NCBI GenBank assembly: GCA_007130585.1
Contig: SLSE01000180.1
Coordinates: 1-37,162 of the forward strand
Direction: 5' to 3'
Source: Syntrophomonadaceae bacterium
GTDB lineage: Bacteria > Bacillota > Dethiobacteria > DTU022
DNA length: 37,162 nucleotides
Made by a program: the position numbers and the translations under genes. The stretch's first letter is position 1; each line of letters opens with the position of its first letter. Positions 1 to 37,162 of the stretch are shown here, piece after piece. A model generated the notes under the pieces. It was not told the DNA's origin. It saw only the letters and a program-made list of their open reading frames with translations, and did not search any database.

Positions 1-161
1 ATGCTCAGGGAAACCACGCTTTTACCGCAGCCGGATTCTCCAACCAGGCCGACAACTTCTCCCGGCCTGACATTGAACGAGACCCCGTCAACTGCGCGGA
101 TTACGGCATCATCGGTGTAAAAAGTCGTTTTCAAATCTTCTACTTTAAGCAGGTAATCCAT
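1..161 (-). CDS. ABC transporter ATP-binding protein (DppD/OppD type), N-terminal fragment running off the window edge
   Basis: Reading the minus strand from the ATG at 159-161 gives [53 protein letters not shown], which contains a Walker A motif (GESGCGKS). An AAGGAAGG Shine-Dalgarno lies just upstream. The gene sits directly downstream of two peptide-type permease genes. Confidence 0.85.
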
Positions 162-204
162 TCATAACCTTCCTTTGTCTAAAGGGAATCAGCAGGCGCT
201 AACG

Positions 205-1107
205 CTACCTGTGTCTTCTGGAGCGGGGGTCCAAAGCATCCCGCATTCCGTCACCGATCAGGTTAAACCCGAGAACCATAAAGAAAATTGCCAGTCCCGG
301 GTAAGTAGTGAGGTGGTGAGCGGTACGAATATACTGCCGCCCATCGCTCAGCATCCTGCCCCATTCAGGATCGGGAGCCTGGGCGCCAAGACCCAGGAAC
401 CCTAAACCGGCAGCCCAGAGAATGGCAGTTGCAATCTGGAATGTTGACTGGACAATAATCGGGCCCAGGCAGTTGGGCATGATATGGCGCACAATAATCC
501 TGGCATCCCCGATACCAAGCGACCTGGCGGCAGCCACGAAACCCTGTTCCTTAACAGAAAGAACCGAGCCGCGCACCAGGCGCGTATAGATCGGCACCGA
601 AGCAATGCCTACCGCAATCATAACATTTTCCACGCCAACACCGAGAATGGTCACCACCACAATGGCCAGCAGTATTCCGGGAAAAGCAATCATAATATCA
701 ACTATACGCTGTATGAAGAGGTCAAACTTACCGCCGTAATAGCCCGAGAGCGCTCCAACGGGCACGCCGATGGCCATACCGATGGCTACAGATATAAAAC
801 CGATCATCAAAGATATGCGGGCTCCGTAAAGGATCCTGGTAAAATTATCACGACCCAGCCAGTCTGCTCCAAGAATATGCTCGCTCGATGGGAGCTCCCG
901 GGCAACCCTGAAATTTGTGGCAACCGGGTCATAAGGAGTTATCAGCGGGGCAAAAATTGCCGCCAGCACAAAAATAGCAAGAATTGCCAGTCCAATCATA
1001 GCCATCCGGTTGCGCCGCAGGTGCCGCCATATCTGTCTCAGCTCGGTATCTCTTTTCGGAGTAGGCAGTTTGCTGATAGAGTCAACTTTTTCGCCTTTGT
1101 TGAACAT
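205..1107 (-). CDS. Peptide/nickel ABC transporter permease (DppC/OppC type)
   Basis: 300-aa multi-TM ORF with blocks typical of DppC/OppC permeases (LGADWLGRDNFTRILYGARISL; AAARSLGIGDARIIVRHIMPNC). A 3-nt gap separates it from the upstream permease gene. Confidence 0.9.
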   Translation of the reverse strand: MFNKGEKVDSISKLPTPKRDTELRQIWRHLRRNRMAMIGLAILAIFVLAAIFAPLITPYDPVATNFRVARELPSSEHILGADWLGRDNFTRILYGARISLMIGFISVAIGMAIGVPVGALSGYYGGKFDLFIQRIVDIMIAFPGILLAIVVVTILGVGVENVMIAVGIASVPIYTRLVRGSVLSVKEQGFVAAARSLGIGDARIIVRHIMPNCLGPIIVQSTFQIATAILWAAGLGFLGLGAQAPDPEWGRMLSDGRQYIRTAHHLTTYPGLAIFFMVLGFNLIGDGMRDALDPRSRRHR

Positions 1108-1110
1108 AGC

Positions 1111-2046
1111 CTACTCCACCTCCTTATTCCCGTAACTGATCCGGGGATCAAGGAAGGCATAAATAACATCGACCACCAGGTTAATCATCACAAACAGGAC
1201 GGCAAGCAGCAGAACTGCTCCCTGGACAACGGGATAATCGCGGGCCAGGATCGAATCAACCATCAGCCGGCCGACACCGGGCCATGAAAAGACGGTTTCG
1301 GTAAGCACCGCCCCGCCCAGGAGTGTTCCGAACTGCAGACCCATAACGGTGACAACCGGGATCATGGCATTTTTCAGGGCATGCTTGTAAACAACAACTC
1401 TTTCGACCAGGCCCTTGGAGCGGGCCGTGGTAATGTAATCCTGGCGCAAAACGTCAAGCATGCTCGAGCGGGTGATGCGGGCAATAAGTGCTGTTGTCGC
1501 CAGACCAAGGGTAAGGGCCGGCAGAACAAGATGCCGCCAGGTGCCGATCCCCCCCGAAGGGAACCAGCCGAGGTGAACAGAAAATAGGAGTTGAAACATA
1601 ATCCCCAGCCAGAATACCGGGGCTGCCACCCCGAACAGGGCAAAAAGCATACTGGCATTATCAAACAGCGAATAACGCTTGGTGGCGGAAACAATTCCGG
1701 CACTCATGCCGACAATTATGGCAATCATCATGGCTGCAGAAGCCAGGACCATGGTATTCGGGAAACGGGCCATTAATTCCGTCGTGACGGGCCGGCCCGT
1801 AAAGGTGGAGCGTCCCATGTCTCCCTGGAGCAGGTTCGTCAGGTAAACGTAGTACTGCACGTGGATACCTTCATCCAGAAGAAGATCCCTGCGGACCTGC
1901 TCTATATATTGAGGGCTGGCATGAACTCCGGCGATAGCGCGGGCGGGGTCACCCGGTATAAACCTTATAATTGCAAAAACAAGTATAGATACCCCGATTA
2001 AAACCGGAATGGCCAGCAGCAGCCTTCTGATAATGTAACCGTACAA
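1111..2046 (-). CDS. Peptide/nickel ABC transporter permease (DppB/OppB type)
   Basis: 311-aa ORF starting MYGYIIRRLLLAIPVLIGVSILVF. By my reading the start codon at 2044-2046 is TTG, with GGGAG upstream. PGDPARAIAG and ITTARSKGLVERVVVYKHALKNAMIPV blocks are typical of DppB/OppB. Confidence 0.9.
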   Translation of the reverse strand: MYGYIIRRLLLAIPVLIGVSILVFAIIRFIPGDPARAIAGVHASPQYIEQVRRDLLLDEGIHVQYYVYLTNLLQGDMGRSTFTGRPVTTELMARFPNTMVLASAAMMIAIIVGMSAGIVSATKRYSLFDNASMLFALFGVAAPVFWLGIMFQLLFSVHLGWFPSGGIGTWRHLVLPALTLGLATTALIARITRSSMLDVLRQDYITTARSKGLVERVVVYKHALKNAMIPVVTVMGLQFGTLLGGAVLTETVFSWPGVGRLMVDSILARDYPVVQGAVLLLAVLFVMINLVVDVIYAFLDPRISYGNKEVE

Positions 2047-2217
2047 AAGACGTCAACTCCCAAAGTTGCTGATTAATATAGAAGATTTATCACTGCAGTT
2101 TATAACACGGATGGGGACCGGACGTTCAGTCAAGCCGTATTCCAGCCAGGCTTACGCCCGATCCCCTCGCGATTGAACAATTCAGGATGTTACATCAGTT
2201 TACCGGGAAGCACACAT

Positions 2218-3822
2218 TTACTGCGGCTGCAGGTTGAAACCAATGTAGATAACCCGGACGCTGTCCTCGAAGATTACATCGATGCCTGCCTGTGCTTCCA
2301 GGCGCTCGATTTCGGTCGGCGGGACAGCCATAATAGCATGGGCTTCTCCGGTTTCAAGCATGATTACCCTGGAGCTGGCTTCAGGAACGAACCTGAAAGT
2401 AACGGTTTCCAGCTCGGGAACATCGCCCCAGTAATCTTCATTTCTTTCCATTACAAGCTGCTCGCCGCGGTCCCAGCTTACGAACTTAAAGGGGCCGGTA
2501 CCCACGGGAGCATCAACATCCACATCATCAGCCAGCGCTTCCAGGGAGGCGGGGCTGTGCATAGCGATAAAGGAGTGGGAAAGGTGAGATGCGATCGGCG
2601 CAAACACCTGGTCGAGGTGCAGCCTTACAGTATACTCGTCAATTACTTCCACTTCATTTACCTCGCCGAGCAGGAAGGCGAACACGGCAGCCGTCTCACC
2701 TTCAAATTCACCTTTAGCCATGAAACGGTCCAGGTTATATTTCACCGCTTCTGCGTTGAAAGGTTCACCGTCATGGAAAGTTACGCCTTCGCGCAGGGTA
2801 AGGTCCCAGGCCAGGCCGTCTTCGGTGGGCTCCCAATCTAAGGCAAGGTTGGGTTCAAGGGTTCCGTCTTCTGCCAGGTAAATCAGGGTCTGAGCCATAT
2901 GCTCGGAAACGGTAGCGGCAGGAGCGGACATGATTTTCAGCGGATCGAGGTTTTCAGGCTCGGCACCGATGGCAATAATTAAATCCTGCTCTCCCTCGAT
3001 TGAGGCATCCCAGGCCAGGATATTTTCCAGCGGGTGGTGAATTAAGCCTTCCACACCTTCACGAACCGCATTTACCTGCCCTTCGTTGTGCAGGAAAATC
3101 CAGGGTGCATCTTCCCAGATTATGCTGATCGCCTGATCGTAAAGATCTTCGCGAACGGCAATATCCGGGGTTACCCTCGCTTCATCAAGCAGGGCATCCA
3201 CTTCATCGTTTGCATAGTAAGATACGTTGTTGGCGGGCGGCCACTGGCTGGAATGGAACAGCGCGTAAAGGCCGTAGTCTGCATCCAGGGTTACCGTGCC
3301 CCAGCCAAGCATGTAAGCTTCGTGCTCTGCATCTTCAGGCGGAACTATGACGGTGTCCAGGTAAGTTCCCCAGTCATAGGTGGTAAGGCTGGCAGTAATG
3401 CCAACTTCGGCCAGCATGGCCTGAACAGCTTCGGTTACAACATCATCCTGCGGGTAGCGGCCGGTCGGGTGGAAAAGCTCGATTTCAAAACCGTCGCCCC
3501 ACCCTGCTTCATCCAGCAGTTCCCGGGCCCTGTCGGGATCATACTCGTAAGGGCCTACCTGGGTATACCCGAAAACAGCGGGAACAACCGGAGCTGAGGA
3601 AGGAGACCCCACGCCTTCGAAAATGGTCTCTATAATCGCTTCTTTGTCGATAGCATAGTTAAGAGCCTGCCGGACCCTGACATCCTCAAAAGGATGAGTC
3701 ACTTCGGGCTCATCTACCGGATCATCGATCGGTTCGTCGATTACTTCATCCGGGGCGCAACCGCCGAACAACAACCCCGTCATTAAGAGCAAAACAAAAA
3801 ACCCAAACAGCAATTTCTTCAT
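2218..3822 (-). CDS. Solute-binding lipoprotein, ABC family 5 (peptide/nickel), with circularly permuted domain order
   Basis: 534-aa ORF with a lipoprotein signal (MKKLLFGFFVLLLMTGLLFGGC) and an acidic linker. The family-5 signature region ALDWEPTEDGLAWDLTLREGVTFHDGEPF and the PVGTGPFKF block are present but lie in the C-terminal half. The block normally found mid-protein (PFEDVRVRQALNYAIDKEAII) sits at the mature N-terminus. GGGGGA Shine-Dalgarno precedes the ATG. Confidence 0.9.
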   Translation of the reverse strand: MKKLLFGFFVLLLMTGLLFGGCAPDEVIDEPIDDPVDEPEVTHPFEDVRVRQALNYAIDKEAIIETIFEGVGSPSSAPVVPAVFGYTQVGPYEYDPDRARELLDEAGWGDGFEIELFHPTGRYPQDDVVTEAVQAMLAEVGITASLTTYDWGTYLDTVIVPPEDAEHEAYMLGWGTVTLDADYGLYALFHSSQWPPANNVSYYANDEVDALLDEARVTPDIAVREDLYDQAISIIWEDAPWIFLHNEGQVNAVREGVEGLIHHPLENILAWDASIEGEQDLIIAIGAEPENLDPLKIMSAPAATVSEHMAQTLIYLAEDGTLEPNLALDWEPTEDGLAWDLTLREGVTFHDGEPFNAEAVKYNLDRFMAKGEFEGETAAVFAFLLGEVNEVEVIDEYTVRLHLDQVFAPIASHLSHSFIAMHSPASLEALADDVDVDAPVGTGPFKFVSWDRGEQLVMERNEDYWGDVPELETVTFRFVPEASSRVIMLETGEAHAIMAVPPTEIERLEAQAGIDVIFEDSVRVIYIGFNLQPQ

Positions 3823-3958
3823 ACTTTATATCCCCCTTTTATTTTATTAACACAATCAGGTGCCATTAAACTATCAGTCATCTACCACCACCTTTACAGG
3901 AATTATACCTGAAATTAAGATTTTGCATGACCTGATCCGACACTAATCCTGTATTATT

Positions 3959-3986
3959 AAGATATCACAATTTCTGTCTATGTCAA
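3959..3986 (-). promoter_or_regulatory. Candidate sigma-70 promoter for the ABC importer operon
   Basis: The minus strand reads TTGACA (plus 3981-3986), a 16-nt spacer ending TGA, then TATCTT (plus 3959-3964). This leaves a leader of about 130 nt before the SBP start. A second -10-like TATAAT lies further downstream, so the true transcription start is uncertain. Confidence 0.3.
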
Positions 3987-4008
3987 CTTTTTGAATAAAG
4001 AACACGCT

Positions 4009-4989
4009 TTAAATAACTGCCCGGCCCGGCTCTATTTCTATATTTTCCCACTTGCCGCAGCGCCCGCCCCATCTGGCCAGTAATTTGCCGTCAAGCGACA
4101 GGTTAACAACTTCACAGATATTGGAGCAGTCGTTGCAGGTAAAAGTTTTCGCTTCGAAGTTTAGATCACTGAGAGAAAAACCCCTGAAGGATGTTTCCCC
4201 TTTTTCTTCCATGGCATAACGGGCCAGGACAGCAGACCCGATAGCGCCCATCACATTATAGTGACCGGGAACAATTACTTCCATATCCAGGGCCTTCTCG
4301 AAGGCGGCCTTAATGCCCACATTAGCGGCCACCCCTCCCTGGAAAACCACGGGCCCCAGGATTTCTTTGCCTTTGCCGACATTATTCAGATAGTTGCGGA
4401 CCAGGGCCTCGCAGAGCCCGGCAATAATATCTTCAATACCGTAGCCCATTTGCTGCTTGTGAACCATGTCGGATTCTGCAAAAACCGAGCAGCGCCCGGC
4501 AATCTGCGCCGGGCTTTCGTTCTTCAGGGCCAGGGAGCCGAAATCCTCGATAGGTATGCCCAGGCGGGCGGCCTGGTGATCGAGAAAGGAGCCCGTTCCG
4601 GCTGCGCAGACGGTATTCATGGCAAAATCGACGACCACACCGTGACGCAGGATCATTATTTTTGAATCCTGTCCCCCGATCTCAAGGACGGTCTGAACGC
4701 CGGGTACTTCAAGATCGGCGGCTATAGCATGAGCCGTAATTTCATTTTTTATCACATCGGCGCCAACGGCCGCCCCAACCAGGCTGCGGGCGCTGCCGGT
4801 AACTCCCGCACCGGCAATCGCCGCTCCCGCGGGCATCTTCCCGGCCAGGCTTTTGAACCCTTCCTGGACAACCCTGATTGGCTGTCCTCTCGTGCGCAGG
4901 TATTCAGAAGCAAGGACCCGGTTTGCGTCATCAATAATGACCAGGTTTGTACTGACAGAACCGACATCTATTCCCAGGTATATTTTCAT
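4009..4989 (-). CDS. BadF/BadG/BcrA/BcrD-type ATPase (HgdC-like 2-hydroxyacyl-CoA dehydratase activase family)
   Basis: 326-aa ORF starting MKIYLGIDVGSVSTNLVIID (actin-fold phosphate-1 motif). It has EIGGQDSK and CAAGTGSF blocks and a Cys-rich tail (CNDCSNIC...GGRCGKW). It starts 6 nt after the upstream gene ends. Confidence 0.85.
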   Translation of the reverse strand: MKIYLGIDVGSVSTNLVIIDDANRVLASEYLRTRGQPIRVVQEGFKSLAGKMPAGAAIAGAGVTGSARSLVGAAVGADVIKNEITAHAIAADLEVPGVQTVLEIGGQDSKIMILRHGVVVDFAMNTVCAAGTGSFLDHQAARLGIPIEDFGSLALKNESPAQIAGRCSVFAESDMVHKQQMGYGIEDIIAGLCEALVRNYLNNVGKGKEILGPVVFQGGVAANVGIKAAFEKALDMEVIVPGHYNVMGAIGSAVLARYAMEEKGETSFRGFSLSDLNFEAKTFTCNDCSNICEVVNLSLDGKLLARWGGRCGKWENIEIEPGRAVI

Positions 4990-4995
4990 ATAAGA

Positions 4996-6039
4996 TTAAC
5001 CCGCCCTGCTTTGCAGGCGCTTTGCGCACAGCATGTCGACGAATGCTTCGAGACGGGTCTGCACACCTCCTTCACCGGTATGCTCGTCAATAGTGAGGCC
5101 CAGAAAAGGCACACCGGCAGCTTTAGCTTCCAGCTCCAGGGTTTTATCGACCATTGCATCGGGGCCGCAGCCAAAAGCTGTGACATGGATAATCCCGTCA
5201 ATATACTTCTTTTGTTCCAGCAGGTACAGGCCGGCCCAGAAAACCTTGTTGCTGTAATACCAGAAAAAATTCTGGGGCAACTGCTTTGATATCCGGCGCA
5301 TCTCGCGCAGGGGTATCTGATCGTATGTAATTACCTCCACTCCCAGCTTCACCAGCTTATCGTAAACTCCGGCACTGATAAAAGAGTCATAAATTGCATA
5401 AGGATAGCCCAGCAGGGCAACAACAGCTTTTTTAGCCTTACCCTGACCGCCAGGCTTACTGCCGGCGAGGTAATCGCCCTCCTGCTTCTGCCCGAAAATT
5501 ACCTCCCGGGCTTCTGCCGGCTTTAATCCTTTAGATAGGAGCAGATTATACTCCCTGTGCCTGCGAAGGGCAGAGGCGGCGGCAGAAATTATTTTAAAAG
5601 GATTCCTTACTCCCAGGGAGTGGGCGACAGAAAAAAAGAAACGAAACTGCCCGCCCGGGAAGCCGCTGCAGTCATAGCGGGCATCAATCAGTTCAGGAAG
5701 CCCGGAGCCTGTGAAGCGGATCATATCGGGCAGGCCCAAAAATTTGGGGCAAAAAGTGGATTTACCGTCGGCGCTGATCATACGGGGGACAAAGATGTAG
5801 TCCACCCTGCCGGCAAGATCAAAAACATGACCGTGAAATATTTTAATAGGGATACAGGCATCATTTACCGTTTCCCTGATCCCTTCTTCGAGGATTTTCC
5901 GGTTGGTAGCAGCGGAAACGATCACCTCAGCGCCCAATTTCTCGAGAAACACCCTCCAGAGAGGATAGAAACTGTAGTAAGCAAGGGAACGGGGAATGCC
6001 AACCTTAACCTGCCTTTTCAAATATTTCACCTCTAACAT
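4996..6039 (-). CDS. DUF2229-type protein with a dehydratase-subunit-like C-terminus (activase-associated)
   Basis: 347-aa ORF. VKVGIPRSLAYYSFYPLWRVFLEKLGAEVIVS matches my memory of the DUF2229 region of 'CoA-substrate-specific enzyme activase' proteins. The C-terminal HVTAFGCGPDAMV...GLTIDEHTGEGGVQTRLEAFVDML resembles C-termini of 2-hydroxyacyl-CoA dehydratase/BcrB-like subunits. The ATG at 6039 has no Shine-Dalgarno. A TTG at 6019-6021 lies 5 nt after GAGGTGA and may be the real start. Confidence 0.7.
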   Translation of the reverse strand: MLEVKYLKRQVKVGIPRSLAYYSFYPLWRVFLEKLGAEVIVSAATNRKILEEGIRETVNDACIPIKIFHGHVFDLAGRVDYIFVPRMISADGKSTFCPKFLGLPDMIRFTGSGLPELIDARYDCSGFPGGQFRFFFSVAHSLGVRNPFKIISAAASALRRHREYNLLLSKGLKPAEAREVIFGQKQEGDYLAGSKPGGQGKAKKAVVALLGYPYAIYDSFISAGVYDKLVKLGVEVITYDQIPLREMRRISKQLPQNFFWYYSNKVFWAGLYLLEQKKYIDGIIHVTAFGCGPDAMVDKTLELEAKAAGVPFLGLTIDEHTGEGGVQTRLEAFVDMLCAKRLQSRAG

Positions 6040-6048
6040 TAAGGTTGT

Positions 6049-6079
6049 AAAAATGAGAAAGGGATGTCCCTGACATCCC
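6049..6079 (-). terminator. Intrinsic terminator/attenuator hairpin immediately upstream of the DUF2229-activase operon
   Basis: The minus strand reads GGGATGT-CAGGG-ACATCCC (7-bp stem, 5-nt loop) followed by TTTCTCATTTTT. It ends roughly 10-30 nt before the candidate starts of the next gene. Confidence 0.45.
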
Positions 6080-6174
6080 TAGTATAATAACTTATTTAGG
6101 AAAAGATTTCAAAGTTCTTTTCAAAAAAAGGAAACCATTAACGGCAGGACAGGATTCTTCCCGGGGCAAAAGTC

Positions 6175-6267
6175 TTAATTTGCCTTTCTTACATCCCTGG
6201 CCACCATGAAATAGATGAAGAGAGTTGTTCCAAGGAAAAAACCGATAAAAAGCAGTGCATTCAGCAT
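6175..6267 (-). CDS. Hypothetical 30-aa hydrophobic peptide (small membrane protein, leader peptide or toxin-like)
   Basis: My own minus-strand translation is MLNALLFIGFFLGTTLFIYFMVARDVRKAN-stop. GGGAGAG Shine-Dalgarno lies about 9 nt upstream of the ATG at 6265-6267. The peptide has one predicted TM helix plus a charged tail. It is too short to appear in the ORF track and I recognise no homology. Confidence 0.3.
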   Translation of the reverse strand: MLNALLFIGFFLGTTLFIYFMVARDVRKAN

Positions 6268-6486
6268 ACCCTTATCTCTCCCTTCTGAATTGGTCGTCCT
6301 GTTGTAAAGCCGGGAATCAACGGCTCCGTTTTTTTACGCTTTTGTGGATCATGACCCTTACTGCCCAGGATATCAGGAGAATAATGCCAATTATAACTAT
6401 GTATTCCAATGGATAATTCCGCCTCTCCGGCTGTAGGGCAGCAATACCGGTTCCGGTTAACAGGGTTATACTGCCTTATGCTGATC

Positions 6487-6515
6487 ATTATATAAAATTG
6501 CGAGTCATATGTCAA
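6487..6515 (-). promoter_or_regulatory. Consensus sigma-70 promoter firing leftward (minus strand)
   Basis: The minus strand reads TTGACA (plus 6510-6515), an exact 17-nt spacer TATGACTCGCAATTTTA, then TATAAT (plus 6487-6492). It is divergent from the tRNA-Pro promoter. Confidence 0.6.
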
Positions 6516-6597
6516 CAATATTGCAAATATTTACTCAAGTTAATTTTTTCTCAAGCTCTCTCATTTTGCCTGCGCCAGGGAGCACCCTTTTAAAGTA

Positions 6598-6626
6598 TTG
6601 TTCTTTAATATTCGCTGTGCTATAAT
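6598..6626 (+). promoter_or_regulatory. Promoter of tRNA-Pro
   Basis: TTGTTC (6598-6603), a 17-nt spacer ending in TGC (extended -10 TG), then TATAAT (6621-6626). An AT-rich upstream region precedes it. The tRNA 5' end lies 14 nt downstream of the -10. Confidence 0.6.
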
Positions 6627-6639
6627 CATGTTGCATTAG

Positions 6640-6716
6640 CGGGGCGTAGCGCAGTTTGGTAGCGCGCTTGGTTCGGGACCAAGAGGCCGGAGGTTCAAAT
6701 CCTCTCGCTCCGACCA
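6640..6716 (+). tRNA. tRNA-Pro (anticodon CGG), CCA encoded
   Basis: Cloverleaf folded by hand. Acceptor stem CGGGGCG/CGCTCCG has one G-T pair. D-arm is GCGC-AGTTTGGTA-GCGC. Anticodon stem is CTTGG/CCAAG with loop TTCGGGA (anticodon CGG at 6674-6676). T-loop is TTCAAAT, the discriminator is A, then CCA at 6714-6716. Confidence 0.95.
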
Positions 6717-6720
6717 CCAA

Positions 6721-6759
6721 CAGGGAAAGCACGGTTAAAAACCGTGCTTTCCCTGTTTT
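6721..6759 (+). terminator. Rho-independent terminator after tRNA-Pro (possibly also stops the convergent operon)
   Basis: A perfect 15-bp stem CAGGGAAAGCACGGT / ACCGTGCTTTCCCTG with loop TAAAA is followed by TTTT. It lies between the tRNA and the 3' end of the minus-strand operon that ends at 6819. Confidence 0.8.
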
Positions 6760-6818
6760 GCAGTTAAAGAGAACCTCTGAATCTGTAATTTTGCCCTATT
6801 TGCGCCCGACTGGCAAGA

Positions 6819-7094
6819 TCAGGATTTCAGGTCATCAAGTTTTTTCTTGACGTCATCTGATTTCTTTTCGAATTCTTTTTTGGCTTCTTCCCACTTTTCT
6901 TCTCCGATATCTTTTACGGCATCCAGGTTATTCCTGGCTTCATCTTTCTTTTTCTGCAGTTGATCGATCTGTTCCTGGTATTTTATTTTTGCATCGGCGC
7001 CTGCCTTCTCAGCCTGGGCTTTCTTTTTGTCGATTTCAGCCTGCACCTCTTTAATCAGTGCTTCCTGTTTTTCCTGGTAGGCTTTCTTATCCAT
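6819..7094 (-). CDS. Hypothetical Lys/Glu-rich coiled-coil protein (91 aa)
   Basis: The ORF has heptad-like charged composition (EKQEALIKEVQAEIDKKKAQAEKAG...). It starts 3 nt after the upstream gene's stop, so it is probably co-transcribed. I recognise no family. Confidence 0.55.
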   Translation of the reverse strand: MDKKAYQEKQEALIKEVQAEIDKKKAQAEKAGADAKIKYQEQIDQLQKKKDEARNNLDAVKDIGEEKWEEAKKEFEKKSDDVKKKLDDLKS

Positions 7095-7097
7095 CAG

Positions 7098-7928
7098 TTA
7101 TTCACCTCCTTGCGTTGCAAATAGATCTTGCAGGGCATCAAAAAGAACCTCTTTCAGCTTCCCGATTCTTCTTAACGCTGCCCGATCCGGTCCTGCCGTC
7201 CGGGGTTCGGATATAAGATACAGCGAGCGGTTTATCTCAAGCTGAATCCAGGGGATGCGGCCGGCCCGGCCGTGTTTTCTTGTTATATAACCACCGCTGA
7301 AAGGCCGGTTAAGCTGTACGGCAGGAATCCCCGCGCAATGATAGTACTTCTTCAGGTAGCGCTCTAATACCTGCCTAAGGGTCCTGATTAATTCCGGCGG
7401 GGCTGAAACAGGCCCATCCAGGGCATTTCCGTCAGGGTCGCCCAGGTTGCCAAGGCAAACCGGGGGCCGCTCCCGGCCGGAGTCAGCGGAGTTATCCGGC
7501 CCCCGGGCCAGCATGGTATGGCAGTCAAGGCCCAGCAGGATATTCCGGTTTCCGGAGGCCGCTGATAGCAGCGCGTGGTAAGGGTAGTAGTAGCGATCCA
7601 GGAGCTGCTTAACCTGCCTGCCGGTCAATCCTGCCGGGTCCTGCCAGATATATTCGTCATTTACAGTTACAGTTTTCACAACCCCGTCGGGGTTTTGGGG
7701 CGGCCGATCGCCTGCAGCCCGGTTAACGTCAACTACGGCCCGGGCAACAGGAAATTGAAACCGGGCCCGGACTCTTTCGCCAAAATCGTATAAATAACCG
7801 GCCCAGGTGTCCCCGTCCCTGAGCAGGGCCTGCAGGTCAAGACGGCAGCAACTGCTGACTTCCGGCGGCACTTCCAGCCCCCCGTGGGGAACAGATATTA
7901 ACAGCGGGAGGCAGTTGATCGGCGCCAT
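7098..7928 (-). CDS. N-formylglutamate amidohydrolase (FGase, HutG-type) family protein
   Basis: 276-aa ORF with blocks I recognise from the FGase family: ISVPHGG, VARAVVDVNR, YYYPYH, LGLDCHTM, LNRPFSGGYITRKHG, IQLEINRSLY. A GGAGGA Shine-Dalgarno lies within the end of the upstream gene. Confidence 0.8.
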   Translation of the reverse strand: MAPINCLPLLISVPHGGLEVPPEVSSCCRLDLQALLRDGDTWAGYLYDFGERVRARFQFPVARAVVDVNRAAGDRPPQNPDGVVKTVTVNDEYIWQDPAGLTGRQVKQLLDRYYYPYHALLSAASGNRNILLGLDCHTMLARGPDNSADSGRERPPVCLGNLGDPDGNALDGPVSAPPELIRTLRQVLERYLKKYYHCAGIPAVQLNRPFSGGYITRKHGRAGRIPWIQLEINRSLYLISEPRTAGPDRAALRRIGKLKEVLFDALQDLFATQGGE

Positions 7929-7935
7929 TATCGAT

Positions 7936-10104
7936 TCAGTCCTCCAATAGCAGCAGGGTTAACAGCAGGGCCCTCTGCAATAGTTCTCCCCGGTGGATAC
8001 ATTCGTGAGGAGTAAACATATCCCGGCTGGCCGGGGCAAATCCGCAGATTACCGGTATGCCCGCGGGCACCTCGCCGGCGGCTGAAGGCAGCAGGCTGGA
8101 ATCGACACCAAAGGGAAGGTTCCACTCTTCGCTGATCTTTTTAAGCTGCGCAATAACAGCTTCAGCCGCCGTGGAACGATTTAAAGGAGGCCTTTCTTCA
8201 AGCCTTTCTATATAAACTTTGGTTTCATCCCCTTCCTCCTGCTGCGACTCAAACAACGAATGGAGTCTCGTTTCCGCTTCATCGGCCCGCTCTGAATCAA
8301 GAAAGGTAATATAAACTATGGCCCTGATCCGGTGCGGGAGCAGAACGCTATAGCGTTCGGAATGAACCTCCTGGACGGCAACGGTTAGCCTTTCTTCAGG
8401 ACAGCTCAGTGTGCCGATCTGATCCGCCCGGCTTAAGAACCAGCTCATCAGGTCGCTTTCCGAATCGTGAGCCCCGATCCGCTTAAATTCACCTTCCACC
8501 AGGATGCTGAATTTTCGGGAACCCCGGCGCTGATCAACAATCTTACCGCTGCGAAACCCGGGCTGCATAATAATCACCCGTCCCGCTTTTGAGGCAGCCT
8601 GCTGCAGGTATGGAGCGCTGTAACGCATCCCCCGGCCTTCATCGGCATAAATAAACACGCCCGGCTTGGCAGTTTCCAGCTTTTCCACCTGCTTCAGGGT
8701 TTTCAGCACCTGCAGGATACAGGCCAGACCCGCCCGGCTGGAAGCGATACCCTCGCCGTAAAGCCATTCCGGATCACGGCGAAAAGGGATAGGATATCCG
8801 CCACCTCCATCGCGGGGTACATCTATAGAAGCTACCAGCAGGGTGCCTCCCTCCAGGCCGGCGTCTGTCTGCCAGGTCCAGGCCGAGCGCTTGCTGCTAA
8901 ACTGTTTGGCAATAGACAACCCCAGTTCTGCAAACCGGTGCTCCAGTCTTTTTATCACTGTTCCCAGCCCGACGGGATCTCCTGTCCAGCTGGGCAGGTT
9001 AGTCCAGTTTTTTAATTCTTCTTCATACTCATCCCGGCAATGGATAAGGTTTGTAAAGGCCGTTGTCCTCGGATCATCATGAAGCAGGGAAGCGCTGTCC
9101 TCGCTAATTAGGGGTCCGAAATAGCGCTGGCTGGTCACCTCGATCAGCCGGTTGACCAGGGCGCTGTAATCCAGGCCGATAGTTTTTGCAGCATACACGT
9201 AAGAACCGCCCGGTCCCAGGCTGGCCATTGAATTTACTTCCAGGATATACGGATTGCCCCGGTCATCAATCCTGAAATCCACCCTGGCGCTGTCAAAACA
9301 GCCCAGCGCTTTAAAAGCATCTACGGCCAGCATTTTGACCTTCTCGGTTACCGCCGGTTCCAGGGGCGCAGGGCAAATGGTTTCCAGTTCCCGGCCGCTG
9401 GTTTTTATTTTATCCTCGTAGGTATAAATCTGCTCCCCTTCTTTAAAAACTATTTCCACGGGAGGAAAAGCTTCCACGGGATCGTTCCCGAGGAGGCCCA
9501 CGTTTATTTCACGTCCGGCAATATATTCTTCCACCAGGGTCGGGGCCCTGAACATGTTGTAAATTACCTCGACCCCTTCCCGCAGCTCCCGATCATTATT
9601 AACAATCTTCAGGCCAAATGAAACCGCCTCATCCTTGGGCTTCACAATTAAAGGGTACCTCAGGCCCTCACTGAGGGGCAGAGGAAAAGCGGGTGTTTCA
9701 AGAACAGTAAAATTGGGGGTGGGAAGTCCTTTCTGAAGTAAAACCATCTTGGTCAGCACTTTATCCAGGGCTATTGCGTGGGTTTCCGGTCCGGAGCCGA
9801 CATAGGGAATGCCCAGCATTTCAAGGATACCCGGGATATGGGTATAGCGGGCCCGTCCCTGGATTCCGTAACTCAGGTTAAAAACCAGGCCGGGACGCTC
9901 TCCCGATATTACGGTGGGCATAAATTCTTCCAGGGCGGAAATGATATTTTTGTCCCCCTCAAAAGCCTTCACCTGGTGCCCCCCGGCCTCAAGAGCTTCC
10001 GTGATCATATCTATTGTCTGCAGGCCGTATTTCTCGCGGTTGGGCGTTCCGAAAAGGTTGATTACCGCCTGGCTGTCGCGGTTATAGATTATTGCTATTT
10101 TCAA
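7936..10104 (-). CDS. Fusion protein: Ddl-like ATP-grasp ligase (about aa 1-330) plus an M20-peptidase-like domain (about aa 345-722), paralogue A
   Basis: 722-aa ORF. The N-terminal half has Ddl-family ATP-grasp features (IPGILEMLGIPYVGSGP, DKVLTKMVLLQKGLPTP, PLIVKPKDEAVSFGL, EEYIAGREINVG, RVDFRIDDRGNPYILEVNS). The C-terminal half resembles the M20 catalytic plus lid domains (YGEGIASSRAG, IYADEGRGMRYS, FSILVEGEFKRIGAHD, TPHECIH). It starts 4 nt after the ggt stop. Confidence 0.8.
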   Translation of the reverse strand: MKIAIIYNRDSQAVINLFGTPNREKYGLQTIDMITEALEAGGHQVKAFEGDKNIISALEEFMPTVISGERPGLVFNLSYGIQGRARYTHIPGILEMLGIPYVGSGPETHAIALDKVLTKMVLLQKGLPTPNFTVLETPAFPLPLSEGLRYPLIVKPKDEAVSFGLKIVNNDRELREGVEVIYNMFRAPTLVEEYIAGREINVGLLGNDPVEAFPPVEIVFKEGEQIYTYEDKIKTSGRELETICPAPLEPAVTEKVKMLAVDAFKALGCFDSARVDFRIDDRGNPYILEVNSMASLGPGGSYVYAAKTIGLDYSALVNRLIEVTSQRYFGPLISEDSASLLHDDPRTTAFTNLIHCRDEYEEELKNWTNLPSWTGDPVGLGTVIKRLEHRFAELGLSIAKQFSSKRSAWTWQTDAGLEGGTLLVASIDVPRDGGGGYPIPFRRDPEWLYGEGIASSRAGLACILQVLKTLKQVEKLETAKPGVFIYADEGRGMRYSAPYLQQAASKAGRVIIMQPGFRSGKIVDQRRGSRKFSILVEGEFKRIGAHDSESDLMSWFLSRADQIGTLSCPEERLTVAVQEVHSERYSVLLPHRIRAIVYITFLDSERADEAETRLHSLFESQQEEGDETKVYIERLEERPPLNRSTAAEAVIAQLKKISEEWNLPFGVDSSLLPSAAGEVPAGIPVICGFAPASRDMFTPHECIHRGELLQRALLLTLLLLED

Positions 10105-10108
10105 CGCT

Positions 10109-11761
10109 TCATACCTCCCTGTCGTTCGTGTTTATGAACTGCGGCCCGCGGGCACTGCCATCCCGCCGGGGGTCAGACACGCCGGTAAAGTCTCCACCGG
10201 GCGTTTCCGGAAGTTTAACGGCATGCACGCTGCCCAGGTAGAAACTGTAAGCCCCTTTGCCCGTAACCTGAAAACCGGCCCGGCTCAAAGCCTCTACCAC
10301 CTCCGGCCGGTATATTCGCTTTTCGATGGCCGCCTTCCCGCTGCTGCCCGCGTGCAGGCGGGGCGCTTCAACGGCCTCACCCAGGCTCTGACCCGAATCG
10401 ATAACCCGGCAAATAACCTGGGCCAGGACCGTTGATATCCGTTCACTGCCCGGGCTGCCCAGCATCATCAGGGGCTCTCCATTTTTCCTGAACAGGAGCG
10501 TAGGAGCCACGCTGCTGAAAGGGCGCCCCCCGGGGATCAGGAAGTTCGGATGAAGCATGTTCTTGTAATCAAAGGCGCTCATATAATTGTTATAAAAAAA
10601 TCCCAGGTTCCCGGTCATGGTTTTTGCACCGAAAACCAGCTCGATCGATTGGGTTATCCCCACGATATTGCCATAGGAGTCGGCAGCCGACAGGTGGGTT
10701 GTTTCTCCCGAGGTGGGCGGAGGTTCAAATTTTTCTTCAGCCACATACAGCAGCAGATCTTTAATCCGGGATGCAATATGGGAAGCGCTGCCTTTGTCAA
10801 CCATCCACCGGTCATCGAGCTGGGGGTAACGGGCCGGATCAATCGGCAGCCGTTCCCTTTTAACCAGGGCAGCCCGAAAAGCCATGGCCAGCAGCAGGTA
10901 GCAGAGAGGGCTGTCCGGAAGCAATCTTTCCGCATCAAAGAGCTCCAGGATATTTAAAATCTGGACCAGGGCCCGCCCTGCGCCCGGAGGAGGGTAAGTA
11001 GCCAGCGCATAGCCGCGGTAAGAACCTTTTAAAACCTCCCGTTGGATGGGATAGGGAATCTGGCTTAAATCCGCCCTGGATATGTAGCCGTTACGCTGCT
11101 TCATGTCCTCCAGGATGCTTTCGGCAATATCTCCCAGGTAAAAATCCCGCCAGCCCTTCTCTGCGATCTGTTCCAGGCAGGAGGCAAGCTGGGGCTGGTA
11201 CGCGGTATCGCCGGCGTTCAGGGGCCTGCCGTTCTTGAAGAAAATTGAGCGCACCGTTTGATCCTTGAGCTTTTCTTTTTCCCTGGCCAGAAGCCTCTGC
11301 TGAAGGGCGGTAATCTTAAACCCGTATTTGGCGGCGCCTATAGCCGGCTTAAGAACCACGTCGATGGGAAGCGTTCCGTAAGTTTCGAGAAGGTATCCGA
11401 GCGCAGCCGGGGTGGAAGGCACGGTGGAAGCGCTGAGACCCAGCTTGAGAGGCCGGGCAGGAAGCCGGCTGGGATTGATTTCAAAAGGGGCCCGGGAGGA
11501 TCCGTCCAGGGCAACGGTTACCGGCTCACCGTTGGGGCAGTGGTGCAGCAAGACCATGCTCTGCCCGCCCAGGCCTGAAGCCTGCGGCTCTGTAACTCCC
11601 AGGCAGAAAGCAGCAGCCACTGCGGCATCAACGGCGTTGCCACCCAGCTCAAGCATCCGCACTCCCGCTTCGGTAGCCGGATCGGACGCGGTTGAAACCA
11701 TGCCATAACGGCTGGTGGCTGTTTTTGCTTTTTTCTGTTTAATATCTTCTGTTTCGGCCAA
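10109..11761 (-). CDS. ggt: Gamma-glutamyltranspeptidase family protein without a signal peptide
   Basis: 550-aa ORF with VDAAVAAAFCLGVTEPQASGLGGQ, the autoprocessing/nucleophile block GETTHLSAADSYGNIVGITQSIE, and GSPGSERI. The N-terminus is hydrophilic (MAETEDIKQKKAKT) with no signal sequence. The start is TTG at 11761 by my reading, with an alternative ATG at 11701 (MVSTASD). Confidence 0.9.
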   Translation of the reverse strand: MAETEDIKQKKAKTATSRYGMVSTASDPATEAGVRMLELGGNAVDAAVAAAFCLGVTEPQASGLGGQSMVLLHHCPNGEPVTVALDGSSRAPFEINPSRLPARPLKLGLSASTVPSTPAALGYLLETYGTLPIDVVLKPAIGAAKYGFKITALQQRLLAREKEKLKDQTVRSIFFKNGRPLNAGDTAYQPQLASCLEQIAEKGWRDFYLGDIAESILEDMKQRNGYISRADLSQIPYPIQREVLKGSYRGYALATYPPPGAGRALVQILNILELFDAERLLPDSPLCYLLLAMAFRAALVKRERLPIDPARYPQLDDRWMVDKGSASHIASRIKDLLLYVAEEKFEPPPTSGETTHLSAADSYGNIVGITQSIELVFGAKTMTGNLGFFYNNYMSAFDYKNMLHPNFLIPGGRPFSSVAPTLLFRKNGEPLMMLGSPGSERISTVLAQVICRVIDSGQSLGEAVEAPRLHAGSSGKAAIEKRIYRPEVVEALSRAGFQVTGKGAYSFYLGSVHAVKLPETPGGDFTGVSDPRRDGSARGPQFINTNDREV

Positions 11762-11861
11762 CCCGGTTTCCCCGCTTTCCTTAAGCTTGTTATAGATTTA
11801 TACCACACCTTTGGCCGGCGGTAAATTAAAAATGCTGCCGGCCAGTATTATGCCAGGGCAG

Positions 11862-14030
11862 TTAATCTTCCAGCAAGAACAGTGCTAAGAGGACCAGACG
11901 CTGCATAAGTTCTCCGCGATGGATACATTCATGGGGAGTATATATGTCCCGGCCGGCCGGCCCGAATCCGCATATGACCGGGATACCCGCCGGCACTTCT
12001 CCGGCGGCCGAAGGCAAAAGGCTTGCCTCCAATCCAAAAGGAAGCCTCCAGGTGTCGCTTAGTTTTTCCAGCCGATCAATTAATTTTTCCGTTTCCGGAG
12101 AGCAGATCAAAGGCGGCCTTTCCACCATTTTTTCAATATATACGCTGGGTTCGCCCTGCAGACCCTGCGAGGGGGCAAAAAGCATTCTCAGCCGGATTTC
12201 CGCCTGGTCGGCCAGCTCCGGCTCCAGGAATGACACATACACCATGGCCCTGATCCTGTGGGGAAGCAGAACGCTGTGACGCTCCGACTGCACTTCCTGG
12301 AGCGCAACTGTTACTTTTTCTTCCGGTCTGTTTAAGGAATCTATCATATCCGCCCGGCTTACAAACCACTTCATCAGGTTACCGAGAGTATCCCGGGCTC
12401 CGATGCGCTGAGATAATCCTTCGATCAGGATATTGAATTTTCGCAGCCCCCTGCGTTGATGCACAACTTTGCCGTTCAGGAAACCGGGCTGCAAGACTAT
12501 TACCTGCCCAACCCGGGAAGCAGCTTTCTGCAGCAGTTTGCTGCTGTATCTCATGCCACGCCCCTCGTCTGCATAAAGAAATATCCCGACTTTATTACAC
12601 TGGAGCCTCTCTGCATAATGCAGGCCTTTAAGAACTTTTAGAAGAGAGGCAATACCGGCCCGGCTGGAAGCAATGCCTTCTCCATACAGCCATTCAGAGT
12701 CCTGCCGGAAAGGCATGGAATAAGCGCCGGCCCCGTAGCCGGGAACGTCGACCGGAACAACAAGAAGAGTTCCTTCTTCAAAACCGGCTGCAGTTTCCCA
12801 GGCCCAGACCGAGCGGTAGTCCGAAAATGCTTCAACCGGCTTAAGGCGCAGTTCCATTAACCTGGACTCCACTCTTTTGATTACAGCCCCCACCCCGACA
12901 GGATCATCAGTGCAGCTCGGCAAACCGGTCCAGTTTTTCAGTTCCTCTTCCAGCTGATCTCTACCCTGTGTAAGAAAAGTAAAGATTTTTGTCCGCGGGT
13001 CATCACTGGTAAACGCTTCACTGCTCTCCGGATAGAAAGGTCCGAAATAGCGTTGACTGGCAATTCTTATCAGGCGGTTGACCAGTTCGCTGTATCCCAA
13101 CCCGGTTTTTTTAGCGGCAAACACGTAAGACCCCTTTGGCTCAAGGCTGGGCATAGAGTTAACCTCCAGGATATAGGGGTTTTCTTCGGAATCCAGGCGA
13201 AAGTCTATACGGGCGCTATCGAAGCAGCCCAGGACCTGAAATGCTTCTACGGCCATTGACTGAATTTTTTCAGTTAACCCCGCCTCCATGAGAGCAGGGC
13301 ATATTTTCTCCAGCTTGCGGCCGCTGGCAAGGATCTTATCCTCGTAGGTATAGATGCGCTCACCTTTATCAAAAATCACTTCAACGGGAGGAAAGGCCTG
13401 CACCGGATTATTACCAAGCAACCCGACATTTATTTCGCGGCCTTCTATATACTCTTCGACCAGGGTTGGAGCCCCGTACATATCATAAATGGCCTTCACC
13501 CCTTCCCGTAACTCTTCATTGTTTCGCACAATTTTTAATCCCAAGGAAACCGCTTCACCCCTGGGTTTTACAATGAGTGGAAAGCGCAGTTCGTCGGCAA
13601 GGGGCAGATTAAAATCGGGGCTTTCGATGACAGTAAATTTGGGAGTGGGCAGACCTTTCTGCAGCAGCACTATTTTAGTCAGCACTTTATCGAGGGCAAT
13701 TGTATGTGTTTCGGGGCCTGAACCCACATAAGGGATGCCCAGCATTTCCAGGATGCCCGGTATATGGGCATAGCGGGCCCGCCCCTGGATACCGTAGCTA
13801 AGGTTGAAAACCAGCCCCGGACGTTCGCCTGATATAACCGTTGGCATAAACTTTTCAAGGGCGGTTATAACATTTTTATCGCCCTCAAAAGCTTTAACCT
13901 GATGTCCTCCCACCGTCAGAGCGCCCATGACCATATCAATGGTTTCCAGGCCGTACTTTTCCCGGCTTGGAGTCCCAAAGAGGTTAATCACAGCCTGGCT
14001 TTCCCGGTTAAAAATCACGGCAACTTTCAC
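11862..14030 (-). CDS. Fusion protein: Ddl-like ATP-grasp ligase plus an M20-peptidase-like domain, paralogue B
   Basis: 722-aa ORF, collinear with paralogue A over its full length. It has the same motif set, for example GILEMLGIPYVGSGPETH, YGEGIASSRAG, LYADEGRGMRYS, TPHECIHRGEL, and the same ...LLED C-terminus. GTG start at 14028-14030 is preceded by GGGGAGGG. Confidence 0.8.
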   Translation of the reverse strand: MKVAVIFNRESQAVINLFGTPSREKYGLETIDMVMGALTVGGHQVKAFEGDKNVITALEKFMPTVISGERPGLVFNLSYGIQGRARYAHIPGILEMLGIPYVGSGPETHTIALDKVLTKIVLLQKGLPTPKFTVIESPDFNLPLADELRFPLIVKPRGEAVSLGLKIVRNNEELREGVKAIYDMYGAPTLVEEYIEGREINVGLLGNNPVQAFPPVEVIFDKGERIYTYEDKILASGRKLEKICPALMEAGLTEKIQSMAVEAFQVLGCFDSARIDFRLDSEENPYILEVNSMPSLEPKGSYVFAAKKTGLGYSELVNRLIRIASQRYFGPFYPESSEAFTSDDPRTKIFTFLTQGRDQLEEELKNWTGLPSCTDDPVGVGAVIKRVESRLMELRLKPVEAFSDYRSVWAWETAAGFEEGTLLVVPVDVPGYGAGAYSMPFRQDSEWLYGEGIASSRAGIASLLKVLKGLHYAERLQCNKVGIFLYADEGRGMRYSSKLLQKAASRVGQVIVLQPGFLNGKVVHQRRGLRKFNILIEGLSQRIGARDTLGNLMKWFVSRADMIDSLNRPEEKVTVALQEVQSERHSVLLPHRIRAMVYVSFLEPELADQAEIRLRMLFAPSQGLQGEPSVYIEKMVERPPLICSPETEKLIDRLEKLSDTWRLPFGLEASLLPSAAGEVPAGIPVICGFGPAGRDIYTPHECIHRGELMQRLVLLALFLLED

Positions 14031-14112
14031 TGGTTTTCCCTCCCCGTCAATACAGGATTATTACCTGGAACCGGGCTATCCCGGGTATATAATTGTGAAA
14101 AAAATGCCGCTT

Positions 14113-15429
14113 TCAGGAAAAAGCCATTTCGGCAACCTGGTGCTTCGGAACAAAGTAGTTGGCAGCCAGGATGAGCAGGGCCGCAGCCACAGCACCGGTA
14201 GAGCTGAGCTGAATGGCTGTTGACAGGCCAAGAAAGTTTGACAGAAAACCTGTCAGGTAAGGACCGAAGCTGTAAACAACCGTGTAAGCGGTACTGAAAA
14301 GACCGAAACCGGCCCCCTGGTAGCGGGGAGGCATATTTCGCATTACATACGAGTTGATCAGGGTATTTGTATTGAGGCAGGCCGCGCCCAGCAGGGCCAA
14401 CACTGCCAGCAGCTGCCAGTGACCTTCAACCAGGGTAAGAGCAAAAAAAAGGCTCACACTGATAACCAGGTTGGAAAATAAAACGGGGTTGTTACCGAAA
14501 CGGTCGGCCAGCCAGCCTATGACAATTTTCGCCGCCAGGCCGGCTACCGCAACAATGATAAACATCCTGTTGGCCACCTCAAAGCTATAACCTCTTTCCT
14601 CGACCAGAAATGTGGGGATAAATGTGTTAATTCCCGTCCAGGACAGGGCCCCTAATCCACCGACCAGGGTACTCCAGATCAGAAACCGCCTGATTACCGG
14701 GTTGCGAAAAATAACTGAAGAGGTAAATGTTTGCTGCAGAAAACCTTTGACAACGCTACCCGCGGCTGTCCCCTGCCCGGACAGGTTACTGCTTTCTTCA
14801 CGGGTTGACTGATGCGCAGCCGTATAATTTTTTTCAAAACCGGCCGAACGCCCCCGGTAGCGATAAAATACAAATGTCAGAGCAGCCAGAAGAACTCCGG
14901 AAACCGCAAAAAGAAGCTGCCAGTTTAAAAAAAGAACAAAAACTGTAACCACTGCCGGGGAAGAGATGGCAGCTATCATACCGAAAGATTCGAATGCAGC
15001 CGTGGCTGTAGCAGCCCGCTCGCGGGAACCAATTATCACGGCCAGGGTGTAGCCGGCGGTTACATATATACCGCTGCTGACTCCCAGTATAAAAGTCATT
15101 GCAGCCAGGATTGAATATCCCGGCGAGAGGGCGACTCCAAGGAAAGAGAGGGCCATTGCCGCGCTGCCGATCATGACAGTTTTCGTGCAGCCGATTTGAT
15201 CGGCCATGATTCCCGAGGGAAAGCGGGCCAGGGCATAGCCGAAAAAAACCAGGGTAACAAGCAGGCCGGCCTGGGCGTTGTCGATCAGGAAGGCCTCGCG
15301 GAGGGGAATAAGAAGGGGCGGGAACAGGTTCTTGGTATAACCCTGAAACAAAAATATAACAGCGTTAAGCATAAAAACCGTTCCCGTGATCAGGCCCAGC
15401 ACACTTTGCTGCTGCTGTTTGTTACTCAT
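14113..15429 (-). CDS. MFS transporter (first gene of the ATP-grasp/GGT operon)
   Basis: The ORF track gives 499 aa. The first 61 residues are Arg/Ser/Cys-rich and not membrane-like. I therefore call the ATG at 15427-15429 (MSNKQQQQSVLGLITGTVFML), which is preceded by AAGGCGGGG. Multiple TM helices with an MFS-like loop (ARFPSGIMADQIGC) and a central hydrophilic loop. Confidence 0.8.
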   Translation of the reverse strand: MSNKQQQQSVLGLITGTVFMLNAVIFLFQGYTKNLFPPLLIPLREAFLIDNAQAGLLVTLVFFGYALARFPSGIMADQIGCTKTVMIGSAAMALSFLGVALSPGYSILAAMTFILGVSSGIYVTAGYTLAVIIGSRERAATATAAFESFGMIAAISSPAVVTVFVLFLNWQLLFAVSGVLLAALTFVFYRYRGRSAGFEKNYTAAHQSTREESSNLSGQGTAAGSVVKGFLQQTFTSSVIFRNPVIRRFLIWSTLVGGLGALSWTGINTFIPTFLVEERGYSFEVANRMFIIVAVAGLAAKIVIGWLADRFGNNPVLFSNLVISVSLFFALTLVEGHWQLLAVLALLGAACLNTNTLINSYVMRNMPPRYQGAGFGLFSTAYTVVYSFGPYLTGFLSNFLGLSTAIQLSSTGAVAAALLILAANYFVPKHQVAEMAFS

Positions 15430-15547
15430 CTTATGCCCCGCCTTTCTTGACCCGCTACAGGAGGCTGACGGAAAAACATCTCCTGTCACAATTTTAACAT
15501 AATTTAAGTTTGCCCGGGCTGCCGGGCAGGCCCTGTCCTGTGGCAGT

Positions 15548-15564
15548 GAAGAATATAATTCTTC
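15548..15564. promoter_or_regulatory. Perfect 7-3-7 palindrome GAAGAAT-ATA-ATTCTTC in the promoter region of the MFS/ATP-grasp operon (candidate operator)
   Basis: Read directly from the sequence. The arms are exact reverse complements. It lies between the upstream terminator (15604-15638) and the MFS start (15429). It overlaps -10-like hexamers on both strands and is flanked by two copies of CCCGGGCTG. Confidence 0.35.
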
Positions 15565-15603
15565 CCGGGCTGTTGCGGTCAGAAGCAGGAAGGACTTTCC
15601 CGT

Positions 15604-15638
15604 TAAAAACACAGCACGCAGATCAGGCTGCGTGCTGC
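15604..15638 (-). terminator. Rho-independent terminator after the TspO-like gene
   Basis: The minus strand reads CAGCACGCAG-CCTGAT-CTGCGTGCTG (10-bp stem) followed by TGTTTTT. Confidence 0.75.
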
Positions 15639-15678
15639 AGGAAAGTAATCTCTGCTTTTAAACCGCGGTTCCGCTTGC

Positions 15679-16467
15679 CTAACCGCCTGTCATTTTTTTC
15701 TGCAGAAACGGGAGCTCGCCCTTGCGGGCGGCAATCCAGCCCAGGAAGAAAATTATCCCCGCAGCTGCCAGCCAGGAAACTACTGTCAGAAAAGGTATTG
15801 CCGTTCCGTGGCGCACCCCGATCCCGACCAGGGCCCAGACAAAAACAGCAGCGTAAATATAGTCCTGCCGCAGGTAGAAAACAGCCAGGGCGATCAGGGC
15901 GGCAATAATCGCCATCAGCATGGTAAAGAAAACCGCGCCGGTGCCGGTGCCCAGCCAGTCTATACTGTAAAGCCAGGCATTGAAGTTAACTATCGAGGCT
16001 GCCGAGATCCAGCCCAGGTAAAGGCTGAAGGGGTATTTGACCAGGATACGGTCAAAAATGTTTTTCTCTGCCGTAACTGCGCCCAGGCGGAGGTAAATCA
16101 CAACCAGGGTGGCCAGTAGCAGCAGGATAATAACCAGGGACCAGCCTATACGCTGGTAGTGCCAGACAAACAACCAGGCAATATTAAATATACTGCTCAC
16201 GGCAAATAATATGCCCACAGCTTTAACTGCCGGATTTTCGCGGTATTGAGGCAGAGCCTGGTAAATAATAAAAGCAATCAGGGCAAGGTAAATCAGGCCC
16301 CATATTGAAAATGCATATGCAGCAGGGGTAATCAGGACCGGATATTCGGCGGCCAGATCCTCCTGGGTCATGTTGTTAAAGGGAATGGCATTGGAGAGAA
16401 AATTAAACAGCAGCACGAGGGCCAGCGCTCCAATATTAATATAAGCCCGGATATCGCTTCGAATCAT
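15679..16467 (-). CDS. Integral membrane protein, TspO/MBR-related (Trp-rich)
   Basis: 262-aa ORF with about 7-8 TM helices and many Trp residues. AYAFSIWGLIYLAL and KYPFSLYLGWISAASIVN blocks resemble TspO-like proteins. The family call is tentative. Confidence 0.45.
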   Translation of the reverse strand: MIRSDIRAYINIGALALVLLFNFLSNAIPFNNMTQEDLAAEYPVLITPAAYAFSIWGLIYLALIAFIIYQALPQYRENPAVKAVGILFAVSSIFNIAWLFVWHYQRIGWSLVIILLLLATLVVIYLRLGAVTAEKNIFDRILVKYPFSLYLGWISAASIVNFNAWLYSIDWLGTGTGAVFFTMLMAIIAALIALAVFYLRQDYIYAAVFVWALVGIGVRHGTAIPFLTVVSWLAAAGIIFFLGWIAARKGELPFLQKKMTGG

Positions 16468-16532
16468 TTAAAACACTCCCCTTTCACTTACTTATCTTCA
16501 TATAATCTTCTCGAAATCAGCAGAGAAACCCT

Positions 16533-17795
16533 TTAAATTTTTACCGGTGCGCCGGGAAAGCGCATTGTCGCGAAATAATCGTCAATTGTTTCCGCCCTCC
16601 GGATCAGCCGGACCGAACCATCTTCGCGGAGCAGCAGTTCGGCGGAACGAAGTTTTCCGTTATAATTAAAGCCCATAGAGTAACCATGCGCCCCGGCATC
16701 GTGGATTACCACCAGGTCACCCGGTTCAATAACCGGCAGGGGACGATCGATCGCAAATTTATCGTTGTTTTCGCATAAAGAACCGGTCACATCATAAACC
16801 TTATCCGCGGGAAGAGATTCTTTGCCCGGAATGGTAATGTGGTGGTAGGCGCCGTAGATACCGGGGCGCATCAGGTTGGCCATACAGGCATCCAGTCCGA
16901 CATATTCCTTGTACTTTCGGGCAACATGGCGGACCCTGCCGACCAGGTAGCCGTAAGGGCCGGTTACCAGGCGGCCGCATTCGAATACAATCTTAACCGG
17001 ATCAAGCCCTTCCTTAACCAGCAGGCTTTTGTAAAGATCACGAATCCCGCCGGAGACCAGGTTCATATCCACGGCCCGGTCTCCGGGACGGTAAGGGATA
17101 CCGATACCGCCGCCCATATTTATGATCTCCACGCTGATCCCGCACTGCTGTTTCAGGCTGACCGCCAGCTCAAAAAGCATGCGGGCGGTCTCCACGAAAT
17201 AAGTATTTTCCAGTTCGTTTGAAGCAACCATGCTGTGCAGCCCGAAGCGTTTAACTCCCCTGGCCTTCATAATCCGGTAAGCTTCGATAACCTGGTCGCG
17301 GGTCACCCCGTACTTGGCTTCCTGCGGTTCTCCGATTAATACATTGCCGGTACGGGCTTCTCCGGGGTTGTAGCGGAACGAAATCAGTTCGGGAATGCCG
17401 GCGCTTTTTTCCAGCGTTTCTATGTGGCCGATATCGTCCAGGTTAATTACCGCCCCGAGACGGTAAGCTTCTGCAAATTCTTCGCCCGGGGTATCGTTAG
17501 AAGTAAATACGATCTCTTCGCCCCTGAAACCGACTTTTTCCGAGAGCAGCAATTCTGCCATTGAACTGCAGTCAACACCCATATTTTCTTCCTGCAAGAT
17601 GCGCAGGATAGCGGGGTTGGGACAGGCCTTTACGGCGAAATGGTTTTTGAAACCGCCTACCCAGGAAAAAGCCCTGTAAAAAGCGCGCGCATTATCCCTG
17701 ATTGCCTTTTCGTCGTAAATAATAAAGGGGGTGGGATAATCTGCCGCTATATTTTCCAGTTGCGTTTTGTTAAAAGGAATCTTTTTTTCAGCCAT
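16533..17795 (-). CDS. lysA: Diaminopimelate decarboxylase (group IV PLP decarboxylase)
   Basis: 420-aa ORF with a PLP-lysine block (HFAVKACPNP), MGGGIGIPY and SLCENNDKF. It sits next to the dapL-dapA-dapB genes on the same strand. Confidence 0.85.
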   Translation of the reverse strand: MAEKKIPFNKTQLENIAADYPTPFIIYDEKAIRDNARAFYRAFSWVGGFKNHFAVKACPNPAILRILQEENMGVDCSSMAELLLSEKVGFRGEEIVFTSNDTPGEEFAEAYRLGAVINLDDIGHIETLEKSAGIPELISFRYNPGEARTGNVLIGEPQEAKYGVTRDQVIEAYRIMKARGVKRFGLHSMVASNELENTYFVETARMLFELAVSLKQQCGISVEIINMGGGIGIPYRPGDRAVDMNLVSGGIRDLYKSLLVKEGLDPVKIVFECGRLVTGPYGYLVGRVRHVARKYKEYVGLDACMANLMRPGIYGAYHHITIPGKESLPADKVYDVTGSLCENNDKFAIDRPLPVIEPGDLVVIHDAGAHGYSMGFNYNGKLRSAELLLREDGSVRLIRRAETIDDYFATMRFPGAPVKI

Positions 17796-17923
17796 TTTTG
17801 CCGCCTCCGTCCCTGTTGTTTGCTTGTGTAGAAATTATTACTGCAGCCGTTCCCGATCATCGGCCGGGTGAACTCCCTGGAGATGTTTCAGCGACCGGGT
17901 TGCCCGGGCAGGTCCGGCTGGAG

Positions 17924-19153
17924 CTATAATACCAGGTTATCCCGGATGCTTTTCATCGCTTCCCCGATGTCTTCGCGGTGACCGAAAGCGCTCAGCCGGA
18001 AATAACCCTCGCCTGCAGGCCCAAAACCTGAACCGGGAGTCCCGACCACATGAGCTTCATGAAGCAGTTTATCAAAAAAACCCCAGGATGAGAGCTCCCC
18101 GGGCGTCTTCAGCCACAGGTAGGGAGCATTGATCCCGCCGTAAACAGTAAGCCCTGTTTTTTGCAGGCCTTCCCTGATCAGGCGGGCATTTTCCATGTAA
18201 TAGCCGATTACTGCGGCGCATTCCTGCCGGCCCTGCTCGCCGAGTACCGCCACGCCGCCGCGCTGGGCGATATTCGAAGCCCCGTTAAAGAATGTTGTCT
18301 GCCTGCGCAGCCAGCTGCGATGAAGTTCGCCCGGCTCGCTGTCTTCACAGACCAGGCTGCGGGGCACTACGGACCAGCCAAGACGTACCCCTGTGAAGCC
18401 GGCGGATTTTGAAAAGCTGTTTATTTCAATGGCGCATTCAGCAGCGCCTTCAATTTCATAAATGGAGCGGGGCAGGTCAGGATCGGATATAAATTCTGAA
18501 TAGGCGGCATCAAAAATGATAACCGCCCTGTGGCTGCGGGCGTAGTCGACAAACTTCCGCAGATTTCCGCGGCCTGCAACGGCGCCTGTCGGGTTGTTCG
18601 GGCTGCAGAGGTAAACCAGGTCGACTTTTTCCTGCGGCGGTTCAGGAATAAAGCCGTTTTCGCTGTTACAGGTCATGTAAACAAAGCCGCCGTAATTACC
18701 CGTGCCGCTATCGAAGCTGCCCGACCGGCCCGCGATCACGTTTGTGTCAACGTAAACGGGGTAAGCAGGATCCTGGAAGGCAACCAGGTTGTCGCTGCTG
18801 AATATAGACTGGATATTCCCCGCATCGGGCTTGGCTCCGTCACTGATAAAAATTTCATCTTTATCAAGCTTAATGCCCCGTTTTCCGTAAAACCGGGCCA
18901 GGCTTTCCCGGAGATCTTGGTCGCCCTGCTCATCTCCGTAACCGGTATAGGTTTCAGCTGCGGACAAATTATTTACAGCGTCATGCAAACCTCTTATTAC
19001 AGAAGGAGGCAGCGGTTCTGTAGTATTACCGATCCCCAGGCGGTGTACCCTGGCCTGCGGGTTGTCCTGCTGAAAAATCTTTATCCTCCGCCCTATTTCA
19101 GGGAAGAGGTATCCTGCGCTTAATTTCCGGTACTCCCTGTTTATTCTGGCCAT
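17924..19153 (-). CDS. dapL: LL-diaminopimelate aminotransferase
   Basis: MARINREYRKLSAGYLFPEIGRRI is the typical DapL N-terminus. NSFSKSAGFTGVRLGW is the PLP-Lys block. I prefer the ATG at 19153 (GGAGA about 10 nt upstream) over the track start at 19174, which has no Shine-Dalgarno. Confidence 0.9.
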   Translation of the reverse strand: MARINREYRKLSAGYLFPEIGRRIKIFQQDNPQARVHRLGIGNTTEPLPPSVIRGLHDAVNNLSAAETYTGYGDEQGDQDLRESLARFYGKRGIKLDKDEIFISDGAKPDAGNIQSIFSSDNLVAFQDPAYPVYVDTNVIAGRSGSFDSGTGNYGGFVYMTCNSENGFIPEPPQEKVDLVYLCSPNNPTGAVAGRGNLRKFVDYARSHRAVIIFDAAYSEFISDPDLPRSIYEIEGAAECAIEINSFSKSAGFTGVRLGWSVVPRSLVCEDSEPGELHRSWLRRQTTFFNGASNIAQRGGVAVLGEQGRQECAAVIGYYMENARLIREGLQKTGLTVYGGINAPYLWLKTPGELSSWGFFDKLLHEAHVVGTPGSGFGPAGEGYFRLSAFGHREDIGEAMKSIRDNLVL

Positions 19154-19186
19154 AGCACGTCTATCTCCTGTCATAAATTATTGCGA

Positions 19187-20104
19187 TCAAATAATACCTT
19201 CCGGGATGTCCAGGCCGGCCATCGCCTTTCTGAGCACCTCATAATGCTCATCTTTCGACAGCGAACAAATTGGCAGACGGTAAGATTCGCGGCACCATTT
19301 TTTCATTGCCATGGCAGCTTTAATCGGAATGGGGTTGGTTTCGATAAAACAGGCCCTGAAAAAGGGCATCAGCCGCTCTTCCAGTTCCCTGGCCCGCTCG
19401 ATATTGCCGCGTATGGCAAAGTGGACCATTTCTTTCATCTGGCGCGGAAGCAGGTTTGCCGCCACTGATACAACCCCGTTGCCTCCCGCTTCAATCAGGT
19501 CGACCGTCATGTTGTCATCACCACAGAGTACTGCAAACTCATCATGGCGCAGGCTGATCAGGTTCTTCATCTGCTCCAGGCTTCCTGATGCTTCTTTTAC
19601 CCCGACAATATTCCTGTTTTCAGTCATCAGGCGGTGCAGGGTTTCATTTTCCAGGTTAACACCGGAACGCGATTCAATGTTATACAAAATACAGGGGATC
19701 GAGACCGATTCAGCTATTGCCTTAAAGTGCAGGTAAAGTCCTTTTTGAGTGGGTTTCACGTAGTAAGGATTGACTAAAAGTAAAGCATCAACTCCCGAAT
19801 GTTCGGCATGCTGCGAAAGCTGGATTGCCTCGGAAGTAGCATTGCTGCCCGTTCCTGCCATTACCGGGACCCTGCCGCCGGCAAACTCCACGGTCAGGGC
19901 TATAACCCGGTCATGTTCCTCGTGGGTCAGGGTTGAACTTTCCCCTGTCGTACCGCAGGGCACCAGTCCGTCTATGCCGGATTCTACCTGATATTCGATC
20001 AGGTGTTTTAACGAAGCGATATCTACTGCCCCGGTTGATGTAAAGGGAGTGATCAGCGCCGTGTGAACTCCCCTAAATATGTTCTCGATTGCCGGCACCT
20101 CCAA
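19187..20104 (-). CDS. dapA: 4-hydroxy-tetrahydrodipicolinate synthase
   Basis: HTALITPF, GLVPCGTTGES and IVGVKEASG (Schiff-base Lys) blocks are present. The track start at 20104 is TTG and overlaps dapB by 32 nt. The exact start is uncertain (see rejected notes). Confidence 0.9.
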   Translation of the reverse strand: MEVPAIENIFRGVHTALITPFTSTGAVDIASLKHLIEYQVESGIDGLVPCGTTGESSTLTHEEHDRVIALTVEFAGGRVPVMAGTGSNATSEAIQLSQHAEHSGVDALLLVNPYYVKPTQKGLYLHFKAIAESVSIPCILYNIESRSGVNLENETLHRLMTENRNIVGVKEASGSLEQMKNLISLRHDEFAVLCGDDNMTVDLIEAGGNGVVSVAANLLPRQMKEMVHFAIRGNIERARELEERLMPFFRACFIETNPIPIKAAMAMKKWCRESYRLPICSLSKDEHYEVLRKAMAGLDIPEGII

Positions 20105-20846
20105 TTATTGAATTCATCATTTCATTGATGGTAAAGAGTCCCTTTTTGCCGCGAATCCATTCCGCAGCGACAATTGCCCCTTCGGCAAATCCCTCGCGGC
20201 TTCTTGCGCTGTGCTCCAGGGTTATTGTATCAACATCACTGTCGAAAATCACCCGGTGCGTACCCGGAGCCGAACCGCACCTGGTTGAGGAAACATGCAG
20301 TTCATGTTCATCGATCTTCCGGTTATCCAGGCTGCTTACAGGCCGGCTCTTCCTGTCCAGGTGTTTTACCATGATACCGGCAATCATCTGAGCTGTTCCT
20401 GAAGGGCTGTCGGCTTTTTGGCGGTGGTGGATTTCGTGAATGGCGGCATCATAATGGGGGAACCGGTTCATAATTGCCGCTGCAGTTTCAACCAGCCGGA
20501 AGAAAAGGTTTACTCCCAGGGAAAAATTGCCCGACCAGATCAGTCCGATACCGGCTTCTTCCACTACTGCAGCAACCCGGTTCATTTGATCATACCAGCC
20601 TGTTGTGCCAACTACCACCGGCACTTTCAGCTCCCCGCAGCGCTCAATATTGCCAATTACTGCCCGGGGATGGGTGAAATCTATTATAACATCAACGGGT
20701 CTTTTTATGGAAGTAATTTCCCTTGCTGTAACTTCCGGAGCTCTGCTTTGCGGGTCTATAACCTCCGGAACTTCGTATCCCTTTGCCACGGCTTTCCGGT
20801 GTATTGTTTTCCCCATTTGACCGTAACCGCAAATACCGATGCGCAC
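20073..20846 (-). CDS. dapB: 4-hydroxy-tetrahydrodipicolinate reductase
   Basis: MRIGICGYGQMGKT is a Rossmann motif. EIHHRQKADSPSGTA is the DapB signature block. GTG start at 20844-20846, with in-frame TGA TGA just upstream. Confidence 0.9.
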   Translation of the reverse strand: MRIGICGYGQMGKTIHRKAVAKGYEVPEVIDPQSRAPEVTAREITSIKRPVDVIIDFTHPRAVIGNIERCGELKVPVVVGTTGWYDQMNRVAAVVEEAGIGLIWSGNFSLGVNLFFRLVETAAAIMNRFPHYDAAIHEIHHRQKADSPSGTAQMIAGIMVKHLDRKSRPVSSLDNRKIDEHELHVSSTRCGSAPGTHRVIFDSDVDTITLEHSARSREGFAEGAIVAAEWIRGKKGLFTINEMMNSIIGGAGNREHI

Positions 20847-20966
20847 AATTCATCAACTCTCTTTCTCCTCTGTCTGAAATTATATTCTCCGGTTTACCGG
20901 CACTTCCTTCAAAATAACCGTATATTGACAAAAAGACCCTAACAGGTGAGCTGACAGGCGGTTGCC

Positions 20967-20996
20967 TTGACTTGCCCCGGGAAAAATCGCTATAAT
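20967..20996 (+). promoter_or_regulatory. Candidate sigma-70 promoter for DUF3786-MFS
   Basis: TTGACT (20967-20972), an 18-nt spacer, then TATAAT (20991-20996). It lies about 20-35 nt before the candidate starts. Confidence 0.5.
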
Positions 20997-21017
20997 TAGC
21001 GAAGTTATTACTAACCG

Positions 21018-21719
21018 GTGGTGAATATAATGGAATCCGGCAAAGCGGGTGAACGGCTGCCGGGGTTGGATGAGGCGGCCAATGAAAACAAGAGGCGCCG
21101 GTCTCTGGTGGTGCGCTGCGATCAGTACCGGGAGAACCTGAAAAAACGCGATCCCCTGGAACTGGCCCGCCTGGCGGCAATAAGCAGCGTAAAACAGCCC
21201 GACGGCAGTTTTGTACTAGGCGGCGCTCATTTTTCAAAAGAGTACCGCATCAACTGGCCCTCCCTGACCGTTACCGGCAGCAGCGGAGAGCCCGCTTCAC
21301 TGCAGACAGAAACCCTCTGGCTGCATTACCTTGATCGTGCCGACGGCCATCCTCTTACCGGGCGCTGGGTAAACTTAAGCGAAATCGGGGGGTTGTTCTA
21401 CCAGCAGGCTTTCCAGGGTTATTGTGGGGATATGCTGGCCGAATCCTGGGGGAACAATCTTGATGGCCTGCGCAAAAACTGCCTGGCAACCGGCGGATGG
21501 CCTATACCGGATCTGGCCGATCTGGCTTTCGAATGGCGGGCCCTGCCCCGCCTTCCCTTATGCCTCTGTTACCGCCTTCCGGCCGGCCCAAAAGGAGCAT
21601 GGGCAACCATGCTCTTTGACGCAGCTGCAGAACACTACGTGGCCGCAGACGTTGCCGCGATTGTCGGTAAAGAACTGGCCGACCGGCTGGTAACGGGACA
21701 AAAAAAGGAACTGAGTTAA
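21018..21719 (+). CDS. DUF3786 domain protein
   Basis: 233-aa ORF. The pattern ...YRINWPSLTV...ETLWLHYLDRADGHPLTGRWVNLSEIGGLFYQQAFQGY...LPLCLCYRLP...TMLFDAAAEHYVAADVAAIVGKEL matches my memory of DUF3786 proteins of Clostridia and methanogens. The start is GTG at 21018 or ATG at 21030. Confidence 0.55.
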   Translation: MVNIMESGKAGERLPGLDEAANENKRRRSLVVRCDQYRENLKKRDPLELARLAAISSVKQPDGSFVLGGAHFSKEYRINWPSLTVTGSSGEPASLQTETLWLHYLDRADGHPLTGRWVNLSEIGGLFYQQAFQGYCGDMLAESWGNNLDGLRKNCLATGGWPIPDLADLAFEWRALPRLPLCLCYRLPAGPKGAWATMLFDAAAEHYVAADVAAIVGKELADRLVTGQKKELS

Positions 21720-21721
21720 AG

Positions 21722-22936
21722 TTGAATGTAAGCCGAACTACAACAACCGGAGGTCACGGCTTTAGAACGGGATGGTTGAACTGGTTCTTTTTTTTCGGTT
21801 CAGTTTTATTCTTCATGGCTAACCTGTTTGCTGCGATAGCCGTTTTCCCCTCCTACAGCCTTGCCATCGGCAGCACTCCTTTTCAGGCCGGATTGCAAAA
21901 TACTTTATTCGGGGTGGCTGCCGTTTTGATCCGCTTCTACCTGGGCCCGGTTATGGATGACCGGGGACCTAAACCCCTGATGCTCCTGGGCGCCTTTACA
22001 TTTGCCACCGCCCCGCTGCTGCTGTTGATCAGTCCCGGTTATAATCTGCTGCTGGCAGCGAGGATTTATCAATCCCTGGGCCTGGCTGTTTTTCTGCCCG
22101 GAATGTATGCCCTGACAGCTGAAATGGCTCCGCCGGCGCGCATTGGCACTTACCTGGGTTCACTGCGCATATCCTTCAACATCGGCCTGCTGGCAGGTCC
22201 TTCCGCTGCTCTTTTAATTATCGGGGGACCGGGTTACAACACCTGGTTTGTAGTGAGCGCCCTGAGCAGTTTTCTGGCCCTTGCCCTGTTGGCCCTGGTC
22301 AGGGTGCCGGAAACTCCGGTCAGGGCCGTAAAAAGTCCGGGCTCGCTGAACCAGATTCTGCAGGCGCTCACTGTCAAGCAGATTTACCCGATTATCGGCG
22401 GCATTGCGCTGTTTGCCTTCACCTACAGCGGCGTAGTTTCTTTTGCCGCGGTACATATTGAAGAGGCAGCACCAAATGTGGAGGCGGCATACTTTTTTAT
22501 AGCTTTCGGGGCGGCGGGAATAATTACCTGCCTGGGTGCGGGAGTTCTATCCGATCGGTTCGGACGACAGCAGGTTGCCTGGCCGATGTTAATCCTCCTG
22601 GGGATCGGATCGGCCCTGTTCTACTGCTTGCCCGCCTGGCCGGCGCTGGTTATAGTGTGCGCAGTTATACTGGGAATTGGCATCCAGGGCAGCTCGCTGG
22701 TTTTTGCAGCCTGGTTGATAGAAATCAGCAGACCCGGGCTGCGAGCAACCACGATCAGTCTCCAGGAAAACTCTATCGACATATTTTTTGCCCTGGGCGC
22801 GATGGCTTTCGGGCTGGCGGCCCAGGAGCCGGGCCTGGGCAGGGCTTTCCTTGCAGCCGGATTAATAACCATTGTCGCTGTCCTGCCGCTTAGAAAATTA
22901 AGCGCGTACCTGATTAACAATAAAGCTAATGATTGA
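21722..22936 (+). CDS. MFS transporter
   Basis: 404-aa ORF with about 12 TM helices and MFS-like loops (YLGPVMDDRGPK; LSDRFGRQQ). TTG start 2 nt after the DUF3786 stop. The start is uncertain. Confidence 0.75.
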   Translation: MNVSRTTTTGGHGFRTGWLNWFFFFGSVLFFMANLFAAIAVFPSYSLAIGSTPFQAGLQNTLFGVAAVLIRFYLGPVMDDRGPKPLMLLGAFTFATAPLLLLISPGYNLLLAARIYQSLGLAVFLPGMYALTAEMAPPARIGTYLGSLRISFNIGLLAGPSAALLIIGGPGYNTWFVVSALSSFLALALLALVRVPETPVRAVKSPGSLNQILQALTVKQIYPIIGGIALFAFTYSGVVSFAAVHIEEAAPNVEAAYFFIAFGAAGIITCLGAGVLSDRFGRQQVAWPMLILLGIGSALFYCLPAWPALVIVCAVILGIGIQGSSLVFAAWLIEISRPGLRATTISLQENSIDIFFALGAMAFGLAAQEPGLGRAFLAAGLITIVAVLPLRKLSAYLINNKAND

Positions 22937-23303
22937 AAGGCACCAGGTAAACCCGGTCTCCTTCTTTTTTCCCCTTTACAAGTTCACAATGCCTTAATAC
23001 CGCAATCTGTTTTTCAAGTTCCCAGTCGGCAATTTTTAAATCCTCAATGATCTGCTGCCTGGTAACCTGGCCGTTATCCTTGATGTAGTTGTAAATTTCT
23101 TTTTGGATATCCAGCAGGCCATCGGTCCCGGCCTGCCCGGCTGCCCGGCGGTGCTTTTTAGCAAGCTGTGTGGCGGTCACATCACAGGTTTTAGGAGCCT
23201 GCATCGCTCCCATGAAGCAGTCTTCGCAAAGATCCTCATCGCGGTGCCGGTATATCTCATCACCGCTTATTTTATCCCCGCACCTCGCACATTCTGAAGT
23301 CAT
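22926..23303 (-). CDS. Hypothetical Zn-ribbon plus winged-helix-like protein (125 aa)
   Basis: I trimmed the 184-aa track ORF to the ATG at 23301-23303 (MTSECARCGDKISGDEIYRHRDEDLCEDCF...), which is preceded by GGAAGGAGG. It has CxxC...CxxC, then a wHTH-like C-terminus (IYNYIKDNGQVTRQQIIEDL...VLRHCELVKGKKEG). Its 3' end overlaps the convergent MFS gene by 11 nt. Confidence 0.5.
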   Translation of the reverse strand: MTSECARCGDKISGDEIYRHRDEDLCEDCFMGAMQAPKTCDVTATQLAKKHRRAAGQAGTDGLLDIQKEIYNYIKDNGQVTRQQIIEDLKIADWELEKQIAVLRHCELVKGKKEGDRVYLVPFNH

Positions 23304-23352
23304 CCCAAAAACCTCCTTCCACTCTGTTCCGGAACAGGCACATCCCAAATTT

Positions 23353-23739
23353 TTAAAGGTACCTGAAGTTTGACTTTTTCTGCTGCAGGTGGCAGGCAAT
23401 TGCCTGCCGCAGGGCTGCAGTGCCCAGGTTTGAGCAGTGAATTTTAGCTTCGGGCAGCCCGCCGAGAGCCTCCACGACATCTGATTCAGCTATCGAGAGA
23501 GCCTCTTTCAGGGTTGTTCCGAGCGCCAGCACGGTCAAAACACTGGTTGTAGCAATTGAAGCCGGGCAGCCGCAGGCTTCGAATGTTACTCCCTGCAGGC
23601 GATTTTCCCGGACACGAATATGGATCCTTATAAAGTCACCGCATTCTGGATCGCCGATGGTTCCAATTCCGTCAGCATCTTCAATCACACCTGCGTTCCT
23701 GGGGTTTATAAAATGGTCGATTAGTTGCGGCGTATACAA
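23353..23739 (-). CDS. iscU: IscU/NifU-N-type Fe-S cluster scaffold protein
   Basis: 128-aa ORF with the three scaffold cysteines in typical context (GDPECGD, ACGCPASIATTS, IHCSNLG). Confidence 0.85.
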   Translation of the reverse strand: MYTPQLIDHFINPRNAGVIEDADGIGTIGDPECGDFIRIHIRVRENRLQGVTFEACGCPASIATTSVLTVLALGTTLKEALSIAESDVVEALGGLPEAKIHCSNLGTAALRQAIACHLQQKKSNFRYL

Positions 23740-23865
23740 TATGTCACCTCTGCTTGAACCTCTGTACTATATTATATCATTTGGCCTGTAAGGCAGTCAG
23801 AATTAATTGCCCTTTACCTGAATTATCCTCGCCAAAAAAAAGGATGAGCCAACCTTTTGAAGAAT

Positions 23866-23877
23866 ATATTAATATAC
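23866..23877. promoter_or_regulatory. Perfect 12-bp AT palindrome TATATTAATATA upstream of sor (candidate PerR/Fur-type box)
   Basis: Read directly from the sequence, about 30 nt upstream of the sor ATG and just downstream of a TTGAAG -35-like hexamer. A Fur-family regulator is encoded 1.3 kb downstream. Confidence 0.3.
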
Positions 23878-23907
23878 AGTTTTACTATCAAGAAGGAGGT
23901 AATAAAG

Positions 23908-24303
23908 ATGAGTGTGATCGGAGATCATGTTCAATCAGCAGACTGGAAATCCGAAAAGCACGTGCCCGTAATCCAGGTCAAAGGGCCGGCCAAAAAAGGA
24001 GAACCCTTCGAAGTCCAGCTGAGCATAGGAGAAGAAATCCCCCACCCCCACACAACAGAACACCACATCAGGTACATTCAGCTGTTTTTCAAGCCTGAAG
24101 GTGAGAAATTTATTGTCAACCTGGGAACTTACCAGTTCGAAGCTCACGGGGAATCTGTTGACGGGCCCAACGAGGGCAGCGCCAAATGCGAACCCAGGGT
24201 AACAACCACGATAACCCTGGAAAAACCGGGCGATCTGGTAGCATTAAGTTACTGCAATATCCACGGCCTGTGGGACAATGCAGAAAAAATTGAACTGGGC
24301 TAA
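23908..24303 (+). CDS. sor: Superoxide reductase (1Fe-SOR, neelaredoxin type)
   Basis: I trimmed the track ORF to the ATG at 23908, which is preceded by AAGGAGG. MSVIGDHVQSADWKSEKHVPVI...EIPHPHTTEHHIRYIQLFF...ALSYCNIHGLWDN is near-collinear with the Pyrococcus furiosus SOR as I remember it. All Fe ligand blocks are present (HPxxxxHH, CNxHG). Confidence 0.95.
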   Translation: MSVIGDHVQSADWKSEKHVPVIQVKGPAKKGEPFEVQLSIGEEIPHPHTTEHHIRYIQLFFKPEGEKFIVNLGTYQFEAHGESVDGPNEGSAKCEPRVTTTITLEKPGDLVALSYCNIHGLWDNAEKIELG

Positions 24304-24336
24304 AACCCCGGGCGGCACGGAGATTCGTTTTATTAA

Positions 24337-24364
24337 GAAGAAATCCCCTGACGGGGATTTCTTC
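24337..24364 (+). terminator. Hairpin after sor (probable terminator, no clear T-tract)
   Basis: GAAGAAATCCCC-TGAC-GGGGATTTCTTC is a perfect 12-bp stem 34 nt after the sor stop. It is followed by ACCTTCC rather than a T run. Confidence 0.45.
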
Positions 24365-24426
24365 ACCTTCCGGGCGTCCGGGGAAAATGTTTAGCCGGAC
24401 CCCCTTAACTATAGGAGTGTAAGAAT

Positions 24427-25167
24427 ATGAACTGGTTGCAAATTGGATTACTCGGTATGCTGGCCGGCGTTATCGGCACAGGAGCCGGCGGCCTGCTCTC
24501 AGTCCTGGTTAAAAAGCCCACGCCGCGCTTTACCGGTACAATTATGGCCTTTGCCGCCGGTGTTATGCTGGTGATTATTTTTCTGGAGCTGATTGAGGAA
24601 GCAATAGATTTCAGCGGGTACTGGCCGGCGATCCTGGGCATCACCCTGGGAGTGCTTGTCTTTTATCTGCTCGATCATTTTCTGCCCCACCACCACCCGG
24701 TAACACCGGAAGATAACATTTTCGGGGGTTACCTGAAGAAAGGAACCCTGCTGGCCCTGGGTATCGGGCTGCATAATTTTCCCGAAGGGCTGGCAATCGG
24801 GAGCGGCTTTATCGGTTCAACAGAGCTGGGCACCACTCTCGCCATCTTAATTGCCCTCCATAATATCCCTGAAGGGATGGCCGTCGCCGCCCCGCTCCAG
24901 CAGGGGGGCTATAATTACCGTAAAGTAATTGCAATCACCGCCCTGGCAGGCGTGCCGATGGGTATAGGAGCCTTGATCGGGGCCGCTATCGGCAGCATCT
25001 CCGTTTACATCCTGGGATTGTCCCTCGGTTTTGCGGGGGGCGCCATGCTCTACATAGTATGCGACGAACTGATTCCCGATGCCTACAAAAGCGCGGGACC
25101 CCACCTCTCGATTTTCGGTATTTTTTTCGGGACTGTCCTGGGAATCCTTTTCACGGCCTGGTTTTAA
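24427..25167 (+). CDS. zupT: ZIP-family divalent metal transporter (ZupT-like)
   Basis: 246-aa multi-TM ORF with twin GLHNFPEGLAIG / ALHNIPEGMAVAAPL motifs and a His-rich loop (LPHHHPV). Confidence 0.85.
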   Translation: MNWLQIGLLGMLAGVIGTGAGGLLSVLVKKPTPRFTGTIMAFAAGVMLVIIFLELIEEAIDFSGYWPAILGITLGVLVFYLLDHFLPHHHPVTPEDNIFGGYLKKGTLLALGIGLHNFPEGLAIGSGFIGSTELGTTLAILIALHNIPEGMAVAAPLQQGGYNYRKVIAITALAGVPMGIGALIGAAIGSISVYILGLSLGFAGGAMLYIVCDELIPDAYKSAGPHLSIFGIFFGTVLGILFTAWF

Positions 25168-25170
25168 AAC

Positions 25171-25206
25171 TTGACCCCCGGTCTAATTACAGTTATCATT
25201 ACTGTA
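25171..25206 (+). promoter_or_regulatory. Promoter of the Fur-family gene with an overlapping inverted repeat (candidate auto-operator)
   Basis: TTGACC (25171-25176), a 17-nt spacer, then TATCAT (25194-25199). The inverted repeat TACAGT-N7-ACTGTA (25188-25206) straddles the -10. It extends to 9-bp arms with one mismatch. Confidence 0.45.
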
Positions 25207-25240
25207 CTTAAAATATCACCCAGAAGCGAGCTAAAATTTT

Positions 25241-25663
25241 ATGAACAAACGCAGGTATAAACGCAGCAGGCAGAGAGAGCACATATTGAAACTTTTACAG
25301 GGCACGGACAAACACCCCACCGCCAGCTGGATTTATGACGAGTTGAGGCCGGAGTTTTCCAACCTGAGCATGGGAACCGTCTACCGTAATATCAATATTT
25401 TGCTTGACCAAAACCTTGTCCAAAAAATTGAATCGGGAAGCAGTTTCGATCGCTACGATGCCAACACCGAACTGCACTATCATTTTATCTGCCGGGAGTG
25501 TGAAACTGTAGACGACATGCCGGTTGAGGTATTTCAAGCTTTGGATAAAGAGATCAGCGATGCCACCGGGTACCGGGTTGAAAGCCATCGTCTGGATTTT
25601 TACGGCCTCTGCCCATCCTGCGCCGCAAAAGAGGAGATTGAAATATCGGATTTTAACGGGTAA
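25241..25663 (+). CDS. Fur-family transcriptional regulator (PerR/Zur-like)
   Basis: 140-aa ORF with a wHTH region (RQREHILKLLQGTDKHPTASWIYDEL...MGTVYRNINIL), an HYHFIC block, and two CxxC pairs (CRECETV, CPSC). Confidence 0.9.
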   Translation: MNKRRYKRSRQREHILKLLQGTDKHPTASWIYDELRPEFSNLSMGTVYRNINILLDQNLVQKIESGSSFDRYDANTELHYHFICRECETVDDMPVEVFQALDKEISDATGYRVESHRLDFYGLCPSCAAKEEIEISDFNG

Positions 25664-25698
25664 GATACTCTGCCCTGCGGATAAAACCGGGCATGCGA

Positions 25699-25738
25699 AT
25701 CGGGGACGACCTGCCAATTTAAGGGTTCCCGATTTTTA
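25699..25738 (+). terminator. Rho-independent terminator after the Fur-family gene
   Basis: ATCGGGGAC pairs with GTTCCCGAT (9 bp including one G-T). The loop is 17 nt and is followed by TTTTTATAT. Confidence 0.55.
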
Positions 25739-25887
25739 TATGGCGGATTAAGCCGCCCGGAATCCGGTACTGCGGCCCGGTTGCAGTTTATAGAACCACC
25801 CGGGATTATTGGGAAGTTTACAGGCCTATCCGGGTCCTTACTCAGGCAGGACGAGAATTTGATCGGGAACCGGTTTTGGAAACAATC

Positions 25888-25896
25888 TGTTATAAT
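25888..25896 (+). promoter_or_regulatory. Extended -10 promoter element (TGTTATAAT) upstream of the methyltransferase gene
   Basis: TG-T-TATAAT read directly from the sequence. There is no good -35. It lies about 75-120 nt upstream of the candidate starts. Confidence 0.3.
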
Positions 25897-25969
25897 TTAT
25901 GCCATAAGAGCGCTGCTGGAAAGATAACCCGGTTAAAACCGGATTCCTCTCCAATATGCGCTTCACAAG

Positions 25970-27268
25970 ATGATACCCGCCCTGAACCTGCGGCTTCAAA
26001 AAAAGGGGGCCCGCGTATTGTTTGTAGATCCCGAATTAAACAGATTCCTGGAAAAGCACTCTTTCAAAGATGGTAACCGTGCTGCTGAAGCAAGAGATAC
26101 CCTTATCGAAAATGTCACGGTCGGATCTATTCCTGCTGTTCGTTACACTAACGAATTCTGGACTTCGCGCCAGCGACAGGCGGCCTCTATTCACGAGATC
26201 TCTTACCGGGCCTGCTTTAAGCCCCAGCTTCCCCGCTTTTTTATTGAACTGCTTACAAAACCGGGCGATACGGTCTATGATCCCTTCTCCGGGCGGGGGA
26301 CAACAGCAGTTGAAGCCGCCCTGATGGGACGGCGCGTAATTGCCAACGACGTTAATCCCTTGAGTAAAATATTATCAGCCCCCAGGCTGGCCCTGCCGGA
26401 GATTGACGGCATCAGGGAACGCCTGTCAGAAATCCCCTTCTGTGAAAACCTGATAAATGAAACAAACCTCTCGATGTTTTACCATCCCCGCACCGAAGGG
26501 GAGTTGTTATCGCTGCGCGGTTACCTGATTGAGAGGCAAGATCTTGTGCCCGACGACCGGGATAACTGGATTAGAATGGTGGCTACAAGCCGCCTGACAG
26601 GGCATTCAAAAGGTTTTTTTTCCGTATACACCATGCCGCCCAACCAGGCGGTATCAGCGGAAAGGCAGGAGAAAATAAACTTAAAACGCGGCCAGCGGCC
26701 CGAATACAGGGATGTAAAGAAAATAATCGAACTCAAAACAGCCGGGCTGCTCAGGAACCTGACCGCCGGGCAGAAAGCAAACCTGCGCAGTGCCTCGGCC
26801 GATGCCCTTTTCCTGGAGAACGATGCCGCCGATACGAGCGCTATTCCTGCAGAGAGCGTTGATTTAACAGTAACTTCGCCCCCTTTTTTAAATGTTGTCC
26901 AGTATTCCAGGGACAACTGGCTGCGCTGCTGGTTTAATAATATTAACCTGGAAGAAGTTGAAAGTAAAATAACCATGGCCTCTAACCTGGACCAATGGAT
27001 ATCAACAATGAACGGGGTATTCCGGGAGCTTTACCGGATAACCAAACCGGCAGGATGGGTTGCTTTTGAAGTGGGTGAAATCAGAAATGGCCGAATTAAG
27101 CTGGAAGAAGCGGTGGTTCCCCTGGGCACCGGGAACGGGTTCGACTGCGCCGGCATTGTCGTTAACAGCCAGAAGTTCACAAAAACCTCTAATATCTGGG
27201 GAATTCATAATAACCGGTCCGGCACCAATAGCAACCGCATTGTACTGTTCAAAAAAGGGTCCCGCTGA
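25970..27268 (+). CDS. DNA methyltransferase (N4/N6 family; motif I precedes motif IV; SPPF catalytic motif)
   Basis: 432-aa ORF. HEISYRACFKPQLPRFFIELLTKPGDTVYDPFSGRGTTAVEAALMGRRVIANDVNP is the AdoMet motif I context of N4/N6 DNA MTases. VDLTVTSPPFLNVVQYS is motif IV, followed by FRELYRITKPAGWVAFEVG. An alternative TTG start at 26018 lies 8 nt after AAGGGGG. Confidence 0.75.
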   Translation: MIPALNLRLQKKGARVLFVDPELNRFLEKHSFKDGNRAAEARDTLIENVTVGSIPAVRYTNEFWTSRQRQAASIHEISYRACFKPQLPRFFIELLTKPGDTVYDPFSGRGTTAVEAALMGRRVIANDVNPLSKILSAPRLALPEIDGIRERLSEIPFCENLINETNLSMFYHPRTEGELLSLRGYLIERQDLVPDDRDNWIRMVATSRLTGHSKGFFSVYTMPPNQAVSAERQEKINLKRGQRPEYRDVKKIIELKTAGLLRNLTAGQKANLRSASADALFLENDAADTSAIPAESVDLTVTSPPFLNVVQYSRDNWLRCWFNNINLEEVESKITMASNLDQWISTMNGVFRELYRITKPAGWVAFEVGEIRNGRIKLEEAVVPLGTGNGFDCAGIVVNSQKFTKTSNIWGIHNNRSGTNSNRIVLFKKGSR

Positions 27269-27306
27269 CCCTTCCATTAAGCATCTTCCCAGCCGCAAAC
27301 AATAAA

Positions 27307-27864
27307 TCAGGGCCGCTGCACCTTCTTGGTATCCGGCTCCATCCCCCTGTTCATCTGCAGGGCCAGGCGTGATGAGTCATACATAACCCAGATATAAACG
27401 GCGATCAAGCCCAGCCCCCGGGTAAAGAACCAGGCGGCAATGGCAACCAGGAACCAGATCAGCCCTTTAGTGAACATTCCCAGGTACATGTAGCCGGCCC
27501 CGGGAAATATCAGGTTGAGCAGGCCGGTCAGGATTGGGTCTTTTCTGAAACCGGAAGAATTATCGCGTTTTTTCTTTACGGGAATTTCTTTCCCCGGCGA
27601 TTCGGGTGGTTCAAGCGATGCTCTGCAATACCGGCACCTGGTGGCAAAACTGATAATCTTTTCACCGCAAAATTGACAGCGTTTATAAGCCAGGTCCTGA
27701 TCATTGTTTTCAAGGGAAGGCTTTCCGGCACAGCCCCAGGTGGTGCAGCCGCCGGTTTTTTCCCAGCAGCCGCCGTGATAATTACGCATGCAAAGACGGC
27801 AGCGCACTGTAAGATCGCTTGGTTTAAAGTCCTGACCGCAGGTACTGCAATAATTTTCTTTCAT
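27307..27864 (-). CDS. Membrane protein with an N-terminal PHD/RING-like C4HC3 zinc finger, a second zinc ribbon and a C-terminal 2-TM domain
   Basis: 185-aa ORF. Cys/His spacing is C-x2-C-x12-C-x2-C-x4-H-x2-C-x6-C-x4-C (CSTCGQDF...CRLCMRNYHGGCWEKTGGCTTWGC). This is followed by CQFCGEKIISFATRCRYC and then hydrophobic LLNLIFPGAGYMYLG...WFLVAIAAWFF. GGAGGG Shine-Dalgarno lies 7 nt upstream. Confidence 0.6.
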   Translation of the reverse strand: MKENYCSTCGQDFKPSDLTVRCRLCMRNYHGGCWEKTGGCTTWGCAGKPSLENNDQDLAYKRCQFCGEKIISFATRCRYCRASLEPPESPGKEIPVKKKRDNSSGFRKDPILTGLLNLIFPGAGYMYLGMFTKGLIWFLVAIAAWFFTRGLGLIAVYIWVMYDSSRLALQMNRGMEPDTKKVQRP

Positions 27865-27991
27865 AGCAAACCCTCCACTTAAATTATATCACACTTCGCC
27901 CTCATCCTTGCGGGCCTGCCAGAATTTGCTTGCCCTTTAATGTTTTAAAGTAGATAATTATACTATTAATTCATACCTGGAGGAGATAAAA

Positions 27992-28411
27992 ATGGAAAGC
28001 CGCGCTGTTGCCAGGGCCGCTGTAAGTATTGCAATGACCCCGACCAGGGAAGAGGAAGCGGCGGTAAAAGAAAAACACCTTGCGGAAGGCATTCAATCGC
28101 TGGCTGTAGATTATGGAGGAGAGTTTTTAAGCTCCCTGCAAAAGGTGGTGGAAAGAGCAGTGGTCGCTTCAAAAAGAGAAAATATTATTGATGACTCCAG
28201 CCATTCCGACGGAGCTGTTGCCGGGGCAACCCGTGAAGCGCTGGCCCAGATCATGCCCAAGGCCCTGGGCCTGAATGTCGGCGGGAAAGTCGGCATCGCC
28301 AGGGGGGGCAGTCATGTAGCGGTGGCGATCTTTTTCGGTATCGGCCTGCTGCACAGAAACGATGTCGCAATCGGCCTGGGGCACCGGGCCATATGGGGCC
28401 CGGACAATTAA
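27992..28411 (+). CDS. HutP-family protein (putative RNA-binding antiterminator-like regulator)
   Basis: 139-aa ORF. DGAVAGATREALAQIMPKALGLNVGGKVGIARGGSHVAVAIFFGIGLLHRNDVAIGLGHRAI aligns by eye with the C-terminal half of Bacillus subtilis HutP (HALYHATMEALHGV...FAVLRG...IAVSLYGTIGAP...FGVGINHI). GGAGGAG Shine-Dalgarno is present. Confidence 0.7.
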   Translation: MESRAVARAAVSIAMTPTREEEAAVKEKHLAEGIQSLAVDYGGEFLSSLQKVVERAVVASKRENIIDDSSHSDGAVAGATREALAQIMPKALGLNVGGKVGIARGGSHVAVAIFFGIGLLHRNDVAIGLGHRAIWGPDN

Positions 28412-28517
28412 ATTCGCTGCAATTCCAAGTCGGCCTTCTGTCGCAGCATTTCAATCGCGCAGATGGGAACCAGGCAGGGGGCCGGCTTGTCGGTATAGTA
28501 AAGAGGGGGGAAGAATA

Positions 28518-29471
28518 GTGAAAGCAAAACAAGGTAAGGTAATTATTATCCTGGTTGCAGTTGCAGTCTTTGCGGGAATCCTGCTGGCTTCCTGCGCCGC
28601 CCCGGCGTACTACATGGGAACCGACGATATGGTTGCCGAAGAAGCCGCTATGGATGCCGAGTATATCTACAGCAACCGCTCAGGGGTTGCCGATGCACCG
28701 GAAGTAGACTTTGGAAAGGAGATGCTCGACGGCAGGGTTGGAGAGAGCAGCCTGCGCCATGTGATTCGTACCGGCTCGATAGAGCTTACAGTGACAGATC
28801 CGCGGGAGAAAATAAGTGAAGTGCGCGTTATTGTTGAAAATTCCGAGGGAATGATCAGCAGCTCCAATATCTACGAGATAAGAGACGGCCAGTACGGTGC
28901 CAACCTCACCTTGAGGATCCCCAACGTTAATTTTGATCCGGTTATGGAACAACTCCAGGCCCTTGGCAGAGCCCGGAATGTCCAAACCGGAACCGATGAT
29001 GTAACCATGCAGTATATAGATCTTCAGTCCCGGCTAAATAACCAGCAGGCCCAGGAAGAAAGGCTTGTAGAAATACTGGAGATGGCCGAAACAGTTGAAG
29101 ATGTTCTTGAGGTTGAAAGAGAATTATTCAGGATCCGGGGAGAAATCGAAACAATGACTGCCCAGATGAACCACCTGCAGGACCAGGTTTCTTATGCCAC
29201 AATTTATCTGAATATACGGGAAGAAACCATTCCCACCGGGGGAATCTCGCCGGGGGCTTTTGAAAACCTGGGCGGCAGGATCGGTGAGGCATTTATCGGC
29301 AGTATTAACTTTGTGCTAAATGCTGTCTCCATCGCAATTATAGCCTTTTCAGCATTACTGCCCATCCTGCTGGTTCTGGGTATTACCGTTATCCTGATCG
29401 TCCTGCTGGCGCGCAGGTTAAGCAGGCGCAAAAAAGCAGCGGCCGATGGCGCGTTTCCCGGGCAGGAATAA
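28518..29471 (+). CDS. DUF4349-type lipoprotein (coiled-coil, C-terminal TM anchor)
   Basis: I trimmed the track ORF to the GTG at 28518, which is preceded by AGAGGGGGG. The signal has a lipobox (ILLASC). The central block LTLRIPNVNFDPVMEQL...DDVTMQYIDLQSRLNNQQAQEERLVEIL...VERELFRIRGEIETMTAQMNHLQDQVSYATIYLNIRE matches my memory of DUF4349. It has two C-terminal TM helices. Confidence 0.65.
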   Translation: MKAKQGKVIIILVAVAVFAGILLASCAAPAYYMGTDDMVAEEAAMDAEYIYSNRSGVADAPEVDFGKEMLDGRVGESSLRHVIRTGSIELTVTDPREKISEVRVIVENSEGMISSSNIYEIRDGQYGANLTLRIPNVNFDPVMEQLQALGRARNVQTGTDDVTMQYIDLQSRLNNQQAQEERLVEILEMAETVEDVLEVERELFRIRGEIETMTAQMNHLQDQVSYATIYLNIREETIPTGGISPGAFENLGGRIGEAFIGSINFVLNAVSIAIIAFSALLPILLVLGITVILIVLLARRLSRRKKAAADGAFPGQE

Positions 29472-29482
29472 AAGCAGTCAGC

Positions 29483-29518
29483 AAAAAACGGGGCCCTCCC
29501 GGTTTTCGGGGGGGCCGT
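29483..29518 (-). terminator. GC-rich terminator between convergent DUF4349 and marR genes
   Basis: A stem of about 10 bp (CCCTCCCG... / ...CGGGGGGG with flanking GG/CC) has loop GTTTT. On the minus strand it is followed by TTTTTTG. On the plus strand there is no T-tract. Confidence 0.7.
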
Positions 29519-29559
29519 GATATAAATATATGTCGGCCGGCCTGGTTGAGACCGCCATT

Positions 29560-29991
29560 TTATACCTGCTCTTCAAGAATCTCTTCTTCCTCTAAAATAT
29601 CTTCCCGTTCCAGGAGATCAACAGCCCGCTTGAGCAGGCCGAGAAGCTGCTCCCGCTCATTTTCGGGGACCCGGGCCAGGTAAAGGGCCAGCAGCAGGTT
29701 GCGCCTTTCTTCCACGTTTTCCAGGACCTTTAAACCCCTGGGGGTAATAGAAATCCAGACCTGGCGGCGATCTTTATCCTGCCTCTCCCGCAGGACCAGA
29801 CCCATCCGGTGCAAACGGTTTACCAGGGCGGTTACCGCACTTAAGGTCACTCCAAGCATATGGGCGAGATATGAAGTATTGCAGGGTGCTTTGCGCAGGG
29901 CACGAAGGACTACATACTGGGTATCCGTGATTTCATCTACTGTATAGCGGTTGTGCAAAACCCGGACCCTGTAAATCAGGCGGCTGAACAC
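29560..29991 (-). CDS. MarR-family transcriptional regulator
   Basis: The wHTH core is ITDTQYVVLRALRKAPCNTSYLAHMLGVTLSAVTALVNRLHRMGLVLRERQDKDRRQVWISITPRGLKVL. The track start at 29991 is GTG. The reading frame stays open 23 codons further upstream with a strong Shine-Dalgarno but no canonical start codon. Confidence 0.85.
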   Translation of the reverse strand: MFSRLIYRVRVLHNRYTVDEITDTQYVVLRALRKAPCNTSYLAHMLGVTLSAVTALVNRLHRMGLVLRERQDKDRRQVWISITPRGLKVLENVEERRNLLLALYLARVPENEREQLLGLLKRAVDLLEREDILEEEEILEEQV

Positions 29992-30241
29992 ATAGTCAAG
30001 CTCCTTGATATAACTAATCAGGTCTTCGCTTTTTATAGCAGCCCTCTCCTCCCGTGTATACTTTAAGGGTTAAATTGTTACCAGTGTAAACTATTAATTG
30101 ATTTATTTATACCACTGATAATCTTTCCGGTCAAGATTTAACCCCGGTGTAAACATATTTTCAGATCGGCGGCGCTGTGTTAGAGTATAAGGAAGAGTGA
30201 ATTAACCGGGCAGCGATAAACTGCACGGCAAAAGAGGCAGG

Positions 30242-31777
30242 TTGACCGTACCCTATATGAACCTTTATCTAAAAAAATTACTTAAACAAATAAAATTCCC
30301 CGGGCTGGCCCTGCTTTCGGGGCTGCTGGTTATTGCCGCCTTTCCGCCTTTCGAACAGGGCTATATGGCCTGGTTTGCCCTTTTGCCCCTGATTGCAGCG
30401 TGCCTTCATACTAACCCGGCAGGCGGTTTTTGGGCCGGCTTTATCTTCGGGCTGCCCTTAACTCTCTATACAAACCTGTACCTTTCCCATGTCCTGTTTC
30501 CATACCTGCCCACATCGCTGGCAGCTGCCGCTATGATCGGCCTGGTGGTTTATATCAGCCTTTTCTACGGCTTATTCGGACTGGGTGCGGCTGTGGCAGC
30601 CCGCACAGGAAAAGCCTGGTTCACAGCCCTGGCCCTGCCTTCCCTGTGGCTGCTGGTGGAATACCTGCGTTCTGTGAGCTTTCTGGCATACAATGTGGGT
30701 TACCTGGGCTATACCCAGTGGGGTTACCCGCTTATTTTAAATATAACCTCGGTTTACGGTTACTGGGGACTGCCGTTCCTGATCGTTTTTTTCCAGACGC
30801 TGGTATTACTGGTTGCAATGAAAAAACTGCAGTCTGCCCCCCGGTTTATCATGTCGGCAGCTTTCCTGCTTCTGCTATTCATCGGCATTTTACTGCCCGG
30901 CTTTATGCCCGGACAAACAAGCGATCGTCACCTGAAGGTAAGCCTGATCCAGGGAAACAGCCGGCCCCAGTCAATTGTTGAAGGCGACGTTGCAGACATT
31001 CTTGAACTTTACACCGGCCTGACGAAAAATGCCCTGGAAGAAAATCCGGATATTGACCTCGTGGCCTGGCCCGAAACCGTCGCCAGGCTGGATTTCTCCA
31101 ACAGCAGGGAACACTCACCGGAGATAGTGGAGTTGGGGGAAGAATACGGAGTAAGTATCTTATACGGGGCAAGGGTAAAGGAGGGGGACCGGTTATACAA
31201 TTCTGTCGCCCTCTACCGGGGGGAGAAAGAAGATATACCCGTTTACCACAAACACCGCCTGGTGCCGTTTGTTGAGTATTTCCCGATGGAGCAGCTTCTA
31301 AACCGGATCCTGGACCTGGATCTGTTGCTGGGCAGCTACTCGGCAGGAGAAAACCTGACTATTTTTCGCCTCGATGATGTTACCCTGGCCGGGGCAATTT
31401 GTTTTGAATCATATTTTGGCGATCACACCCGGCTTTTTGCGGCGGAAGGTATTAACCACCTGTTTATCCCGACCAACGACGCCTGGTTCGGCGAATCGAT
31501 CGGGCTGGAGCAGCATGCCCAGGCTGCAGCAATCAGGGCTGCAGAGATGGGTGTGGGAGTCACCCAGGTTGCCAACAGCGGAATAACCATTTCATTCAAC
31601 CACCGGGGGGAAGAACTGTTCCGCTCCGGTAAAAATGAAGCTGCTGTTTTTACCCTGCCCCTGGATTTAAATACCCGTGATACTGTTTATACCCGTTACG
31701 GCAACTACTTTCCCGTTTTTTGGGCCCTGTTTATGGCAATCGCCTGGCCGGTTGCAGCGCTGCGCAGGGCTACCTGA
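30242..31777 (+). CDS. lnt: Apolipoprotein N-acyltransferase
   Basis: 511-aa ORF with an N-terminal multi-TM region and then a C-N hydrolase domain. The catalytic triad contexts are LVAWPET (Glu), YHKHRLVPFVEYFP (Lys) and GAICFESYF (Cys). It ends with a terminal TM helix. The start is TTG at 30242 or ATG at 30257. Confidence 0.85.
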   Translation: MTVPYMNLYLKKLLKQIKFPGLALLSGLLVIAAFPPFEQGYMAWFALLPLIAACLHTNPAGGFWAGFIFGLPLTLYTNLYLSHVLFPYLPTSLAAAAMIGLVVYISLFYGLFGLGAAVAARTGKAWFTALALPSLWLLVEYLRSVSFLAYNVGYLGYTQWGYPLILNITSVYGYWGLPFLIVFFQTLVLLVAMKKLQSAPRFIMSAAFLLLLFIGILLPGFMPGQTSDRHLKVSLIQGNSRPQSIVEGDVADILELYTGLTKNALEENPDIDLVAWPETVARLDFSNSREHSPEIVELGEEYGVSILYGARVKEGDRLYNSVALYRGEKEDIPVYHKHRLVPFVEYFPMEQLLNRILDLDLLLGSYSAGENLTIFRLDDVTLAGAICFESYFGDHTRLFAAEGINHLFIPTNDAWFGESIGLEQHAQAAAIRAAEMGVGVTQVANSGITISFNHRGEELFRSGKNEAAVFTLPLDLNTRDTVYTRYGNYFPVFWALFMAIAWPVAALRRAT

Positions 31778-32933
31778 GGAACCCCCTGACAACTACTACG
31801 GGAGTTCCGGCATCGGCGGAACCGCTGACCAGGTCAGCCAGGCTGGCCAGGACGTCTTCCATTTGCCGCGGAGTAGTGCCCTCCCTGTCCATACTGTCTT
31901 CAGCCAGGGTGCCGCCGATGCTGTCAGAAAGCATCGCCTCGATTTCTTCCGCGCTCATCCTGTCTTCATGAAAGCAGTGATCGGCCAGGTACTTATATTT
32001 AATTCCTTCCCGGATACAATCCAGCCCATCGGTAGAGGCAAATGCTGCCCTGGGATCAGCCAGCTCATAAATGCCGCTTGAAGGATCGAGGTATGCGCCG
32101 TCGCCGTAAATCATGACCTGGACATCAACAGCCAGTTCTTTCTTAATTTTATCCCGCAAAAGGTTAACAACTTTTTTCCCGTCACGGGGTGCCAGTTTCA
32201 ATTTTTCCCCCGAGGACATGTTGCTGCCCAGAAGACCCCACTCGGAGTAAGACTCGCCTTCCGTGCAGATCTGATCGAGGGTAATGCAGTTCGGGAACTT
32301 TTCCCTGATCGCTCTATTAGTTGCTTCCCGGGTGTGTATATCTGCGGCTACAATTCCGTCGGGCCTGGTGCCAAGCACCTGCAGAGGATCGTTTGAAAGA
32401 AAAATGTTCGCTGCCGCCCTTTCGGATTCGATAATTTCTCGATAAAGGCTGATGTAGTCGACCCCGGTCAGGGGATGCTTGAACTGTCTCTCGCCGATAT
32501 CGTCCAGGGTGATAGTCTCTTTGCCAAGCATTTCGGCGAATTCTTCATCAATTATCCTGTTGCCCACTTCATCGGCAGGGTAGGACATTTGAACCACTAC
32601 CTCTCCGCGGGGCACCGCCCTGGCAATTCCTCTTAAAATCATAGAAAACCGGTTGCGGCTGGCAATGGGGAAAACCACGGCCACCCTGCTGCGATCGCTA
32701 ACATTAAGTTTCTCCTGTATTTCCCGGGCAATATCATCAACGGTAATATAGTTTCCCTGGGCCCGGGCCACAATCGATTCGGTAATGCATACAACATCGC
32801 CGTCACCCAGCAAGTCGTCCCGATGACAGCGGGCCAGGGATTCGTAAACGGTCTTAACTATGTCCATCCCCGGCAGGATTACGCCCATCCTGACCCCGTA
32901 AGCCATGGGACCGATATAATCGGGCATTTTCAA
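31770..32933 (-). CDS. CofE-family (F420-0:gamma-glutamyl ligase-like) protein, long form
   Basis: 387-aa ORF. The N-terminal GVILPGMDIVKTVYESL...GDGDVVCITESIVARAQGN and the C-terminal LASLADLVSGSADAGTPVVVVRGFL align by eye with the ends of Methanocaldococcus CofE (EGDDLAELI...DGDVLVVCSTVISKAEGR ... FANLLMGEGGDGIPAVVVRGL). Its 3' end overlaps lnt by 8 nt. Confidence 0.6.
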   Translation of the reverse strand: MKMPDYIGPMAYGVRMGVILPGMDIVKTVYESLARCHRDDLLGDGDVVCITESIVARAQGNYITVDDIAREIQEKLNVSDRSRVAVVFPIASRNRFSMILRGIARAVPRGEVVVQMSYPADEVGNRIIDEEFAEMLGKETITLDDIGERQFKHPLTGVDYISLYREIIESERAAANIFLSNDPLQVLGTRPDGIVAADIHTREATNRAIREKFPNCITLDQICTEGESYSEWGLLGSNMSSGEKLKLAPRDGKKVVNLLRDKIKKELAVDVQVMIYGDGAYLDPSSGIYELADPRAAFASTDGLDCIREGIKYKYLADHCFHEDRMSAEEIEAMLSDSIGGTLAEDSMDREGTTPRQMEDVLASLADLVSGSADAGTPVVVVRGFLR

Positions 32934-32950
32934 TGGACCCCACCTCCCTA

Positions 32951-33586
32951 TTAAACGATTCTTTGTTTCTCGGCAAAAACCTTTAAGGCAGCTTCGTAAT
33001 CGCTCCAGCGGTTTATGTTAACAAACGACTCCTGTTCAGGATCAAATTTCTTGATTTCTCCTGAATTGATATACCTGATATCCAGGTGGCTGTAAAATTC
33101 GGTCACTTTAAAGTTCCCTGCACTGAGCTGGTTTTCGATGACCTTTATACATGCCCGGCTGTAAAATGCATGCAACGGCTGATAATACTCGCCTATCCGC
33201 GGGACAACGGCATCAAATCCACAGGCAAAGCCGGCCATGTATTTAACAAGATCCAGGTTTAAAAAAGGCATGTCGCAGGCAACCACAAATTGATAGGGCA
33301 GATCAGACACGCTGAGGCCGGCGTGAATTCCGCGCAGGGGACTTTTATGTTCATTCCTGATTATATCTTTGACCAGCCTGACCGGCAGTGAACTGAACAG
33401 GTCCGGCCGGTCAGTTACCACTGTCAGCTGGTCAAAATATTCCCCCAGGCGTTTAACCATCAATTCAATCAGGGCCTGCCCATGGAAATCGAGCAGCGCT
33501 TTTGGCCGGCCCAGCCTTTTGCTGTCGCCGCCGGCCAGGATCACGGCGCCTTTTTGTTCGGTAAAGTATTGCGTATTATCGATCAA
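32951..33586 (-). CDS. mobA: Molybdenum cofactor guanylyltransferase
   Basis: 211-aa ORF with GAVILAGGDSKRLGRPKALL, PLRGIHAGL and VVACDMPF blocks typical of MobA. Confidence 0.8.
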   Translation of the reverse strand: MIDNTQYFTEQKGAVILAGGDSKRLGRPKALLDFHGQALIELMVKRLGEYFDQLTVVTDRPDLFSSLPVRLVKDIIRNEHKSPLRGIHAGLSVSDLPYQFVVACDMPFLNLDLVKYMAGFACGFDAVVPRIGEYYQPLHAFYSRACIKVIENQLSAGNFKVTEFYSHLDIRYINSGEIKKFDPEQESFVNINRWSDYEAALKVFAEKQRIV

Positions 33587-33622
33587 ATCTTAACCCTCCA
33601 CAGAATGAAACCGCCCCCAGTA

Positions 33623-34354
33623 TTACCCTGACAGGTACCTGAGGCGCTTCCGTTCGCTGATCATTACCATGATAATGCCTAGCTCGTAAAGGAACACCAG
33701 CGGAACAAGCATGATTACCTGTGAAATAATATCGGGCGGCGTAATAACCGATGCTCCTATAAGCATGATGAGCAGGGCAATTTTCCGGTTCTGCCTCAGG
33801 AACGCGGTCGAAAGCAAGCCTATTTTCCCCAGAGCCCAGGTGAGCAGGGGCAGCTGGAAAACCGCCCCGAAAGCAAAATGAAAAGAAATTACAAATGAAA
33901 TATATTCTGATACCGTAAACTGGGGTGCAACCTGGTCGGTTCCAAACTGTAAAAAAAACCTGAGGGTAAAAGGGAAAACGACGTAGTAAGCAAAGACTAC
34001 CCCGCTGGAAAACAGGACAGCCGCACCGAACAGGACACTGACAATAAATATTTTTTCGCCCCTGACCAGGCCGGGGAAAGTAAAAGCCAGCATCTGATAA
34101 ATTATGACCGGCAGGGCAACGATCAGGCCGCTTAAAAGGGCCAATCGGATATTGGCCATAAAAGCTTCGGGCGGGGACAGGTATATTAACCTTAACTGGT
34201 CCAGGGGATGGGTGAAAATACTTCTGATCAGTTCAACATGGGCAAAGCAAATTATGGCAGCAACAAGCAAAGCGCCTGCTGAAATTAGCAGACGCGTTCT
34301 TAATTCTGCAAGATGCTCAAGTACGGGCATAGTGCCGTCTCTGTTTTTACTCAC
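33623..34354 (-). CDS. tatC: Twin-arginine translocase subunit TatC
   Basis: 243-aa ORF with 6 TM helices and the N-terminal signature MPVLEHLAELRTRLL. The start may be the internal ATG at that Met. Confidence 0.9.
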   Translation of the reverse strand: MSKNRDGTMPVLEHLAELRTRLLISAGALLVAAIICFAHVELIRSIFTHPLDQLRLIYLSPPEAFMANIRLALLSGLIVALPVIIYQMLAFTFPGLVRGEKIFIVSVLFGAAVLFSSGVVFAYYVVFPFTLRFFLQFGTDQVAPQFTVSEYISFVISFHFAFGAVFQLPLLTWALGKIGLLSTAFLRQNRKIALLIMLIGASVITPPDIISQVIMLVPLVFLYELGIIMVMISERKRLRYLSG

Positions 34355-34445
34355 CCTGCTGAATACCTCCCGGCATTCCCACTGCCGCTTTCATACCCTG
34401 CTCCCTGCATCCCGAAACCGGACCGGACTAAACAGCATTTTTCCC

Positions 34446-34631
34446 TTATTTGGGTTCAGAGTTATCAGCGTTAGATTCGTCAGAGTTGGACTCGCCCTTT
34501 AAGCCGTCCTTCAGCTCAACCACGCTTTTGCCAACCGCCCGGGCCAGCTCGGGAAGCCGCTTGGCGCCAAATATCAAAAGAATCACTGCTAAAATCAATA
34601 TAATTTCCGTTGGTCCTATTCTTCCAAACAT
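34446..34631 (-). CDS. tatA: Twin-arginine translocase subunit TatA/E (copy 1)
   Basis: MFGRIGPTEIILILAVILLIFGAKRLPELARAVGKSV is the canonical TatA TM plus amphipathic helix. AAGGAGGA Shine-Dalgarno is present. Confidence 0.9.
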   Translation of the reverse strand: MFGRIGPTEIILILAVILLIFGAKRLPELARAVGKSVVELKDGLKGESNSDESNADNSEPK

Positions 34632-34786
34632 CGCAAATCCTCCTTGGGTAGAGAATCAAAATATATTTTTGTCCTAAATTATTTTAACACATGTGCAATT
34701 TTTCGGTTATTCCGGCAGAAGCTTTCGTTTGACTTTTCTGCTGTCCGGACGGAACCGCGTCATGAACACCGGCTGCATGCAACCCT

Positions 34787-34999
34787 TTACTCTTTCTTGT
34801 CTGATGAGGTATCGTCAAGATTGATACCATCTTTGGCATCAAAACTGATACTGTCCTTTAAGTCCCTGGTTGCTTTACGGAATTCTTTCAAGCCGTTGCC
34901 GATCGAGCGGCCCAGTTCAGGCAGTTTGGCCGGTCCAAAGATTATTAAGGCGACGGCCAAAACCAGCATTATTTCCATTGGCCCTATTCTTCCAAACAT
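34787..34999 (-). CDS. tatA: Twin-arginine translocase subunit TatA/E (copy 2)
   Basis: I trimmed the track ORF to the ATG at 34997-34999 (MFGRIGPMEIMLVLAVALIIFGPAKLPELGRSIGNGLKEF), which is preceded by GAGGAGGA. Confidence 0.85.
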   Translation of the reverse strand: MFGRIGPMEIMLVLAVALIIFGPAKLPELGRSIGNGLKEFRKATRDLKDSISFDAKDGINLDDTSSDKKE

Positions 35000-35167
35000 A
35001 ATAAATCCTCCTCGTAGAGAATCATGACATCTGTATTCATGACCGAATACCATTATAGCGCATCTTGATAATAATTGCACATGCCTTTTTTATTTTTCCT
35101 GTCCGGTCAGCCGACCCCCGGGAACAGCTTCACCGGCGGATGGCGAAAGGGGCCGGGTGCACCTATA

Positions 35168-35204
35168 ATAACCGCTGCAAGCCGGTTTGGGCTGCAGCGG
35201 TTAT
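35168..35204 (-). terminator. Strong hairpin downstream of the PAP2 gene (probable terminator)
   Basis: ATAACCGCTGCA ... TGCAGCGGTTAT is a perfect 12-bp stem with a 13-nt loop that can pair further (GCC/GGC). It lies about 70 nt past the PAP2 stop. The trailing sequence on the minus strand (TATAGG) is only weakly T-rich. Confidence 0.4.
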
Positions 35205-35273
35205 AGAGCCGGTACCTGCCGGTTCTGAAGACCGGAAGTCAGGCAACAGGGAAACAAGGGCCGGTTAAGAAAG

Positions 35274-36263
35274 TCATAAATTTTCCCGCCTGGAGAGACC
35301 CAGGACAGAAAAAACAAAGGGCGCCCCGAGGGTGACCCACATTCCGCCAAGAGCGTAGCGGATAAAACCGAGCGGCGTAACCGCTGATGGCAGTAAGCCT
35401 CCCAACCCGACTATAATACCGAATAATACCGCCACACCGCACAGGACTTTTATCAGCTGATATAGCAGGGGCCCTTTAACCGTAGTTTTGACTTTTTCTT
35501 TTTCAATAATATACCCGAAGGAAGCGCCGCCGAGATAACCCAGTATCTTGGCAGGATCTGCGCCCGGTAGAATTGCCACCAGTAATATTGGCACAACCAG
35601 CGAGAGGGCCAGTAAAAGAGGCATGCTAAACTTTGCAATCCACCCCTTTTCCGCCGCCAGGTTGCTAATCCAGAGGAAAAAGAGTAAAAATGGTATTCCG
35701 AAAACCAGGCCGGCAAGGACATCTCCGAGAAAATGATAGCCCAGCACCATGCGGGAAAACCCGATAAAAATTACGGCGACAAAAGCCCAGATCCAGAATG
35801 CCCTGTTTTTAATCCTGACAGCAAGATAGCCCCAAACAGTTACGGCAGTGAGGGTATGGCCGCTTGGAAAGGCATAGCTGCCTTCGGGGTGAATGACTCC
35901 CTCCAGCGGAGGCCGTTCAAGCAAAGTGATATCTTTGAGCAGGTTGCTGTAAGTGGCCGATGACAGGAGGACAAAAGCGCCCCAGAAACCGAGGGTTTTA
36001 TTGTAAGACCAGATTAAAACACTGAAAAAAACCATGAAAAACTCATCGTCCCCGAGAAAGGTAAACACCCTGAACAGAAACTCGACAGGGCCGACCCGCC
36101 ACTGCTGCAGGGCGACGATCATCTCCACACTGCGGGTCAGAGGCCAGGCCAGGATCAGAAAGGCGGCAGAAATAAAAGTAACGGCCAGTAAAAACTTTAT
36201 CCAGAACGATTCAAGCTTCGGATCATCGGAGAAGTATGGTTTTCTTACCGGGGGAAAGTTCAT
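35274..36263 (-). CDS. PAP2-family phosphatase with an extra C-terminal multi-TM extension
   Basis: All three PAP2 motifs are present: KDITLLERPP (KX6RP), FPSGHT (PSGH) and SRMVLGYHFLGD (SRX5HX3D). It is 329 aa, with about 4 additional TM helices after the phosphatase core. Confidence 0.8.
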   Translation of the reverse strand: MNFPPVRKPYFSDDPKLESFWIKFLLAVTFISAAFLILAWPLTRSVEMIVALQQWRVGPVEFLFRVFTFLGDDEFFMVFFSVLIWSYNKTLGFWGAFVLLSSATYSNLLKDITLLERPPLEGVIHPEGSYAFPSGHTLTAVTVWGYLAVRIKNRAFWIWAFVAVIFIGFSRMVLGYHFLGDVLAGLVFGIPFLLFFLWISNLAAEKGWIAKFSMPLLLALSLVVPILLVAILPGADPAKILGYLGGASFGYIIEKEKVKTTVKGPLLYQLIKVLCGVAVLFGIIVGLGGLLPSAVTPLGFIRYALGGMWVTLGAPFVFSVLGLSRRENL

Positions 36264-36266
36264 TTA

Positions 36267-36521
36267 TCAGTCCTCCTCGTCAAAGTAATCGGTTCCTGTT
36301 TCGAAACTGGCAATCAACCCCCGGGCCTGTTCCAGGAAAGGTTCGGGAACAAAAACCTGGACCTCTACAGCCTGACCGCCGATGACTCTCATCGCCCCGG
36401 TATAAGGGCTGCTGTCGGCTTTTCGGGTCGGAATGCCGTTATCCTGCAAGAAACCGCAGATAATATCGGCTTCTACATCATTATTGGCTTCGACCAGTAA
36501 AACCCAGTTATTTTCGATCAT
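36267..36521 (-). CDS. DUF2007-like small protein
   Basis: I trimmed the track ORF to the ATG at 36519-36521 (MIENNWVLLVEANNDVEADIICGFLQDNGIPTRKAD...VQVFVPEPFLEQARGLI), which is preceded by AAAGGGGA. The pattern resembles DUF2007. Its stop lies 3 nt before the PAP2 start. Confidence 0.5.
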   Translation of the reverse strand: MIENNWVLLVEANNDVEADIICGFLQDNGIPTRKADSSPYTGAMRVIGGQAVEVQVFVPEPFLEQARGLIASFETGTDYFDEED

Positions 36522-36663
36522 AATAATCCCCTTTAATGTTAACCCGGGAAGTTTAAACCGCCTGCTCCGCTTGTTCGCGCTACCAGGCCGACTTATCCCA
36601 CCAGGGGCATGCTGTTGCCTGTATCTATATTCTTGCAAAGTGAGCGTAATCCTGCAAAACAGT

Positions 36664-36692
36664 TTGACGGGGCGGGAAAAGCCGATTAAGAT
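36664..36692 (+). promoter_or_regulatory. Candidate promoter for queG
   Basis: TTGACG (36664-36669), a 17-nt spacer, then TAAGAT (36687-36692). It lies about 70 nt upstream of the ATG. Confidence 0.4.
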
Positions 36693-36760
36693 CGGAACAG
36701 GTAGCAAAGAGAGGTAGATGCTGTTTGTTAACCAGCAGTGAAAACTTAAAAGAGATTGCC

Positions 36761-37162
36761 ATGTCAGTTAACATAACTCAAATCGGCGTAACCACTGCCG
36801 GGCCCCTGCTATACATGCAGGACAGGCTGCAGCGCCGCCTGAAAGAAGGCCGGGTTACCCCCTTTGAAGAAAAAGAGCCCCGGCTGCGCCTGTCTCCGGC
36901 CTTACTGCTCGAGGATTGCCGCTCTGTCATTACCCTTGCAGTTCCCTATACGCCACCGGACCGGCCCGGTCCGGGTCCTTTAAGCGACCAACCGCGCGGG
37001 AAGGTCGCCCGCTGCGCCAGGGCGGTCGATTATCACCTGCTGGTAGAGAGTAAAGCGGCCCTTGTTGCCGAAAAAATCCGCAGGGAGTTCGGCGGAGGCT
37101 TGCATTACAGGATCTTGTCAGACCGCAGCCCGCTGATCGAGCGGGAACTGGCCCGTAACTCG
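36761..37162 (+). CDS. queG: tRNA epoxyqueuosine(34) reductase, N-terminal part (runs off the window)
   Basis: My translation is MSVNITQIGVTTAGPLLYMQDRLQRRLKEGRVTPFEEKEPRLRLSPALLLEDCRSVITLAVPY...RGKVARCARAVDYHLLVESKA...ILSDRSPLIERELARNS. The SVI-LA-PY, ARYA-like/DYH and D-x-P-x-x-ER-x-A blocks fit QueG N-terminal regions. The frame is open to the window end. Confidence 0.7.
   Translation, partial: MSVNITQIGVTTAGPLLYMQDRLQRRLKEGRVTPFEEKEPRLRLSPALLLEDCRSVITLAVPYTPPDRPGPGPLSDQPRGKVARCARAVDYHLLVESKAALVAEKIRREFGGGLHYRILSDRSPLIERELARNS

Follow-up and report, generated by a model that had tools for sequence, protein, structure and literature searches.

The substrate-binding protein (SBP) gene described here probably encodes a functional, naturally permuted cluster-C lipoprotein of the GsiB/DppA type, in which the two halves of the canonical chain stand in swapped order and which would serve the adjacent DppBCDF-type ABC importer. 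We put the probability of this reading at about 0.85. The gene lies in a 37,162-nt stretch of DNA, referred to below as the window, and its 534-aa open reading frame at 2218..3822 on the minus strand is identical to the one quoted in an earlier note on this DNA. The features of the locus are collected in the table.

Table. Features of the permuted SBP locus (positions in the window; aa, residues of the SBP).
Feature	Position	Strand	Description and basis
SBP gene, whole, including stop codon 2218-2220	2218..3822	-	534 aa, circularly permuted lipoprotein of family 5 (cluster C, GsiB/DppA-like); ORF, PF00496, swapped PDB/NCBIfam coordinates
Lipoprotein signal peptide aa 1-21 and lipobox Cys22	3757..3822	-	MKKLLFGFFVLLLMTGLLFGG followed by C; read from sequence
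Tether, aa 23-42	3697..3756	-	Acidic and proline-rich, APDEVIDEPIDDPVDEPEVT; sequence
Block B, aa 43-276	2995..3696	-	Canonical C-terminal part; alignment to PDB chains, secondary structure from P0008 model
Fusion linker G277-E278	2989..2994	-	Joins old C-terminus I275-E276 to old mature N-terminus Q279-D280-L281
Block A, aa 279-534	2221..2988	-	Canonical N-terminal part; 5u4o and NikA alignments
Shine-Dalgarno-like AGGGGGA	3831..3837	-	8 nt upstream of ATG; sequence
Candidate sigma-70-like promoter, TTGACA-N16-TATCTT	3953..3986	-	Upstream of SBP gene; consensus scan, pattern match only
DppB/OppB-type permease	1111..2046	-	Next operon gene; BPD_transp_1 and BPD_transp_1_N
DppC/OppC-type permease	205..1107	-	OppC_N and BPD_transp_1

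A Pfam profile search matched the protein to PF00496 (SBP_bac_5) in two stretches, with 317.1 bits where the gathering score is 32.4 (E = 2e-94); the better stretch placed residues 322-532 on profile positions 2-209 of 368. When solved structures were searched with phmmer, residues 281-532 aligned to positions 46-291 of 5u4o and residues 43-260 to positions 293-505 of the same chain, and residues 44-266 aligned to mature E. coli DppA (1dpp) at 275-497. Block B also aligned to 1uqw at 275-493. The NCBIfam profiles gave the same picture, with residues 43-261 on positions 278-497 of 512 in the GsiB profile and residues 281-498 on positions 8-221 of 501 in the NikA profile. E-values of the swapped matches ranged from 1e-57 to 1e-94, and those of the top PDB matches for each stretch from 1e-28 to 1e-47; the former exclude chance as an explanation for the swapped alignment. 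Instead of the colinear order Ia(N)-Ib-Ia-II/III-Ia(C) of SapA, DppA and OppA, the permutant shows swapped model and chain coordinates. Relative to its canonical relative P0008, residues 43-276 and 279-534 correspond to 305-537 and 48-302, respectively, with zero overlap and a normal total length. The N-terminal part is homologous to the C-terminal part of canonical proteins and vice versa, without residual duplication, which is the sequence definition of a circular permutant (PMC3320104). Judged from these matches, family-5 homology is beyond doubt and order alone differs. The earlier note had proposed a clean circular permutant of the family-5 order with the old termini joined near nt 2989-2994 and had expected swapped model coordinates in a profile search; the Pfam, NCBIfam and PDB coordinates bear this out, and the linker occupies exactly those nucleotides.

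Membership in a known functional family was examined by motif and equivalog score. The strict family-5 signature, [LIVM]A x2 [WI] x1-2 [SN][KE]D x4 T[FY] x [LIV]R x3 K in the form given by PMC8519434, is absent, the nearest segment being LALDWEPTEDGLAWDLTLREGV at aa 326-347. Since none of 120 relatives, permuted or canonical, carries a strict match, the mismatch characterises the subfamily as a whole and is unrelated to the permutation. The best-scoring NCBIfam family was the GsiB equivalog NF011942, at 276.5 bits below its cut-off of 594; the DppA equivalog NF043070 scored 208 bits against a cut-off of 1005. A split alignment lowers such scores, so the GsiB value leaves room for a GsiB-like function. 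Canonical relatives are named 'glutathione ABC transporter substrate-binding protein' in public records, and the putative ligand is likely a gamma-glutamyl peptide, glutathione or a small peptide. SBP_bac_5 was the only Pfam family matched by the permutant, and its best PDB matches were all cluster-C proteins.

The signal peptide, whose lipobox reads FGG before the Cys, is almost identical to the signals of canonical P0008 and P0009, indicating that the signal region kept its place. Canonical relatives carry the same type of tether ahead of the old N-terminal part. The mature body of the permutant opens with HPFEDVRVRQ, the point at which the canonical PFDDxRVRQ continues past ERE, and its chain ends in GFNLQPQ and a stop codon, where canonical relatives run on as GFNLERE-PFDDxRVRQ. 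Mapped onto the P0008 model, block B takes in the greater part of lobe 2, then hinge strand 2 and the final segment of lobe 1, up to the old C-terminus (AWDASIE); block A comprises lobe 1 (domains Ia and Ib) and the long hinge strand 1 (ending SVRVIYIGF), followed by N-L-Q-P-Q. Across all permutants the linker has 2-5 residues (G-E, G-D-E, G-E-D, G-E-G-S, G-E-D-A, D-E-D-E and others) and resembles the final residues of the canonical tether. The motif of the binding cleft (GWGTVTLDADYG) does not vary. In the architecture we propose, the signal peptide, lipobox Cys and acidic tether would stay in their usual place and the mature body would begin at the first helix of lobe 2. From there the chain would follow lobe 2 and hinge strand 2 as far as the old C-terminus, and the two-residue linker would lead into the old N-terminal strand and lobe 1 (Ia, Ib). 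It would finish with the long hinge strand 1, the far end of which would have to re-insert into lobe 2.

Structure prediction was informative for the canonical form. P0008, which is 82% identical to the permutant, gave a model with pLDDT 90.6 and a TM of 0.95 on superposition with 1UQW, and this predicted model has the two-lobed fold with the extra domain Ib and two hinge strands; its tether is a low-confidence coil. In this model the main cut maps to a loop, residues 300-308, between strand E284-299 and helix H309-318. The earlier note had placed the new termini at an inter-lobe crossover; they do fall near it, but not exactly there, lying in a loop of 9 residues that follows immediately on hinge strand 1. 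With this position the hinge, which in DppA consists of two connecting strands (PMC8566422), appears intact. We infer that both hinge strands and the binding cleft are kept, so that Venus-flytrap ligand capture would still work, that the lipid tether may be shifted from lobe 1 to lobe 2, and that lobe 2 would be completed by the extreme C-terminus of the permutant. An effect of this shift on docking to the permeases, as suggested in the earlier note, would be conceivable. These hinge and lobe assignments are based on secondary structure in the P0008 model, a canonical relative, together with known domain boundaries, and not on coordinates; boundaries are given for SapA in PMC8519434, and PMC3173086 and PMC12728205 contain no domain-boundary numbers.

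The permuted order is common to 13 main-type protein clusters and one variant from four data sources, and it was also found in six GTDB species-level MAGs and four further JGI metagenome contigs. Approximately 25 or more contigs, mutually 75-90% identical and assembled independently by JGI, ENA, NCBI and Logan, have the same in-frame arrangement. A strict DNA pattern spanning the fusion, run on metagenomes, retrieved four contigs, all of the main cut type, and no new cut sites. Among the best 150 matches of 1.84 billion representatives, P0015 was the sole permuted representative; such a search cannot measure permutant frequency because permuted and canonical forms fall together in clusters made at 50% identity. 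Canonical orthologues in the same operon slot are 80-86% identical to the permutants, and synteny is the same in permuted and canonical loci: an activase pair, the SBP, DppB and DppC. Two ABC_tran/oligo_HPY ATPase genes (DppD, DppF) come next in permuted loci L001 and L081; those of the locus studied here would fall past the window edge. A gamma-glutamyltranspeptidase gene is present near the SBP locus.

The spread of the arrangement bears directly on the suspicion that it is a misassembly or binning artefact, in which misjoined reads of two gene copies or of a tandem repeat would have produced the order signal-B-A. That the window is probably metagenome-derived invites this suspicion, but the independently assembled contigs agree on the same in-frame order, their junctions are specific to permutants (QPQ-stop, H/N-P-F and a G-D/E linker), and each locus has a single SBP copy. 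Furthermore, dN/dS among permutants is 0.03-0.11 at dS 1.2-1.7, compared with 0.05-0.06 for canonical pairs. We consider the artefact reading effectively refuted and give it a negligible chance. The earlier note had named misassembly as something that would refute the permutation and had proposed a look at orthologues; the independent assemblies that share the permuted order support the permutation. The gene could instead be a non-functional remnant, either a decaying leftover of tandem duplication or a pseudogene with no remaining role in the transporter. In favour of this, AlphaFold2 (AF2) reached only pLDDT 42 and pTM 0.33 for the permutant from a shallow alignment of 12 permuted sequences; unmodified canonical proteins added with MAFFT align to block B only, so that block A stays 12 sequences deep. 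Against decay, selection is purifying and no weaker than in canonical orthologues over this synonymous divergence, the ORF is intact in every lineage, the cleft motif is unchanged, and the gene is preceded by a promoter-like site and a Shine-Dalgarno sequence. The gene is also the sole SBP gene of a complete operon, with no second family-5 SBP within the 37,162-nt window. A remnant is therefore very improbable. The permuted form is conserved under purifying selection in soda-lake bacteria.

A second permutant, the Dethiobacter-like P0051, has the same kind of fusion with a different cut loop, also in lobe 2 (loop 367-372 in the P0008 model). It is 85-93% identical to canonical P0050 in both blocks and has almost the same signal peptide, and its final four codons come from what was once 3'UTR. 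At dS 0.4, the nucleotide breakpoints of this Dethiobacter pair are still visible. Permutation has therefore happened at least twice, the Dethiobacter-like event certainly being independent. The two independent permutations, in related haloalkaliphilic Bacillota, both open the chain in lobe 2. Natural in-frame A-B-A-B fusions of family-5 SBPs were found as well (P0145, P0126 and P0229), and no tandem A-B-A-B intermediate was found within the permutant subfamily.

How the permutation arose was considered in the light of these sequences. We lean towards permutation by duplication as described in PMC3320104, in which an in-frame tandem of the mature region would have lost its first A and last B. 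The existence of natural in-frame tandem family-5 SBPs means that the required type of precursor is available, and two cut sites with the same fusion type are what a differently trimmed tandem predicts (PMC3320104). The 3' breakpoint of P0051 enters the UTR, which fits an independent imprecise deletion. The earlier note had suggested tandem duplication followed by trimming of both ends; the second permutant and the A-B-A-B fusions make this plausible, but the intermediate it implies is missing from the subfamily. Both cuts are unusually clean, with 0-2 residues of gap or overlap at the new termini. Such cuts are not predicted by duplication and deletion, and they would also fit one-step cut-and-paste or a replicative template switch, since termini this precise are what one break in a circular or template-switch intermediate should leave. 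The unmoved signal, tether and 3'UTR and the unseen intermediate point the same way. Fission and re-fusion of half genes is a further variant of these other mechanisms, and it is opposed by the lack of split half genes in any of 120 relatives and by the fact that export would be impossible for a half that lacks a signal peptide. Taken as a group, and weighed against the in-frame tandems found elsewhere, these other mechanisms are possible but rather unlikely. Candidate microhomologies at the junctions, GATGGT (L082) and AACCTG (L007/L009), failed to reproduce the observed junctions. A programmed reversible switch between the two orders was rejected because substitutions (ERE to QPQ and others) are fixed at the junctions of the permutants, and simply cutting and rejoining a canonical gene cannot yield them.

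The main-type permutants share several junction characters. They have a terminal CAG CCG CAG TAA, which aligns with the canonical GAG CGG GAG and differs from it by three G-to-C changes; some have CAA at third positions or ATG as the first codon, and the first codons are missing in L004. Their new N-terminus reads H/N-P-F, and after the fusion they read QD(L/I/M), compared with QNL in several of the closest canonical proteins (P0008, P0009, P0012, P0018 and P0019). Close to the junction there is also a synonymous codon difference, AGR versus CGY. Sites diagnostic of permutants cluster at the junctions, and block-wise nearest-neighbour differences are small. The main-type allele keeps a set of mostly non-synonymous junction-proximal substitutions despite the proposed recombination. 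By gene body and by flanking permeases the arrangement is polyphyletic: permutants fall in at least 4-6 separate, well-supported lineages, and at least 5 changes were required in 200 of 200 bootstrap trees (NJ). The tree of the SBP conflicts with that of its flanks, in itself a sign of recombination.

Two histories could produce this pattern. The main-type permutation might have been repeated independently at the same loop, via a hot spot or a templated mechanism; its occurrence in so many separate lineages and the certainty of one independent event in the Dethiobacter lineage lend this some credibility. Repeated events would, however, have had to arrive at the same arbitrary derived junctions (QPQ-stop, H/N-P-F, QD(L/I/M) and AGR/CGY) in all main-type permutants, and the conflict between SBP and flank trees points to recombination. 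We judge recurrence to be distinctly improbable. We moderately favour a single origin of the main type in soda-lake Syntrophomonadaceae, after which it would have spread among lineages by homologous recombination, a view based on NJ trees and shared junction characters, not on formal recombination or topology tests. More speculatively, the shift of the tether from lobe 1 to lobe 2 might be adaptive for membrane-anchored cluster-C SBPs, with the main-type allele crossing species boundaries by recombination and replacing the canonical allele in several lineages; we hold this only tentatively and think it rather doubtful. If true, nature would have provided at this locus an experiment on the influence of anchor position and chain topology on SBP dynamics and permease docking, and a rare case of a circular permutation traceable as a segregating structural allele.

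Few bacterial receptors have been studied as thoroughly as the cluster-C SBPs (OppA, DppA, GsiB, NikA and relatives). Here the permuted orthologues are only 14-20% divergent in sequence from the canonical ones and lie in identical operons, so that effects of topology and tether on folding, hinge dynamics, affinity and docking can be measured with the rest nearly constant. The 80-86% identity of the canonical orthologues should also allow the permutation event to be reconstructed at the nucleotide level, and the two cut sites together with the tandem fusions provide direct material for tests of permutation by duplication. The arrangement behaves as a structural allele, apparently moving between lineages by recombination, which is unusual for a change in protein topology. 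For annotation, pipelines that use full-length equivalog scores will under-call permuted SBPs; the GsiB score was halved here.

Canonical GsiB (YliB, 1UQW), DppA (1DPP/1DPE) and B. anthracis 5U4O share with the permutant the PF00496 family, the lipoprotein signal, the tether and the DppBCDF-type operon. The permutant differs from them in its swapped blocks, its fused old termini, its new termini in lobe 2 after hinge strand 1, and a tether that would sit on lobe 2 instead of lobe 1. In the literature searched, no natural cluster-C circular permutant was found, in agreement with the earlier note, which knew of none; a cluster-B precedent does exist and is the nearest one. TpMglB-2 (Tp0684, Treponema pallidum, 'Type Ic / Cluster Bc') is also a natural permuted, tethered ABC substrate-binding lipoprotein (PMC4990184). 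It keeps ligand binding and conformational change, and its authors speculated that the topology may be a tethering adaptation (PMC4990184). TpMglB-2 is, however, a sugar-binding cluster-B protein of type I fold without sequence-level homology to the cluster-C permutant, which does not belong to Cluster Bc by its sole Pfam family, SBP_bac_5, and its cluster-C PDB matches. In TpMglB-2 approximately three N-lobe strands have moved, a fourth hinge crossover has been created, and the permuted part shares only 13% identity with its counterpart (PMC4990184), whereas the present permutant has half of its chain swapped with no extra crossover implied, and the canonical orthologues remain close.

Saposin/swaposin and the DNA methyltransferases (PMC3320104) likewise show a short linker on the old termini, alternative cut sites and tandem forms in the wider family. 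In contrast to those systems, no intermediate was found here in the same subfamily, and spread was apparently by recombination. The N-terminal signal and tether also had to stay, so that an internal in-frame deletion would be needed and not a new start codon. Finally, engineered permuted periplasmic binding proteins used in biosensors (e.g. PMC6335823) demonstrate that SBP folds tolerate termini in surface loops once the old ones are linked, and the two naturally permissive loops described here may help in the design of cluster-C biosensors. Unlike those engineered proteins, the permutant occurs in nature, where it is conserved and kept under selection as part of a transport operon.

The 534-aa lipoprotein quoted in the earlier note is the product of ORF 2218–3822 on the minus strand, with a Shine-Dalgarno motif and a promoter-like sequence upstream. 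Its only Pfam match is SBP_bac_5 (317 bits, two stretches), with the best stretch placing residues 322–532 on profile positions 2–209 of 368. NCBIfam profiles are likewise swapped, with GsiB positions 278–497 of 512 corresponding to query residues 43–261 and NikA positions 8–221 of 501 to 281–498. In the solved structure 5u4o, residues 46–291 align with query 281–532 and residues 293–505 with query 43–260; residues 275–497 of mature E. coli DppA align with query 44–266, DppA residue 275 falling on Pro44. The proposed circular permutation of the family-5 order, in which the canonical C-terminal part (block B) precedes the N-terminal part (block A), is thus confirmed in every detail. The strict family-5 signature motif (PMC8519434; nearest query segment aa 326–347, nt about 2782–2847) has no match in any of the 120 nearest relatives, permuted or canonical, and the GsiB-like subfamily has drifted away from this classical signature.

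Layout of the permuted gene and, by nucleotide comparison, origin of the segments of locus L081 (variant permutant P0051) in canonical locus L082
Feature	Position	Strand	Content
Signal peptide	aa 1–21, then lipobox Cys22	minus	
Acidic/proline tether	aa 23–42	minus	
Block B, canonical C-part	aa 43–276	minus	ends ...AWDASIE
Linker G277-E278	nt 2994–2989	minus	
Block A, canonical N-part	aa 279–534	minus	QDLIIAIG at start, ...VRVIYIGFNLQPQ at end
L081 segment 1	L082 2839–3080		upstream region, signal, tether
L081 segment 2	L082 4069–4550		tail of B
L081 segment 3	L082 3099–4043		three tether codons, A, head of B
L081 segment 4	L082 4571 onwards		3' flank

Comparison with orthologues, as the earlier note had proposed, covered 5.8 billion proteins, and the best 120 matches were classified by block order. 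The permuted order is common to 13 clusters cut at the same loop as the query (the main type) and one variant, the rest being canonical. Permuted clusters share 75–89% identity with the query and were assembled independently by JGI, ENA, NCBI and Logan. The permuted gene is carried by six MAGs (Syntrophomonadaceae or unclassified Bacillota) that serve as GTDB species representatives, and the sample names of four refer to soda-lake sediment; the closest canonical genes lie in sister MAGs, some from identical samples, and no listed MAG holds both forms. A fusion-spanning DNA pattern retrieved four further metagenome contigs, all permuted, of which three had been sampled in sediments of Kulunda soda lakes. 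The operon slot is the same for permuted and canonical genes (BcrAD_BadFG activase, DUF2229/HGD-D, then SBP, DppB, DppC), and loci L001 and L081 have two ATPase genes downstream. By the Nei-Gojobori method, dN/dS is 0.03–0.11 among permuted genes (dS 1.2–1.7) and 0.05–0.06 for canonical pairs. Because the order recurs across assemblies in the same operon slot and dN/dS is low, near canonical values, we reject both misassembly and a pseudogene.

The predicted model of the permutant itself, from just 12 similar sequences, had a pLDDT of 42. We also modelled canonical P0008, 82% identical to the query after block re-ordering (pLDDT 90.6, pTM 0.84, 82 sequences; TM 0.95 on E. coli YliB/GsiB, 1UQW, and 0.93 on 5U4O). 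Its two long strands, E284-299 and E502-515, are interpreted as the hinge-forming pair, the DppA hinge consisting of two connecting strands (PMC8566422). The main cut (...GFN-LERE/PF...) maps to loop 300–308, between E284-299 and helix H309-318. This position agrees with what we take to be the domain boundaries of OppA (270/271) and DppA (262/263). It also agrees with the start of SapA domain II at residue 313 (PMC8519434). By inference from the P0008 model, the permutant would retain both hinge strands, its lobe 2 would be assembled from roughly 200 N-terminal residues together with the end of the C-terminal strand, and its lipid tether would enter lobe 2, not lobe 1. In the same model, the first canonical strand (E50-55) comes directly after the tether and the C-terminus finishes as a short bridge (535–536), a predicted placement consistent with a linker of two residues joining the old termini.

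The variant, P0051 (Logan SRR016876, locus L081), lies in a complete SBP-DppBCDF operon and represents a second, independent permutation event. Its fusion is of the same kind (...AWDAWIE-DED-QDLIIAIG), and its new termini are shifted 67 residues downstream, to loop 367–372 of the P0008 model (between H357-366 and E373-380), also in lobe 2. It begins with TEITLYHPTGRY and ends with ...ELLIEAGVISE*, the last four codons and stop being supplied by the former 3'UTR. P0051 clusters with canonical P0050 of Dethiobacter alkaliphilus (bootstrap 100%); their blocks are 85–93% identical, their signal peptides are nearly identical, and the pair has dS 0.40 and dN/dS 0.18.

Permutation by duplication (PMC3320104) would proceed through a tandem copy, with subsequent trimming leaving swapped blocks. 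This model fits both permutants, since their old termini are joined via residues like the canonical tether end, signal, tether and 3'UTR are kept in place, and one fusion type is common to two different cut sites. A search of 1.84 billion representatives brought up intermediates of the predicted kind in more distant family-5 lineages, always with a single signal; none was found within the query's own subfamily. P0145 (1016 aa, lipoprotein signal) has two complete modules, 69% identical, with a 14-residue linker; P0126 (1137 aa) and P0229 (1398 aa) have two and about three modules in frame, respectively. These proteins are possible multi-site receptors, and P0126 carries a Cu_amine_oxidN1 domain ahead of each module. 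A one-step template-switch or cut-and-paste event is a possible alternative to duplication, because both cuts are unusually clean (0–2 residues of gap or overlap). Fission and fusion of half genes is unlikely, since split genes were not seen among the 120 relatives and a half protein lacking the signal would not be exportable.

Whether the main type arose once or repeatedly was judged from junction characters and from neighbor-joining trees, with the SBP sequences de-permuted in silico. The 13 main-type permutants fall into five or more lineages interspersed with canonical ones (P0005/P0006 cluster with canonical P0008/9/12, bootstrap 92), and with junction columns removed, 200 of 200 bootstrap trees require at least five arrangement changes. 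The DppB+DppC tree also scatters permuted loci: that of the window and L001-3 form the sister group of canonical L007 (bootstrap 99), L004 falls within a canonical clade (bootstrap 100), and L006 is basal. The SBP and flank trees are mutually discordant. Such scatter could suggest recurrent independent origin, but all main-type permutants have arbitrary junction characters in common, and we consider recurrence improbable. They share the 3' end CAG CCG CAG TAA (aligned canonical GAG CGG GAG), the new start H/N-P-F, and QD(L/I/M) following the fusion, a position at which several of the closest canonical proteins carry QNL; 6/7 permuted loci use a synonymous AGR codon, against CGY in the eight canonical loci closest to them. 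Sites that distinguish the permuted arrangement concentrate around the three junctions, and most are non-synonymous. A single origin thus appears to be the best reading of the main type; the permuted allele would have been passed among co-occurring lineages through homologous recombination, with conversion within blocks A and B coming later.

No second family-5 SBP was found in the window, and the permuted protein appears to be the sole binding protein of a DppBCDF-type importer. Its closest NCBIfam families are GsiB (276 bits) and DppA (208 bits), both below equivalog cut-offs. Given these similarities, the glutathione-binding annotations of canonical relatives in public records, and nearby gamma-glutamyltranspeptidase and M20 peptidase genes, a gamma-glutamyl or small peptide is a reasonable candidate ligand. 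The cleft motif GWGTVTLDADYG is invariant across both forms, which suggests that permutation left specificity unchanged.

The gamma-glutamyltranspeptidase gene, 10109–11761(-), is bracketed by paralogous 722-aa proteins, 7936–10104(-) and 11862–14030(-), that join an N-terminal ATP-grasp domain (D-Ala-D-Ala-ligase-like) to a C-terminal M20-peptidase-like region. This unusual architecture possibly serves the synthesis or turnover of non-ribosomal peptides such as gamma-glutamyl peptides, and may be linked to the transporter's substrate. An Lnt-like apolipoprotein N-acyltransferase (LNT_N + CN_hydrolase; 30242–31777(+)), in an apparent Bacillota (Syntrophomonadaceae) genome, may be relevant to acylation of the SBP. 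Directly upstream of the SBP operon lie the BcrAD_BadFG-type activase ATPase and DUF2229/HGD-D protein (4009–4989(-) and 4996–6039(-)), a pair also present at permuted and canonical loci L001, L005-L007, L010, L011, L018, L022 and L023; L001 has a second DUF2229/HGD-D gene after the SBP operon. GC content dips to 0.417 at 6001–7000, versus about 0.52 elsewhere, and ORF 6819–7094(-) in this region encodes a lysine-/glutamate-rich, probably coiled-coil protein of 91 aa with no significant family match. A DNA methyltransferase (N6_N4_Mtase / UPF0020 domains) lies at 25970–27268(+).

Engineered permuted binding proteins are common. Our literature searches turned up no account of natural circular permutation in a cluster-C/family-5 SBP, in agreement with the earlier claim; the finding of permutation is confirmed, and its earlier interpretation supported. 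Natural SBP permutation as a phenomenon is already known: the lipoprotein TpMglB-2 is permuted and retains glucose binding and closure (PMC4990184), but it belongs to cluster B, whereas our protein belongs to cluster C. What is new here is the fold cluster, the cut position, the two independent events and the population-genetic behaviour.

Follow-up and report, generated by a model that had tools for sequence, protein, structure and literature searches.

The locus analysed here carries a conserved core of three genes, which encode a gamma-glutamyltranspeptidase (GGT) homologue, a fusion of an ATP-grasp domain to an M20-peptidase-like domain, and a homologue of N-formylglutamate amidohydrolase (FGase). 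In a set of 80 genome loci, 77 carried the fusion, 56 had a GGT homologue adjacent to it and 46 had one of FGase; the linkage of the three genes spans at least five phyla and two different gene orders, and no other neighbour family occurred in more than 10 of the 80 loci. We read the trio, with a confidence that stops somewhat short of an even chance, as an ATP-dependent cycle of ligation and hydrolysis that acts on a glutamate-containing amide and is tied to alkaline or saline life. An earlier note on this DNA had proposed a functional unit of six genes and suggested a survey of neighbourhood co-occurrence. The survey found conserved linkage, in 46–56 of the 80 loci and across phyla, for GGT, fusion and FGase; the transporter gene and the gene for a 91-aa protein belong to the unit only in the soda-lake lineage of the window, and the second fusion gene in this genome only.

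Our literature search returned no paper on the GGT–fusion–FGase trio or on an assigned function for it, NCBIfam holds no curated model specific to it, and the PADLOC models for anti-phage defence gave no match to any of the six proteins. The view in the earlier note that the combination is uncharacterised agrees with these searches.

The window, i.e., the whole stretch of 37,162 nucleotides from a Syntrophomonadaceae bacterium, contains six co-directional genes on the minus strand between positions 6819 and 15429 (Table 1). All six ORFs lie where the earlier note had placed them, and their Pfam content is as it had described. The intergenic spacers, from 5' to 3', measure 82, 100, 4, 7 and 3 nt; the first two had been estimated well (about 80 and about 100 nt), while the last three, given as 2–6 nt, needed adjustment. 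Thus fusB starts 4 nt past the GGT stop codon, and the 91-aa gene starts 3 nt past that of the FGase gene. Because the 82- and 100-nt spacers, when scanned, held no convincing internal terminator or promoter, co-transcription of the six genes is plausible. The MFS gene starts with ATG, and a Shine-Dalgarno-like GGCGGGG run lies 5' of it. Further upstream, the region 15430–15640, previously taken for a terminator/promoter region, does contain a terminator-like hairpin and T-run at 15639–15610 on the minus strand (12-bp stem, 7 GC pairs, TTTTTAACGG tail). At the other end, the hairpin that had been called the operon terminator does exist, but its T-run belongs to the plus strand and a tRNA-Pro(CGG) gene directly precedes it; it is primarily the terminator of that tRNA and at best bidirectional.

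Table 1. Features of the six-gene locus and its boundaries, in coordinates of the window.
Feature	Position	Strand	Description
MFS transporter	14113–15429	–	438 aa; Pfam MFS_1
fusA, ATP-grasp::M20-like fusion	11862–14030	–	722 aa; Pfam
GGT homologue	10109–11761	–	550 aa; Pfam G_glu_transpept
fusB, ATP-grasp::M20-like fusion	7936–10104	–	722 aa; Pfam and NCBIfam
FGase-family amidohydrolase	7098–7928	–	276 aa; Pfam FGase
sll1863-family protein	6819–7094	–	91 aa; Lys/Glu-rich, helical; NCBIfam NF052504
Intrinsic-terminator-like hairpin with T-run, after TspO-like gene	15610–15639	–	5' boundary of the unit
GC-rich hairpin, common to operon 3' end and convergent tRNA-Pro(CGG)	6721–6759	.	T-run on plus strand
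tRNA-Pro(CGG), convergent with the operon	6640–6716		Plus-strand T-run hairpin directly after

The fusion protein, as described for fusA, consists of a Ddl-type ATP-grasp domain (residues ~1–330) and a CPG2-like M20 domain (residues ~400–722). Both copies match Dala_Dala_lig_C in Pfam (1e-39 and 6e-38; 136.6 and 130.8 bits), the best PDB sequence match of the N-terminal half is Ddl (E~1e-32), and the same half of the fusB AlphaFold2 model (mean pLDDT 81) resembles Ddl in fold, with a Foldseek TM of ~0.83. The DdlB residues K215, R255, D257, E270 and N272 (numbered on a DdlB reference sequence whose length and residue identities were verified) correspond to K232, R274, D276, E289 and N291 in both fusA and fusB, and these five are invariant across the fusion family. 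Judged by its sequence, the N-terminal half is thus a catalytically complete Ddl-type ATP-grasp that retains the residues for ATP, Mg2+ and the transition state, and formation of both an acyl-phosphate and an amide bond is to be expected of it. The resemblance to Ddl does not extend to the residues that confer specificity for D-Ala, which are missing: in the D-Ala1 triad (E15/S150/Y216), S150 is replaced by V161 and Y216 by I233, whereas the position of E15 is R23 in fusA and a gap in fusB. The fusions fell below every Ddl cut-off in NCBIfam, the best being NF002378 (178.3 and 177.4 bits against 243), with TIGR01205 at 160.5 bits against 245.65. Unlike Ddl, moreover, the fusion has an extra domain of ~390 aa, is not universal and occurs in wall-less lineages. 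The RimK model of Pfam was a secondary match only (30.7 and 16 bits), as was the TTL model. The first 110 residues are exceptionally conserved, with 56 of 110 columns at 95% or more across phyla. Relatives of the ATP-grasp domain (~45% identity) exist fused to an RloB-type 7TM_transglut domain, and close relatives were also found as tandem ATP-grasps.

The C-terminal half matched Peptidase_M20 (PF01546) in both fusions (2.5e-8 and 3.4e-6; 34.5 and 27.5 bits against a cut-off of 24.6). In fusB it adopts the predicted fold of carboxypeptidase CPG2 (1cg2/6xj5, E~1e-22, TM 0.73–0.75 by Foldseek), with both lobes, catalytic and lid/dimerisation, present (profile E 2e-12). As in CPG2 and other M20 metallopeptidases, the general-base Glu (E175 in CPG2) is kept as E489, within an invariant DEG motif, and the Asp of the HxD motif is kept as D428. 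What sets the fusion apart is the zinc site, where profile and pairwise alignments showed that H112, D141, E176 and E200 of CPG2 are replaced by Pro, Ser, Gly and Gln, respectively, residues that are nearly or fully invariant throughout the family; the fifth ligand, H385, falls outside the alignment and, by eye only, corresponds to Tyr or Phe. The M20-like half is therefore most likely a pseudo-peptidase, predicted to be unable to bind a di-zinc centre. These four losses undermine the idea that bonds are formed as well as cleaved by each fusion, which probably does not do both. A non-catalytic role seems nevertheless to have been retained, since 34 positions of this half, several of them Arg, are at least 95% conserved; given that Glu489 and Asp428 persist, some other catalytic chemistry is conceivable.

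The two fusion copies are 69% identical. The product of fusB is the syntenic orthologous copy, i.e., the core gene, and the tree places it with the P0004/L003 orthologues; fusA groups with the single-copy orthologues of a sister lineage (L001/P0002/P0003) and retains 161 of 162 family-invariant positions. A second copy was found in this genome only, its closest relatives having one; this genome has gained a second, intact ligase gene.

The GGT homologue gave a full-length match to G_glu_transpept (PF01019, 6.6e-115) and marginally missed the TIGR00066 equivalog cut-off (353.8 against 357.85 bits). In common with the GGT/class IV cephalosporin acylase/CapD branch of T03 Ntn hydrolases, it has the nucleophile Thr354 in a GETTH motif and the carboxylate-site pair Ser416-Ser417, all invariant in the 54 linked orthologues. 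A simple hydrophobic-run test detected a signal peptide in none of these 54 proteins, the four runs that it flagged all lying in the mature domain; by these features the homologue is a cytoplasmic enzyme with a Thr nucleophile, in contrast to canonical bacterial GGTs, which are periplasmic or extracellular. Both the missing signal and the intact Thr block had been noticed earlier; to these we add a remodelled donor pocket. On alignment to E. coli GGT (2e0w), the positions of the donor alpha-amino site (E. coli N411/Q430/D433, B. subtilis E423/E442/D445) are occupied by Glu374, Tyr393 and Ala396, invariant in the 54 linked orthologues. Only Glu374 has a canonical counterpart, E. coli Q430 and D433 having become Tyr and Ala, and the Arg114 position is shifted. 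The roles of these residues in binding the donor alpha-amino group have been described; the D445A and D433N variants lose transpeptidation and keep hydrolysis, and the D-to-N change confers glutaryl-amide acylase activity (PMC8062742). The pocket of the homologue thus resembles those of engineered hydrolase/acylase variants and not those of transpeptidases, which points to hydrolytic activity on N-blocked or glutaryl-type gamma-amides.

The assignment of the third core protein to the FGase family was corroborated by Pfam (PF05013, 9.8e-43, 147 bits) and by its AlphaFold2 model (pLDDT 94.8), whose best Foldseek match was the FGase-family structure 2q7s (TM 0.74–0.76); remote structural neighbours included cell-wall amidases and the gamma-D-Glu-mDAP carboxypeptidase Csd4. 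The motif residues His15, Asp67/Asn69/Arg70, His137 and Glu231 are intact, and invariant in 45 linked orthologues. The protein shares fold and motif residues with HutG but scored far below the HutG equivalog cut-off (TIGR02017, 72.4 against 278.75 bits), and none of the neighbourhoods examined, including those of A. metalliredigens and A. pseudofirmus, contained histidine-utilisation (hut) genes.

The two remaining genes are lineage-specific accessories outside the conserved core. The MFS transporter (MFS_1, 1.2e-44) came closest to curated NCBIfam families of the anion:cation-symporter type (PgtP, D-galactonate, aromatic acid:H+), all with scores far below the cut-offs, and an orthologue upstream of the GGT gene was seen only in L001 and L083–L085, which belong to the lineage of the window. 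The 91-aa protein had been described as a Lys/Glu coiled coil; it is indeed Lys/Glu-rich and helical, but more than a mere coiled coil, as its residues 2–91 match positions 1–90 of the 93 in NF052504, the sll1863 stress-response family (6.1e-21, 74.4 bits against 35). A 91-aa gene occupies the same position in L083–L085; among the 80 loci a homologue was present in L001 only, ~7 kb away. Sll1863 is among the top salt-induced general stress proteins of Synechocystis, although sll1863 mutants show no salt sensitivity (PMC8670252). We counted the co-location of this salt-stress-family gene in favour of our proposal, though it is linked in this lineage only.

Homologues of the fusion were confirmed in 214 stretches among 185,579 species-representative genomes, a number too small for a housekeeping function. 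In about 15 of the 80 loci the fusion stands alone, with no consistent partner; the ligase is thus able to function with no hydrolase gene next to it, which we counted against our proposal. In both Alkaliphilus metalliredigens QYMF and Alkalihalophilus pseudofirmus, the trio is a compact isolated operon. Alkaliphilic isolates or soda-lake/serpentinite MAGs account for at least 43 of the 80 loci, by our own classification from record titles, and the saline or alkaline lifestyle hinted at in the earlier note agrees with the taxa that carry the module. The association is a bias and not a rule, since marine or neutral lineages (Desulfonema magnum, Scalindua, Verrucomicrobiales) carry the module too. 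Near or next to the trio, nine loci from several phyla have a GAF-sigma54 activator (enhancer-binding protein, EBP), a pattern that is also typical of catabolic operons and that we counted against our proposal. Two pairs of loci point to Glu/Gln amide chemistry: in L050 and L068 a class-I GATase/Peptidase_C26 gene abuts the fusion, and in L038 and L023 a PGA_cap gene does, both being non-orthologous neighbours.

All four enzyme families represented in the trio have members that act on N-acyl or gamma-amide bonds of glutamate, and CPG2 recognises N-acyl-glutamates. We infer the glutamate specificity of the ligase from such family precedents and not from diagnostic ligase residues. The core would then act in the cytoplasm, where it would form and cleave an amide bond of some small molecule or short peptide that contains glutamate. 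The pseudo-M20 half would not work as a peptidase but would bind a carboxylate-rich, Glu-terminated ligand and/or provide dimerisation; the GGT homologue would hydrolyse, and not transpeptidate, gamma-amides of N-blocked glutamyl or glutaryl-type donors; and the FGase homologue would cut an N-acyl-glutamate-type bond. Acting together, they may control the amount of a glutamate-based amide, e.g., an oligo-glutamyl or N-acyl-glutamyl compound, acting as a compatible solute, counter-ion or buffer. Such a compound could be useful at high pH and high Na+, which fits the habitat of most carriers. In the lineage of the window, the module has gained an anion-type MFS transporter and the sll1863-family stress protein. 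The synthesis and turnover of a gamma-glutamyl or D-amino-acid peptide, one of three possibilities raised earlier, is the best fit to these data, if unproven; modification of a cofactor tail, another of the three, is a possible activity of the module. We consider it rather unlikely that the trio makes and turns over a new cytoplasmic glutamate-based amide (an N-blocked oligo-gamma-glutamyl compound, for example) as solute, buffer or counter-ion in alkaliphilic or saline-adapted bacteria, with the zinc-less CPG2-like domain as the substrate holder of the ligase. If true, this would mean a new metabolite and a new pathway, as well as a new case in which a peptidase fold has been co-opted to serve as a non-catalytic subunit of a ligase.

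A catabolic role has a lower probability still. An imported glutamate compound (a peptidoglycan stem peptide, or an N-acyl or gamma-glutamyl peptide) could be dismantled by the GGT- and FGase-like hydrolases, and a fragment re-ligated or activated by the ATP-grasp, with uptake here by the MFS transporter or an Opp-type ABC system that lies near the trio in this lineage. The MFS gene directly upstream, the Ddl-like ligase, the nine EBP loci and the cell-wall amidases and Csd4 among the structural neighbours of the FGase model would all suit such a route; the transporter, however, is not conserved with the trio, a sigma54 promoter motif was found neither here nor at the EBP-bearing loci, and an ATP-consuming ligase would be unusual in a purely degradative route. 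For stem peptides in particular, as the earlier note had envisaged, the reading is disfavoured by the missing D-Ala1 triad and missed Ddl cut-offs, by DAP/lysine genes that adjoin in this one lineage only, and by the presence of the trio in eight MAGs of the Izemoplasmatales/'Mollicutes', which are regarded as lacking a wall. An improbability of the same order attaches to a scheme like that of RimK/RimB or TTL, in which some conserved protein or peptide is reversibly glutamylated, or tagged with another amino acid, by the fusion as writer, the GGT- and FGase-like enzymes serving as erasers or recyclers of released chains. The conservation of the first 110 residues is what docking on a conserved macromolecule would lead one to expect, and the TTL and RimK secondary matches, the relatives that are tandem ATP-grasps or fused to 7TM_transglut and the RimK/RimB precedent point the same way; but no neighbour family in the 80 loci provides a conserved candidate substrate gene beside the trio, known GGT and FGase members are small-molecule or short-peptide amidases, and the best match in both sequence and fold is Ddl, a small-molecule ligase.

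GGTs have glutaminase activity, and the GGT homologue (or a class-I GATase) might feed ammonia to the acyl-phosphate of the ATP-grasp, converting a carboxylate into a carboxamide by the logic of carbamoyl-phosphate synthetase. The short GGT–fusB gap would be in line with this, as would the GATase that takes the usual slot of GGT, a standalone protein whose gene in L050 overlaps the fusion start codon and in L068 lies upstream of the fusion. We give this mechanism only a slim chance, given that the GATase arrangement is confined to two loci of one lineage, that no member of the GGT family is known as a subunit of an amidotransferase, and that the FGase partner would be left unexplained. That there is no functional unit at all, the fusion being a housekeeping D-Ala-D-Ala ligase variant with hydrolases beside it by chance, we regard as scarcely credible. 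Source databases do name fusion homologues 'D-alanine--D-alanine ligase' or 'M20/M25/M40 family metallo-hydrolase', yet linkage in two gene orders across phyla, the sub-threshold Ddl scores without a D-Ala1 triad and the rarity of the fusion all contradict it.

The ligation/hydrolysis cycle that we favour would follow the logic of RimK/RimB, RloABC and glutathionylspermidine/trypanothione synthetase-amidase, in which an ATP-grasp-type ligase is paired with, or fused to, an opposing hydrolase acting on glutamate-containing amides. RimK/RimB and RloABC are antagonistic ATP-grasp/hydrolase systems that work on glutamate chains and have stress or osmotic phenotypes (PMC11957051). The trio differs from all of these in that its ATP-grasp is of the Ddl type and not of the RimK or Gsp clade, its hydrolases have GGT and FGase folds instead of retropepsin or CHAP folds (no retropepsin-like gene was seen in the neighbourhoods of the 80 loci), and the hydrolase-like domain within its fusion appears to be inactive.

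Relatives of the fusion, a 722-residue protein that joins a Ddl-type ATP-grasp domain to an M20/CPG2-like domain, were sought in one genome per species across 185,579 species, and 214 stretches were confirmed to encode one. We fetched 80 of these loci, searched their open reading frames with the window proteins and then clustered all neighbours de novo. Three families emerged as conserved, namely the fusion itself (77 loci), a GGT homologue (56) and an FGase homologue (46), hereafter the trio. The fourth-ranking neighbour family reached only 10 of the 80 loci, and several loci apparently lacking trio members are contig ends. The gene order is GGT-fusion-FGase in Bacillota and fusion-GGT-FGase in Izemoplasmatales/'Mollicutes', Verrucomicrobiales, Desulfobacterota (including Desulfonema magnum), Scalindua, Pirellulales and Zixibacteria; in Alkaliphilus metalliredigens QYMF (CP000724) and Alkalihalophilus pseudofirmus the trio forms a compact, isolated operon. 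Evansella cellulosilytica is another cultured carrier. The fusion stands alone in about 15 of the 80 loci, for which the neighbour clustering returned no universal alternative partner.

In the window, the trio is the core of a run of six co-directional genes, as described in the earlier note, all on the minus strand, and each of the domains named in that note was matched by Pfam (see the table). Spacers in the ORF listing, in order from the MFS gene, measure 82, 100, 4, 7 and 3 nt. For the two fusions, the Pfam E-values are 1e-39 and 6e-38 for Dala_Dala_lig_C and 2.5e-8 and 3.4e-6 for Peptidase_M20 (residues ~435-719).

Features of the gene run and its borders (window coordinates)
Feature	Position	Strand	Evidence or remark
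MFS gene	14113-15429	-	ORF listing; Pfam MFS_1 1e-44
fusA (fusion copy)	11862-14030	-	ORF listing; Pfam Dala_Dala_lig_C + Peptidase_M20
GGT homologue	10109-11761	-	ORF listing; Pfam G_glu_transpept 6.6e-115
fusB (fusion copy)	7936-10104	-	ORF listing; Pfam Dala_Dala_lig_C + Peptidase_M20
FGase homologue	7098-7928	-	ORF listing; Pfam FGase 1e-42
91-aa gene	6819-7094	-	ORF listing; NCBIfam NF052504 above cutoff
Lysine/DAP block (lysA, aminotransferase, DHDPS/dapA-like gene, dapB)	16533-20846		Upstream of operon
TspO/MBR-family membrane protein gene	15679-16467		Upstream of operon
Hairpin + T-run	15639-15610	-	3' of upstream TspO-like gene
tRNA-Pro(CGG)	6640-6716	+	Converges on operon 3' end; Rfam match
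Hairpin	6721-6759		T-run on plus strand; directly after tRNA-Pro(CGG)

Among the loci compared with the window, an MFS gene precedes the trio solely in locus L001 and in the soda-lake relatives L083-L085, the latter arranged as dapB-dapA-dapL-lysA-TspO-MFS-GGT-fusion-FGase-91aa-...-Opp with one fusion each. Since three families alone recur, the conserved unit is the trio; the MFS and sll1863-like (91-aa) genes are accessories of the window's lineage. Thus, of the six-gene operon proposed earlier as a unit, the GGT-fusion-FGase linkage stands, but the MFS gene, the 91-aa gene and the second fusion (fusA) are lineage- or genome-limited. The lysine/DAP genes, previously read as a pathway hint, lose that meaning: their synteny with TspO recurs in L081 and L083-L085 and is absent from other trio carriers, so that their place beside the operon is local synteny only.

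The hairpin at the 3' border, formerly taken as the operon terminator, is indeed present, but because it adjoins the convergent tRNA and has its T-run on the plus strand, it belongs firstly to that tRNA and is at most bidirectional. An Rfam scan of the window returned tRNA-Pro alone, with no riboswitch or T-box, and no sigma54 promoter was found upstream of the operon. The 91-aa protein falls in the sll1863 family of stress-response proteins. In Synechocystis, Sll1863 is one of the most strongly salt-induced proteins and responds to many other stresses, although its inactivation gives no salt-sensitive phenotype (PMC8670252). Unrelated to the trio, a perfect sigma70 consensus promoter (TTGACA-17-TATAAT, 12/12) occurs at 6487-6515 (-), in an AT-rich stretch (6001-7000, GC 0.417) upstream of an activase-like gene pair at 4009-6039 (BcrAD_BadFG ATPase and DUF2229/HGD-D).

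The two fusion copies share 69% identity, and at the 162 family positions that are at least 95% conserved fusA deviates once and fusB never. In a neighbour-joining tree, fusB clusters with its syntenic orthologues (P0004, L003) and fusA with orthologues from a sister soda-lake lineage that are single-copy there (L001, P0002, P0003). As fusA groups with the latter rather than with fusB, it is no recent tandem duplicate; this extra copy looks either acquired or an ancient duplicate with differential loss. When the two window spacers were aligned to the single MFS-GGT spacer of L083, no insertion scar of fusA was seen, the sequences being too diverged.

The N-terminal half of the fusion is Ddl-like both in sequence (PDB matches ~1e-32) and in modelled fold (TM ~0.83). 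The equivalents of DdlB K215, R255, D257, E270 and N272 are all kept and invariant in the family; the D-Ala1 triad of Ddl (E15/S150/Y216) is not conserved, and every NCBIfam Ddl model scores the fusion below cutoff. We conclude that this half actively forms amide bonds, though not as a D-Ala-D-Ala ligase. Its relatives include stand-alone proteins of ~335 aa, tandem double ATP-grasps and 7TM_transglut fusions, and point to a broader uncharacterised Ddl-like clade. The fused, tandem and dockerin-bearing relatives (P0156, P0161, P0164, P0150, P0154, P0166 and P0158) share ~31-46% identity with this half; the dockerin domain is carried by one protein of 1,646 aa.

The C-terminal half has the fold of carboxypeptidase G2 (CPG2; TM 0.73-0.75). 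In pairwise and profile alignments it keeps CPG2 D114 and the general base E175, and four zinc ligands are replaced (H112 by Pro, D141 by Ser, E176 by Gly, E200 by Gln), changes that the whole family shows in fixed or almost fixed form; the fifth ligand, H385, lies beyond the alignment and is Tyr or Phe by eye. These family-wide replacements undercut the idea of a fusion that would make as well as break a bond. Because 34 positions of this half, several of them arginines, are at least 95% conserved, we read it as a pseudo-peptidase kept for binding or oligomerisation. Its conserved arginine cluster comprises R457, R494, R526/R527, R638 and R705. The fusion is a clear case of a predicted pseudo-peptidase domain under strong purifying selection beside a predicted active ligase. 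Its best-conserved part is residues 1-110 (56 of 110 columns at least 95% conserved across phyla), yet in fusB (window ~9775-10104) AlphaFold2 models these least confidently (pLDDT ~50), perhaps because their fold depends on a ligand or partner, or because the alignment has little diversity.

The GGT homologue aligns with E. coli GGT over its full length and conserves Thr354 (the nucleophile), Thr370 and Ser416-Ser417. The positions that hold the donor's alpha-amino group in known GGTs, Ec N411/Q430/D433 or Bs E423/E442/D445 (PMC8062742), are Glu374/Tyr393/Ala396 here, and Ser takes the place of Arg114, followed two residues on by an Arg. This pattern is invariant or nearly so among 54 linked orthologues, none of which has a signal peptide, in agreement with the earlier description of a signal-less enzyme with an intact Thr nucleophile. 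In GGT, the D445A and D433N changes abolish transpeptidation and keep hydrolysis, and the Asp-to-Asn change gives glutaryl-7-ACA acylase activity (PMC8062742). Tyr and Ala at the alpha-amino-binding positions suggest a cytoplasmic hydrolase for gamma-amides in which the 'glutamyl' part lacks a free alpha-amine, being N-acylated glutamyl, internal gamma-glutamyl or glutaryl-type; the homologue is a parallel in nature to the engineered hydrolase/acylase variants at D433/D445.

The FGase homologue keeps His15, Asp67/Asn69/Arg70, His137 and Glu231 in 45 of 45 linked orthologues. It scores far under the NCBIfam HutG equivalog cutoff, and no hut genes lie nearby. Its model (pLDDT 94.8) finds good Foldseek matches only in two uncharacterised FGase-family structures, 2q7s (TM 0.75) and 2odf (~0.6). 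A close relation to gamma-PGA hydrolases was unsupported, other zinc-amidase and M14 folds being remote (TM 0.3-0.4).

Alkaline and saline habitats are strongly over-represented among fusion carriers, matching the lifestyle previously guessed from the window. At least 43 of the 80 loci, judged from record titles, come from alkaliphilic isolates or soda-lake/serpentinite MAGs, and the rest include marine lineages. Named homologues belong to Alkaliphilus, Evansella, Alkalihalophilus, Alkalihalobacterium, Salipaludibacillus, Alkalicoccus, Anaerobacillus, Desulfitispora alkaliphila, Heliorestis, Natranaerovirga and Serpentinicella.

Regulatory clues are sparse. Nine loci of several phyla (L003, L021, L029, L030, L034, L036, L049 at 6489-8153, L060 and L066) encode a GAF-sigma54-AAA+-HTH_8 enhancer-binding protein no more than a few kb from the fusion, and none of them showed a canonical -24/-12 motif under a strict pattern. 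Six Bacillaceae loci have neither a riboswitch nor a T-box ahead of the trio; the TPP riboswitches there belong to downstream thiamine/ECF genes. One of the six, from Alkalihalobacterium chitinilyticum, has a Bacillaceae-1 sRNA motif (L031 8201-8267, 79 bits) that precedes the GGT homologue by ~100 nt; in the other five it was not seen. Among solo fusions, a PGA_cap (CapA/PgsA-family) gene abuts the fusion in two loci (L038 8870-9985, L023 118-897). Two distant genomes, those of the soda-lake relative L083 (20694-21989) and A. metalliredigens QYMF (L086 14843-16045), have a conventional M20 peptidase gene (Peptidase_M20 + M20_dimer) downstream of the trio at a distance of 5-8 kb, which may be a coincidence.

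These comparisons show which domains are catalytically competent and which are not, that signal peptides are lacking and that the genes are linked; for the trio's substrate and physiological role, we infer the following, tentatively and at somewhat less than an even chance. The trio would be a cytoplasmic module in which the fusion spends ATP to ligate an amide of some small molecule or short peptide that contains glutamate, its pseudo-CPG2 domain holding a carboxylate-rich ligand, while the GGT-like and FGase-like enzymes would cut gamma-amide and N-acyl-glutamate bonds. The product might help to keep solutes, charge or pH in balance where pH or salt is high.

A catabolic or salvage route, including recycling of peptidoglycan peptides, appears unlikely, given the loss of the D-Ala triad from the ligase half, the occurrence of the trio in wall-less Izemoplasmatales, and a transporter and DAP genes that are not conserved with it. 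We hold reversible tagging of a protein to be just as improbable, as no conserved candidate substrate gene lies nearby. Glutaminase-coupled amidation is more doubtful still: in two solo loci (L050 9285-9995, L068 8684-9259) the gene immediately upstream of the fusion does encode a stand-alone class-I GATase/Peptidase_C26, but the arrangement is confined to one lineage. Chance co-location or a housekeeping Ddl is contradicted by the linkage data and scarcely credible. A defence system was rejected, there being no PADLOC match.

The ligation-and-hydrolysis module that we favour appears to be uncharacterised, as the earlier note had supposed for the gene combination: searches of the literature, curated families and solved structures turned up no assigned function for either the fusion or the trio, although an earlier in-silico mention may exist. 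Databases name the proteins 'D-alanine--D-alanine ligase', 'M20/M25/M40 family metallo-hydrolase', 'gamma-glutamyltransferase' and 'N-formylglutamate amidohydrolase'; for at least the first two names, the residues speak against the activity implied. The control of cytoplasmic pH, charge balance and osmolarity in alkaliphiles and soda-lake anaerobes is only partly understood. Being compact, spread over several phyla, concentrated in alkaliphiles and without an assigned product, the module offers a concrete and testable lead to a missing metabolite or pathway, and is worth experimental follow-up in the cultured carriers, which have the compact, isolated operon.

The general logic of a ligase with opposing hydrolases is already known. 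The trio shares it with RimK/RimB, RloABC and glutathionylspermidine synthetase/amidase. In RloABC of P. aeruginosa, as in RimK/RimB, an ATP-grasp enzyme is coupled to a peptidase for which polyglutamate cleavage is known in vitro; the RloB module is a 7TM_transglut domain, and the system has an osmotic-stress phenotype (PMC11957051).
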